DNA of 64,000 nt from NCBI RefSeq assembly GCF_006345805.1, contig NC_043005.1, positions 12,896,001 through 12,960,000 on the forward strand. Reading direction: 5' to 3'. The notes below the pieces were generated by a model. That model did not search any database and was not told where the DNA came from. It was given only the letters and a program-made list of their open reading frames with translations. This document shows, piece after piece, positions 1-64,000 of this stretch. Position 1 is the stretch's first letter. Every line of letters starts with the position of its first letter. Made by a program: the position numbers and the translations under genes. The stretch is from Octopus sinensis. Its lineage: Eukaryota.

Positions 1-239
1 TCTATGTATGTATCTTTGCATGTACGAATATGTATTTGTGCGTGTGTATACATACATTATATGTGTGCGTGTGTGTGTGTGTGTGCGCGCGCGCGTGTGT
101 GTGAATGTATGTGTATGTACAAGTACATACGTGCATACACACATTAATATCTAAGCATATACAAAAATATGAACAAGAGAAGACGGATTGAACAAGCTTT
201 ATTACGAGGTTCCTCACAGAAGTTCCATTGTATGAGGGT

Positions 240-1222
240 AGTGAAGGAACCTGGCATGGGTGGGGCGCTGATCAATTTGGATCAATCAAAATCTTTCGAT
301 AGGGTAGACCATCTCTACTTGGAGGCTGTCCTAAGAGCGGCTGGTTTCGGTCCCGTTTTCCGCGCTTGGATCACCGCCTTATACAGCGGCATCCGCTCGG
401 TATTTCGCGTAAATGGTCATCTGCCCAGACCATTTAACATCACGTGTTCAGTTCGTCATGGATGCCCCCTGTCGTCACCCAGCAATGTGCCGAAAGGAAG
501 CTATCCTTAAAAGGTCAAGCGGAGGTGGCGAACGCGTACATCGCATCCATCCTCGATTACTGTCTGCCCGTCGTGCCTTGTCCCGACCCTACCATCAACA
601 AACTGGAACGCATACTCTTCCGCTTTTTGTGGAAAGGAAACGTTCCGATGGTTAGGCGATCTATTTGCTGTCAACATCCACTAAATGGAGAGCTGGGCAT
701 GCCGTGGTGATGATGCGCAGACATGCCCTGAGACTGCGGCATTTCCGGCGCTTCATAGACTTCGGTGAACAGGTGTGGTCGCCGTTTGTACGGCGCGCTC
801 TCCTGCAGCTTCTCTCCTAGGCTGAACTGCAGTCATGGATCAAACAGAGACCGAGACTAGGCGAATGGCACTGCGAGTGTCGCCTTGCTCTCAAGCAACT
901 CTGCCGTCCGGGAACAAACTTGTGCGACTTCAATTCCACAAAGGCGTTCTATAGAGGATTAGTAGAGGGGAGGTGCGACGACGTTCTCGGGCAGAATCTG
1001 GGCGTCGACGAGGAACACCTGATCCGCCTGTTCAGGACAACTATCGGGCCGAGACCTATGGACAATCACCAGAGATCCCTGGCATGTCGGTGCTATCGAG
1101 AAGCATTGCCCGTTCGGGATAAGGTCTACAGGCACGGTTCGAGACACACCGGACCGACTTGCCCGAGATGCGATCGGAGCGACGAAACTGTTCTGCACGC
1201 ACTCGTGCAGTGTCCAACCATT
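240..1222 (+). mobile_element. Tx1/L1-clade LINE ORF2 fragment (RT to C-terminal zinc motif), decayed
   Basis: LINLDQSKSFDRVDH, SVRHGCPLS, LFRFLWKG..GELGMPW and CPRC..ETVLHALVQC, spread over three frames. Confidence 0.88.
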
Positions 1223-1670
1223 TCGTTATATTTATATAATAAAACTAATTAAGAAAATGTTTTCTCTTCACGTTTTTCTAGTGTGTATAAATATGCATTT
1301 TTGTAATTATTAAATTGTATTTTCTTATAGCGGTTAAATGAACACGAAGATAATATTATACATACATGACGCTAATATTCGTTAGCGTTCCGTAAAGTAT
1401 ATTTCTCTATGTCGTTACAAACTGTAGTTCGGATTTGCGTATAATGATAACACTTAAGTTATAAGTGACGTTTTAATCATTATATACACCCTTACTTAAA
1501 AAGCCAAATAAAATAATCTATTTCCAAATAGGAAACACAATAAATAGCATTGCATAACGTAAACAAAACTAATTAGAGAATATACGATATAATAATAACA
1601 TAAGAGAAGGCTCATGGTAGCCTAAAACCGCTAAAGGAAAAACGGTATTATCTACCGTATTATCTATCTA

Positions 1671-1901
1671 AGGCGGCGAGCTGGCAGAAACGTTAGCACA
1701 CCGAGCGAAATGCGTAGCCGTATTTTGTCTGCCATTACGTTCTGAGTTCAAATTCTGCCGAGGTCGACTTTGCATTTCATCCTTTCGGAGTCGATAAATT
1801 AAGTACCAGTTACACACTGGGGTCGATATAATCGACTTAATCCGTTTGTCTGTCTTGTTTGTCCTCTCTGTGTTTAGCCCCTTGTGGGTAGTAAAGAAAT
1901 A
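1671..1901 (+). mobile_element. tRNA-derived SINE family A, tail-a variant
   Basis: GGCGGCGAGCTGGCAG head, GAGTTCAAATT B-box, CATCCTTTCGG.GTCGATAAATTAAGTACCAG core, tail ending GGGTAGTAAAGAAATA; GGTATTATCTACCG on both sides (1644-1657, 1902-1915). Confidence 0.9.
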
Positions 1902-1915
1902 GGTATTATCTACCG

Positions 1916-2426
1916 ATGAGACATGGTGTTGTAGCTAGGACACTCTATAATGAAATCCGTGGGAAGGTTAATCCCGAGGACAAAGAAATAAAAACCCACA
2001 ATATGGTACAAGGCATAGCCACACATAATAAAAAAGGAATACTGGTGGAATGTATCAGTAAAGGCTTCAATAAAATGTATGCACAACACACCTGATATTA
2101 TGATTTGGTATAGTGAAGAGAAACTGTGCACAGTTGTGGAAACTAGCTGCCCGGGGGATGTTAACATAAAGCTGGAGATCAATGAAAAAGAGAACATCTA
2201 TGCTGAATTATTGAGGAATCTGCAATTAGTCTATCCAGATTACAAGTTCAGGTTTATACCTGTAATTATTGTGGTCCTGGGATATGTAACACACTACCTA
2301 AATACCAATCTTGAGAAATTAGGCTTCTCAAAACGAGAAAGGAGAAAGCTAATTCGAAGACTACTAATCCAATCCATCCCCGGAACTGTAAAAATCTGTA
2401 AAACTTTCCAGAAGTTTATCATTTAA
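1916..2426 (+). mobile_element. 3' fragment of an RLE-type (R4/Dong-like) LINE
   Basis: RHGVVA..EYWWN..HNTPDIMIW..VVETSCP..KENIY, a PD-(D/E)xK-type endonuclease signature; followed by a 3' UTR and CATA repeats. Confidence 0.8.
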
Positions 2427-2652
2427 ATATATATGAGCATGTCTATAGATGCAACTATATGCATGAAAATACATGCATAAAATATACAATTTTGCACATA
2501 CATACATACATACCCTGCTGTTGATGTTGAAATTCCAATGAAGGAGTCTTGAATTAAGGTTAGAAACCGGTTTTTTCTCTATTGGCAAGAAAACTTGAAA
2601 TAGATTGAATAATGACATACGTACATACATACAGACATACATACATACATAT

Positions 2653-2696
<44 letters not shown>

Positions 2697-2700
2697 ATAT

Positions 2701-2823
2701 GTCACCGTGATCACCGTGATCGACCAGGCTATCAGATGTTGCAGCACATCGCTGGTCACAATGCGCTTCGCATTGTTTTAGTCTTCAAATGACGCCACCC
2801 CGCTGGTTAAGCGAGCAGGCCAA
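2701..2823 (-). mobile_element. 3' tail fragment of SINE family C (alternative tail)
   Basis: Reverse complement matches 49598-49708. Confidence 0.8.
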
Positions 2824-3246
2824 TATATATAATTCGAATAAGTTATCATTATCTATAAAAATAATGATAAAGTGGCCAGGAAACTTTATTCAAATAAGCA
2901 TTATCTATAATAAAAAGTCAGGTACGATAAGTACCTGTTTGCTTGAAAGAGGAGTTAAAATCTTTCCAAACCACTCGTCTCTCACTAAACGTAAAAACGC
3001 ACGGGGAATGTAGCAAACATATTTCTCCGAAACAGTCCTCCTATTTGTAAAATACGCATAGTAAAATACAAATAAGATCATAGACATTGTGGGATCAATT
3101 GACTTCGCCCTCTGTATTTTATGAAGGCATTTAACAAATAGGATGAATGTTTCCTACGTTTAATGAAATATGAGTGGTTTTGGAGAATTTTAACTGCTAT
3201 TTCAGCAAACAGGTACCTATCGTATTCTGACTTTTATATATATATA

Positions 3247-3292
<46 letters not shown>

Positions 3293-4300
3293 ATTATTTG
3301 TATGTGTGTCTATGTGTGTATTCGTGTGTGCATCTATATAAATATGCATATACACATATATAGATACATGCATATATATACATATATATGTATGCATATA
3401 TACATATACATATATACATGCATATATATCCATGCATATATATCCATAGACAAACACGTACATGCACATCCATACACAGCCACAACCATATACACATATA
3501 CATGTTTGCATACATGTATACTTAAACGCACAGATAAATATATATACGCGCGCGTGCGCGTGTCTGTGAGTGGACTGTGTACGAGTATAAACATGTGTGT
3601 TTGTGGTGTGAATTCATTAGCGTTAGTGTGTCTGTCTATAGTTGATATTTGCCACGTCACGAAAACTGCATGGGTGCTCGCCATTTTAAATGCAACGCAT
3701 TAAATCCGCCATATTGCTTTCCGTTATGAAAGTTGCGAACGCCGCAAAATGAATTTGCATAAAGTGAAAATCTTTCTACCGACACTCTTCTGTCGTCACG
3801 CTGTAACACTTTATATACAAGCATACATGCATACATGCACACATACATACATACATACATACATACATGCATTCACACATATATACATACGTACATACAT
3901 ATATACATACATACATACATACATACTTACATACGTACATACTTACATACATACATACACACATCCACACATACACACATACATACATACATACATACAT
4001 ACATACTTACATACGTACATACTTACATACATACATACACACATACATACACACATACATACATACACACATTTTCATATACACACGCATACATAAACAT
4101 ACATATATATATATATATATACATATGTATATATATGTATCTATATGTGTATATATATGTATATATATGTATATATGTATGTGTATATATATATGTGTGT
4201 ATTTGTATGTATATATATATGTGTATATGTATGTGTATATATATATATATAAATATATATATATCTATGTGTACACATATGTGTGTGTGCGTGTGTGTGA

Positions 4301-4598
4301 AGGCGCGAGTCTTAGTGGTTAGAGCAGTGGTTTTCAACCAGGGTTCCGCCAGTACAGTCCAGGGGTTCCGCAAGAAGTTACAAAACTGCTAAAATCGGCA
4401 GTAATTTTTAATTCTCCTGTGCAGATATGTGTGCATAAGACTATCAAATTATTGCACAGGGGTTCCTCGAGCCAGTGGAATGTTTCCTTAGGGTTCCGCT
4501 CCAGCAAAAAGTTTGAAAAGCACTGGGTTAGAACATTAGGTTCACGATCGTAAGGTTGTGAGTTCAATTCCCAGTGACACGTTGTGTCCTTGAGCAAG
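4301..4598 (+). mobile_element. SINE family D head interrupted by a hAT MITE
   Basis: After removing 4325-4525 it matches the head of the 27944-28282 copy (AGGCGC..AGTGGTTAGAG..CACGATCGT..TGTCCTTGAGCAAGAC). Confidence 0.8.
4325..4525. mobile_element. hAT-type MITE (201 bp)
   Basis: TIR CAGTGGTTTTCAACC / CAGTGCTTTTCAAAC; 8-bp TSD GGTTAGAG / GGTTAGAA. Confidence 0.9.
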
Positions 4599-4759
4599 AC
4601 CGAATCAGTCTTTTGAAACCTGCTACATTATATCTCATCTCTTACGAACGAAATCTCTCTGAACCTCTCAACTGTCGATATACTAGTCTCGTTTCTAACA
4701 TCACAAAGGTGACAGAACCATTCGTCACCAATCAACTTTTCCAACATCTTGGCCCCTTT

Positions 4760-5250
4760 TCCTCTTATGTCTCCGACTTCACAAGTCCAGCACTAATTAC
4801 TCTTCCCAGTCTTCCTTCCCAGGACATTATTCCTTGTAGCTCTCCTGCACGAGTTCAATGTTCCATTAATGGCAACAATCCCATCGGCATATGACAGAAG
4901 GCCTGTGAAGGTCATAGGCACACCTGCTTTCTCCAAACCCAGCAATTAAACAGAATCCATAACAGAACAGCTTCTATGTATCTAGATGTATCAAGATCTG
5001 CATTGCTATGTCACAACTAGTCCTCAGGGCTTCAGAAGTTCGATCGAAAGTAGAGTTTTCATTTGAACTAACCATTTCAAATGTTCCTTTCTCGAAAAGT
5101 CAATCGTCTCCAATTTCTTTTGAGCCTGTTTGTTTTTCCTGCAAAATTCCTATTTTTTGTTGGCTCAATTCTAAGGATAGAGGGCAGTACCTATGGCTCT
5201 TTTCAGGTCTTATGAGACTGGTGGAAGTTTAGAATGTTAAACTGGGTAAA
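4760..5250 (-). mobile_element. Highly decayed LINE RT remnant
   Basis: LSYADGIVAI resembles a YADD motif; little else is recognisable. Confidence 0.3.
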
Positions 5251-5309
5251 AGATTAAGTCAATCACTATTTATGAGACAAGGAAAGATCATTCATTAAAA
5301 ATAGTTCAC

Positions 5310-5671
5310 GTGGCTGTATGGTAAAAAGTTTGCTTCACAACCAGATGGTTTCAGGTTCAGACACACTGCGTGGCACCTTAGGCAAGTGTCTTTCTACTAT
5401 AGCTTTGTGAGTGGATTTGTTAGACGGAAACTGAAAGAGCCCCTCGTATATACATATATATATATTTATATGTGTGTGTGCATTTGTTCCCCGGCACCGC
5501 TTGACAACTGGTGATGGCGTGTTTACGGTTCGGCAAAAGATACCGATAGAATAAGTACCTGGCTTTACAAGAAAAAAAATTTAATAAGACTGGGATCGAT
5601 TCATACTACTAAAATTCTTCAAATCGGTGCTCCAGCATGGCTGTAGTCTAATGACTGAAACAAGTAAAAGA
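5310..5671 (+). mobile_element. SINE family B (internal microsatellite, CR1-like tail)
   Basis: Matches 21064-21511; tail GGTGCTCCAGCATGGCTGTAGTC..TGACTGAAACAAGTAAAAGA. Confidence 0.85.
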
Positions 5672-5850
5672 TTGCTTCTTTTTATTTACGGGTTGGGGCA
5701 AGTGAGTACTCCCGCTTGGCCACAACCAGCTTACTAACTCTAGTAAGAGAATACTAACACAAAATTACGAGTGCACGCACACATACAAATGCATACCTAG
5801 GTAAATCGATTGAGGGCCCGACGCTCTTACCACTGAGCCATATGCCTTTA

Positions 5851-7582
5851 CTACTTTACTTCGCTGAATTAGAGCTGAAGAAACTGAGTCGAGGCAGCGT
5901 CATGCGGCTGCAGGGAACCAAAACTATGTTAACTCTGCCCCTGCACTTTAAAGGAAGGTATGAAATGCCCATCTCGTATGATGTTGGCGCCGAAGGAAGT
6001 CATTTGGAACGCGCAGTTTTAGGCACGCGTCCACTTGAGAAAGTCATGAGAATAAGGAAACGTCCCTGTCAAAAGATCAGTCAAAGGGGCTGGAGGATCT
6101 CGTAGAAGAGGTACTGTAACATTACCGTTGGAACAACATATGCCGGGAGTTTCTCCAGGTCACTTTTAGCTTCGCAAAATTGGCAGATTGTGGGCATGCA
6201 GCCTATCTGAACGTCAGGGCGATTACTGTAGTCAATTGTAGGATCGTAGTTGAATGCTGTCATTGACCAACCCGTGGAGCATGGCCTTGAGTAGGAACGT
6301 CGTGCAGCCCTTCGCTGAGTTATAGCCTCCAGTCGTTGTTGTCTTTCCCCTGTAGTCACCGTAGCGCGCAGCAGCAGCAGTTGCTGCAGCATCTCTTATA
6401 AGTCGAACTGCGCGTTGTGCTGCAGACTCTGCAGCTCGTGCAGCAGCAGTTGAGGAAGCGTATTTTGTATGTGGGTTTGCGGTCTGCAGTCTCTGCAGCT
6501 CATGAAACAGCAGTTGAGGAAGCATGTCTTGTAAGTCGATCTGCGCGTTGAGCTGCAGTCTCTGAAGTTCGTGCAGCAGCAGTAGAGGAAGCATTTCTTG
6601 TTCGGCGTGCTGAACGTTGCTCATTGCTATGGGCGGCTCGTTGCGCAGCAATACGTGCTAACCGATCACAACGCTGCTCTTCACTTTCCCTTCTTTGCGC
6701 TGAAGCCATCCTAAGTGCATTGAGAGAGTTCCTCCTGGCGGCGTCCTCGGCAGATTCATTTGTACGCATACGTTTCTTTTCTTTGCAGCACTCGTTTGCC
6801 AACCTATATTGGATCTTTTGCGTCGAGGCATGGTGGAAAATTATCAATTTACGCAATAGAAAAAGTCCTAAGGAAAAAGCGGTGAATGTGTAGCACCCAA
6901 AAAATAGTAAAATGTAGTTGGCAAAAATGTTAATAAAACAGACCGAATTAAGGATTTTAAATTTTGGGTAAGAGTTTTGAAGCGGCTAGTTTAAGTTGGA
7001 ATAATTATACGTGAAAACAGAGGAAGATCGTTACTCGCAAATGAATACTGTTGGCAGTACTGTGCAAGCAGTCGATAACAGCTGCCACGGCTGGCAAAGT
7101 AAAGTATTGATTTTTTCCAGTTGGGGGTGTGTGTGCGTGTCACGTTTCTTCGCTCGCTCAAACCAAATCCTAGGCGAATTGAGAGTAGTCTATTTATGTC
7201 GGGGGCGCGGAATTTCGAGGAAAAAATTATGAGAGAAAAGCGTCCTAAGTCAAAGAGAGCACACATGTCAAATTTGGTGAAATTCGGTTGAAAATTGTAG
7301 GAGTAGAAATGGTTCGCACAACACTCACACAGACAGACAACTTGCTTTTAATATATAAGATCAAACGCGTACCGTTGCATAGACGTGGTGGGTTCAAATC
7401 CTAGGCGAATTGACAGTATTCTATTTATGTTGAGGGCGCGGGATTTCGAGGAAAAATTGTAAGAAAAAGGGTCCTAAGTCAGAGCACACATATCAAGTTT
7501 GGTGAAATTCGGCTGAAAATTGTAGGACTAGAAGTGGTTCGCACAACACTCACACAGACAACTTGCTTTTTAATATATAAGA
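5851..7582 (-). mobile_element. 5' portion of an autonomous Helitron (pseudogenised Rep N-terminus)
   Basis: STPR-like repeats (SETAAQRADRL, ESAAQRAVRL), then IGCMPTICQFCEAK..GETPGICCSNG..NCAFQMTSFGA..PSFKVQGQ..GSL..FLQL; 5'-TC termini at 7582 and 7360; cut off by a SINE head at ~5847. Confidence 0.88.
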
Positions 7583-8271
7583 TATACTGGCAAGAAAAGT
7601 TATTATTTTCAATCCTTTCTAAAACTGTTAGCTAATACTTTCTAGTAGTGCTTAGTAGACGGAAATGCATCAATAAACAACAAGGAGAAGAAGCTTGCCT
7701 ATTTAAAGTTGACTTTTCTAGAAAGATTTCTTTTCTCAGTTAAATCATAAAATCAATAGAATATTATTCCTGGATGTATACATAGAAATAGTTTCAGGCT
7801 AAGAACTTTTATTTCTAAACTTAGAGCTAAATACGTTTTATCACCTAAGTCTCTGATGCTTGTTTTTTTTATGTGAGTGGCCAAGTAGATCAGTGAGTTA
7901 TTTGGAAATAAAAGTTCCGAGTTCACACGCACTGTAGTCCTTTGTACAAGTCCAGGAATAAGAGGCCTAATCTCGATAAGATACCAAACCAATTAAACTG
8001 GCTCAAACTATTGATTTCTTACATTGGTAGAGAACCTCACAATTTGGAGCAGCTATATATTCAATAGTTTCATCAGTGCTGGGCTGGAACTTATATCAAC
8101 TTCGAATGGTAAAAGCCTAAATGGACACCGGAGATATTTTAACTCAGAAAATAAGTCTTTTGTCACAATATTTCAAAGTGTTTTGTCTAAACACACTTCC
8201 GAGCCAAGCATAGTCATTTCTCCCCCGCAGCGCGAATACTGTTAAACAACCGTCCTGGGCTACATATTGGT

Positions 8272-8463
8272 TTCAAACTTTTGGCACAAGGTCAGCAATT
8301 TTAGGAGGACGAGGGAGTAAGTCGATTACATTAACCTCAGTGCGTAACTGGTACTTATTCTATCGACTCCGAGAGGACGAAAGGCAAAGTCAACCTCGGC
8401 GGAATTTGAACAGAGACCGTAAAGACGGACAAAATGGTTCTAAGCATGCTAACGATTCTGCCA
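8272..8463 (-). mobile_element. SINE family A, tail-b variant, diverged
   Basis: Family A core plus tail AATTGCTGACCTTGTGCCAAAAGTTTGAAA. Confidence 0.8.
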
Positions 8464-8626
8464 AATGTTGATGTAAATATTAATAATTTTTCTCCTAAAC
8501 AGTAATCTTTAAAATGACACATTTCAGATATCTAAACATTAAATTTCACAATGACCTCTACGAACGCATACACACGCGCGTGCACGCACACACATACGCA
8601 TACAAATACATGTATGTATTACATAC

Positions 8627-8699
<73 letters not shown>

Positions 8700-8896
8700 G
8701 GAAAGTTTACGAAAATAAACAAAAGACGAAGGCAGGTGGAGTACAAACAAACAAATGTATTAGTATAGCGCTCAGGAATAGAAAAAGTCTTTTACATTTC
8801 GAGCCTACGGTCTTCGACGGAAAGATACACAGGAAAAAACAAGGAGAGAAAAAAATGCGTGTAGGAGCTAACGATCTATCATGGCGTCCTGACTTC

Positions 8897-8919
<23 letters not shown>

Positions 8920-8927
<8 letters not shown>

Positions 8928-9430
8928 ATAAAACTGTAGTTGTGTGAGTGTCTGTCCCCTTCGATTTAGATTCCTAACTACTCCCACATTTTGCGGTGCA
9001 GTTTAACCAAATTCGGGTATCTTATAGTCGTGATTCATATCGAGCCCGTCTGGCTATTAGCGCGCGTCTCCGATGAGTCTACGATTTTAAAAATAATTTA
9101 ACATAATTTTTTATTCCATTTTAATGCATAATTTTTCGTGTGTCGATGGCGGCGGAGTTGGCGTCCATGGTCACACCTGCACCTGTTTGCTTCTCCCCCT
9201 TCTTCCCTCCCTCGTGAAGCTGTGGGGAAGGGAGTATAAGGAAATCAACGTCGTAAAGCGTTGTCAAGGAGACCAGCGTTCTTTTAGAACAACGACTTCA
9301 TGGCTTGAAGACACCAAAACAGAAATGGCTAAGAAAGCCCGAATTGGCATCTATAAGGGAAGTAACTCTCTAAAAATGCTTATATAGTTATTTCCCTTAC
9401 AAACCCGAGCAACGCCGGGCGATACTGCTA

Positions 9431-9431
<1 letters not shown>
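8920..9431 (+). mobile_element. Non-autonomous Helitron
   Basis: 3' hairpin CCCGAGCAACGCCGGG followed by CTAG|T; 5' end buried in (TA)n; shares blocks with 21724-22123 and 42274-42657. Confidence 0.85.
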
Positions 9432-9467
<36 letters not shown>

Positions 9468-9668
9468 GTAAAAAAATACAAACTGGGACAAGAACGTAAA
9501 ACATTTAGAAGACGATACAAAAAAACACCGACATTCGAAGCCTTCAATCTTCAGTCGGAAACCGGATCATCTTCGCAATTTCGGCTGATCAATCTTGAGA
9601 TTGCTCCGATCTGGCCAGCCCCAAAGGAAATCTAAGCCAAGCGCATTAGATTCCTTGGAAGAAAGCCT

Positions 9669-9714
<46 letters not shown>

Positions 9715-9829
9715 TACATACATATATAAAAGTTCATACACACACATATACATATATACACATATACATACATACACACACACACATATACATATATGTA
9801 CATACATAGTTACATAGATACGTTCTTAC

Positions 9830-9860
<31 letters not shown>

Positions 9861-9961
9861 CTACATACATGCGTACGTACGTACATACATACATACATAC
9901 ATACATACATACATACATACATACATACATACATACATACATACATACATACATACATACA

Positions 9962-10835
9962 CAGGGTGCCATGGGTGAATTGTCTAAATTATGCAAAAAT
10001 GAAAATAACACTGACATCTCATTTTAACAGATATATTTACCAAAATTGCATTAAAATATCTTGAAATTCTAAAGAGTAAATTTATTCAATAAAATTGCCA
10101 TTGGCTTCAACAACAGACGACTTCATCTCCTGCAACTCTTCTGGACGGTCTTCTTGTTTAAGTTGGTGAATACTGCCATAATCCTTGCCTTCACTTCATC
10201 TCTGATTTTACAAGGAGTGTTGTTAGTTTCTCGCACAACTGCGCCTCGCACATAATAATCAAGAGGGTTGCAGTTTAGGGAATTTGATGACTAGATGTTA
10301 GGGTTGACGTGGTCGCAGAAATTGTCTGACAACCATGGCTGGGTTCTTCTGCTTGTGTGGCATGGTGCAAAGTCCTGTTGCCAGACATAAGGTCTTCCAG
10401 CAGCCACCCTCTTGACCCAGGGCAACACTACCTCCTCCAGGCACTTGATGTAGGCCTCCGTGTTGAATATGAGGACTTGTGGGAAGATGAATGGAGGCAT
10501 AACTTCGACATCACTAGTGATCACTCCAAACACCATGATGTTAACTCATAATTACCATTAGACTTGTCCAACTCTTTCCGAATCCTCTGCACTGTTTTCA
10601 GATTGACACCCAAACACTCTGAAATATTCGTAATGGAGCTTACTGCGCAAATGCCAAGCCGTTACAGCACGTCGTTTCAAATTCTGGCAGAGTGAATGGT
10701 GTCATGGTGCTGTTTTTCTCACAGACGGTGCTCAACTGACCTACTATATAGTGCAGCCGACAAAATCAAAACCAAGCAATTCGCATGCGCGAAATTAAAA
10801 ATATAAAATGGCTACAATTAAAACATCGCACCCTG
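9962..10835 (-). mobile_element. Internally deleted maT (DD37D) Tc1/mariner element, copy 1
   Basis: TIRs CAGGGTGCCATG..AATTGT / CAGGGTGCGATG..AATTGT; MVFGVITSD..GRPYVWQQD..NPLDY with 37 residues between the second and third catalytic D (one in-frame stop). Confidence 0.9.
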
Positions 10836-10839
10836 TAAT

Positions 10840-10892
<53 letters not shown>

Positions 10893-11137
10893 TACATACA
10901 TATATAAAAGTTCATACACACACATATACATATTACACATATACATACATACACACACACACATATACATATATGTACATACATAGTTACATAGATACGT
11001 TCTTACTTACATACATACATAATACTACATACATACATACATACAGCGCGTACGTACGTACATACATACATACATACATACATACATACATACATACATA
11101 CATACATACATACATACTACATACATACATACATACA

Positions 11138-12005
11138 CAGGGTGCCATGGTTGAATTGTCTAAATTATGCAAAAATGAAAATAACACTGACCTCTCATTT
11201 TAACAGATATATTTACCAAAATTGCATTAAAATATCTTGAAATTCTAAAGAGTAATTTATTCAATAAAATTGCCATTGGCTTCAACAACAGACGACTTCA
11301 TCTCCTGCAACTCTTCTGGACGGTCTTCTTGTTTAAGTTGGTGATACTACTGCCATAATCCTTGCCTTCACTTCATCTCTGATTTTACAAGGAGTGTTGT
11401 TAGTTTCTCGCACAACTGCGCCTCGCACAAATAATCAAGAGGGTTGCAGTTTAGGGAATTTGATGACTAGATGTTAGGGTTGACGTGGTCGCAAAATTGT
11501 CTGACACCATGGCTGGGTTCTTCTGCTTGTGTGGCATGGTGCAAAGTCCTGTTGCCAGACATAAGGTCTTCCAGCAGCCACCCTCTTGACCCAGGGCAAC
11601 ACTACCTCCTCCTGACTTGATGTAGGCCTCCGTGTTGAATAGGAGGATTGTGGGAAGTGAATGGAGGCATAACTTCGACATCACTAGTGATCACTCCAAC
11701 ACCATGATGTTAACTCATAATTACCATTAGACTTGTCCAACTCTTTCCGAATCCTCTGCACTGTTTTCAGATTGACACCCAAACACTCTGAAATATTCGT
11801 AATGGAGCTTACTGCGCAAATGCCAAGCCGTACAGCACGTCGTTTCCAAATTTCTGGCAGAGTGAATGGTGTCATGGTGCTGTTTTTCTCACAGACGGTG
11901 CTCAACTGACCCTACTATATAGTGCAGCCGACAAAATCAAAACCAAGCAATTCGCATGCGCGAAATTAAAAATATAAAATGGCTACAATTAAAACATCGC
12001 ACCCT

Positions 12006-12006
<1 letters not shown>
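11138..12006 (-). mobile_element. maT element copy 2 (part of a ~1.17-kb tandem duplication)
   Basis: Near-identical to 9962-10835 including the flanking microsatellite; differences are mostly 1-2 bp indels. Confidence 0.9.
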
Positions 12007-12042
<36 letters not shown>

Positions 12043-12217
12043 ATATATATATATATTATATACATATACAAATATATACATACATATATATGCAGCATAA
12101 ACATATACATTCATATATACATATATGCATATATACATATCTATTTATCTATCTGACTGTCTGTCTATCTGTCTGTCTGTCTGTATGTATGTATGTATGT
12201 ACATATATATATATACA

Positions 12218-12437
12218 GAGCTGGCAGAAACGTTAGCACGCCGGGCGAAATGCGTGGCCGTATTTCGTCTGCCGTTACGTTCTGAGTTCAAATTCCGCCG
12301 AGGTCGACTTTGCCTTTCATCCTTTCGGGGTCGATAAATTAAGTACCAGTTGCGCACTGGGGTCGATGTAATCGACTTAATCCCTTTGTCTGTCCTTGTT
12401 TGTCCTCTCTGTGTTTAGCCCCTTGTGGGTAGTAAAG

Positions 12438-12442
<5 letters not shown>
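12218..12442 (+). mobile_element. SINE family A, tail-a
   Basis: Matches 1671-1901; flanked by (TA)n. Confidence 0.9.
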
Positions 12443-12479
<37 letters not shown>

Positions 12480-13209
12480 CTGCTTTGACAAAAAATGCTT
12501 GCAAGGTCTACATTTGAACACTAACTCGCGACCAGTTTGGAAAATAATTGCTAATGCCGGAAACGAAACTTCCATAAATATTAAGGTATAGCTGCTTTCT
12601 CTCTTTGTGAGAAAGCACCGTTGTGAAATAGTAGAGAAGGGAGCGAGCAGTTAAGATTGAAAAGAAACTAATGGATTCCAAAATAGCTCAGTGTATGGAA
12701 ATTAGCGATCCGCTTCGATGTGCGAATCTAATAATAACATTTCGCAGACTTGGTAGAGAATACCGGATGTGAGATAATCTTGAAGCAATACTAGAATGCT
12801 ATTGACGTTGCACCAATGGTAAAGAGTGATGGAAAATAATTGTGTAAAACGATACTTCCAACAAATGTTGATCTCACGTTCTGTATTCTTTCTTAAACGC
12901 ATTTATTTACGTTTGGAAAGTAAGTTAATTCCTTCACACTTAGATGACGGCGAAATATTTTGAGTTATATACTTCCAATAAATCATATTTTGCTAAATTA
13001 AGAAGCATGGATGCTGCTAAACATGTGAATTTTTTTCCTCACCTTTCTCTGTTGTGCGTATAAATATAACGTGCTGTAATCGAACCGTTTGCAGGAACAG
13101 CTAGATTACACCATCCACAACAGCAACAGAAACGTTAATATTTTAGATAAGGTTTCAATTCTTATTGCAAATTTTGTTTGTTCTCGTTGTTAGTGCTTTT
13201 AGAAATACT

Positions 13210-13593
13210 GATTTCAAATTTTGGCACAAGGCCAGCAATTTCAGGAGAGGGCTAGGTCCATTGCATCGACCCCCAGTTTTCAACTGGTTTTATCGACCCC
13301 GAAAGGATGAAAAACAAAGTCGGCCTCGGCGGGTTTTGAACTCAGAACGTGCAGACAGACGAAATGTCGCAAAGCATTTTGCCTGGAGTGCTATCGATTA
13401 TTATTTCTTTATTGCCCATGGAGTGGGGGGGGGACTAAACATAGAGGAGACAAACAAGGACAGACAAACGGATTAAGTCGATTACATCGACCCCAGTGCG
13501 TAACTGGTACTTAATTTATCAACCTCGAAAGAATGAAAGGCAAAGTCGACCTCGGCGGAATTTGAACTCAGAACGTAGCGGCAGACGAAATAC
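13210..13593 (-). mobile_element. Two tandem SINE family A copies (tail-a at 13402-13593, tail-b at 13210-13400)
   Basis: Two family A cores in tandem; the upper copy is 5'-truncated at GTATTTCGTCTGCC where the Tx1 LINE 3' end abuts. Confidence 0.85.
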
Positions 13594-13600
13594 CAATTTC

Positions 13601-15650
13601 TATTTCTTTATTGCCCACCGGGGGCCAAACATAGAAATGGACAGAACAACTGATTAGATAAGTAAAGCGATATGATTTTACATATGATGTGACTTTAAAA
13701 TTTTAAATGCAATATAAATCGAATGGAATTAACAATACAAAGACAATACAAATGAAGCAATAATCTGGCCACGCTCCGACCCCACAAATCCCGATCTGGT
13801 ACCGTTTTTTGTTCTTTTTTCTCGTCTATTTACACGGTTCCTTGCACGCACCACACTCGTGTAACATGCTTCCATCTCTTTTGGAACGCACACTCCGGCA
13901 GACATCTCTTCTCCAGTCACAGCTTTCTTTTCAAATGAAAAGAAAAAAAATGATCGTAAATTGTGGCCAGAGATAAAGTTGCCTGTTTTAATTCCTTTTA
14001 TCCTAGTCTTCCATATTGCCTCTTTCGCTATTGCTACAACCGTGAGAAAACAATTCTTACCTTCGTTCGTTAAAACTCCCGGTGAGTTAATTTTTATAAT
14101 TGACTCAGTCGACAACTGTACTCTTCCTTCGCCGGACAACATAACCCCACATTTCAGTTATCTCCGGACACTGAACAATAGCGTGAAGGACGACCTCCCT
14201 GTCCCCCCACCCCATCCCGCATCTTGGCCAGGTCGGCAACTGACGCTTACCGTGTCTTGCGAGCTTATCTCAAACGGGCAAGGCACCTCTGTAGCATTGC
14301 CAGGTTAAGGACTTTTGGAAGTTGTCCAACGTTCTCAACCCGAATATACAGTGAAACAGGCTGTCCAGTTGAATAAAGCCGAGACCTAGAGTCGCCCCCA
14401 GGCCATCGTCGCATTCAGACTCTACCAACCCACTATATAAAATCCGTGTCGAACCCCCACCGCTGGCGTTGCCCGAGCGCCGGAATAGCAAGGGGGCCTT
14501 ACGGCACTCTTTATGCCACTCAATCGACTTCGGTCTACGAGAACACCAGGCTTCCTGTTCGCAAAAACTTTTGAACTCGGGGAACATTTGTCTGGCCAGC
14601 GGAGACCACATCCGTTCACTATCCAGGATAATCTAGAGATGCCTCAACCTCAACGCATGTCTGCGCATCATTAACCAAGGCATCCCTAAACCTCCCTTTA
14701 AAGGCTTTTGACAGCAGAGAGAGCGTTTCACAAGTGACGACCTGCCCTTCCACAAAAAGCGAAAGATCTGTCTCTCCAACCTGATCAATCCCGAATCCGG
14801 ACAGGTCACGACGGTCAGGCGGTAGGTTATGACTGATGCGATAAACTATTTGGCCACCTCTACCCTCCCTTTCAGGGATAACCACCGCCAAGACCAGGTC
14901 TTGACTACTGCAGCCACCCTGCTCAATAGCTCCGTCCATTTCTTCTCTATCTGGAGGCCTGGTCCAAACCAAACTCAAGGAAATTTAACCGGTCCCTCCG
15001 TCCAGCGCCCAAGAACCCAGGTGCCGAGCTGCAAGCCGGCCGACTTTTCGCGGTTAATCTTTGATCCTGCCACCTTTTCGTAAGCCTTAATAGTCTTACC
15101 CACTTCACGTAGGCGTGCTACTGAGGTTACGCTGATAGTGATATCATCCGTGTAAGCCGTAACAAACTCCTCTAGACCTGGTTCTCTCGGGATGCCACTC
15201 AACCTTCGCAGTAGGGGCTCGAGAGCCATCACATACAAAAGTGATGAGAGCGGACATCCTTAACGAACCGAGCGTCTGATGCAGAACGGCTTCGAAAGGA
15301 AACCGTTCACCCGAACTATCGAGTCAATATTGTGGTACAAAGCGATAAACCCCCTGAGGAATCGAAGACCCAGGCCGAACCGCACAATCACTGCCAGATT
15401 TATTACCAACCATCTCTATGGTATAGCGAATAAGATGGAGGGTATCTTGAATGGATCTGCCTGGGATGGCACATGTTTGTGCCCCCTCCCCACGAATATA
15501 CCATTCGCGACACGTGCCAACTTTTTTGCTAAGACCTTGGCCAAAATCTTCACTTCGGCGTTTAACAGAGTGATGGGCCTGAAATTCTCTATAACGTCCC
15601 CCTTGTCCGGGTCCTTTCTGACCAACGTCACTACTCCCCGGCGCACAAAT
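13601..15650 (-). mobile_element. Tx1/L1-clade LINE, 5'-truncated, retaining its 3' end
   Basis: ENFRPITLLNAEVKILAKVLA, QTCAIPGRSIQD, GCPLSSLLYVMALEPLL, TAYTDDITI, FRFLWKG..GGLGMPW; 3' UTR ends GTGGGCAATAAAGAAATA. Confidence 0.92.
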
Positions 15651-15959
15651 CTGCGTGTGTGACATTTTGCTTATCCCCCACCATCGTTTGGCAACTATTG
15701 CTGGTTTGTTTACATACTTGTAACTTGGTGGTTCGCCAAATATTTTCGCTAGAATAATACCAGTTTTTAAACTTTTATTTAAAGTACTGAGGTCGTTACC
15801 CCAGCAGGACCACTATTCAATGACTTCTAATATCAATGTAGAACCATTTAGAACCCACAGGCTTTGTTGCACTGTAATTATACAGCAGTTTTCTGAGTGT
15901 AAATACTTCTGCTAAATAACTATATAGAACGTTTTTACAGAACCAGTTGGTTATGTTTC

Positions 15960-16201
15960 TATGTGACGATTAAGTTATTTTTCATGTCGCTTCTTATGTA
16001 TATGACAGACGAGGGTTTCATACACTTGAAAATCGAATCATTATCATGGAATAACCAAACAGAGAAATATGCATAACAATACACATACATATACTCAGCT
16101 ACATGCATACTGATATATACTGAATTATACTTAGGTACATACATGCATGCGTCTCTACTTGCATGCATTCATACATATATACATGTATGCATACATGTAC
16201 A

Positions 16202-16248
<47 letters not shown>

Positions 16249-16532
16249 GTGTGTGTGTATTATGTATGTATGTGCATACACGTACATATATGTAAGTACA
16301 TATATATACATACATATGTACACATACATATACGTTTATATATATTTTTATATATATGTACATACACACATATGCAGGCATAAATGTATATATATCTATT
16401 ATATATACATACATGCATATGCCTGCATATGTGTTGGTACGTAATATATATATATATATTAATATATACATATATATATATATATACTATATATATATAC
16501 ATATACATATTATTATATATATATATATATAG

Positions 16533-16573
<41 letters not shown>

Positions 16574-16785
16574 ACATACATACATATGCAGGCATGTGCA
16601 TGTATGTTGCTCGACTAAAGGCTGTGCTCCAGCATGGCAACAGTCAAACGACTGAAACAAGTAAAAGAGTGAATATGTATATATATATATATACATACAC
16701 GAACATACACACACACACACACAGACACACACGCATATATGCATACATACATACATATGTATATATTATATAGCTATATATTAAA

Positions 16786-16835
<50 letters not shown>

Positions 16836-17218
16836 AATATATAGCGCAAAAAGTCTTAGAAAATGACCAAGTGATATATTCCAGGGAATGGTGATTCATG
16901 GGGACAGAGAGGTTAGGATAAAACATCCATATATTATTGGCAAACACCATTAGAGAGAGAGAGGGAGAGAGAGAGAGAGAGAGAGAGGGGGGGGAGAGAT
17001 GTATCCTAATTGACGCATTCATTGCGGCAAATGATGATATATATGTATATATATCTGAACACGAGGAAGAAACATCTGCAAATAAAATCCGGAAACAGAA
17101 CTGTTCCGAATATGATGCGGGGGCCGGTGAAAACAGATACCCCCGCTTCTAATAATAGGTTTCTTGGGATTAGCGAAAATGAGATGCAGACAAATACAAG
17201 AGCCAAAGCACCCAGACG

Positions 17219-17260
<42 letters not shown>

Positions 17261-17364
17261 TATGTGTAGATATATATGTATGTATATATATATATGCATA
17301 TATGTGTTTATACATAAATGTATATACATACGTGTATATATATGTATATGTATGTATGTATATG

Positions 17365-17420
<56 letters not shown>
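15960..17420. repeat. Compound TA/CA/TATG/GA microsatellite region, including a SINE B 3' end at ~16612-16670
   Basis: Direct inspection. Confidence 0.9.
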
Positions 17421-17424
<4 letters not shown>

Positions 17425-17581
17425 CACACAAGCACACACACATACAGAAAGAGGAGCATTGCTATACACTGTCTCTCGCAGCTCCCTCGCCCTCACACGA
17501 AGCAACAAACATACACACACACCACCACATATATATATATATATATAATATATATAATATATATATATATATTATATATAT

Positions 17582-17613
<32 letters not shown>

Positions 17614-18293
17614 GATAATATATATAGCACACACACATAGTGATTCTAATGTGTTATTTTAAAGAAGAAGGATGAGGATGAATGACGAGGGTGGTGGTGG
17701 TGGTGGTGATGGTGGTTATGGTGCTCGTGTCGGCGGCGGCGGTAGCGGCTGTGAAGAAGAAGATGAACAAGAAGATGAGGCGAGTCTCAGCACTACAAAA
17801 AAATTCCATATGCTTGCTACTCGAGCCGTTGTTTGACTAAGAGTTTTCATGTGGGGCCCAATAGAATAGCGACAACTATGATAGATCGTTTATGGTGTTA
17901 AGAGAATGGCGATGCAGATGATAGGTTTGGTGACGCTGAAGAGAGGAGGCTTTCGGTGATGCGATTGCGAGAGAGACTTGGCAGGGAAAGCTGATATGCC
18001 GGTGATGTTAGCGATAGGTTGCCGGTGCCGCGATGTAGCCTGATATCATTGAGGATGGAAACAATCAAAGCAAAGGGGACAAACTGCCTTTTTAATTATT
18101 CCTTGCCTATCATTTCTCCACGTGCGGTCAACACAACCCCACCATTTATTCATTTATATATGTGTGTGTGTGTGTGGTGTGTGTGTGTGTGGTGTGTGTG
18201 TATACACACAAGCACACACACATACAGAAAGAGGAGCATTGCCTATACACTGTTCTCTCAGCCTCCCTCGCCCTCACACGAAGCAACAAACAT

Positions 18294-18330
<37 letters not shown>

Positions 18331-18356
18331 ATAAATATATAATATATAATATATAT

Positions 18357-18387
<31 letters not shown>

Positions 18388-18955
18388 AGATATATATATA
18401 TGCACACACACATAGTGATTCTAATGTGTTATTTTAAAGAAGAAGGATGAGGATGAATGACGAGGGTGGTGGTGGTGGTGGTGGTGATGGTGGTTATGGT
18501 GCTCGTGTCGGCGCGGCGGTAGCGGCTGTGAAGAAGAAGATGAACAAGAGATGAGGCGAGTCTCAGCACTACCAAAAAATTCCATATGCTTGCTTACTCG
18601 AGCCGTTGTTTGACTAAGAGTTTTCATGTGGGCCCATAGAATAGCGACAACTATGATAGATCGTTTATGGTGTTAAGAGAATGGCGATGCAGATGATAGG
18701 TTTGGTGACGCTGAAGAGAGAGGAGGCTTTCGGTGATGCGATTGCGAGAGAGACTTGGCAGGGAAAGCTGATATGCCGGTGATGTTAGCGATAGGTTGCC
18801 GGTGCCGCGATGTAGCCTGATATCATTGAGGATGGAGACAATCAAAGCAAAGGGGACAAACTGCCTTTTTAATTATTCCTTGCCTATCATTTCTCCACGT
18901 GCGGTCAACACAACCCCACCATTTATTCATTTATATATGTGTGTGTGTGTGTGTG
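17417..18955. repeat. Tandem duplication of a ~780-bp unit
   Basis: 17417-18180 vs 18198-18955 are near-identical, with indel-type differences. Confidence 0.9.
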
Positions 18956-18960
18956 TGCGT

Positions 18961-19000
<40 letters not shown>

Positions 19001-19018
19001 GTATATATGTATATATGT

Positions 19019-19081
<63 letters not shown>

Positions 19082-19379
19082 TTCAGTGCTTCAACAGTAA
19101 AATATGTCACTCTTATCTGAAGAACAGCCATTCTGCCTGAGACGTTGGTTTCATCTTCTCTTTGATAAAGTGTTTTATTCCGCTTTTCTGAAGTTCTTCA
19201 AAAAAACCACTTGTCGGCATTCGACTCTCATTACTCTCCCGCGTTTCTATTGTGTTATTTTGATGTGAAGAAACAGTCGTAGGTGTTGGGGAGAGAAGAT
19301 GGGATGGAGAGGAGTATGAAGGGATACGGCTTTTGAAGACGTGAGGCGAAATATTACAATGACACCGAATGATCTGTCT

Positions 19380-19677
19380 GGGGGGGGGAGATGTGGTGGT
19401 GGCGGGTGTTGTAGTGTTGTTGTTGTTGTTGTTGTTGTTGATAGTGGTGGCGGTGGTGGTGGTGGTGGCGATAGAGTATGAAGTCGTCAACGAAGCCGTA
19501 CCATGATGCCGATGATGGTGGCGATAACAACGATGACAACGACGTCGGTCGACAGTGATGATGATGATGGTGATGATGATGATGATGATGATGACGATGA
19601 TGATAGTGGTGGTGATGGTGGTTGCGGTGATAATGGCGGTGGTTGTGGCGGTGGTTGATGATGATGACGATGAAGAA

Positions 19678-19724
<47 letters not shown>

Positions 19725-19895
19725 CGATGATGACGATGATGACGATGTCGATGGTGATGATGATGGCGACGATAATGATAGTGGTGGTGAAGGCTGTAGT
19801 GGTGATAATGTGGCGGTGGTTGATGATGACGATGAAGACGACGATGATGATGATGGTGATGATGATGATGATGATGATGATTATGATGATGATGA

Positions 19896-19929
<34 letters not shown>

Positions 19930-20466
19930 GGTGATTTTTCCCAGCTCCGTAATATTTACGTTCTCCCTAATGTCTTTTACGTTGATTTTACTTTATACTT
20001 TGTTCTTGTCGAGTCTATTCTCTTCCGACAAAATTAATTATTTTCTCGGTAATGTTACCTTTACAGAAGACTTGTTGGGATACAATCATCAGTTTGTGAT
20101 TCAATAATTTCAACTAATTTCCTTTGTAATTTCATGGGAAAATAATCGTTTTATCAAGTGTTCCCTGTCTGCAAAAGATAATGGAAGTAATTTCATAACC
20201 AAGCGAAAACAACTAAACAATTGCTCTTTCTTAGTTTGCTAAACAAAAACCAAAAAGGAAAGTAATCATTTTTTTTTTTTTCTTCCATCGTACCTGACTT
20301 TAAGATGGCGTTCTTTGTTCTTTTTAAATATTCCAGACAGCAGTGCAGTTCAGTTCAAATGGTGATAATACTACTACTACTGCCCCTACATATAGTAATA
20401 GTAATAGTAATAAAGATAATAATAATAATAATAATATAATAATAATAATAATAATAATGATGATAA

Positions 20467-20536
<70 letters not shown>

Positions 20537-20629
20537 TAACAATAATAATAATAATATATATATATATGTATGTATGTATGTATATATGTATTATGTATGT
20601 ATGTATGTATGTGTATGTATGTATGTATG

Positions 20630-20726
<97 letters not shown>

Positions 20727-20730
20727 AACA
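19380..20730. repeat. Trinucleotide (GAT/GGT/AAT) and TA microsatellite cluster
   Basis: Direct inspection; source of the poly-D/M/I/Y ORFs. Confidence 0.95.
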
Positions 20731-21063
20731 AAGTGGAGTTGTAAGGTACCGCACGAGTGGAATTATATATGAAAGAAGGTTTGAAAATGCAATTTTAAAA
20801 GATGTTTATTTACTTTACCGGTTTCACTTAGGAAAAAGATTGTCAAAAGTAACATGTAAAAGCTTGGTTGTGTTAGTTACTGGTTGTCACAAAATACTAC
20901 AATACATCTATACATTCTTTGATAATAAGAACATGTTAAGAACAGTTTACAAGGGAAAATCTTGGGAAAATATAAAAAAGTTTAACAAGTTCATCAAAAT
21001 ATTGGACACAAAAGCTTGGTTGTGCCAGGTACTGGTTGTCACAAAATATAACAATATATACAT

Positions 21064-21511
21064 AGGCGCAGGAGTGGCTGGGTGGTAAGTAGCTTGCTAA
21101 CCAACCACATGGTTCCGGGTTCAGTCCCACTGCGTGGCATCTTGGGCAAGTGTCTTCTGCTAGAGCCCCGGGCGACCAATGCCTGTGAGTGGATTTGGTA
21201 GACGGAAACTGAAAGAAGCCTGTCGTATATATGTATATATATATATATTATATATATATATATATTATATATATATATATATATAAATATATATGTATGT
21301 GTCTGTGTTTGTCCCCCTAGCATTGCTTGGCAACCGAAGCTGGTGTGTTTATATCCCCGTTACTTAGCGGTTCGGCAAAAGAGACCGATAGAATAAGTAC
21401 TGGGCTTACAAAAGAATAAGTCCCGGGGTCGAGTTGCTCGATTAAAGGCGGTGCTCCAGCATGGCCGCAGTCAAAAGACTGAAACAAGTAAAAGAGTAAA
21501 AAGATAAAAAG
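21064..21511 (+). mobile_element. SINE family B, full length
   Basis: AGGCGCAGGAGTGGCTG head, GGTTCAGTCCC B-box-like motif, internal (TA)n, imperfect TSD AATA(TA)TACAT. Confidence 0.92.
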
Positions 21512-21723
21512 AATATACATTCCTTGATAATAAGGACATGTTAAGAACAGCTTACAAGGGAAAATCTTGGGAAAATATAAAATAGTTTAACAAGTTCATT
21601 AAAATATTGGGCACAAAAGATTACAACATATATATACATTCTCAAGAAAATGTTAAATATAGTTTCCAGAAGGAATTATTAAAAAGTACTGTGGAATATT
21701 GATATTGTATCTGTATATATATA

Positions 21724-22123
21724 CTAGCAGTATCTATCGCCCGGCGTTGCTCGGGTTTGTAAGGGAAATAACTATATAAGCATTTTTAGAGATGTAAAGT
21801 ATAATAGCCATCTCAATATGGCTAACCACAAAGGGGGGGGGGTTACTGTAGCTTTTTACGTTCTGAGATTTAATAATAAATTTTTCGAGAGTTACTTCCC
21901 TTATATATGCCAAAATTGCATTAAAAATGGGAAAAATTGATGGTAATTTTTTTTTTAATCGTAGACTCATCGTAGACGCGCGCTAATACCCAGAAGGGCT
22001 CGATATGAATCACGACTATAAGATACCCGGTTTTGGTTAAACTGCACCGCAAAATGTGGGAGTAGTTAGGAATGTAAATCGTAGGAGACAGACAGCACAC
22101 AACCTCACTTTTATATATAAAGA
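21724..22123 (-). mobile_element. Non-autonomous Helitron (400 bp)
   Basis: A|TCTTTATATATAAAAG ... CCCGAGCAACGCCGGG..CTAG|T. Confidence 0.9.
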
Positions 22124-22394
22124 TATACACACAGAATATTATAAGTTCAAAAAAGTTTACATTTTAGTAGTGGTAGCATAAACTGACCTGGTTCACCATG
22201 TCATCATGACGATGACAATATTTTAATGAACTTGTTAAACTATTTTATATTTTCCCAAGATTTTCCCTTGTAAGCTGTTCTTAACATGTCCTTATTATCA
22301 AGGAATGTATATGTATATTGTAATATTTTGTGATAACCAGTACCTGGCACAACCAAGCTTTTTTGCCCAATATTTTGATGAACTCGTTAAACTT

Positions 22395-24115
22395 CTGCCC
22401 TCATCACCCTCCTTACCATCTGCTCCTAATCCATCCTCTTCAAACTCTGCCACCAGTCTCCTCAGTTGCTCTTCGGAATCCGCCACCAGTGCTGTATCAT
22501 CACCAAGCAACAACTGACTCACCTGCCATTTCTCTCCATTTTCTGCCACCATTTGCGCTCCCCTACCAAAGGTTCTAGCATTTACCTCTCTCCCTACACC
22601 ATCCATATATAAATTAAACAGCCACGGAGACATCACACAACCCTGTCTTAACTCCATCTTCGCATCAAGCCACTCACTTACTTCACCACCCAACCTAACG
22701 CATGCCCTGCTTTCTCTATAAAAAAAAACTCTCAGCAATCTACCATGTACTCCATACAACTGCAGACACATCCCACATTGCATTCCTATCCATTGTCATA
22801 TGCTTTCTCTAGGTCCATAAAGGCCCAATACAACTCCTTCCCTTTTGCCAAAAACTTCTCACACCTCTACTTACAGCAAATATTTGATCTGCACACCCCT
22901 TCCACTCCTAAAACCACACTGCTTCTCCCCTAGTACACTCGCTACCTGGTTCCTTAACCTTACAATCGGAGTTCTCCCACACAGTTTACCAACCACACTC
23001 AACAGACTTATACCCCTAAAATTTCCACATCCACATAAGGCACTGCATTAGTCCTTTGGTACTCTTCCAGGCATATAACAAACATTAATAAGCCTCACTA
23101 ACATTCAATCACTGTCACTCCTCCTTTCTTTAGGCATTCCATTGTACACCCATCTACACTACCGTCAGAAATTAATTAGCACCCTTGATTTGCTCTTCAC
23201 TCAAGGTATGTGCTGTCACCTAGTGGCCATATCTCGAACTATTGCTTTGTTGCGAGTTCACTGTTGCGCAGAACTATGACGTACTTTGTTTGCAGAGCAG
23301 TTTGAGAGTCTACAGCCTTATGATGTTGACATAGCAGTGCACAACACTTGAGTGCGGATGCAGACAAATCTACCTTTGTTTAATAGATATAGGTAGCGCC
23401 TCGCAAGGACCGAATCACACCATACTAAGTTTTCTCATCGCGTAAGACGTTTTGAACAGCTCATAGTTTAATTGATTTAACCTATTTATGTAGAAATTTG
23501 AGAAGTGCTAATTAATTTCTGACGCAAGTGTATACCTGGCGCCTTCTGGTTTGCCATCTTCCGCAAGGATTCCCTCACTCCTTCCAGTTGCACCATAGTT
23601 CCATTCCCCAACAACAGGCATTCTCCTCCCTCCTTCCACAGCCACTATGCTTGCCTCCCTAACATCTTCCACATGCAACAGCTCACTGAAATACACTGCC
23701 CATTTCCTTCGTACATCCTCACTTCCTTTCAACACATTTCCATTTACATCCTTCATCCTTTCTTCACTTCCTCCAACCACCTTTCTTACCCTCTGTGCCG
23801 CTTTGCAAAACATCTTTTTATTTCTTACAAAATTTCCACTCAACTTTTTCCCGATCCTTTCATTCGCTTCCCATTTCCCCACCCACACCACTCTCTTTAT
23901 CCTACTCTTCACTTCTCTATAGCGGCCTCTCCACCCCTTTCTGCAACCACTCTTCAAAGGTTCTTTTCTTCGCTGACACTGCATCCCTTATCTGCTCATT
24001 CCACCACTCACTACCTTTCCTCATACCCATTCCAACCTCTCGTGTACCACATACCTCAGAGGCACATCTCATTACTGCCTCTCTAAAAGCTCCCCACTTA
24101 TGCACTTGTGGTACT
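22395..24115 (-). mobile_element. RTE-clade LINE ORF fragment, decayed
   Basis: KWGAFREAV..SEWWNEQ, KAPGIDG (rebuilt across the MITE), LRQGCVMSPWLFNLYMDGV, SQLLLGDDTALVADSEEQLRRLV. Confidence 0.9.
23157..23530. mobile_element. Tc1/mariner-type MITE (374 bp) inside the RTE
   Basis: TIR CACT...GTCAGAAATTAATTAGCAC at both ends, TA TSD; excision restores codons ATA GAT of KAPGIDG. Confidence 0.92.
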
Positions 24116-24138
24116 TGTAACGTTGGCTGCAGTGAGAC

Positions 24139-25660
24139 TTAATTTTTCTTTGTTTCAGGGCAGGAAACCTTTAAGTGCTTTACAGACCCACATTTATGGC
24201 ATCTTGGCTTTCTACCCTCCACGAACACTGACAGGTGAGTACCATAGGGGAGATCGATTAGATCAGGCAGCTGGTCTACATGGTCTTGCTTGCATTGCAA
24301 GGTCACTTCCCATACCTAACCAGTTTTGCTTAGGTAGTTTCTTGACCTCCAGTATTGTGACTTCGTCTTCTTCTAAACCCGCCAAGACGGCCGCCACTAA
24401 CCAGGTGACGGATATTTCTAGCGACACATTCAGCACCCTAATCTCGGCAAGACGTTGGCCGCGATAACTGAAGATAAAGAAAAAGTTGTCATTCTTCGAA
24501 AAGGTTGCAGAATTGCATCTAGCTTCTTTTTCCGTCCCAAATCTCACCTCAATGGTTCCAAACTTGTTCCCTCGGGTGATGTGGGTCTTTTGTTCCCAAA
24601 TGCGCCCTAGGCATTTTTGTACTTCGCTCTCGGGAGTATTTTCCACGCCCCGAGATTTGACTCCGATGCAACAGTATGTGACTGTGCATCTTGCGATATT
24701 GGATCTTTTCGGTTTGAACGCAGTTTTTAACATAATTTCTAGGTAACTAAAAAATTTTAAACTTCGTATACTGGTAGAATGTGTTTATAAAACATATTTT
24801 TCTCTTGGCTTTATTGAGAAAATTTATAGTTTGTAAGACATTTGTTGTTGTTTTTTCATCAATTTCTGCAATTTCAACCAATCAATTACGTCCATTGAGG
24901 TAAAAAAACATTGTGTGCCGTATGAATATGTTCCTCGTTTAAGAAACAGACTGGGTTTATTTACATTTGTGAATAAAAAAAGATACTCCTTCCCCACCCC
25001 TAACTCTAACCCTAACACTAACTAACCCTAACTAACCCTAACCCTAAAACAGATTGAAATGCAATAGATCGATACTAGGGTCATAATAACGGGTGACAAT
25101 TTCATATGACACCGCTAGAAAAAACTGCCGTTCAAACCGAAAAGATCCGCGATATTTTCTATTACGTCCAATGAAGGGTTAAGAGCTAACCTTCTCCAAT
25201 CTCTTTTAACAATATTTCTAGCAAATTTTAATTTTTCTTCATCTATGTGGAAGCACTCCATATTTCTCGCCGCTGACGCAAAAGAAACAGGGGCGATATT
25301 TGTATTTTTATGTTTTATTTCTTTCGTATTGTTGTTGCTGTTTTTGTTGTTGTTGTTGTTATTGTTGTTGTTGTTGTTGTTGTTGTTGCTGCTGCTGCTG
25401 TCACTGCTGCTGCTGCTGTTGCCGTTGTTCTCTTTGTCGACACTTAAAGTTTTGACGTTGCTTAGAGACGAGACATTTTTCGCCACGGTGACGTCATTAA
25501 GTGTAGTCCATTCCATATTAATATTCTCATTTCTTTCCTTGTTCTCAAAATTTCTCAAGAAGTGCGTTCCTTCATCGAACATTATGATGGCTTCTTTATC
25601 AGCCTTCTTTAAAAAATTGCAGAAAATTGCGAAACATTTGTTTTTGCTGAAAGCAGTTAA
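24139..25660 (-). mobile_element. LINE ORF1 (gag-like, probably Tx1/L1 clade) with a CCHC knuckle, split by a MITE
   Basis: ORFs 25115-25582 and 24263-24733 join in frame at the TSD (..IENIA|RCTV..); VSFASAA motif; after a frameshift GRKPRCHKCGSVKHLKVSC (CX2CX4HX4C) at ~24160-24201. Confidence 0.8.
24701..25148. mobile_element. Merlin-like MITE with internal telomere-like repeats
   Basis: ~29-bp TIR GGATCTTTTCGGTTTGAACG(G)CAGTTTTT; perfect 8-bp TSD GCGATATT; degenerate (CCCTAA)n at ~25000-25045. Superfamily inferred from the GG termini and 8-bp TSD. Confidence 0.85.
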
Positions 25661-25867
25661 AATTCAAACATCATTTATGCGCACCCCCTGCAAAATAGGG
25701 GGTACTTCTACACAAAAATACTATCTGCACAATCTGGGCAATCCCAGAAATGTAATGGTAACAATAGAGATGAAAAGCCGAAAAGATTACAAGCACTTTT
25801 TCAACTTACGGAGCACCAAATTTCCGTGACTTCACAGTATGGCAGCCATAAAAATAATAATGATAAC

Positions 25868-25903
<36 letters not shown>

Positions 25904-25904
25904 C

Positions 25905-25940
<36 letters not shown>

Positions 25941-25954
25941 TAATAATAATAATC

Positions 25955-25990
<36 letters not shown>

Positions 25991-25994
<4 letters not shown>

Positions 25995-26250
25995 TTCCTT
26001 TCATAGTAGGTACATTAGGCATGATAAAAAATATTCAGACAAATACATAACAAAAACACCAGGACTTACAAACACATATAACATACAGAAAATTGCACTA
26101 CTAGGCACTGCACACATCCTACGCAGAACACTTTCCATACAATAACCATCAGAGCATCACAACAAATCACAGCACATACCCAAGGCACACAGAGCTGCGC
26201 TCGGTAGTGAAGTGAAAGCACGCTATAAAAATAAAACTACTGAATAATAA
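25991..26250 (+). mobile_element. 3' end of an R4/Dong-like LINE following an (AAT)n array
   Basis: TIPFIVGTLGMIK..IQKIALLGTAHILRRTLS, homologous to the C-termini at 27693 and 47413; ends AATAATAA. Confidence 0.8.
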
Positions 26251-27867
26251 GTGTGCCAAGGCCACTTTCCAGAAAGGGAAAGTGAAGACCACAAATTCAG
26301 TCGTGTTAGATGTTGACACAGTCATAAGAGAGCTTGAGCAAGAACAGACATACAAATATTTAGGGATAAATGAAGGCTCTGGTATTCAGCATGCAAGCAT
26401 GAAAGAGAAGATCAGGAAGGAATGTTATAGGAGAGTTCGTGCAGTCCTGAAATCTGAACTAAATGCACGTAACAAGGTGTTAGCTATAAATTCCTTAGCA
26501 GTTCCAGTTGTTACTTATAGCTACAATGTGTTGAACTGGAATATGAGTGAAGTAAAGAATATAGATAGGAAAATACGCAAGCTGCTGAGTTGTAATAGGA
26601 TGCACCACCCAAGGCAGACGTAGATCGCCTTTACCTTCCCAGAGCCCAAGGAGGTCGAGGCCTGATCCAATTTGAACTAGCTTACAAAACAACCACAATT
26701 GGACTGGCCAAATATCTCGAAATATCGAATGACTGGATGCTAAAGCTCGTGGAAAATCACGAGAGACGAAAGAAGCTTCATTCTATTATAAAGGAAAGCA
26801 AAAAATTTGCTATTGATCTCGTGCAGGATACCCAAACTGAACAACCCGAGGGTAGTACGGCAACTATTGTTGCAAAGAAGGTGAAAATGATGGCAACGAA
26901 AAAAGCGCACGAGCAATTGGCTGATAGGTGGGAGGAGAAACCTCTGCACGGCAAATATGTGACCCGCAGCAAACAAGCTGATGTTGACCAGAAGCAAACC
27001 CATCAGTGGCTACGGAGCTCAGGGCTAAAAGCAGAGAGCGAAGGTTTCATCCTGGCTGCTCAAGATCAAAGCCTATTAACCCGGAACTACCAGGCCAATG
27101 TGATGAAAAATGGAGCAGACCCAAAATGCCGATTCTGCAACGACATGATTGAAACAGTGGACCACCTAATCTCTGGATGTAAAGTCTTAGCACCAGTGGA
27201 GTATAAATTAAGACATGACAGAGTTGGCCAATATCTCTACTGGCTAATAAGTCGGCATTACAATATCAGAACTGCCGACAAGTGGTATAATCACTACCCT
27301 CAGGCTGTAACTGAAGGAGAAAATGTAACCATTCTGTGGGACTTTCCAGTACATACAGACCGAACCATCAAGGCCAATAAACCAGATATTGTTGTGAAAG
27401 ACCAAAACAATAAAGTTTGCTTATTGATCGACATGAGCATCCCCTGTGATCATAATATCTCAGCGAAAGAGTTTGACAAGCTCAGAAAATATAAAGACCT
27501 ACTCATTGAAATTGAGAAAATGTGGCATCTCAAGGCGGTTACAATACCAGTGATCGTAGGAAAACTAGGAATGATCAAGAAGGGAACCGAAAATTATATG
27601 AGAATGATCCCTGGCTTACCATCCCTGCAAGAAGTGCAAAATATTGTCTTAACTGGTACATCACACGTATTGAGAAGAGCATTGTCGATGTGAGAACTGT
27701 TGCTGCTCAAGTATTTTAATTTAACTTAAAAAAAAAAAAATGAACGAACTATTGAGTTTGGTTTAATGGCCTACCAATGTATACTATGAGTTTCTTTGCC
27801 CTAGGAGTCGGGAAGACACTCGGCAAGAAATGGAAGCAAATTTGAAATTTGAAAGAAGAAAAAAAAA

Positions 27868-27868
<1 letters not shown>
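26251..27868 (+). mobile_element. R4/Dong-like LINE, 5'-truncated (RT C-terminus, CCHC, RLE)
   Basis: 318-aa ORF 26737-27693 with CRFC..ETVDHLISGC, RHD, KPDIVV, LIDMSIP, KLRKY; (AAT)n tail from 27869. Confidence 0.93.
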
Positions 27869-27928
<60 letters not shown>

Positions 27929-27943
27929 TAATTAATAATAATA

Positions 27944-28281
27944 AAGGGTAAAGACCCCCTTCGGTCATGAATGACCATGGGATTGCACCTAGAAAGTTAT
28001 CCTCCTAGACACAAGTCCGGGCACGGTTGTTTATGGAAGACCAGCAGTCGCCCATGCATACCAGCCTCCCCTCTCCACGCCACCAGTGTTATCCAACGGA
28101 AAGACAAAGGTCGATACAGCTTGGCACCAGTGACGTCGCAACTCATTTCTACAGCTGAGTGAACTGGAGCAACGTGAAATAAAGTGTCTTGCTCAAGAAC
28201 ACAACACGCAGCCCGGTCCGGGATTCGAGCTCACAACCTCACGATCGTAAGCTCGACGCTCTAACCACTGAGCCATGCGCC

Positions 28282-28282
<1 letters not shown>
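27944..28282 (-). mobile_element. SINE family D, full length, within (AAT)n
   Basis: tRNA-like head AGGCGCATGGCTCAGTGGTTAGAGCG..CGAATCCC, central TTGAGCAAGACACTTTATTTCAC block. Confidence 0.88.
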
Positions 28283-28314
<32 letters not shown>

Positions 28315-29249
28315 CAACAAAAAGTGCCTTTGCTACTCTTGGCCTTCGGAGGATGCCCGATACTAAGGCCGCTTAAATAAATTTATAATGAAAGGAAACC
28401 ATAAATGATAATAATAATATCAAAAAGCAATCGGAAACTTAGTGTTATCAACTCTCACATTAATCATCCTCTAATTAAAAGTAGGTGTACACCGGGAATC
28501 TTCTCAGACGACATCCCTGAATGTATAGAAAGATAAGATTAGTGAAATTGAAAAACAGTAATTAAAACTCACACTAGAAACGAAAGATCACGGATCTTTT
28601 CCTTACAAATTACAATTTTCTCAAAAAAGTCAAGTGAAAATAATGTTTTCTTTTGACACATTCTACCAGTATACGAAGTTTCAAATTGTTTAGTTAACTA
28701 GAAAATTCCGTCCATCAAAAGGAAAAGATCCAAGATCACTTAGTTCAATCCTTCCTTAAGCATGAGTGATTGCAACAGCATCGTAACGAATTTCTACAAA
28801 ATATTTCACACACTTTCACATCACATCTTACCAAAAATGCCACCAAAATTAGAGCAATACAACAAACCGCACATCATAAGTAGCCAGCATCAAAATTAGG
28901 AACAGTTTTGAACTCATAAAGCAAATCTACTTTTTCATGCTGGCCATCAACGCCAGAAGAAGTCATCTCAATGGAATTTAGCTTATAAAATCTGTCGTAG
29001 ATATTGCCTTCATATTCAGCATCAACAAAATTTGAACTACAGCCGTTCTGTTCAAATCAAGTTACGACCGACACACTTATTCTTTCGTAACAGTTCCTTA
29101 ATGAAGTGAAAAACAATAAACCATGTCGAGGCTTAAATAGATGTATCTAACTATTTTAAAGAAGAACAAGATGATGATGAACGGGTTTTATTGGATAACG
29201 ATGAATACGAGCGTTAAAAGCCATAGATATAGATTTAAATATATCAACA

Positions 29250-29660
29250 GATGAATAAAAGTGGAATAGGAATAGGAAGAAGATGTAGGTGGGAGAAATA
29301 CTGTTGAAGAGGAAGAAAAGCAAGCAAAGGAAAGAAGAAGAAGAAGGAGAAGAAGAAGAATGTAGAGGGAAAGGAGGAGGAAGAGACAGGAAGAAGAAAA
29401 GAAGACGAAAGGAAGAAGGAAGGATGAGGTAGTAGTGGTGGTGGTAGTGACAGTGGCGGAGGTGATGACGGAGAATGAGGATGGAGTGAAGATAAAGATG
29501 AAGAAGAAGAAGAGGAAGAAGAAGAAGAAAAAGAAGAAGAAAAAGAAGAAGAAGAAGAAGAAGAAGAAGAAGAAGAAGAAGAAGAGAAGAAGAAGAAGAA
29601 GAAGAAGAAGAAGAAGAAGAAGAAGAAGAAGAAGAAGAAGAAGGAAAATTCTATGAAGAA
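29250..29660. repeat. (GAA)n purine-rich microsatellite
   Basis: Direct inspection. Confidence 0.95.
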
Positions 29661-29967
29661 TAACGAAGACGCAGTGGTAATAAGCAAAGCCGGATAACTG
29701 GAAGATTATTTAGTTCAATGTACACTCCTTCCATCTTGGTTTTAAGCATTGGCGTAGAGTGAAGGTTGATCAAATGTAAAAGAGCTGTTGCCAAATAGGG
29801 AAGTGAATAAACTATCGAAGAGATTTCTTTAATAGACAGCAAGGAGCAATTGTTATTTCTGAAACAGATAAGAACACCTCTCATTGCTGGATGCGGCTGT
29901 GATGTTCATGCCTAGCTTCCTTATTTGACACTGGAAAGTAATAATTCCTTTAATGTAGACAAAATAT

Positions 29968-30351
29968 GGAAGCACTCCTTCGGTTACGACGACGAGGGTT
30001 CCGGTTGATCCGAATCAACGGAACAGCCTGCTCGTGAAATTAACGTGTAAGTGGCTGAGCACTCCACAGACACGTGTACCTTTAACGTAGTTCTCGGGGA
30101 TATACAGCGTGACACAAAGAGTGACAAGGCCGGCCCTTTGAAATACAGGTACAACAGAAACAGGAAGTAAGAGTGAGAGAAAGTTGTGGTGAAAGAGTAC
30201 AGCAGGGATCACCACCATCCCCTGCTGGAGCCTCGTGGAGCTTTAGGTGTTTTCGCTCAATAAACACTCACAACGCCCGGTCTGGGAATCGAAACCGCGA
30301 TCCTATGACCGCGAGTCCGCTGCCCTAACCACTGGGCCATTGCGCCTCCAC
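29968..30351 (-). mobile_element. SINE family C, full length
   Basis: tRNA-like head GGCGCAATGGCCCAGTGGTTAGG..GTTTCGATTCCC; 11-bp TSD AGACAAAATAT (29957-29967, 30352-30362). Confidence 0.93.
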
Positions 30352-30944
30352 AGACAAAATATAGTTCCATTATGATAAGTTATTTTTGGATAAGAATCGC
30401 TTTATTAAAGACTTCACAGACGGCCATGACAGCTCAAGTATATGATTTCAATCGTAAGAATATTTATCACTCATCAATCTCCATAGAGAATTAGTTACTT
30501 TTGACAAGTGTCTTCTTAGCATTGAATTCCATCAATGCCAGACTGGTAATGGTCGAGAATGGGTTTTATACGTAGAATATGATGTTTCTATTTCAAACAT
30601 AACATAACTCGAAATGATGTCATTCCATTCTGTCAGCACGAGATCGAATGACTGACGGGGTTTCAAATACATAATTGAGAAATACATTTCTTTATCTCTT
30701 CTATGTATGTATATGTATGTATATGTGTATGTGTGTGTATGTATATACATATATATGTATGTAAATATAAATACATATATGCGAATGCACACACACACAC
30801 ACACATACAAATGTGTATTTGTGCGTGTGTGTGTGCGTGTGTGTATATATATATATTTCTCCCAGTCTCTCTCTGTCTCTAACACTGTCTCTGTCTCAAT
30901 CTCTCTCTTCCTACAAATATATATATATATATATGTATATATAA

Positions 30945-31005
<61 letters not shown>

Positions 31006-31009
31006 ACAT

Positions 31010-31056
<47 letters not shown>

Positions 31057-31086
31057 CATATACGCACACACATATTTATGTACACG

Positions 31087-31150
<64 letters not shown>

Positions 31151-31909
31151 ATACAGGATGTGTGTCTGAATGTTTGTCATGTTGTTAAAACTCGAGATCC
31201 ACCCAACCAATTTCAATGAAATAAGCAGCATTTTTAAAGCATTTTCGCAGCGTTATTGCCCGTAACTCGAAGAGTATCCAGTCGCTTTCCTACAAATTTG
31301 CAACAAACATTCATCAGGCTCCTCGAATTGTTGTTGACGAATAAAAATTTCCGACGCCAAACATGGGCGCTCCCCACCAAATGCAGATCAATCAGATTTG
31401 AGTATACTGCACTGGGTTTTACCTTTATTTTAGGCCTTTTTCAGACGGTAAAATATTGACATTACTTAGGCATTATAAGTACCGTAAAATATTTCACGAA
31501 AACCTTTTTGTCCAATTTGACAGAGGAAATGAGAAGAACACTAAAATTTTAGTCGACGCCCTGTTGATGCTTCATGTTAGCCTCCCGCGCACCACCGGGC
31601 CATGTGCGTCCGTGTGCGGTTGGGTAAAAGCACAACAAACCCATTCATCCATTCCCCAAAAGTGCCCTGTTGATGTTTCACGTTTCCAATTCTGTGCAAC
31701 GCAGCATGGCCCAGCAGCATGTCTGCTTCCTATGTCATCCATCTCTGAACTATTCTATGCGAGATGTTCATACAAACAAAACAAAATGCTTTTGTGACTC
31801 ACAGCCATTTGAGTTTGACCGCGTGACCGCTTCCGGAAGCTACGCTCGCCACCTGCAATTATTCCCCTCCCCCTGTGTTCCCTTCCCTGTTTAGTCGGAC
31901 GAGTAAATA

Positions 31910-32381
31910 CAGGGTGTCCTAGAATTAGTGATGATTTGATTGAAATCGGATACATTTTTTAAAAAACTCACTTTTATTTATGTTTATCATGTTTAAAAGC
32001 ATATAAATTTTGAATTTTGTTTGTAATTTTATTTTCATTCTTGTTGGACCCCTCTTATTTGTCCATGACAGATTTTTTTTCAATTTGGCAGCAATCATTT
32101 TCTTTACTCCATCCCCAAGATGGAGCAATCATTTAGCCGAGCTTAAAGAACACATTCCGTTAGCAGTGCAGGAGCTAACTCCTGAAATGCTTTAAAATGT
32201 GTTTCACAATGCTAAGGAGAGATTTGAAGTATGCAGGGATACAGACATGTTGAAAATTTTCAGTAAAAGTTTGCCGTAACATTTATAAATCTATTTGTTT
32301 TGGTAATAAAGATAAAATTCTGTCATTTTTTTTTATTTTCTCAATTTCATTGAAACAGGTGGTTAATTCTGGAACACCCTG
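31910..32381 (+). mobile_element. Tc1/mariner deletion derivative (472 bp)
   Basis: TA|CAGGGTGT...AGAATTA TIRs|TA; internal LAELKEHIPLAVQELTPEML.NVF resembles a mariner-type C-terminus. Confidence 0.85.
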
Positions 32382-33051
32382 TATGGTGAAGTATTGTTAG
32401 CTGTTGCGTTACTCGAATAAATATTAAAATCAAAGGACTTCTCGCCGTAAACATCCCATGTTTTTGTTAAGCATATGTATCAAGGAGTATATTGTCCAAA
32501 ATATATCTCACCTTCATAGGCAGGGCTGTGTGGTCGAGAAGCTTGCTTTCCAACAATGTCACCTTGTGTTCAGTCCCACAGTGCGGCACGCTGGGCAATT
32601 CTCTTTCATTACAGCTCCGTGCCGACCAAAGCCTTGTGTATTATAAAATTGCCGTTACTGTATTGATATATAAAATAACACATACAACTCACTTATTATA
32701 GTCATATAATAAACAAACAGAAGTTCGTGTATGAAATTGATCTTTTTCCTTCTTCAATTATTACATGCTTTTTTCTTATAAAATACACACATACAGGAGG
32801 AGTAAATCTCTATATATTAATAACACTTTGAATGTGGCTCCCGAGAAAGAGTAAAAGTAATTACCCGATCAATAACGAGTATTACTGCTAATATATATAC
32901 TATTCTGAAGCAAGAAAATTAATGACAGTGAGTGCAAAGTTTCGGCCAGTTAAGCCGTTGTCTGGCGATGTAATGATGAATTTGTACTCTACAAAAGTAT
33001 ACTGTAACCCATCAGATTAGCGTAAAATTGTTTTTATTATAACTGAGCGTA

Positions 33052-33262
33052 AGGCGGCGAGCTGGCTGAATCGTTAGCGTGGCGGGCAAAATGCTTACAA
33101 GCATTTCGTCTATCCTTACGTTCTGAGTTCAAATTTCGCCGAGGTCGACTTCGCCTTTCATCTTTTCGGGGTCGATGAAATAAGTAGCAGTCACGCACTG
33201 AGGTCGATGTAATCGACTTGCCCCTCCGCTAAAATTTCAGGTCTTGTGCCTATTGTAGGATG
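33052..33262 (+). mobile_element. SINE family A, tail-b/c variant
   Basis: Head and core as at 1671; tail CCCCTCC..AAAATTTCAGGTCTTGTGCCT. Confidence 0.85.
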
Positions 33263-33317
33263 GATTATAAATGAACATGAAAATAAACATTAATATATAT
33301 ATATATATAAAAATATA

Positions 33318-33359
<42 letters not shown>

Positions 33360-33361
33360 TG

Positions 33362-33428
<67 letters not shown>

Positions 33429-33429
<1 letters not shown>

Positions 33430-33815
33430 TAGCAGTATCGCCCGGCGTTCCTCGGGTTGTTTCGACCCGCTGGAATTGGAATTTTTGAAAAGTAAAAATT
33501 TTGCATTATGTAGCTTGTTATTCTCTTCAAGTGAACATTTTTCTGGTTGAAATACACCGAAAAGTGGCGACACAGCAGTGAAAAAATCGTAAAAAATAGG
33601 GATTTTCATAGAAAAAAGCACCTTTTTGATGTAAATAATTTTTGGTGTTAACATGGTCCGATTTGAATTTTATCTTCTACGGAAGGAAGAGCAACCCTTC
33701 TATCATACTCTCAATTTTGGTCAACTTGCGCCGCAGGGTCTCGGAGGAGATAGTGTTAGTTGAAGGCTACCAAACCTGGCGCACACAGACAACTTCAGCT
33801 TTATATATAGAGAGA
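33429..33815 (-). mobile_element. Non-autonomous Helitron
   Basis: A|TCTCTCTATATATAAAGCTGAAGTTGTCTGTG ... CCCGAGGAACGCCGGG..CTAG|T, next to (TA)n. Confidence 0.88.
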
Positions 33816-33952
33816 TAACACACACACATTAAAACACATACATACACACTCACACACATGTATGTATGTATGGATGTATGTATATATGTACATCTGTCCA
33901 CTTCTTGCCATATTTTTATCCTTCACTTCCTACACACACACACACACACACA

Positions 33953-33999
<47 letters not shown>

Positions 34000-34834
34000 T
34001 CTTAGCTTACAAATTTCTTTCAACAATTGACAACTGAAGTACGCTCGCAAATTAATACTACAAAAACTTAGCGACAGAAAGTAAATTAAAAACCAATTTA
34101 CCTTTTCTGTTGAGTTATCATTCTAATTCGACCGTCTGATTTCCTTAAATCCGTCTCTTTTCTTCAACTGAACTTAGTTCCTATCGTTTCTTAAAGTACT
34201 TTGTGAAATCTAGGAGTGTTTTTTTCTGTTATTTCTCGAGAAAGTTTTGTTTCCTGGACACTAAAAACTAACGGGAAGTAGAGAACAGTCCCAGTACAAT
34301 TGGTGTAATAGTGTAACTCATAATGTGAGCGGCTAGCATCTACTTACCATATGTCAGTGAATTGTTGCAGTGTGTTTGCAAATGTGTTCGAATCAGAAAG
34401 TGAATTGTGTTTGGCGCCTTTTTTACTAATAACAAACACACACGTGTGTGTGTGTGTGTGTTTGAGTGTTTGTAAGTAGTTGTTTGAAACGTTTGTGTTT
34501 GTCACTGTCATATATGTATATGTTTGCGTGTCTATGTGTGTAAAGAGAAAGTAAGAGAAAGTGTGGTAATAAGCGGAGTAAAGCCTTTGAAGCGAGAGAG
34601 GGAAATCGTAAAATATTGAGTTTTCTCGAATTGTTGCTTAATTGGGGGTCAAATTGAAAAACTTTATATGCCATGACCCAATCGAATCTACTTCGAAAAA
34701 TCATAGGTAAATTCCAATTGAAGAAATTCTATATTGTAGAATTGTATTAAAAACAAACATGGTAACAGGCAGAGAAAATCTGCCTTTTATCATAAGACAT
34801 ATATATATATACATATATATATATACATATACAT

Positions 34835-34908
<74 letters not shown>

Positions 34909-35057
34909 TATATAGAGGGCACTATCACACATAGATGCCTCACGCTAGGAGGGACTCTTAAAGTCAAAACTACTAAAATAAATACATACGTCGCACCGAA
35001 AACAATTCTCGAAGCAGATCATTTAAAAACAGAATTTAGCCACATATCACTCTGTGA

Positions 35058-35397
35058 TTTCGGTCATACGATCGCGGTTTCGATTCCCAGACCGGGCGTT
35101 GTGAGTGTTTGCTGAGCGAAAAACACCTAAAGCTCCACGATGCTCCAGCAGGGGATGGTGACAAATCCTGCTGTACTCTTTCACCACAACTTTCTCTTAC
35201 TTCTTGTTTCCGCTGTACCTGTAATACAAGGGCCAGTCGCGTCACACTCCGTGTCACGCTGAATGTCCCCCGAGTACTACGTTAAGGGTACACATGTCTG
35301 TTATGTGCTCAGCCATTTGCACGTCAATTTCACGAGCAGGCTGTTCCGTTGATCGGACCAACTGGAACCCTCGTCGTCGTAAGCGACGGAGTGCCAC
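35058..35397 (+). mobile_element. SINE family C, 5'-truncated
   Basis: Matches the body and tail of 29968-30351. Confidence 0.88.
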
Positions 35398-35534
35398 AAT
35401 ACACTAACTAATTATGTACTACAATTATTTTTATAACCTATATTCAAATTTCTAATTATTAATTGATAATTTAAAAAATGAATTTTTTAAAGTACAAAAA
35501 TATTTTGAGTTATTTTTTATATTTAATAGAAGTA

Positions 35535-35668
35535 AAAAGTAACAACAAGGCTTTGGTCGGACCGAAGCTTGAATAGAAGACACTTTGCCCAAGATGCCAT
35601 GCTGTGGGATTGAACCCGGAAGCATGTGATTTAGAAGCAAGCTTCTTACCACACAGCCACGTCTGCAC
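35535..35668 (-). mobile_element. SINE family B 5' fragment
   Basis: Reverse complement of the family B head; similar fragments at 32518-32640 (+) and ~41543-41690 (-). Confidence 0.75.
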
Positions 35669-36877
35669 CTATGTATGTATGTATGTATGTATGTATGTAT
35701 GTGTGTATTTATGTATGTATGTATGTATGTATGTATGTATGTATGTATGTTTGTATGTATGTATGTATGTATGTATGCATGTATGTGTGTATGTATGTGT
35801 GTATGTATGTATGTATGTATTGTGTATGTATGTATGTATGTATGTATGTATATGTATGTATGTATGTATATATGTATGTACTATATGTGCTTGCATGCAA
35901 ACCTATATAATACGTATGTGTATGCTAAAATCCAGGTACCGAAGGATCAATGTATGTATGTATGTATGTATGTATGTAAGTATGTGTGTATGTATGTGTG
36001 TATTTATGTATGTATGTATGTATTGTGTATGTATGTATGTATATATGTATGTACTATATGTGCTTGCATGCAAACCTATATAATACGTATGCGCATGCTA
36101 AAATCCAGAATCCGAAGGATCAATGGAGACTACCTATCTTGCTACCCCCATCTTCCCCACTTCTCTTTTTCTTTTAGATGATGATGATGATGATGTCAAT
36201 GATGATGTCACCGAAGGCGATGATATTTAAACTGCGCCATTACTGCTCTGCTTTACTGATATGAGAGTTCGGTGTCAATATCCGGTGCAATTGCGTAACT
36301 TTCGTAGAATATATTACTTTTGATTTAAGAAATGCTATCCAAGATCTGTGTAAAACGATGCATTTCTCTCCGTCTGAATTCCTGCTTGGGTGGAGATATT
36401 CTTAGAGAGCTAATGGCAATATTTTCTATAGTTTTGGAGCATAAGGGTGATATATCTAATTTCTTTCTAAATTTAACTGTTTATATGAAAACAAATATTG
36501 AATTAGATGAATTAATGAAACATATAGAGAAATAAAATATGTATCTCACTGAAGGTCAAATGGTTAACTTAACCAATAACGAATAGCAACCTAATATTCT
36601 TGCGGTTCTCTCACTCGAGGAAAACAATTCGTTTCTCAGTTGCAACATACGACGTAACAAGTGTGAGGTGAATAATATATAGAAGCAGTCAATAGGAAAC
36701 TGAATTATGTAATATGGGAATATATAGAAAGACAAAATAGTTTTCTTGTTATGTATAATGGAAACAATATCTTCAAAGTCGAAGAAAAATATAAAAGATT
36801 TACAGGACAAAATAGGCAAGATAAGAAACAAAATCAAAATAGATTTTGAAATTCGTGAAGTACGTTTGCCACCTAAA

Positions 36878-37105
36878 TGTGGCTAACCCTTAAAGGTTGA
36901 TGCTACTGTAGCTTGTAGCCCTAGGAGGACACCTCCTCCAGCTGGCTATTGACACACTTTCTGTGCCCTATCAGTATTTACAAAGGGAAGTCATCGTTCC
37001 CATCTCCAGCCTGACGTGATACACACGGACCCGAGTTTCTGGTATTGGTTCGTCATCAGCGTGTGACAACCACCGGTTGGCGATGGGAAGTGGTTCTCAA
37101 TGCAA
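36878..37105. repeat. Unclassified interspersed repeat (second copy at 49777-49980)
   Basis: Shared blocks such as CCCATCTCCAGCCTGACGTGATACACACGGACCCGAGTTTC and GTTCTCAATGCAA. Confidence 0.8.
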
Positions 37106-37239
37106 GAAAAGATGAAGAGAAAACCCTCTCTTTTATTTTATTTTACCCAGACGTTTGCTGGTGCCCAAGGATTGAATGACACAGCTGTCGGTCTTAGCTT
37201 TAGTTCCGACCGCTTCCTCTGGCACCTGTTGTTTCCATT

Positions 37240-38450
37240 GCTACCGCTATTTATTTGCTCCTTCCATCTCATTTTCACTGCCATTGCTAGTTATGAATGA
37301 GCAAAGGGTTTCCTCCTCGAATTTCCGATTAACTACGGGAAATAAAGATGAGGGGTTCTCTTCCAATGTCTCCAAAATTGCACCTGGTGTTGTCGAGAAG
37401 AAAAAAAGCCTTGTGGCTTGCTGTTGTCGTTGTTGTTGAATGAATTTTACTGTCACGAACGACAAGCTCATCTGATTAGCGTCGTCACTGCCCACGAACC
37501 TCTGCAGTGTGTCCAGTGCATATCTGAGTAACATCAACGATAATATTCCAAGATCCCCTTGCATTAGTGGCAGATGGAGCTCTTAAACTGAAATTCCAAA
37601 CTGAAGCAAAACGAGCAATAGGTTTCAATCTTGTCAGGGGCTTTTCTTGAGACAAAACATGACAGCCAGATGATACTACCGCGCCTAAGTGATAGCAAAG
37701 CTAGCTGCTTTTAGAGATGCCTTTCCCGCAAACTATTTCTGAGTGAGACTGACCACACTGCTTGTGGCTTCTTCCCAGTTTGTATTTATATGAAGACCTG
37801 ATTTGAACCAAATTCCAATCATCTTATTTGAACCTACAATTCCGCAACAGAAGTTATTACTTCACATGGATTTGCGCTTACTACATCTTCCCGTTTCCTC
37901 ATACTACTTTTCCAGCAAAATGCAAACTATGTACTCGACACAATGGTGGTGATGTGGTCCAGGTATGCAGACACAACTTTTTTGTATCTCAGCCTGTTTA
38001 GGTTTCCAAATACATCAGCATTGGTTCTGTTGAGTAATGTTGCAGTTGTTGAAAAAGAGAATCGCTGTCGAAATGAGATTCCGAGATATAGCCAACTATT
38101 TGATCATCACTCTGCATTGTTGCGGTCCAGCATCTGAAGACAAAACCGATATCGGCTACTCTGAGGTCATCCGCCAAATAGTAATTGGTTTAAATTAATC
38201 AGAGTCCAAGCAAAAATAGATCTACTACTGATCCTGTCCCTGAAGTATAGCATTAAGTGGGGGCTGCTGTGGACAGTCCTGCCGGAGATCGCACGAGCTA
38301 ATGCGAGCACTTTTGTCAAAATGTTTAACTTTGTGCTCAAAGGTCTCTAGTATGGGCTCAAAATTCTCTAATATGATCCTCTACTTATTTTCCTTCCTCT
38401 ACGGTCATCACTATCTTCAGCTTACTCAACATGCAATGTTTACAATTTAT
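37240..38450 (-). mobile_element. Old, heavily decayed Tx1-clade LINE
   Basis: STKLNILTKVLA, VSAYLDHITTIV, IGIWFKSGLHI and GDLGILSLMLLRYAL parallel the motifs in 13601-15650. Confidence 0.7.
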
Positions 38451-40998
38451 AACAGTGCAACGAGAAGCGATAGAAACCGTATCGAACACAACTGGTGTAA
38501 TATCGTTACAGTTCATTGGATAGACCAGAAATTTGCCTCTCGCACAGACACCCAACGCACCCACTACTTTATCCACCGAAATCAATTTTTCGCGATATTC
38601 TGTCTCTTTGGTGGAGGGTCGCTATAGGCTGTCTACGTAGGCATCGAATTCTACTGTCTCTACGTCGTAGCAAAATGCCGCTGAAACACGTCACTCTATT
38701 ATTGGGAATTTGGTAGCACCCGCATGCCATTTATTGTCAAGCTGCACTTCCAACCCTATCACTCATCTAAAAGTGTTCGCTTTTCCATTTTTAGAGTAAG
38801 TACCCTAGTATGAACAATCGACATTTTTGTTTCATAGATATATTCAACGCGAGCGGTTATAATAAAATCTGCTCGTCACTTATAAACAATTTGCTAATTT
38901 TCTGCTTTTTATTATCATACCACTATTTTGCCGATCTCTTTTGCCGAACCGTGGAGTCACAAGGGCGTGAACAAACCAAAACTGTTTGTCAATAATTGGT
39001 GTTGTGATTATATATCATCGACGATGTAAACTATTTAGCTCTTCACAAAGACATTGGTTATAGTCGACTTTCATTGGCCAGATCACATTATATACAAAAT
39101 GAATTCTTATGTGTATGCACGTGTGTGTATATAAAGAAACATACATACATACATACATACCTACATTATTATGTTATGGCTGCCCCCTCGTTATCGTGTA
39201 TGGCCATTGCATGAAGCTTAACTGTTACTGGTGCTGTGATCGAATGTGACTTTTTAGCCCAGCTAAAGATCTACAATGTCTTGTACAGAATTGGCAACTA
39301 AAACTCTTGAGAGTCAACGGCCATCGAATAAATGTCTTAAGGCTGTATCATGCGCGGGGACATAGAAATAATCGGACGTACCTACATACTTACCTACATA
39401 CGTACATACATACAGACAGACAGACAGACAGGCAGGCAGACAGACAGACAGGCAGACAAACAGACAGACAGACAGTTAAATAGGTAGATAGATAAAAATC
39501 CTGAAAAGAATTTTTAGAAGATTATGAGGCAATGAAGAAACAGTCAAATAATACACGGTGTTAGGCACACGACTGAAAAAGTGTAGAAGTACAAAGCGAA
39601 AACACAACCAAAGAAGTTTACTATGAAGATAAATATTATAATGAAAGAAATAGAAAAAGTATCTAATTTTGCTATATTTAACCCCAAGCCGATGGTGATT
39701 GAGTAGGCCTTTAGCCAAAAGCATTCCAGTCGCGGCGATTCCATCATTTATATATCTATTCTGTAATGTTCACTGGACTATATTATCCTACTCAGCCTGC
39801 CCTTTTTGAAAGATGGTAGGTTGCAATTTGAGGTAATTTTCACTTCAATATCTCGCGTATTGATCGAAAACGTAGTGGCTCCCTCGTCGACCTCTTCGTG
39901 TTTATTTCATGCAGGTTGATATGCAACAAGCTCTAGGTTAGTTAATTTCTTGCAGACTTTTCCAAATGCTTGTCTTTTGAGATCTTCTAAAGAAATTATT
40001 CACATCTCACGAACGAAATTTTCTTTCTTGTTCTAGCTGGTTCCAGAATAACAGTAATATTTATTTATTATCGTGTTTCGGATTATTTATTATTCTCCGT
40101 ATTTTTGTGTTTAGTGAAGCCAATTATCCCAGAGAAATCGTTGAGAAAGTTTTTCTTTAAACTTTTCGTCCAACATCTGCAACAATCTATAGACAATTTC
40201 TTCATTTGATTACATCAATACATCAATAAAATTCTTTCCTTTGATACTGGTTCCAAGTAATTAATCTTACTTTACTTCCACAACAAAAGCATGTTTTCGA
40301 TATAAAAACGAAACGAGAAACTCAGTCTTAACAAGAATTATTACCTGCCTGTTCAGCATTCTTGTCACATTTGTCGATTTCTTTTCATGCACTTCTTTTC
40401 TAAGAAATGACATACCTATTACCTATTACCACTTAATATGAATTACTTTCTGTTCAGATTCTTAAATTTCTATTCACGCTACACGTAAACATAGATACAC
40501 GTATATACATACGCAGAAATTACATCCAATTCCCCAGCTTATCATACTCTGCTTTCATAAAAATGGATGTGTTGGATAATGTACCCTTAGATATACGCGT
40601 CAGCGAGAGGATGGTTACAGTTAGAAAACACTATGTCATCACTGAGCGAGCTGGAAATAGCAACCAAATCTCCCACAAATGACAACCGACTGACTTAAAT
40701 ATGGAAGTCACACATCGGATATTGTAATATTATTAAATCCACCGAAGAGACATGATGGTCACGTTTGGTATATTTTTTTTTACCATAAGTCTGCTCTACC
40801 AGAACTGACATGGAATTTAAACGACAAAAAAAAAAAAGAAAACATCCCTATAAAGACAAGCTCAGATGACTCGGGCCGAAAAGAATGCCTTTACGGGGTC
40901 ACTTGATCTGTTAGAAACAGCTGTCGATTATCACTGGAGCCATACCATGTCGTCTTACAAGAAACATTTCATTAGATAAAGTAGCCCACAGTACTATA

Positions 40999-41259
40999 TT
41001 CTTTTCTGCTCTAGGCACACCCGAAATTTTGGAGGAGAGGGCCAGTCGATTAGATCGACCCCAGTACGTAACTGGTACTTAATTTATCGACCCCGAAAGG
41101 ATGAAAGGCAAAGTCGACCTCAGCGGAATTTGAACTCAGAACGAAAAGACAGACGAAACAAGACAGTTATGCAATGGGGTCGATATAATCGACTTAATCC
41201 CTTTGTCTGTCTTTGTTTGTCCCCTCTGTGTTTAGCCCCTTGTGGGTAGTAAAGAAATA
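40999..41259. mobile_element. Inverted pair of SINE family A fragments (tail-c copy on -, tail-a 3' part on +)
   Basis: 40999-41158 is the reverse-strand core; 41175-41259 is tail-a, followed by GGTATTTCGTCTGTC. Confidence 0.85.
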
Positions 41260-42273
41260 GGTATTTCGTCTGTCTGGCGTTAGAGCCAGTTGAAATTTGT
41301 GAAAGGATTCCACTGTTACAAGGTTATGTGGATTAGCAGCGCCGGTCTAGGTGTGGGGACTTTACTCAGTTAAAGGGTCCGCTTGAGATGTGTCGATGAT
41401 GGATCTCTTTCGTCAGACGTTGAGGATTCAGTGACTGGGCATTCCGTGTAATCAAAGTGTAATTCTCAGGCAGAATCATGGTGAGAGCGTGTAACAAGTC
41501 CACACACCCTTATTTTGAATTACAGGTATATCCCAACCGAAGGGCTTCTACAGTTTCTGTTTATGAAATTCACTCAAAGATTATGGGTTGACTCAAAGCG
41601 AAGCTCTCGCCCTAGATACCACCCCTGGAAGAGAATCCGGTATCTTATAATTGCGAAGCGAACTGCTTAACCATTCAGCCATTGTCTGCCTACTGCGAAC
41701 CTATTTCTATTGAGTTAATAATTTACACTTCATCTCTCTGCGCCAAAGCATTAGATTTCTCACCTTCCTGCCGAGATAAAATATATTTCGACCGTTTGAA
41801 CTATTTGTAATTGTGTGTTTGTGTGTTACAAGAATTCTAGAGAGATCAACGATTTGAAGGAATGAATTATGGAATGGAGAGTTAAAACGGTGCTACAAAG
41901 TCGTCAGATATAAATCGGTTTTTGGAACTATTCAGCTGTTACCTAATTGATAAATTTATTAGTTCATCTCATCAACTATTCATATAAAATGTCCGTTTAC
42001 ATAGTGCAAACATTTCCGAATCGTTGCTGCTGTATCAGTTCTTAATCAATCAATCACTGGCTTTATCCAGTAAATACGTCTATACTTTAGCGACAAAGAC
42101 GATGCCTCTGGTTGATAAACATAGTAGAGCGCGCCAGACTAGACACTTTTACTGTATGTGATCTCATCCTGCAACGAACTGTGTTCAAATTTCGTTACCT
42201 TTTCATCTACAAATTAAAATGCACTCGAAGCAAATTAATATAGACACAAAGAGAAAAAAAAAACTAGAAGCAA

Positions 42274-42657
42274 TCTCTCTATATATAAACGACAGTTTGT
42301 CTGTGCGTGTTTCTGTGTGTCTGTTAGGTTGTACCCTCACCCTGACCACGGCTTTCAACCGATTCTGATGAAACTTGACACACACATAGCCCAGTGTCAT
42401 AATTCAAAACTAACGCAGCGAAAATTTTGAAAAGTTCCCCCAGTTCTGAAAAAAATCGATAAATTCGACATGGGGTCGAGAATCAGAAACACAAACCAAA
42501 AACTGTCTAGGGGACGCAACTCCACTTTTTTTAAATCTCAAAAAAAAATTTACCATCATTTTTTCCATTTTTTTGCTATTCTTTGGCTATAAATCTCTAA
42601 AAATGCTTTATAGTTATTTCCCTTACAAACCTGAGCAGCGCCGGGCGATACTGCTAG
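42274..42657 (+). mobile_element. Non-autonomous Helitron
   Basis: A|TCTCTCTATATATAAAC..GTTTGTCTGTG ... CCTGAGCAGCGCCGGGCGATACTGCTAG|T. Confidence 0.88.
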
Positions 42658-42725
42658 TGTAATATAAACTCGAAGCAATTTAAAATAGTAGATATTTAGA
42701 TAAAATATGATAGATCTCTTTTAGT

Positions 42726-42952
42726 TTTTTTTACTTGTTTCAGTCATTGAACTGCGACCATGCTGGGGCATCATCTTGAACGGTTCCATCGAACAAATCG
42801 ACTTCAATAGTCATTTGTTTATCTCTGGTATTTAAGCCTGGTACTATCGGCCACTTTGCCGAACCACTAATTTATGGGAACGTAAAAAGACCAATACCGG
42901 TGCTCAAGCGGTGGGGAGGTGTACAGATACAAATATATTGACAACACACACT

Positions 42953-42987
<35 letters not shown>

Positions 42988-43250
42988 ACACACACACACA
43001 CACGTTGTTGACGTCATAAGAATGTATAAATTTCGAGAGAATATGGAATAATAAATTTTTGGAACGGTGGATCTGGAAATAAATAAAAGTATGAATATAT
43101 AAATACGTCGGGCTTCTTCGCAGTTTCCGTCTAGCAAATTCATTGACAAGGCATTAGTCGGTTCGGGGTTATAGAACAATAAATTTGCCCAAAGTACCGT
43201 GCAGAGGGATTGAACCTGTAACAATGCGATTGCAAAGCAAGCTTCTGTAC
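42726..43250 (-). mobile_element. SINE family B, diverged
   Basis: Tail at 42726, head near 43250, CT/CA microsatellite between them. Confidence 0.75.
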
Positions 43251-43377
43251 CGAATGTCTTGAATCTAAAGCCCAAGATTAACATGTCTTTCTTTGAAGGA
43301 TGCTTTTAAGGACTCTATGACCAAAACGCTTTCCAAATTACCCAGACTACCTACCTGAAAATAATTACCACATATTC

Positions 43378-43560
43378 AGGTGCAGGAGTGGCTCTGTGGT
43401 AAGTAGCTAGCTTACCAACCACATTGTTCCGGGTTCAGTCCCACTGCGTGGCACCTTGGGTAAGTGTCTGCTACCATGGCCTCGGGTTTGTGAGTGCATT
43501 TGGTAGTCGGAAACTGAAAGAATTCCGTCGTATGTATAAATATATATATGTGTGTGTGTA

Positions 43561-43592
<32 letters not shown>

Positions 43593-43830
43593 TGTGTGTG
43601 TGTGTGTCTGTGTGTGTCTGTGTGTGCGCGTGTGTATATGTTTGTGTGTGTGTGTTTGTCACCCCAACATCGCTTGACAACTGATACTGGTGTGTTTACA
43701 TCCCCGTAACTTAGCGGTTCGGCTAAAGAGACCGATAGAATAAGTACTAGGCCTACAAAGAAAAAGTCCTGGGTTCGATTTGCTCTACTAAAAGGCGCCG
43801 CAGTCAAAATGAATGAAGTAAAAGAAAAGA
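43378..43830 (+). mobile_element. SINE family B
   Basis: Matches 21064-21511 with an internal (TG)n. Confidence 0.88.
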
Positions 43831-44084
43831 ATATGGTCGGCCGGAACCGCAACTCTTCGTTCGATACTGCGACAGTATTGTGCTGTAGGCAAGGAGCTCT
43901 TTAGCTTGTAGTATAAAGTTAAATTCTACATGAAAATTACGAGAATCGATTCCGCTATACAATCAAAGAACCCAGTACGGACATTACTCACACGTATATG
44001 TATACGTCGACCCCTTCCTCCAAAAGATCTTAATCTTGCAAGTTACTGGTGCTACTTACAAAGTGTCCGGTTCACACTGGAAAG

Positions 44085-44548
44085 TGGTTACCATTAAGAA
44101 GAGGACCCAGCTGTAAAGACCATACCAAAACTGGCTTCGCCTGTGCTAATGCTACGGGGAAAAAAGACATTCAATCCACCCTTCGGTGTGGTTTATGTTG
44201 GGAAGGGTACCTAGCCGTAAAAATCATACCAAAATAGACATCACCTGTGTTAGTGCTACGAAAGCAAAAAAAAATCCACTCAGTCCACTCTGCGGAGTGG
44301 TTGGTGTTAGGAAGTGCATCCAGCTGTAAAACCATACCAAAATTGACCTCGCCTGTGCTAGTGCTACGGAAACAAAAAAAAATGACACAGTCCACTCTGC
44401 GGAGTGGTTGGTGTCAGGAAGGGCACACATCCGTAAAAACCGATACGGAAGTATGGTACAGTATTCTGCCTGGGCAGCTTCTGTCAAACCGTCCAACCCC
44501 TGCCAGCATGGAAGGCGGACATTAAGCGATGATGATGATGACGATGAT
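44085..44548 (+). mobile_element. RTE-type 3' tail element with ~107-bp internal tandem repeats and a (GAT)n tail
   Basis: Units at ~44109, 44212, 44321 and 44429; end TGTCAAACCGTCCAACCCCTGCCAGCATGGAAGGCGGAC..GATGATGAT; clade assignment from memory. Confidence 0.6.
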
Positions 44549-44550
44549 AC

Positions 44551-44607
<57 letters not shown>

Positions 44608-44799
44608 ATATATATATAACATACCTGGACATTTGCAGTTGAATATGCATATACGACATATATACGTATGCATGTACACGTATACAGCGTATAACTATAT
44701 ATTGATAAAAATTCAGACATGCACACTTACATGTACATATGCAAAGATAAATGTTTATATACACATATCCATATCTGTAAATGCATGCACATTTATGCA

Positions 44800-45559
44800 T
44801 TACAAATGACACAGATACATATAGACGAATGCACACAAATACATATGCACACATTTATATGTGCATATATATACATGTGCATATAGAAACATAGATCTAC
44901 GCATATAAATACATATATGTACACACACATGAATATAAATATACACAAACACATATATATATATATACACAAACAAAGCATGCATATATACATATAATAC
45001 ATGCAAACGCGCATGCGCGAGTGGTCACACGTGTATACATACATACACACATCCATACATACACACATAGATACATATACACATACATACATAATACATA
45101 CACACATACATACATACATACGTACATACTTACGTACATACACATACATACACACAAGCATACATACATACATACACACATACATACATACATACATACA
45201 CACATACACGCATACATACATACATACATACATACACACACGCATATATACATACACACATACATACATACATGCACACATACATACATGCACACATACA
45301 TACATACATGCATACATACATACATACACACACACATGCATACATACATACATGCACACATACATACACACATACATACACACACGCATACATACATACT
45401 ACATACATACATACATACATACATACACACACATACACATACACTCATAGGCGCACACCTACGAGCGCATGCGTACACGTGCGGACGCCCATGCAAGTTG
45501 ACAGCTGCTGCATGCCTAGATTTCCTAGTAACGTGATTCGTATAACAACAACAACAACA

Positions 45560-45621
<62 letters not shown>

Positions 45622-45804
45622 TACTACTACTACTTCTACTACTACTACTACTTCTACTACTACTACAATAACAACAAAAGCGAATACACATTCTCCACAG
45701 CCCCACCCCGCTAATATCAAGAAAATAGCAACAACAGCAGTGAATAAACCACCACCACCATCACCACCGCAAGCACTATCACCTCTTCTGCCGCCGTCGC
45801 TGCC

Positions 45805-45841
<37 letters not shown>

Positions 45842-46847
45842 TCAATAATGAAGTGTCACTACCAACAAAAACACCATCATCGTCGCTACCACCACCACCT
45901 CCACCACCACAATACTCCTACTATCACCATCCCTGACGTCGTCTCCACCGCCAGCACCACCAGCACCAGCGCCAACACCACTACCACCACCACCACCAAC
46001 ACCACCACCGACAATAACAACAATAATGAAGTGCAATTACAACACCCCCCTCCACTATCATCATCTCTCCCGCCAACAACCACTGCCACCACCACCACAA
46101 CCACCACCACTACTCCCACCACTGCCACGACCCCCACCACCATCGCTACCGCCGCCACCACTACCACCAGTGAAAACATTAACAACTAATAATAATAATG
46201 TTGGCGATGATGATGATGTTGACGATGATGATGACAATGATGATGATGATGATGATGATGATGATGGTTGTGGTGGTGGTGGTGGTGGAGGTGGTGCTGG
46301 TTGTGGTGGTGGTGGTGGTGGTGGTTTTGGTGGTGATGGTCGTGGCAACGGTTAGTATTATTTCATCGCTTGTATCAACAGCCTGAACGAAGCGCAGAAA
46401 CAACGACGCACATGCCAAGGTGGACAATGCTCAACAACACACTCGACTATAAGCGGGGATGCGACGGGGTGGGCTGGGATGGAGGTACGATGGCACAAAA
46501 CTACGCATGAAGTTAACACCCCCAACACCACCACCACCACCACCACTAAATGCATCAGCAACACCACCACCGGTATAGTACCGTTACCGATTCTAATGTC
46601 GCCAGCAGCAGCACCCCCCCCCCTTCGCCACCACTGCCGACATCGCGCACCAGCTGCAGCAGCACCACCACCACCATCGCCACCATCGCTGTCAACACCA
46701 AGATATGCTTAGTAACATGTCAATGACTTTGTTTCTAGGCAAACTAAATATGAACAACAGCATTTGCTCTGTTTGTTTATTGATATATTTTGATAATGTT
46801 CAAGAGAGGAAGCACAAAGCAAAACAAAGGGACAAAGAGCAAACAAC

Positions 46848-46915
<68 letters not shown>
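44800..46915. repeat. CATA, ACT, CAC, GAT and AAT microsatellite cluster
   Basis: Direct inspection. Confidence 0.95.
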
Positions 46916-46917
<2 letters not shown>

Positions 46918-47627
46918 GAGTATCTCAACAGGCACGATAGAGCTGCACTATATATATACTGGGTAATCTGTAAAAACCTGGATTTGCCCCATGAAAAAAA
47001 CTGGTGGGAACACAAAACCACCCCCAGTGCTTGAAAATGACCACATCTCACTCCTCTGGAACTTCACCATTCAAACTGACAGGAAGATAGATGCAAATAG
47101 GCCAGACATCATATTGAAAGACTTCAAACAAAGAACATGCCTCCTCATTGATATGACTGTCCCAATCGATATAAACGTATCTGTCAAGACCTACCAAAAA
47201 CTGAGCAAATATAAAGACCTTGAAATAGAAATCAGCAAAATGTGGAAGCTGAAGACTAAAACAATACCTGTTGTCATAGGTGCCCTGGGAATGATAGCAA
47301 AAGGGGCTGATAGCTACCTAACTCAGATACCAGGAAACCCCAAAATGGCAGAAGTTCAAAAGATAGTGCTCATGGGAACTGCTCATATCCTACGCAAAAT
47401 ACTCTCTATGTAACCTCAAGGTTTAAAACAAACATAATTTTCGGTTTAAAAAAAAAAAAAAAAAAAACTTTTTTTTTAGACATTCATTAGTACAACATCC
47501 CCACCCCCCAAATATATGGCACACTAGGCATAACAACAACATGAACTTCCAACCCTGTTGTCTCTTGAGGTCTCTGGGTGAGACTTGGAGCCAACTTGTA
47601 CAAATATAAAGCAAAAGTCAAACATAG
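46918..47627 (+). mobile_element. R4/Dong-like LINE 3' fragment flanked by (AAT)n
   Basis: EYLNRHD..LLWNFTIQTDRKIDANRPDIILKD..LIDMTVP..KLSKY; AAT arrays at 46846-46917 and 47628-47640. Confidence 0.92.
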
Positions 47628-47640
47628 AATAATAATAATA

Positions 47641-47973
47641 GTAGAGCATCATAGCCATGTGTTGAGAGGGATTCTTTGGGGTTTGAATAATTCACTTCTG
47701 GAAACATGGGTGGTTCTTTCAACATCCTTAAACGACCCTTATTCAGGGACCTTTTGAGCGGGATGGGCTACTCGACCTGAAGAAAATTCTAACTGGGCCC
47801 CACCTGCAAGGTCATGCGCTGTTTACCTTGATATGAGATCACCATGTTGCGCACACATGGTTGTGATGCATGTGCCTAGTGTACCCTTATCAGACGGTAG
47901 TCATGATGGGTAGATTGGGCTTCGTATATTTTACCCCAGTGTCACTTTGATGGCATGAACTGCTCTCTCATTC
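47641..47973 (+). mobile_element. Probable 3' UTR of another AAT-tailed LINE family
   Basis: Non-coding block between AAT arrays, followed by ~250 bp of (AAT)n; classification is inference. Confidence 0.45.
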
Positions 47974-48037
47974 AATAATAATAGTAATAATAATAATAAT
48001 GATAATAATGATAATAATAATAATAATAATGATGATG

Positions 48038-48073
<36 letters not shown>

Positions 48074-48097
48074 GTAATAATGATGATGATGATGATG

Positions 48098-48167
<70 letters not shown>

Positions 48168-48563
48168 CAATAATAATAATAATAATAATAATGATAATAA
48201 TAATAAAAATAATAATAATAAAGGTGGTGGAGTTTGTGCTGCCGTTATGAATGGCGACGCAACAATTAGGGACTCCTTTGTAGCGGTGACCTGTGAATCT
48301 TACTATTGCAAACCTCGTGGTAAAACATTCGTGAATAGGATTACGTCTTTGTAGAGTATGGTCGTTGGTGAGTGGACATGTACACGTGTGTACACTCATA
48401 TATACAGATGTGTGTGTGTGTGTGTGTGTGTGTGCGTGAGCGTTTTCATGCCCTGTTGTAAGAAAACCAATTTTACATTAAATTGAAGAATTACTCAGTA
48501 TTTTTTAGGGTTCACGTTTATAAATGCGTTTACAATAAATTGTGTGTATGTGTGGCGAGCATG

Positions 48564-48979
48564 GGATCTTTTCGGTTTGAACGGCAGTTTTTAACATAAT
48601 TTCTAGGTAACTAAAAAATTTTAAACTTCGTATACTGGTAGAATGTGTTTATAAAACATCTTTTTCTCTTGGCTTTATTGAGAATATTCTATAGTTTGTA
48701 AGATATTTGGGTTTTTTTCTTCAATTTCTGCAATTTCAACCAATCAATGACCTCCATTGAGGTAAAAAAACATTCTGTGCCGTATGAATATGTCCCTCGT
48801 TTAAGAAACAGATTGGGTTTATTTACATTTGGGAAGAAAATAAGATACCCCACCCTCCACCCCTAACCCTAACCCTAAAACAGATTGAAATGCAATAGAT
48901 CGATACTAGGATCATGATTATGGGTGACAATTTCATATGACACCGCTAGAAAAAACTGCCGTTCAAACCGAAAAGATCC
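48564..48979. mobile_element. Merlin-like MITE copy 2
   Basis: Same TIRs and interior as 24701-25148, with fewer CCCTAA units; no TSD visible. A degenerate piece also lies near 28640-28730. Confidence 0.88.
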
Positions 48980-48989
48980 AAGAACCTTT

Positions 48990-49085
48990 AGATAGATTCT
49001 CGTCTGAGATACCATATGAACCCACAGCAAGGCAAGATGGGCAAATGAGAGTGACGTCATCAAACTCCCTAATTCATCAGAACCA
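48990..49085 (+). mobile_element. CR1-like LINE 3' fragment
   Basis: SEIPYEPTARQDGQMRVTSSNSLIHQ parallels SGVPDEPTSRQEGQMRAAASNSLMHQ at ~54490-54565. Confidence 0.7.
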
Positions 49086-49375
49086 ACCAAACAAGGAAAA
49101 TAGACTGAAAATGAAATGAAATAAAGTAATAATCTCACTATGGCGGCATTCCATCATGGCTATAGTTTCTCTGGCTGATACAAATGTACTTAAAAGTATG
49201 TATGTATGTATGTATGTATGTATGTATGTATGTATGTATGTATGTATGTATGTATGTATGTATGTATGTATGTATTTATGTATGTATGTATGTGTGTATG
49301 TATGTATGTATGTATGTATGTATATATGTATGTGTGTATATGTGTGTGTCTCTGCGTGTGTATGTATGCTTGAAG

Positions 49376-49408
<33 letters not shown>

Positions 49409-49409
<1 letters not shown>

Positions 49410-49704
49410 GCGCAATGACCCAGTGGTTAGGGCAGCGGACTCGCGGTTGTAGGATCGCGGTTTCGATTCCCAGACCGGGCGTTGTGAGTGTTTATTGAGC
49501 GAAAACACCTAAAGCTCCACGCGGCTCCGGCAGTGGGGGTGGTGGCGATCCCTGCTGTACTCTTTCGCCACAACTTTCTCTCACTCTTTCTTCTGTTGGC
49601 CTGCTCGCTTAGCCAGCGGGGTGGCGCCATTTTAAGGCCAAAACAATGTGAAGCGCATTGTGACCAGCGATGTGTAGTAACATCTGATAGCCTGGTCGGT
49701 CACG

Positions 49705-49708
<4 letters not shown>
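49409..49708 (+). mobile_element. SINE family C head with the alternative tail
   Basis: First ~185 bp match 29968-30351; the 3' ~110 bp match only 2701-2823. Confidence 0.9.
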
Positions 49709-49765
<57 letters not shown>

Positions 49766-49977
49766 TGAGGTATATTTGTGGATAACCCTTAAGGGTCGAT
49801 GCTACTGTAGCTTTTAGGCCCAGGAAGACATCCCCTCCAACTGATTATTGACACACTATCTGTGCGCTATTAGTATTTGCAAAGGGGTGTCATTGCTCCC
49901 ATCTCCAGCCTGACGTGATACACACGGACCCGAGTTTCCCATCATCAGCGGTTGGCGATGGGAAATAGTTCTCAATG

Positions 49978-50022
<45 letters not shown>

Positions 50023-50165
50023 TTTTTCCAGTGACGAAAAATTAGTGATCTCGAAAAAGTGGAAACAAGCAACTCTGAGCGACTTATAAACAGTATATAT
50101 ATATATTCAAACATGCATATGCACATAGATACATACAAACATACATATATACATAAATATATATA

Positions 50166-50212
<47 letters not shown>

Positions 50213-50249
50213 ACTTATAAATAAGGGCAAACGAAAAGAATTCTAATGC

Positions 50250-50294
<45 letters not shown>

Positions 50295-50343
50295 GATGGC
50301 TTTGGGTAATCACTATGGATCTTCATAATTCTGTAAATGATAA

Positions 50344-51445
50344 TCTGTATATATATAAGGCAAGAAGTGTGTGTGTTGTGTGTGTGTGTAAGTATTTGTA
50401 GTTTACGCACATCCACAAATTAGCACGCATGTCGCTCAAATTGTAGGAGGACATTCGTCAACATCCTATCTGGGTTTTGTCAACTTATTTTTCCCCCGAT
50501 GCACCCGCGGATAGCGGTAAAATTCTATTTTCAGCCATATCTTTTAGTGGTAAAACCTATTTTCAGCCATAGCTTTTTGACGGCGTCTAACAAAAAAAAA
50601 TAAGATAAAGAAAAGTGGAAGAGAGTTTCACGGCGTCTAAACCAAAAAAAAGGGAAAGATAAAGTGAGAGAGAGAGAGAGAGAGTAAGTGACGACGTTCA
50701 TAAAAATATAATGTAAAATGCTTTGTTTTTTCTTAAACACGAGATTAGTGCTCAAATTCATGATGTTTTTGAAAGACACCATAGTATATATACTTTCTCA
50801 CACAAAAATTACAATATATTTTAAATCATTTATTTATTTTAAATCATTCATCTTTCTTCCCCCCTCTCTCTCTTATACACATTACTTTGGGTGTGAAAGA
50901 GTTTTGTTTTTATTTTACGCCGCGTAAAAAAGTGTTTTGTTGAGAATCCATGTATTTAACAACAAAGAAACAAAGATGTGAGTAACAACTTGTCAGTGAA
51001 TTACACAATATAAATGGGTACAATTTGCGAGGCTTCCACCACACACCACTCCGTTTCACGGACCACAAAAAGGGTTTTGTAGCATATTAGGATGCCAGAG
51101 TAGTTGATTCCGCGCAAAAAAAAAACGATTTTTTTTCTTAGTGAAAATCGTGCGAGTGTCAATCTACAAATTTAACATTTTTTCCATTCATTTCTGTTTA
51201 TGAACATGTATGCATGCACAAAGCATGCAATAGGTGTACGTACATACGTGTGTGTATGTGTGTTCGTGGCAGTTGCCCATATATATTTATATTATATCAT
51301 ATATATATAATATATATATAATATAACCAATTTCAACGGATTTCGCCCAAATTTGACGTCGATATTACTTATTTTGGTTTGAAATAAAGAACTTGATTAG
51401 CTTAATCGTAACATAATCCCGGGAAAGGCCGGGTTATACTGCTAG
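50344..51445 (+). mobile_element. Probable longer non-autonomous Helitron (~1.1 kb)
   Basis: A|TCTGTATATATATAAGG start; 3' hairpin CCCGG-GAAAGG-CCGGG then TACTGCTAG; the interior is assumed to be continuous. Confidence 0.65.
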
Positions 51446-51490
51446 CATTTTCTTAAACTTAAAACCTTATAAGTGATCACTGTGTAATGA

Positions 51491-51881
51491 CTAAAGAAAA
51501 TAATCTAATATTGGGGCATATAAGCCTTCGACGGAAATTAAATAGCGTTTCCGTACGCGTGGGGCTCGAACCCACAGTTATTTGTTTTCGCGACAAGTGT
51601 GTTACCATTACTGCAACGTACCCCTGGCTTCTTTCTGTCAGGAAGAAAAAAATCGATGCTGCTTATCAAAAAACATCGTAGAACACACACATGATGTTTG
51701 TTTACAAAAACAACACTATGAATAAATTTAGCTCTAAAATATGAGAGGAGAAAGTCAGAGAAACGTTGGTGTAATGGTAACACACTAGATGCGAAAACAA
51801 AGAGCTGCTGATTCGAGTCCCATTCGTGCGGGCAACCCTTCATATTTTTTTCGTCCCAATATTAGACTTATATGCTTTAAG
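51491..51881. other. Head-to-head inverted pair of degenerate tRNA-like cassettes
   Basis: Minus copy ~51550-51619 (GTAATGGTAACAC; T-arm GTGGG-TTCGAGC-CCCAC) and plus copy ~51763-51835 (GGTGTAATGGTAACAC; GATTCGAGTCC; T-run at 51845-51851); shared downstream CCCAATATTAGA. Confidence 0.65.
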
Positions 51882-51945
51882 CTTATAAATATATATAGAT
51901 ACGTGTGTGTATTTGTGTGTGTGTGTGTGTGTATGCATGTATATA

Positions 51946-52170
51946 TATTTCTTTACTACCCAGAAGGGGCTAAACACAGAGGGGACAAACAAGGACAGAC
52001 AAAGGGATTAAGTCGATTACATCGACCCCAGTGCGTAACTGGTACTTAATTTATCGACCTCGAAAGGATGAAAGGCAAAGTCGACCTCGGCGGAATTTGA
52101 ACCCGGAACGTAACGAAATACGGCTACGCATTTCGCCCGGCGTGCTAACGTTTCTGCCAGTTCGACGCCT
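51946..52170 (-). mobile_element. SINE family A, tail-a
   Basis: Reverse complement of 1671-1901. Confidence 0.9.
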
Positions 52171-52199
52171 TGTATGCATGTATATATATATATATATAT

Positions 52200-54678
52200 G
52201 ACATGGAGCAAGTAATACTCCAACCAACCAGAGCGGGTAACACACTGGATCTCTGCTTCACAAATAATATGGATCTCATCCATAATGTGAAAGTGACACC
52301 GACACTACTCTCGGATCACAACATGGTAGAGCTGACCATGTACGGGCCAAAAGAGAGCACGGACATGCAGCCTACAAGAAACCCTCAGAATCTTTCCAGC
52401 TTGAACTTCAATAAGGCAAACTGGAAACAAATTGAGAAAGAGATCCTCAAACAAAACTGGCCTGAATGTCTCTCCTCGCCGGACATCGACATGATACTTC
52501 AACAATTCATGTCTGTAATGCAAGCCATATGCTACAAATGTGTCCCAGAGAGAAAGGCCACTGTACACAAGAACAAAATCCCCAGAGAGAGAAAAATTTT
52601 AATGAGACGGCGCACAAAAATCTCAAATCGCCTAAACAAACAAATTGAAAGCAGTGAAAAGTCCCGCCTGAAAATAAAACTTTTGGAAATTGAAAATTGT
52701 CTGCAACTCTCCCATGAGAAGGAAAGAGCAGACAAAGAAGCCTGGGCTATAGACAACATAAAAACTAACCCCAGAGCTTTCTACAGGTATGCCAAAGAAA
52801 CAGCTACGGTGCACTGTAGGATAGGCCACTCCTTGAAAAGGATGGCACACTCACAGGAAAACCAATGAGGGTAAGTGAAATACTGAATGAACAATTCAAG
52901 AGTGTTTTCACTCCACCCCTTGGGCATTTCCAAATCAGCAATCCAACTGACTTTTTTACCACTGCAGATATAGAATCAGAGGCGGCAACGTTAAATTACA
53001 TCGATATAAAGGAAGACGATGTAATAAAGGCTATAGATGAAATGAAAATAGACTCAGCTATTGGCCCCGATGGATTCCCGGCAATCCTCCTAAAAGTATG
53101 TAAGAGAGTCTTAGCAAGACCACTGCAGTTCCTCTTTCAGAGCTTCCTTGCAGCTGGCAAACTTCCAAGAAAACTGAAGGAAGGTAAAATATGCCCTATT
53201 CATAAAGGAGGTAGCAGAGCGGAGGCCAAGAACTACAGACCTATCTCTCTGACCTCACACATCAGCAAGGTCATGGAACGAATAGTCAGAAGGAAACTAA
53301 TCACCTTCCTTGAAGAAATGACTTGCTGCCTGACACCCAACATGGTTTCCGACCAGGAGAAGCTGCTTAACTCAGCTCCTGCAGCACTATGACTGGGTGC
53401 TGAAACAACTGCTCAACCACTCAAATGTGGAAGTCATATATCTCGACTTCGCAAAGGCCTTCGATAAAGTCGATCATGGAATGATATGTCACAAACTGCG
53501 TGATCTTGGCATAGTTGGAAAACTAGGAGAATGGCTTCACGACTTTCTGAAGAATAGAAGTCAGGTGGTAGTAGCCAATGGGGCCACTTCCATTAGCACG
53601 CAAATAGTGAGCGGTGTTCCACAGGGCACTGCTTTGGGACCACTACTGTTCATAATGGCCCTCTCAGACATGCCCTCAGCCACGCGGAGAGCCACGATCA
53701 CAAGTTATGCAGATGATACAAAAGTTTCACAGGCAATACAGAACCCTGAAGACACTAGGCACCTGCAATATGAGCTGGACGAAATATACAAGTGGGCTGA
53801 AAAGAATAGCATGCAGTTTAATGCTGAAAAGTTTCAAGCTTTATACTATCAGCATGCAAAACTGAACCCGGAGGGATTGCAATCCCAGAGGCACAATCAG
53901 TGCGTGACCTGGGTATTCACATGAGTGATGACGCGACATTTCATGTACATGTTGCTAAACTGACAATGAAATGCAGACGGCTGGCTGGATGGATTCTTAG
54001 AACCTTTAGAACAAGAGAACAAGAAACCATGATGGTCCTCTGGAAGACACTTGTCCTAAGTCACTTTGACTATTGCTCTCAGCTATGGTCACCATCCAGT
54101 GTCAAGTTGATCACAGAACTTGAGGCGATCCAACGAAGCTACACGAAGAAGATAGCCTCTATGCAGAATGTAAGCTACTGGGAAAGACTCAAGAGATTAA
54201 AATTATATCCCTGGAGCGTAGGCGGGAAAGATATGCCATAATATACATCTGGAAGATCCTGGAGGGAAGTGTCCTGAACTTTGGCATCGAGAGTTACGCA
54301 AACGCCAGAACTGGGCGCCACTGCGTGGTGCCTAGGACTCCAAACTTGCCATCAAGATGTAGGACAAGATTCTGTGATAGCCTGGGCTTCCGAGGCCCAC
54401 AGCTCTTCAATATCCTCCCGATGAACCTGAGAGACCTGCATGGGGTGGATACAGATGTCTTTAAAATGGAGCTGGATCTCTTCCTGTCAGGTGTCCCAGA
54501 TGAACCAACTTCACGGCAGGAGGGGCAGATGAGGGCAGCTGCATCGAACTCTCTCATGCACCAAATAGCAGTTGCTAGAAAGCCTCCATGAAGTGAAACC
54601 AAGTAGCAACACCAAATGGCGGTGCCCAAGCATGGCCACAGATCATAAGCTGAAACTGGAATCAATCAATCAATCAAT

Positions 54679-54682
<4 letters not shown>
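52200..54682 (+). mobile_element. CR1-clade LINE, 5'-truncated in the endonuclease domain, frameshifted
   Basis: PTRAGNTLDL..SDHNMV, NYRPISLTSHISKVMERIV, YLDFAKAFDKVDH, SGVPQGTALGPLLF, YADDTKV; (AATC)n tail. Confidence 0.95.
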
Positions 54683-54711
<29 letters not shown>

Positions 54712-54909
54712 TATACAGCATGGACTCTCCTGTCAATAGACGACATATGACATATGAGGATCCTGCAATTTTCTTATTGAACAGCGACACATTACATTTG
54801 TTTATTGTGATAAAATATTTGTGATATATATATATATATATATATATACGTAAATGTAGAACAATGAAATGAGTGCTCAACAACGCATTGGTGGATATAT
54901 AATTTCTTG

Positions 54910-55158
54910 ATTTGTGAATAAATGCTACCATTGGTTTCATGTTAAGACGAGTAGGAAAATATCCTACTATCTTAACAATTTTTCAAACCGATCGCACGCG
55001 GAAAGGTGTTCTCCATTTTGGAAAACAGAAACGAGACTGTTTTCCAAAATGGAGGCGGGCACCTTTCTCCGTATGATCGGCTTGAAAAATTGTTAAGATA
55101 CTAGGATATTTTCCTACTCGTCTTAACATGAAACCAATGGTAGCATTTATTCACAAAT
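54910..55158. repeat. ~250-bp near-perfect palindrome (foldback element)
   Basis: ~120-bp arms with the outer 56 bp identical, 8-nt loop at 55029-55036; a diverged half-copy at ~55655-55755. Confidence 0.92.
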
Positions 55159-55800
55159 AAAGAGCGTGTGTGTGTGTGTGTGTGTGTGTTGTGTGTGTGT
55201 GTGGTAAGAAGAAAAGGAAGAACTAAAAAATCCAAACAGGTATCAATAAAACACTCAGATTTAAAGGAATTTAGATAAATCTACCACACAATCAGACACC
55301 AATAAATGCAAGCAGAGTACACACCCATCGTAATCTTGATGTATGACAAGTAGATCCAAATATCATTTAGAAGAACTTCGAGAAATACTGATAGAGAAAA
55401 TCTCTTTAATTGGAGAAATTGTTTCTGTTGTATCAACATATTTAAATATAGAAAATACCATTGAAATTAGTATATCACTTTGAATGTATCCTAATTTTGG
55501 ATCGCCTTGAAAGCGTTGTGTTAACATTCTGTTTTGGATATATCAATTACTATGATATTTTGTAAATCTAGATATGTTGACACAGCGGAAGCAATGGTGA
55601 ATTCTACAATTAAAGACGTGATTTTTCTTCTGTCTGTATTTTTGTTTATATTTTGGTTTTTCTCCAGAATGGAGACGAACACCATTCCCCTATGTGATCG
55701 GCTCAAAAAAGTGTTGAGATGAAACCAATGTGAGCCTTAATTCATAAATAAATAAATTCTATCCAGCAATGGATCGTTCGACATTTTTGAATGTATGTAT

Positions 55801-56191
55801 GTGGAGTGGCTGTGTGGTAAGTAGCTTGTTTACCAACCACATGGTTCCGGGTTCAGTCCCACTGCGTGGCACCTTGGGCAAGTGTCTTCTACTATAGCCT
55901 CGGGTCGACCAATGCCTTGTGAGTGGATTTGGTAGACGGAAACTGAAAGAAGCCCGTCGTATATATGTATATGTATATATATGTGTGTGTGTGTTTGTGT
56001 GAGTGTGTTTGTCCCCCTAGAATTGCTTGACAACCGATGCTGGTGTGTTTATGTCCCCGTTACTTAGCGGTTCGGCAAAAGCGACCGATAGAATAAGTAC
56101 TGGGCTTACAAAAAATCGAGTTGCTCGATTAAAGGCGGTGCTCCAGCATAGCCGCAGTCAAATGTTTGAAACAAGTAAAAGAGTAAAAGAG
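55801..56191 (+). mobile_element. SINE family B
   Basis: Matches 21064-21511. Confidence 0.9.
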
Positions 56192-56210
56192 TATGTATGT
56201 ATGTATTATG

Positions 56211-56244
<34 letters not shown>

Positions 56245-56359
56245 TGAATGTATGTATGAATGTATGTATGTATATACAGCCATATATACATGTATGAATG
56301 CATGTATATATGTATGTGATCTTGGTAAGACTGTAAGACGAGTCAGGAGTTCTAAATAA

Positions 56360-56365
56360 TTTATT
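56360..56365 (-). promoter_or_regulatory. Candidate polyadenylation signal of the repeat-protein gene
   Basis: AATAAA on the minus strand ~95 nt after the TAG at 56460-56462. Confidence 0.55.
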
Positions 56366-56459
56366 CAGTTACAATATCATGTTTGTTGATTTTGCGCCCT
56401 CCTCGATTGCTGCATGCACAATGAAGGACACTCTTCAAATGGTAAGTCTTGCTTGATAG

Positions 56460-59400
56460 CTACTGAGGTTTCTTCATTGAATGATGAACCTCGATACTTG
56501 TTATCTGGCACGGCCCTTTCCTTACTGGTGGGACACACATAGTGGCCGGTAAGCATCGTGTCTTGAACCCTGAATTTCCAGTACTTGCAGAAGCAGCGAC
56601 CTGTTGATTGCAAAAATGACATCCTTTTAGTCTGTTGGGGACGACTCGTGGCCTAGTAAGGCCACCTTGATGCCTGATGTGGTAATGTTGTTTGTTGTCA
56701 TGGCACACGTGCTTGCTGGTGTGACATACACATTGGCTGTTGTTCCTCTCTTGTGAGCTGAGGCCCACCTGTCGACAGCTGGCACACTCTTGTTGCCCAG
56801 TACGGAAGATCTGCTCTTTGGGGTGGCTCCTATACTGGATACAATGTTCTTTTGTGTAGAAATCCGGTGGGGACGTAAGTGTCCTTTGTTTGGTAAAGGG
56901 GTTTTGCATTAGATCGGAGAAGGCCATCTCTTGCTTAACGAGACTATTTCGTTGGCTAGAGAGGCTCTGTTGATGGCTGGTGAGGCTCCGTTGATGATTG
57001 ATAAGGTTCTGATATTCGTTACTATGGTCCGCTTGTTGACTGAAGTTACTTAGTTGGTTGGTAAAGCATTTGTTTGATTTGGTGATGTTTATTTGATGGT
57101 TCACATGTCGGTTGCAGGGGATGACTCGGTATATGGGACGACTTTCTTGCTGACAAACTGAGCATCGTTTTTGACTCGTGAAATGACCCTGTTGATTTCT
57201 GAGGCTCGCCTGCTGAGTACCTATATTCATTCGTATCTTAGGTATATCCGCACATTGACAAATAGGTTTCATTCGTTTGTTGATGGGGTTCACCTTTTGA
57301 ATGGTTATATGCCTTTGTTCACTGAGAATGGCTCCATCTTGATTGGCAAGGTCTTCTTGGCTGGTACTCCTGCTCTCTTCTAGACTGGCAGCGCTTCCTT
57401 TTTCACTACTGAGGCTACTTTCTGAACGGCTGGGGCTTTTCTCTTTATTCTGATTGGTGAATATAGCTTGTTGACAGATGTGTCGGGCTTGATCGTCGAT
57501 GTAGATTGCTTGGCTGTTTAAGCATCTTTCTTGACTGACGGGTCTGGCTTGCTGATGTGCACTGTATAAGCATCCATCTTCAATGGTGTGGGTCTCTTGA
57601 TGAACGGGAATAGTCTCTTTTTGACTAGTGATTCTCTCTCGTTGAATTATCCCGTATCCTTCATGAATAGTGAAGCTCTCTCCTTGTTGACTAGTGATGC
57701 ACACCCCTGGTTGACTACTGATGCTCTCTCGCGGATATTTGAGGATTCCTTGACTAGAGATGATTTCTCGTTCACTGTCGACGTCTCCTTGATAAGTAAT
57801 ACTCTCTCGTTGACTTTTGACGGCTTCGTTTTGAGTACTGATGCCCTCTCGTTGAATTTTTACGTATCCTTCTTGCTGACTGATGACGTCTCCTTGACTA
57901 GTGGCAATATCTCGTTGTATTTTAATGCTTCTTTGTTGACAATTGATGCACTCTCGTGGACTGTCAACGTCTCTTTCACTAGTGATGTTCTTCCAGTAAC
58001 TGTCAATGCCTCTTTCGTGACTAGGAATGCCCTCTCGTGGACGTTTGACGTCACCTTTTTCACCAATGATGTCCTCTCGTTGACTGTCAACGTCTAATTG
58101 TTGACCAGTGACACTCTCTCGAGGACTCTCGACGGTTTCTTGTTGACTTGTGATGCTCTTTCGTTGACTTTTGACGACACCCTCTTCACCAATGATGCAT
58201 TCTCGTTGACTATCAGCATCTAATTGTTCATTAGTCACTCGAGGACTGTCGATGATTCCTTGTTGACCTGTGATGCTCCCTCGTTTACTGTCGATGCGTC
58301 CTTCTTGACCAGTGATGCTCTCTGGTTCACGTTTGACGTCACCTTCTTCACCAATGATGCCCACTCGTTGACTGTCGACGTCTAAGTGTTGACTAGTGAT
58401 GCTCTTCCGAGGACTGTCGACGATTCCTTGCTGACTTTTGATGCTCCCTCGTTTACTGTCGATGCGTCCTTCTAGATTAGTGATGTCCTCTCGAGGACTG
58501 ACGACGATTCCTTGCTGACTTGTGATGCTCCCTCGTTTACTGTCGATGCGTCCTTCTTGACTAGGAATGCTCTCTCGTTGAGGTTTGACGTCACCTTCTT
58601 CACCAATGATGCCCTCTCGTTGACTGTCGACGTCTAATTGTTGACTAGTGATGTCCTCTCGAGGACTGTCGACGATTCCTTGTTGACTTGTGATGCTCCC
58701 TCGTTTACTGTCGATGCGTCCTTCTTGACTAGGAATGCTCTCTCTTGGACGTTTGACGTCACCTTCTTCACCAATGATGCCCTCTCGTTGACTGTCGACG
58801 TCTAATTGTTGACTAGTGATGTCCTCTCGAGGACTGTCGACGATTCCTTGTTGACTTGTGATGCTCCCTCGTTTACTGTCGGTGCGTCCTTCTTGACTAG
58901 GAATGCTCTCTCTTGGACGTTTGACGTCACCTTCTTCACCAATGATGCCCTCTCGTTGACTGTCGACGTCTAATTGTTGACTAGTGATGTCCTCTCGAGG
59001 ACTGTCGACGATTGCTTGTTGACTTGTGATGCTCCCTCGTTTACTGTCGATGCGCCCTTCTTGACTAGTAATGCTCTCTCGTGGACGTTTGACGTCACCT
59101 TCTTCACCAATGATGCCCTCTCGTTGACTGTCGACGTCTAATTGTTGACTAGTGATGTCCTCTCGAGGACTGTCGACGATTCCTTGTTGACTTGTGATGC
59201 TCCCTCGTTTACTGTCGATGCGTCCTTCTTGACTAGGAATGCTCTCTCGTGGACGTTTGACTTCACCGTCTTCACTAATGATGCCCTCTCGTTGACTGTC
59301 AACGTCTAATTGTTGACCAGTGGCACTCTCTCGAGGACTGTCGACGGTTTCTTGTTGACTAGTGATGCTCTTTCGTTGACTTTTGACGACACTTTCTTCA

Positions 59401-62400
59401 CTAATGATGCATTCTCGTTGACTATCAGCATCTAATTGTTCATCAGTCACTCGAGGACTGTCAACGATTCCTTGTTGACTTGTGATGCTCCCTCGTTTAC
59501 TGTCGATGAGTCCTTTTTGACTAGTGATGTCCTCTCGAGGACTGACGATGATTCCTTGTTGACTTGTGATGCTCCCTCGTTTACTGTCGATGCGTCCTTC
59601 TTGACTAGGAATGCTCTCTCGTGGACGTTTGACGTCACCTTCTTCACCAATGATACCCTCTCGTTGACTGTCAACGTCTAATTGTTGACCAGTGACACTC
59701 TCTGGAGGACTGCCGACGGTTTCTTGTTGACTAGTGATGCTCTTTCGTTGACTTTTGACGACACCCTCTTCACTAATGATGCATTCTCGTTGACGATCAG
59801 CATCTAATTGTTCATCAGTCACTCGAGGACTGTCAACGATTCCTTGTTGACTTGTGATGCTCCCTCGTTTACTGTCGATGAGTCCTTTTTGACTAGTGAT
59901 GTCCTCTCGAGGACTGACGACGATTCCTTGTTGACTTGTGATGCTCCCTCGTTTACTGTCGATGCGTCCTTCTTGACTAGGAATGCTCTCTCGTGGACGT
60001 TTGACGTCACCTTCTTCACCAATGATACCCTCTCGTTGACTGTCGACGTCTAATTGTTGACTTGTGATGATCTCTCGAGGACTGTCGACGATTTCTTCTT
60101 GGCTTGTGATGCTCACTCGTTGACTATCAATGATACGTTCTTGACTAGTGATGTTCTCTCGTTGAGCTTTGACGTCACCTTCTTCACAAATGATGTCGTC
60201 TCGTTGCGTGTTCATGTAAATTAGTTGACTAACGATACTCTCACGAGGACTAGCATCGTATATTTGTGGACTTGTGATGCTCCCTCGTTTACTGTCGATG
60301 CGTCCTTCTAGATTAGTGAGGCTCTCTCGAGGAGTGAAGACATTTCCTTGTTGACTTGTGATGCTCCCTCGGGGACTAACGACTATTCTTTGCTGACTTG
60401 TCTTGCTTCCTCGTTTACTGTCGATGCGTCGCTCTAGACTGGTGTTGCTCACTCGAGGAGTGATGACGTTTCCTTGTTGACTAGTGATGCTCCCTCGTTT
60501 ACTGTCGATGCGTCCTTCTTGACTAGTGATGCTCTCTTGTGGAGTGAAATCGATTCTTTGCTGACCTGTAGCGCTCTCTTTTTTACTGTCGATGCGCCCT
60601 TCTTGTCTAGTAATGCTCTCTCGTGGACATTTGACGTCACCTTCTTCACCAATGATGTCCTCTCGTTGACCCTCGACGTCGAATTGTTGATTAGTGATGT
60701 CATCTCGAGGACTGTCGACGGTTCCTTGTGGAGTTGTCATGCTCCCTCGTTTACTGTCGATGCGTCCTACTTGACTAGTGGTGCTCCCTCGAGGACTGAC
60801 GACGATTCCTTGCTGACTTGTCTTGCTCCCTCGTTTACTGTCGATGCGTCCTTCTTGACTAGTGGTGCTCCCTCGAGGACTGACGACGATTCCTTGCTGA
60901 CTTGTCTTGCTCCCTCGTTTACTGTCGATGCGTCCTTCTTGACTAGTGGTGCTCCTTCGAGGACTGACGACGATTCCTTGCTGACTTGTCTTGCTCCCTC
61001 GTTTACTGTCGATGCGTCCTTCTTGACTAGTGGTGCTCCCTCGAGGACTGACGGCGATTCCTTGCTGATCTGTGCTGCTCCCTCGTTTACTGTCGATGCG
61101 TCCTTCTTGACCAGTGGTGCTCCCTCGAGGACTGACGGCGATTTCTTGCTGACCCGTGTTGCTCCCTCGTTTACTGTCGATGCGTCCTTCTTGACCAGTG
61201 GTGCTCCCTCGAGGACTGACGGCGATTCCTTGCTGATCTGTGCTGCTCCCTCGTTTACTGTCGATGCGTCCTTCTTTACCAGTGGTGCTCCCTCGAGGAC
61301 TGACGGCGATTTCTTGCTGACCCGTGTTGCTCCCTCGTTTACAGTCGATGCGTCCTTCTTGACTAGTGGTGCTCCCTCGAGGACTGACGGCGATTCCTTG
61401 CTGATCTGTGCTGCTCCCTCGTTTACTGTCGATGCGTCCTTCTTGACCAGTGGTGCTCCCTCGAGGACTGACGGCGATTTCTTGCTGACCCGTGTTGCTC
61501 CCGCGTTTACTGTCGATGCGTCCTTCTTGACTAGTGGTGCTCCCTCGAGGACTGACGGCGATTTCTTGCTGACCCGTGTTGCTCCCGCGTTTACTGTCGA
61601 TGCCTCCTTCTTGACTAGTGGTGCTCCCTCGAGGACTGAGGGCGATTTCTTGCTGACCCGTATTGCTCCCTCGTTTACTGTCGATGCGTCCTTCTTGACC
61701 AGTGGTGCTCCCTCGAGGACTGACGGCGATTTCTTGCTGACCCGTGTTGCTCCCTCGTTTACTGTCGATGCGTCCTTCTTGACTAGTGGTGCTCCCTCGA
61801 GGACTGACGACGATTCCTTGCTGATCTGTGTTGCTCCCTCGTTTACTGCCGATGCGTCCTTCTTGACTAGTGGTGCTCCCTCGAGGACTGACGGCGATTT
61901 CTTGCTGACCCGTGTTGCTCCCTCGTTTACTGTCGATGCGCCCTTCTTGACTAGGAATGCTCTCTCGTTGACGTTTGACTTCACCGTCTTCACTAATGAT
62001 GCCCTCTTGTTGACTGTCAACGTCTAATTGTTGACCAGTGACACTCTCTCTAGGAACGTCGACGGTTCCTTGTTGACTAGTGATGCTCTCTCGTTGACTT
62101 TTGACGACACCCTCCTCACTAATGATGCATTCTCGTTGACTATCAGCATCTAATTGTTCATCAGTCACTCGAGGACTGTCGACCATTCCTTGTTGACCTG
62201 TGATGATCTCCCATTTACTCTCAATCTCTTCTTCTTGACTAGTAATGCTCTCTCGATGACTTTTGAGGTCACCTTCTTGACTAGGACCTTCGACTAATAT
62301 TTGAGGACTAGCGTTGCTCCCTCGTCTTCTGTTGATGAGTCCTTCTTGACTAGGAATGCTCTCTCGCTGACTTTTGACATCACCTTCTTCACTACTGATA

Positions 62401-63926
62401 AACTTACGTTGACTGTCGACGTCTAATTGTTGACTAGTGATATTCTCCCGTTTACTGTCGATGCGTCCGTCTTGATCCGTGATGCTCCCTCGAGGACTGA
62501 CGACGATTCCTTCTTGACTTGTGATGCTCCCTCGTTTACTGCCGATGTGTCCTTCTTGACTTGTAACGCTCTCTCGTTGACTTTTGACACCACCTTCTTC
62601 ACTAATAATGCCCTCTCGTTGACTGTTAACGTCTAATTGTTGACCAGGGACACTCTCTCGAGGACTGTCGACGGTTCCTTCTTGACAAGTGATGCTCTCT
62701 CGTTGTCTTTTGATGATACCTTCTTCACTAATGATGCATTCTCGTTGACTATCAGCATCTAATTGTTCATCAGTCACTCGAGGACTGTCGACCATTCCTT
62801 GTTGACCTGTGATGATCTCCCGTTTACTGTCGATCTCTCCTTCTTGACTAGGAATGCTCTCTCGTTGACTTTTGACGTCACCTTCTTTACTAGGACCTTC
62901 GACGAATATTTGAGGACTAGCGTTGCTCCCTCGTCTTCTGTTGATGAGACCTTCTTGACTAGTAATGCTCTCTCGCTGACTTTTGACATCACCTTCTTCA
63001 CTACTGATAAACTCACGTTGACTGTCGACGTCTAATTGTTGACTAGTGATATTCTCTCGTGGACTGTCGACGATCCCCTGTTGACTTGTGATGCCCTCTT
63101 GTTTACTGTCGACCTCTCCTTCTTGACAAGTGATGCTCTCTTGCTGATTGGTGACATCTTGTTCCTTACTAGTGGAGCTTTCTCGGCGACTGTCGACGTC
63201 TACTTGTTGACCAGTGATGCTCTCTCTTTGACTGTCGACGTCTACATGTTCTCTAGTGATGCTCTCTTGTTGAATGTTGGTGTCTCCTTTCTCACTAGTG
63301 ATGGTTTCCTGCCGACTCTCGACGTCTACTTTTTGACTAGCGATGCTCTCTCGTTTGCTGTCGATCTCTGCGTGTTGACTCGGGATGCTTTCTCGCCGAC
63401 TCTCGACGTTTACTTGTTGACTAGCGACGCTCTCTCTTTTGCTGTCGATCTCTGCGTGTTGACTCGGGATGCTTTCTCGCCGACTCTCGACGTCTACTTT
63501 TTGACTAGCGACGCTCTCTCGTTTGCTGTCGATCTCTGCGTGTTGACTCGGGATGCTTTCTCGCCGACTCTCGACGTCTACTTTTTGACTAGCGACGCTC
63601 TCTCGTTTGCTGTCGATCTCTGCGTGTTGACTCGGGATGCTTTCTCGCGGACTCTCGACGTCTACTTTTTGACTAGCGACGCTCTCTCGTTTGCTGTCGA
63701 TCTCTGCGTGTTGACTCGGGATGCTTTCTCGCCGACTCTCGACGTCTACTTTTTGACTAGCGACGCTCTCTCGTTTGCTGTCGATCTCTGCGTGTTGACT
63801 CGGGATGCTTTCTCGCCGACTCTCGACGTCTACTTTTTGACTAGCGACGCTCTCTCGTTTGCTGTCGATCTCTGCGTGTTGACTCGGGATGCTTTCTCTC
63901 GCCGACTCTCGACGTCTACTTTTTGA
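56460..63926 (-). CDS. Giant, probably terminal, exon of a disordered 14-aa tandem-repeat protein (S/Q/R/E/G/D/I-rich) with a non-repetitive Q/H/C-rich C-terminus; 5' end not in the window
   Basis: The 2111-aa track ORF starts at 62795. I read the frame as open to 63926 (checked line by line to ~63360, inferred through the uniform 84-bp units beyond), about 2,488 codons. Diverged units keep frame; no product family recognised. Confidence 0.8.
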   Translation of the reverse strand, partial: SKSRRRESARESIPSQHAEIDSKRESVASQKVDVESRRESIPSQHAEIDSKRESVASQKVDVESRRESIPSQHAEIDSKRESVASQKVDVESPRESIPSQHAEIDSKRESVASQKVDVESRRESIPSQHAEIDSKRESVASQKVDVESRRESIPSQHAEIDSKRESVASQQVNVESRRESIPSQHAEIDSKRESIASQKVDVESRQETITSEKGDTNIQQESITREHVDVDSQRESITGQQVDVDSRRESSTSKEQDVTNQQESITCQEGEVDSKQEGITSQQGIVDSPRENITSQQLDVDSQREFISSEEGDVKSQRESITSQEGLINRRRGSNASPQIFVEGPSKEGDVKSQRESIPSQEGEIDSKREIITGQQGMVDSPRVTDEQLDADSQRECIISEEGIIKRQRESITCQEGTVDSPRESVPGQQLDVNSQREGIISEEGGVKSQRESVTSQEGHIGSKRGSITSQEGIVVSPRGSITDQDGRIDSKRENITSQQLDVDSQRKFISSEEGDVKSQRESIPSQEGLINRRRGSNASPQILVEGPSQEGDLKSHRESITSQEEEIESKWEIITGQQGMVDSPRVTDEQLDADSQRECIISEEGVVKSQRESITSQQGTVDVPRESVTGQQLDVDSQQEGIISEDGEVKRQRESIPSQEGRIDSKRGSNTGQQEIAVSPRGSTTSQEGRIGSKRGSNTDQQGIVVSPRGSTTSQEGRIDSKRGSNTGQQEIAVSPRGSTTGQEGRIDSKRGSNTGQQEIALSPRGSTTSQEGGIDSKRGSNTGQQEIAVSPRGSTTSQEGRIDSKRGSNTGQQEIAVSPRGSTTGQEGRIDSKRGSSTDQQGIAVSPRGSTTSQEGRIDCKRGSNTGQQEIAVSPRGSTTGKEGRIDSKRGSSTDQQGIAVSPRGSTTGQEGRIDSKRGSNTGQQEIAVSPRGSTTGQEGRIDSKRGSSTDQQGIAVSPRGSTTSQEGRIDSKRGSKTSQQGIVVSPRRSTTSQEGRIDSKRGSKTSQQGIVVSPRGSTTSQEGRIDSKRGSKTSQQGIVVSPRGSTTSQVGRIDSKRGSMTTPQGTVDSPRDDITNQQFDVEGQREDIIGEEGDVKCPRESITRQEGRIDSKKESATGQQRIDFTPQESITSQEGRIDSKRGSITSQQGNVITPRVSNTSLERRIDSKRGSKTSQQRIVVSPRGSITSQQGNVFTPRESLTNLEGRIDSKRGSITSPQIYDASPRESIVSQLIYMNTQRDDIICEEGDVKAQRENITSQERIIDSQRVSITSQEEIVDSPREIITSQQLDVDSQREGIIGEEGDVKRPRESIPSQEGRIDSKRGSITSQQGIVVSPREDITSQKGLIDSKRGSITSQQGIVDSPRVTDEQLDADRQRECIISEEGVVKSQRKSITSQQETVGSPPESVTGQQLDVDSQREGIIGEEGDVKRPRESIPSQEGRIDSKRGSITSQQGIIVSPREDITSQKGLIDSKRGSITSQQGIVDSPRVTDEQLDADSQRECIISEESVVKSQRKSITSQQETVDSPRESATGQQLDVDSQREGIISEDGEVKRPRESIPSQEGRIDSKRGSITSQQGIVDSPREDITSQQLDVDSQREGIIGEEGDVKRPRESITSQEGRIDSKRGSITSQQAIVDSPREDITSQQLDVDSQREGIIGEEGDVKRPRESIPSQEGRTDSKRGSITSQQGIVDSPREDITSQQLDVDSQREGIIGEEGDVKRPRESIPSQEGRIDSKRGSITSQQGIVDSPREDITSQQLDVDSQREGIIGEEGDVKPQRESIPSQEGRIDSKRGSITSQQGIVVSPREDITNLEGRIDSKRGSIKSQQGIVDSPRKSITSQHLDVDSQRVGIIGEEGDVKREPESITGQEGRIDSKRGSITGQQGIIDSPRVTNEQLDADSQRECIIGEEGVVKSQRKSITSQQETVESPRESVTGQQLDVDSQREDIIGEKGDVKRPREGIPSHERGIDSYWKNITSERDVDSPRECINCQQRSIKIQRDIATSQGDVISQQEGYVKIQREGISTQNEAVKSQRESITYQGDVDSEREIISSQGILKYPRESISSQPGVCITSQQGESFTIHEGYGIIQRERITSQKETIPVHQETHTIEDGCLYSAHQQARPVSQERCLNSQAIYIDDQARHICQQAIFTNQNKEKSPSRSESSLSSEKGSAASLEESRSTSQEDLANQDGAILSEQRHITIQKVNPINKRMKPICQCADIPKIRMNIGTQQASLRNQQGHFTSQKRCSVCQQESRPIYRVIPCNRHVNHQINITKSNKCFTNQLSNFSQQADHSNEYQNLINHQRSLTSHQQSLSSQRNSLVKQEMAFSDLMQNPFTKQRTLTSPPDFYTKEHCIQYRSHPKEQIFRTGQQECASCRQVGLSSQERNNSQCVCHTSKHVCHDNKQHYHIRHQGGLTRPRVVPNRLKGCHFCNQQVAASASTGNSGFKTRCLPATMCVPPVRKGPCQITSIEVHHSMKKPQ

Positions 63927-64000
63927 CTAGCGACGCTCTCTCGTTTGCTGTCGATCTCTGCGTGTTGACTCGGGATGCTTTCTCTCGCCGACTCTCGACG

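What the first reader, a model, noticed from the sequence alone, without database searches (positions are those of the whole stretch)
56460..63926. 7.4-kb stop-free exon encoding an unrecognised multi-phosphosite tandem-repeat protein
Seen: ~2,490 codons without a stop or frameshift although the units have diverged widely (IDSKRGSITSQQGI, VDSPREDITSQQLD, VESRRESIPSQHAE), and length variants stay multiples of 3. It ends in a unique ~450-aa Q/H/C-rich tail, a stop and a nearby AATAAA. Known: S/T-Q is the ATM/ATR motif, SP-R a proline-directed (CDK/MAPK-type) motif, and K/R-R-x-S a PKA-type motif. Most units carry one or more of these. Inference: a translated, intrinsically disordered scaffold whose charge can be switched in bulk by phosphorylation, possibly lineage-specific or germline/structural. 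I recognise no family.
Basis: partly seen in the sequence, partly recalled or inferred. Interest (0 to 1): 0.85.

Follow-up and report, generated by a model that had tools for sequence, protein, structure and literature searches.

The report
Giant repeat-built coding exon, orphan
A 7.5-kb stretch on the minus strand is a tandem repeat of 14-amino-acid units that has been kept free of stop codons and frameshifts by selection, so it very probably encodes part of a long, unstructured, lineage-restricted protein, but nothing shows that its many kinase-type motifs are used.

Summary
On the minus strand, window 63926 to 56463 is 2,488 codons without a stop, then TAG (56462-56460) and AATAAA 95 nt downstream. 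About 140 units of 14 aa (42 bp; consensus VDSQRESITSQQGD, itself two heptads h-x-S-Q-x-x-x) are arranged in higher-order repeats.

Openness is not chance. At least 335 substitutions separate the 85 distinct units. About 14 should have made stops and none did (P about 1e-6), while two control frames behave neutrally. All length variants are multiples of 3. The 383-codon tail has 0 stops against 19 expected.

- Amino-acid change is otherwise neutral (syn:nonsyn 57:168, omega about 1). The serine of the S-Q motif is the residue most often replaced.
- The "unique" tail is decayed repeat, not a separate domain.
- The array runs past the window edge, where two 86-nt copies break the frame.

No homologue, Pfam domain or confident fold was found, but the databases seem to lack this organism.

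Best reading: the 3' coding part of a taxon-restricted, repetitive, low-complexity protein gene in which only frame and rough composition matter. The phospho-switch idea is untested. This is a new member of a known kind, of modest interest.

The parts
63828..64000 (-). Two 86-nt higher-order copies at the window edge. They match the 84-nt copies downstream except for an AG insertion (GGCGAGAGAAAGC against GGCGAGAAAGC). They shift the frame and produce the in-frame TAG at 63929-63927. The array continues beyond the window.
63324..63926 (-). ORF codons 1-201. Young, nearly identical 84-nt (28-aa) higher-order repeat VESRRESIPSQHAE-IDSKRESVASQKVD, about 7 copies.
61938..63323 (-). ORF codons 202-663. 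Diverged 14-aa units, including a roughly 203-aa block present twice, 12-aa variant units (VDSPRVTDEQLD) and a 23-aa variant (INRRRGSNASPQIFVEGPSKEGD). The first in-frame ATG is at 62795-62793 (codon 378, context GGAATGG).
60762..61937 (-). ORF codons 664-1055. 28-aa higher-order repeat IDSKRGSNTGQQEI-AVSPRGSTTSQEGR, 14 copies.
60006..60761 (-). ORF codons 1056-1307. Diverged single 14-aa units.
58050..60005 (-). ORF codons 1308-1959. 56-aa and 124-aa higher-order repeats (VKRPRESIPSQEGR-IDSKRGSITSQQGI-VDSPREDITSQQLD-VDSQREGIIGEEGD). TRF reports a 372-bp period, 2.7 copies, 94% matches at 59111-60125.
57612..58049 (-). ORF codons 1960-2105. Degenerate units of 8-16 aa that the unit profile still recognises. 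All length changes are in frame.
56463..57611 (-). ORF codons 2106-2488, the "tail". Basic (pI 9.3) and rich in Q, S, N, H and C. It has 0 stops against 19 expected. It keeps a 7/14-residue Q periodicity and DNA similarity to the unit, so it is decayed repeat. It contains three CxxC and two CxC motifs; a fourth CxxC lies in the degenerate units upstream.
56460..56462 (-). TAG stop codon that ends the open frame.
56360..56365 (-). AATAAA hexamer 95 nt downstream of the stop, a candidate polyadenylation signal. A (CATA)n microsatellite and a SINE-like element follow.

Best explanation
Window 56460-63926 (minus strand) is the 3' coding part, probably the terminal exon, of a taxon-restricted gene whose visible coding sequence is built entirely from one minisatellite. 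A 21-nt heptad unit (h-x-S-Q-x-x-x) became a 42-nt, 14-aa unit. That unit was amplified into 84-, 168-, 372- and roughly 609-nt higher-order repeats, presumably by unequal crossing-over or replication slippage. The copies are young and homogenised at the 5' side and old and decayed at the 3' side.

Shown: selection has acted almost only on translatability. Stops and frame-breaking indels are removed, while amino-acid replacements accumulate at the neutral rate.

Inferred: the product is a very long (at least 2,488 aa), hydrophilic, non-globular chain. It has an acidic polyampholyte body (pI 5.0; S 16%, Q 11%, E 10%, I 10%, R 9.5%, G 9%) and a basic Cys/His-rich end (pI 9.3). Its function would depend on bulk properties, namely length, charge, hydration and multivalency, and not on a defined fold or on individual motifs. 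This matches the repetitive low-complexity domain proteins that dominate lineage-specific genes in molluscs.

Possible but untested: multisite phosphorylation at about 195 candidate S/T acceptors. Whether the protein is nuclear or secreted cannot be decided, because the N-terminus lies outside the window.
For: 1. Stop exclusion in the array. The sense frame has 0 stops in 1,998 array codons. Two other frames that are open in the consensus have 43 and 24 stops. A minimum spanning tree over the 85 distinct 42-nt units needs at least 335 substitutions, and 4.2% of possible substitutions would create a stop. That gives 13.9 expected and 0 seen (Poisson P about 9e-7). The two control frames give 19.3 expected against 25 seen, and 7.9 against 14.

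2. One-step codon variants. Of the codons one step away from the major codons, 96 of 212 non-stop variants occur somewhere in the array, but 0 of 9 stop variants do (Fisher P=0.0056). Five of those nine are transitions.

3. Frame conservation at DNA level. The anchor is in one phase at 109 of 113 sites, and the spacings in the main phase (18, 21, 24, 39, 57, 60, 63, 66, 69 nt and so on) are multiples of 3.

4. The oldest part is also open. The tail has 383 codons and 0 stops against 19.0 expected from shuffles (P=5e-9). The other frames have 13-45 stops, and base composition differs by codon position (chi-square P=5e-8).

5. Constraint reaches upstream of the first ATG. There are 92 private substitutions there, 4.1 stops expected and 0 seen (P=0.017).

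6. Amino-acid change is neutral. Syn:nonsyn is 57:168 against a 25.7% synonymous expectation, so omega is about 1.0. Aromatic, hydrophobic and Cys variants are not depleted.

7. No confident fold. AF2 mean pLDDT is 30.4 for 17 units with 5 paralogous rows and 35.2 for the tail.

8. A stop followed by AATAAA 95 nt downstream.

9. The kind is known. Molluscan lineage-specific proteins with repetitive low-complexity domains evolve rapidly, expand and contract, and mostly lack similarity to known proteins (PMC5400390).
Against: - No transcript, peptide or orthologue could be examined, so current expression is not shown.
- Omega of about 1 is also what a dead gene shows. Only the missing stops argue otherwise, and much of the array is young copies that carry little information.
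- At the window edge the array carries two +2 frameshifts. So either part of the array is non-coding, or the assembly is wrong there, or the gene is starting to decay.
- The first ATG is 377 codons into the frame, and no start, signal peptide or upstream exon is visible.
- The absence of homologues is weak evidence. A transposon ORF from the same window found its only close match (97%) in a sewage metagenome and otherwise matched at 70% or less. This suggests the source organism and its relatives are missing from the protein collections.
Confidence: 0.7

Rival explanations
1. The product is an intracellular, probably nuclear, disordered scaffold whose charge is switched in bulk by ATM/ATR-type (S/T-Q), proline-directed (SPR) and basophilic (K/R-R-x-S) kinases.
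For: - Motif density is very high: 109 S/T-Q in 2,105 aa (5.2 per 100 aa), 38 SPR and 48 [RK][RK]x[ST]. Of 138 units, 124 carry at least one.
- There are about 195 distinct candidate acceptors. Full occupancy would move net charge from -69 to about -459.
- Ten K-[KR]-x-[KR] matches, seven of them KRPR, fit the classical monopartite nuclear-import pattern. That pattern is from established knowledge and was not tested here.
- No confident fold.
Against: - The motifs are simply properties of one repeated consensus, so their number is not independent evidence.
- The acceptor serine of S-Q is the most often replaced residue (1 syn: 23 nonsyn; Gly in 29 of 122 units), and no site departs from neutral change.
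- There is no kinase-docking, FHA, BRCT or other domain in the visible part.
- Localisation is unknown, because the N-terminus is outside the window.
Confidence: 0.15
2. The product is a secreted structural or matrix protein, such as mucus, adhesive, egg-coat or mineral-associated material. The repeat would be a hydrated spacer, modified in the secretory pathway (O-glycosylation, Golgi-kinase phosphorylation or transglutaminase cross-linking through Gln and Lys). The Cys-rich end would form disulfide cross-links.
For: - Lineage-specific secreted proteins with repetitive low-complexity domains are the commonest class of novel genes described in molluscs (PMC5400390).
- A giant single repeat exon is the layout of gel-forming mucins and insect glue or silk genes (established knowledge).
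- The tail has 20 Cys in 383 aa while the array has 0.6% Cys.
- Q is 10.6% and K 4.5%. The array has 39 S-x-E sites.
Against: - S+T+P is only 25.6%, below mucin-type content.
- There are no VWD, C8, TIL, CTCK or SEA domains, nor any other Pfam match.
- The array has few N-glycosylation sequons (7).
- No signal peptide can be seen, because the N-terminus lies off the window.
Confidence: 0.25
3. The stretch is a formerly coding array that is no longer functional, a young pseudogene or unexpressed copy. The frame was shaped by past selection and simply has not yet decayed.
For: - Omega is about 1.
- Two frame-breaking 86-nt copies sit at the 5' edge of the visible array.
- There is no ATG in the first 377 codons.
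- The surroundings are dense with LINE and SINE fragments and microsatellites, with no other gene.
Against: - If constraint had been lost for long, stops should have arisen at the same rate as the 335 or more other substitutions, yet none is present even in the oldest part.
- The two frameshifted copies otherwise match their neighbours and differ by a dinucleotide-run length. That is a typical assembly or read error and also a typical recent slip.
Confidence: 0.15
4. The stretch is a non-coding minisatellite whose period happens to be a multiple of 3 and whose consensus happens to lack stops in one frame.
For: - A 42-bp unit that is open in one frame stays open when amplified.
- Large parts of the array are near-identical young copies.
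- Two other frames also give ORFs of 417 and 517 aa.
- Third codon positions are not more variable than first or second positions (0.28 against 0.35 and 0.32).
Against: - Expected against observed stops: 13.9 against 0 in this frame, while the other two consensus-open frames accumulate stops as expected.
- 0 of 9 stop variants occur against 96 of 212 other variants.
- The tail has 0 stops against 19 expected.
- All in-phase indels are multiples of 3 over 7.4 kb.
Confidence: 0.04

Closest known systems
Molluscan lineage-specific proteins with repetitive low-complexity domains (RLCDs; e.g. shematrins and KRMPs as described in PMC5400390)
   Same: Tandem low-complexity repeats make up most or all of the protein. 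There is no similarity to known proteins. Evolution is rapid, with expansion, contraction and rearrangement. The chains are predicted to be disordered. The whole visible ORF here, including the tail, derives from the repeat.
   Different: The described RLCDs are mostly Gly- or Ala-rich, secreted by the mantle and short. This one is S/Q/E/I/R/G-rich and at least 2,488 aa long. The source organism is probably an octopod with no external shell, a call made from memory only. Secretion is unknown.
Coding minisatellites (VNTRs) in single giant exons: gel-forming and membrane mucins, involucrin, insect glue and Balbiani-ring genes
   Same: The period is a multiple of 3. There is higher-order repeat structure, with homogenised young copies next to decayed old ones. 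The frame is kept while the repeat sequence drifts. Several kilobases lie in one open frame.
   Different: S+T+P is 25.6%, not mucin-like. No flanking Cys-knot, VWD or SEA domains are present. The Q-rich decapeptide of involucrin is unrelated in sequence. No homology was detected to any of these.
SQ/TQ cluster domains (SCDs) of DNA-damage-response proteins
   Same: The density criterion, at least 3 S/T-Q within 100 residues, is exceeded throughout the array at 5.2 per 100 aa.
   Different: An SCD is a motif-density definition, not a homologous family. Here the S of S-Q is not conserved. No FHA, BRCT or kinase domain accompanies it in the visible part. ATM/ATR phosphorylation is untested.
Phospho-regulated repeat tails: RNA polymerase II CTD heptads and neurofilament-H or squid NF220 KSP repeats
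   Same: A heptad-based repeat carries Ser, Thr and Pro with kinase-type motifs in a long unstructured C-terminal region.
   Different: The consensus is different. No polymerase or intermediate-filament rod domain is in view. There is no sequence match. The resemblance is recalled, not tested.

Membership tests
Protein-coding tandem repeat (coding minisatellite) | Repeat period and all length variants are multiples of 3 nt | tested here: met
   The period is 42 bp. The anchor is in one phase at 109 of 113 sites, and the in-phase spacings are multiples of 3. The only frame-breaking variants are the two 86-nt copies at 63828-63999, outside the ORF.
Protein-coding tandem repeat (coding minisatellite) | Stop codons are depleted in one frame relative to neutral expectation | tested here: met
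   0 stops against 13.9 expected in the array, with control frames neutral. 0 of 9 stop variants against 96 of 212 other variants. 0 against 19.0 expected in the tail.
Protein-coding tandem repeat (coding minisatellite) | Transcribed and translated | not testable with these tools
   No RNA or peptide data were available. No identical or similar predicted protein is on record.
Purifying selection on the amino-acid sequence (conserved protein domain) | Excess of synonymous over non-synonymous change | tested here: not met
   Syn:nonsyn is 57:168, 25.3% synonymous against 25.7% expected, binomial P=0.94. Third positions are not the most variable.
SQ/TQ cluster domain | At least 3 S/T-Q within 100 residues | tested here: met
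   109 S/T-Q in 2,105 aa, or 5.2 per 100 aa.
SQ/TQ cluster domain | The sites are phosphorylated by ATM/ATR/DNA-PK and sit in a checkpoint or repair protein | not testable with these tools
   No accompanying domain is present in the visible part. The S of S-Q is poorly conserved.
Mucin-type PTS repeat domain | Very high Ser+Thr+Pro content | tested here: not met
   S+T+P is 25.6%.
Mucin-type PTS repeat domain | Flanking VWD, C8, TIL, CTCK or SEA domains and a signal peptide | tested here: inconclusive
   Pfam finds none on the C-terminal side. The N-terminal side lies outside the window.
Coiled coil (heptad a/d) | Hydrophobic residues at both a and d positions, and helix-compatible sequence | tested here: not met
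   There is only one aliphatic residue per heptad (positions 1 and 8). Position 4 is P, K or Q, with Pro in 44 of 122 units. AF2 predicts no helices in the repeats.
Beta-roll or beta-solenoid repeats (e.g. Pfam LbR_Ice_bind, 14-15-residue coils) | A profile match above the curated cut-off, or a confident solenoid model | tested here: not met
   PF21300 scores 14.9 bits against a cut-off of 30. AF2 mean pLDDT is 30.4.
Zinc-finger or RING-type domain in the tail | A profile or structure match to a Cys/His zinc-binding domain | tested here: not met
   Pfam gives no hit at E<=1. The best PDB sequence hit is the RNF38 RING at E=0.15. AF2 pLDDT is 50 or lower for every 10-residue block. Only bare CxxC and CxC motifs are present.

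The most novel reading that the evidence does not exclude
The whole visible coding sequence, right up to its stop codon, was born from the expansion of a single 21-nt repeat. It is held under an "anything but a stop" regime: omega is about 1, about 45% of all one-step non-stop codon variants are already present, and no stop variant is. If the gene is expressed, it would be a very clean natural example of a giant protein selected for length and translatability alone. It might be the densest known array of S/T-Q, SPR and KRxS sites, acting as a bulk phospho-switch in a cephalopod-specific tissue.
Probability: 0.15. Interest if true: 0.6.

Novelty: new member of a known kind. Interest (0 to 1): 0.35.

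Why it matters
If it is expressed, this is one of the longest single-frame repeat proteins in its genome and has no recognisable relatives.

It also shows a clean separation of two kinds of constraint. Stops and frameshifts are strictly excluded, while amino-acid replacement is neutral. That makes it a useful case for asking how repeat-born, taxon-restricted proteins arise and what selection sees in disordered repeats: length and composition, or motifs.

For genome annotation, it marks a locus that repeat masking would probably hide.

It does not by itself open a long-standing question. Giant coding minisatellites and lineage-specific low-complexity proteins are well known, especially in molluscs.

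Tried and rejected
- Pfam on three pieces of the ORF gave only sub-threshold or spurious low-complexity hits. Bac_rhamnosid_C nominally passed on whole-protein score, but no matched stretch passed on its own.
- A search of 5.8 billion proteins with the tail found nothing.
- The same search with 800 aa of repeats found one phage tail-fibre-like protein with an unrelated 14-aa repeat, at 23% identity. I rejected it as compositional.
- A full HMMER scan of 1.84 billion representatives with the tail found two hits, both to other low-complexity repeats (LQADNVTSQQE and LTLQRDP arrays). I rejected both.
- Exact-product look-ups of the 2,111-aa ATG-initiated ORF and of a LINE ORF were not on record.
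- A metagenome scan with the tail protein and one with the commonest 22-mer of the array found nothing.
- PDB sequence searches found nothing better than E=0.15 (RING of RNF38) and E=0.015 (phage needle coiled coil).
- I did not run Foldseek, because both AF2 models were far below usable confidence.
- Rfam found no family anywhere in the window.
- Literature searches for four peptide strings and for the SINE core sequence gave no papers.
- Organism identification failed. The nearest relative of a window LINE ORF is a 97% match on a contig from an Italian sewage metagenome.
- I tested for conservation of particular unit positions (S3, R5, S7, Q11) beyond neutrality. The result was not significant (Fisher P=0.17).
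- I tested for depletion of aromatic and hydrophobic replacements and found none (P=0.70).
Full report
**1. What is there**

The open frame lies on the minus strand. Translation from the window end downwards meets a TAG at 63929-63927. It then runs for 2,488 sense codons (63926 to 56463) to a TAG at 56462-56460. ORF listing from the first ATG (62795) gives 2,111 aa.

Tandem Repeats Finder reports a 42-bp period over 57933-64000: 144.9 copies, 63% matches, 3% indels. It also reports 21-bp sub-periods and a 372-bp higher-order period.

A profile built from clean units finds about 140 units of 14 aa with consensus V-D-S-Q-R-E-S-I-T-S-Q-Q-G-D. The unit is itself two heptads, h-x-S-Q-x-x-x.

The array is organised in blocks:
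- a young 28-aa higher-order repeat at the 5' side (63324-63926);
- diverged units with a duplicated block of about 203 aa (61938-63323);
- fourteen copies of a second 28-aa higher-order repeat (60762-61937);
- diverged units (60006-60761);
- 56- and 124-aa higher-order repeats (58050-60005);
- degenerate units of 8-16 aa (57612-58049);
- a 383-aa tail (56463-57611).

AATAAA lies 95 nt after the stop, followed by a microsatellite and a SINE-like element.

**2. Is the open frame more than chance?**

A 42-bp unit that is open in one frame stays open when copied, so I looked only at independent mutational events.

- The 122 full-length units comprise 85 distinct DNA sequences. A minimum spanning tree over them needs at least 335 substitutions.
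- 4.2% of possible substitutions in this frame create a stop. That gives 13.9 expected and none observed (P about 9e-7).
- Two other frames are open in the consensus and serve as controls. They give 19.3 expected against 25 stops seen, and 7.9 against 14. They behave neutrally.

A second test does not depend on the tree. Take all codons one step away from the major codon(s) at each of the 14 sites. Of these, 96 of 212 non-stop variants occur somewhere in the array, but 0 of 9 stop variants do. Five of those nine are transitions (Fisher P=0.0056).

The frame is also conserved at DNA level. The anchor AGTCA[AG] sits in one phase at 109 of 113 sites, and the in-phase spacings are multiples of 3. 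Two of the four off-phase anchors are in the frame-broken copies at the window edge and two are stray matches.

The most diverged and presumably oldest part, the tail, has 0 stops in 383 codons. Shuffles give 19.0 expected (P=5e-9), and the other five frames have 13-45 stops. Base composition also differs by codon position (P=5e-8).

I conclude that selection against stops and frameshifts has acted over the whole ORF. A non-coding satellite that is open by chance is very unlikely.

**3. What kind of constraint?**

Apart from stops there is none that I could detect.

- On the spanning tree, single-difference codons split 57 synonymous to 168 non-synonymous. That is 25.3% synonymous against 25.7% expected under neutrality, so omega is about 1.0.
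- Third codon positions are not the most variable.
- Aromatic, large hydrophobic and Cys replacements appear as often as polar or charged ones (41% against 43-50% of possible variants).
- No unit position departs significantly from neutrality.

It is the most frequently replaced residue (1 synonymous: 23 non-synonymous events; Gly in 29 of 122 units). Arg5 (114 of 122), Ser3 (103 of 122) and Gln11 (97 of 122) are the commonest residues. So the data show selection for a translatable frame, and at most for rough composition, not for particular motifs.

**4. The tail is not a separate domain**

- Gln positions in the tail show autocorrelation peaks at lags 7, 14, 21 and 28. The permutation test gives P<5e-5 for the whole tail and P=0.0026 for the last 200 aa.
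- A DNA profile of two tandem units still finds several matches in the tail DNA, the best at E=4.6e-6 and E=4.6e-4.

The visible coding sequence, up to its stop codon, is therefore one repeat family. It is homogenised at the 5' side and decayed at the 3' side.

The tail has drifted to a basic composition (pI 9.3) rich in Q, N, H and C, with three CxxC and two CxC motifs. No zinc-finger or other domain is recognised in it.

**5. The 5' boundary**

The array continues to the window end. Its two outermost visible higher-order copies (63999-63914 and 63913-63828) are 86 nt, not 84 nt, because a GAGA run is one AG longer. Otherwise they are identical to their neighbours. This insertion, not a splice site, closes the frame at 63927. 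The 73 nt visible upstream of that stop are purine-rich array sequence without a pyrimidine tract.

Three readings remain: an assembly or read error, a real recent slip, or a non-coding part of the array.

The first ATG is codon 378 (context GGAATGG). The region upstream of it carries 92 private substitutions and no stop, against 4.1 expected (P=0.017). This mildly favours translation that starts further upstream, so the gene is incomplete in this window.

**6. Comparison with known sequences and structures**

- Pfam finds no credible family. All hits are sub-threshold or have no passing stretch.
- Two word-indexed searches of 5.8 billion proteins and a full HMMER pass over 1.84 billion representatives with the tail found only other low-complexity repeats. 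I inspected and rejected these.
- PDB sequence searches and two metagenome scans found nothing.
- AlphaFold2 gives mean pLDDT 30.4 for 17 units aligned with five paralogous segments, and 35.2 for the tail. With such shallow input this fits disorder but cannot prove it.

A caveat on "no homologues". A LINE ORF from the same window found only one close relative, 97% identical, on a contig from an Italian sewage metagenome. All other matches were 70% or less, from shrimp, cnidarians and echinoderms. The source organism and its near relatives therefore seem to be absent from the collections. Conservation within its own clade remains untested.

The window itself is repeat-rich animal DNA, with LINE reverse-transcriptase fragments, a SINE-like element and many microsatellites. 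I recognise the SINE as octopod from memory only.

**7. Most likely nature and mechanism**

I read this as the 3' coding part, probably the terminal exon, of a taxon-restricted gene for a very long, hydrophilic, non-globular repeat protein.

- Shown: unit anatomy, higher-order structure, exclusion of stops and frameshifts, neutral amino-acid drift, decayed-repeat tail, no recognisable domain.
- Inferred: growth by unequal exchange or slippage of 21-, 42- and 84-nt units; function through bulk properties (length, polyampholyte charge with net -69 in the array, hydration, multivalency); a polyadenylated end at AATAAA.

This is the pattern described for repetitive low-complexity domain proteins. 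These are the most common feature of lineage-specific secreted genes in molluscs, evolve rapidly and mostly lack similarity to anything known (PMC5400390). It is also the pattern of coding minisatellites in mucin, involucrin and insect glue genes (established knowledge).

Whether the protein is nuclear and phospho-regulated or secreted cannot be decided without the N-terminus.
- For the nuclear, phospho-regulated reading: 5.2 S/T-Q per 100 aa, 38 SPR, 48 [RK][RK]x[ST] and 10 K-[KR]-x-[KR] nuclear-import-like motifs.
- For the secreted reading: a Cys-rich end, Q and K content, and 39 S-x-E sites.

My estimates are:
- coding under frame-only selection: about 0.7;
- within that, secreted or matrix: about 0.25;
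- within that, bulk phospho-switch scaffold: about 0.15;
- recently dead gene: about 0.15;
- non-coding satellite: about 0.04.

**8. Verdict**

The coding, disordered and unrecognised-family parts hold. The phospho-switch is untested, and motif conservation gives it no support.

It is a new member of a known kind and of modest interest. The most interesting aspect is the clean "anything but a stop" regime in a frame of at least 7.4 kb that was built entirely from one short repeat.

Noticed in passing
window 63828-64000 (minus strand): Two 86-nt higher-order repeat copies match the 84-nt copies next to them except for an extra AG in a GAGA run, which breaks the reading frame. They could be an assembly or read error, a recent slip, or the start of a non-coding part of the array that continues off the window.
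   Followed up: partly
window 60474-62027 (+) and 60767-62020 (-): Secondary ORFs of 517 and 417 aa lie in two other frames of the array. They exist because the repeat consensus is open in those frames too, but over the whole array those frames carry 24 and 43 stops at roughly the neutral rate.
   Followed up: yes
window 52170-54241 (+): Four abutting ORFs together form a frame-broken LINE reverse transcriptase (Pfam RVT_1, E=1.6e-19 in the third piece).
   Followed up: partly
window 26282-27693 (+) and 46991-47413 (+): These are 3' parts of another non-LTR retrotransposon, with a weak zf-RVT match. The 318-aa ORF is 97% identical over 66% of its length to a protein on a contig from an Italian sewage metagenome (ERZ22666216). 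All other matches are 70% or less, to proteins of shrimp, cnidarians and echinoderms. This is a hint that the source species is eaten by people and is missing from the protein collections.
   Followed up: partly
window 5353-5377, 21117-21141, 43431-43455, 55849-55873 (all minus): A SINE-like dispersed element has the core GGTGCCACGCAGTGGGACTGAACCC in four copies, against 0 expected by chance. One copy lies just downstream of the ORF's putative 3' end. I recall this element from octopus genomes, but that was not tested.
   Followed up: partly
window 6232-6856 (-), tandem repeat 6371-6601: A 69-nt (23-aa) tandem repeat of about 3.4 copies lies inside two overlapping ORFs rich in A, R and E. It has a sub-threshold Pfam match to STPRs, the 23-aa "score and three amino acid peptide repeats" family (E=3.9e-5, 24.4 bits against a cut-off of 27).
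   Followed up: no
window 44094-44446: A 107-108-nt tandem repeat of about 3.3 copies at 76-77% identity, of unknown nature, lies next to long (ATAC)n and (ACT)n tracts.
   Followed up: no
window 169-1252 (+), 13729-15665 (both strands), 22298-23984 (-): These are further degraded reverse-transcriptase fragments (RVT_1 E=3e-4 and 3e-8). The rest of the window shows only transposon debris and (CATA)n, (AT)n, (ATA)n and (TGA)n microsatellites, with no other convincing gene. Rfam found no RNA family in the window.
   Followed up: partly
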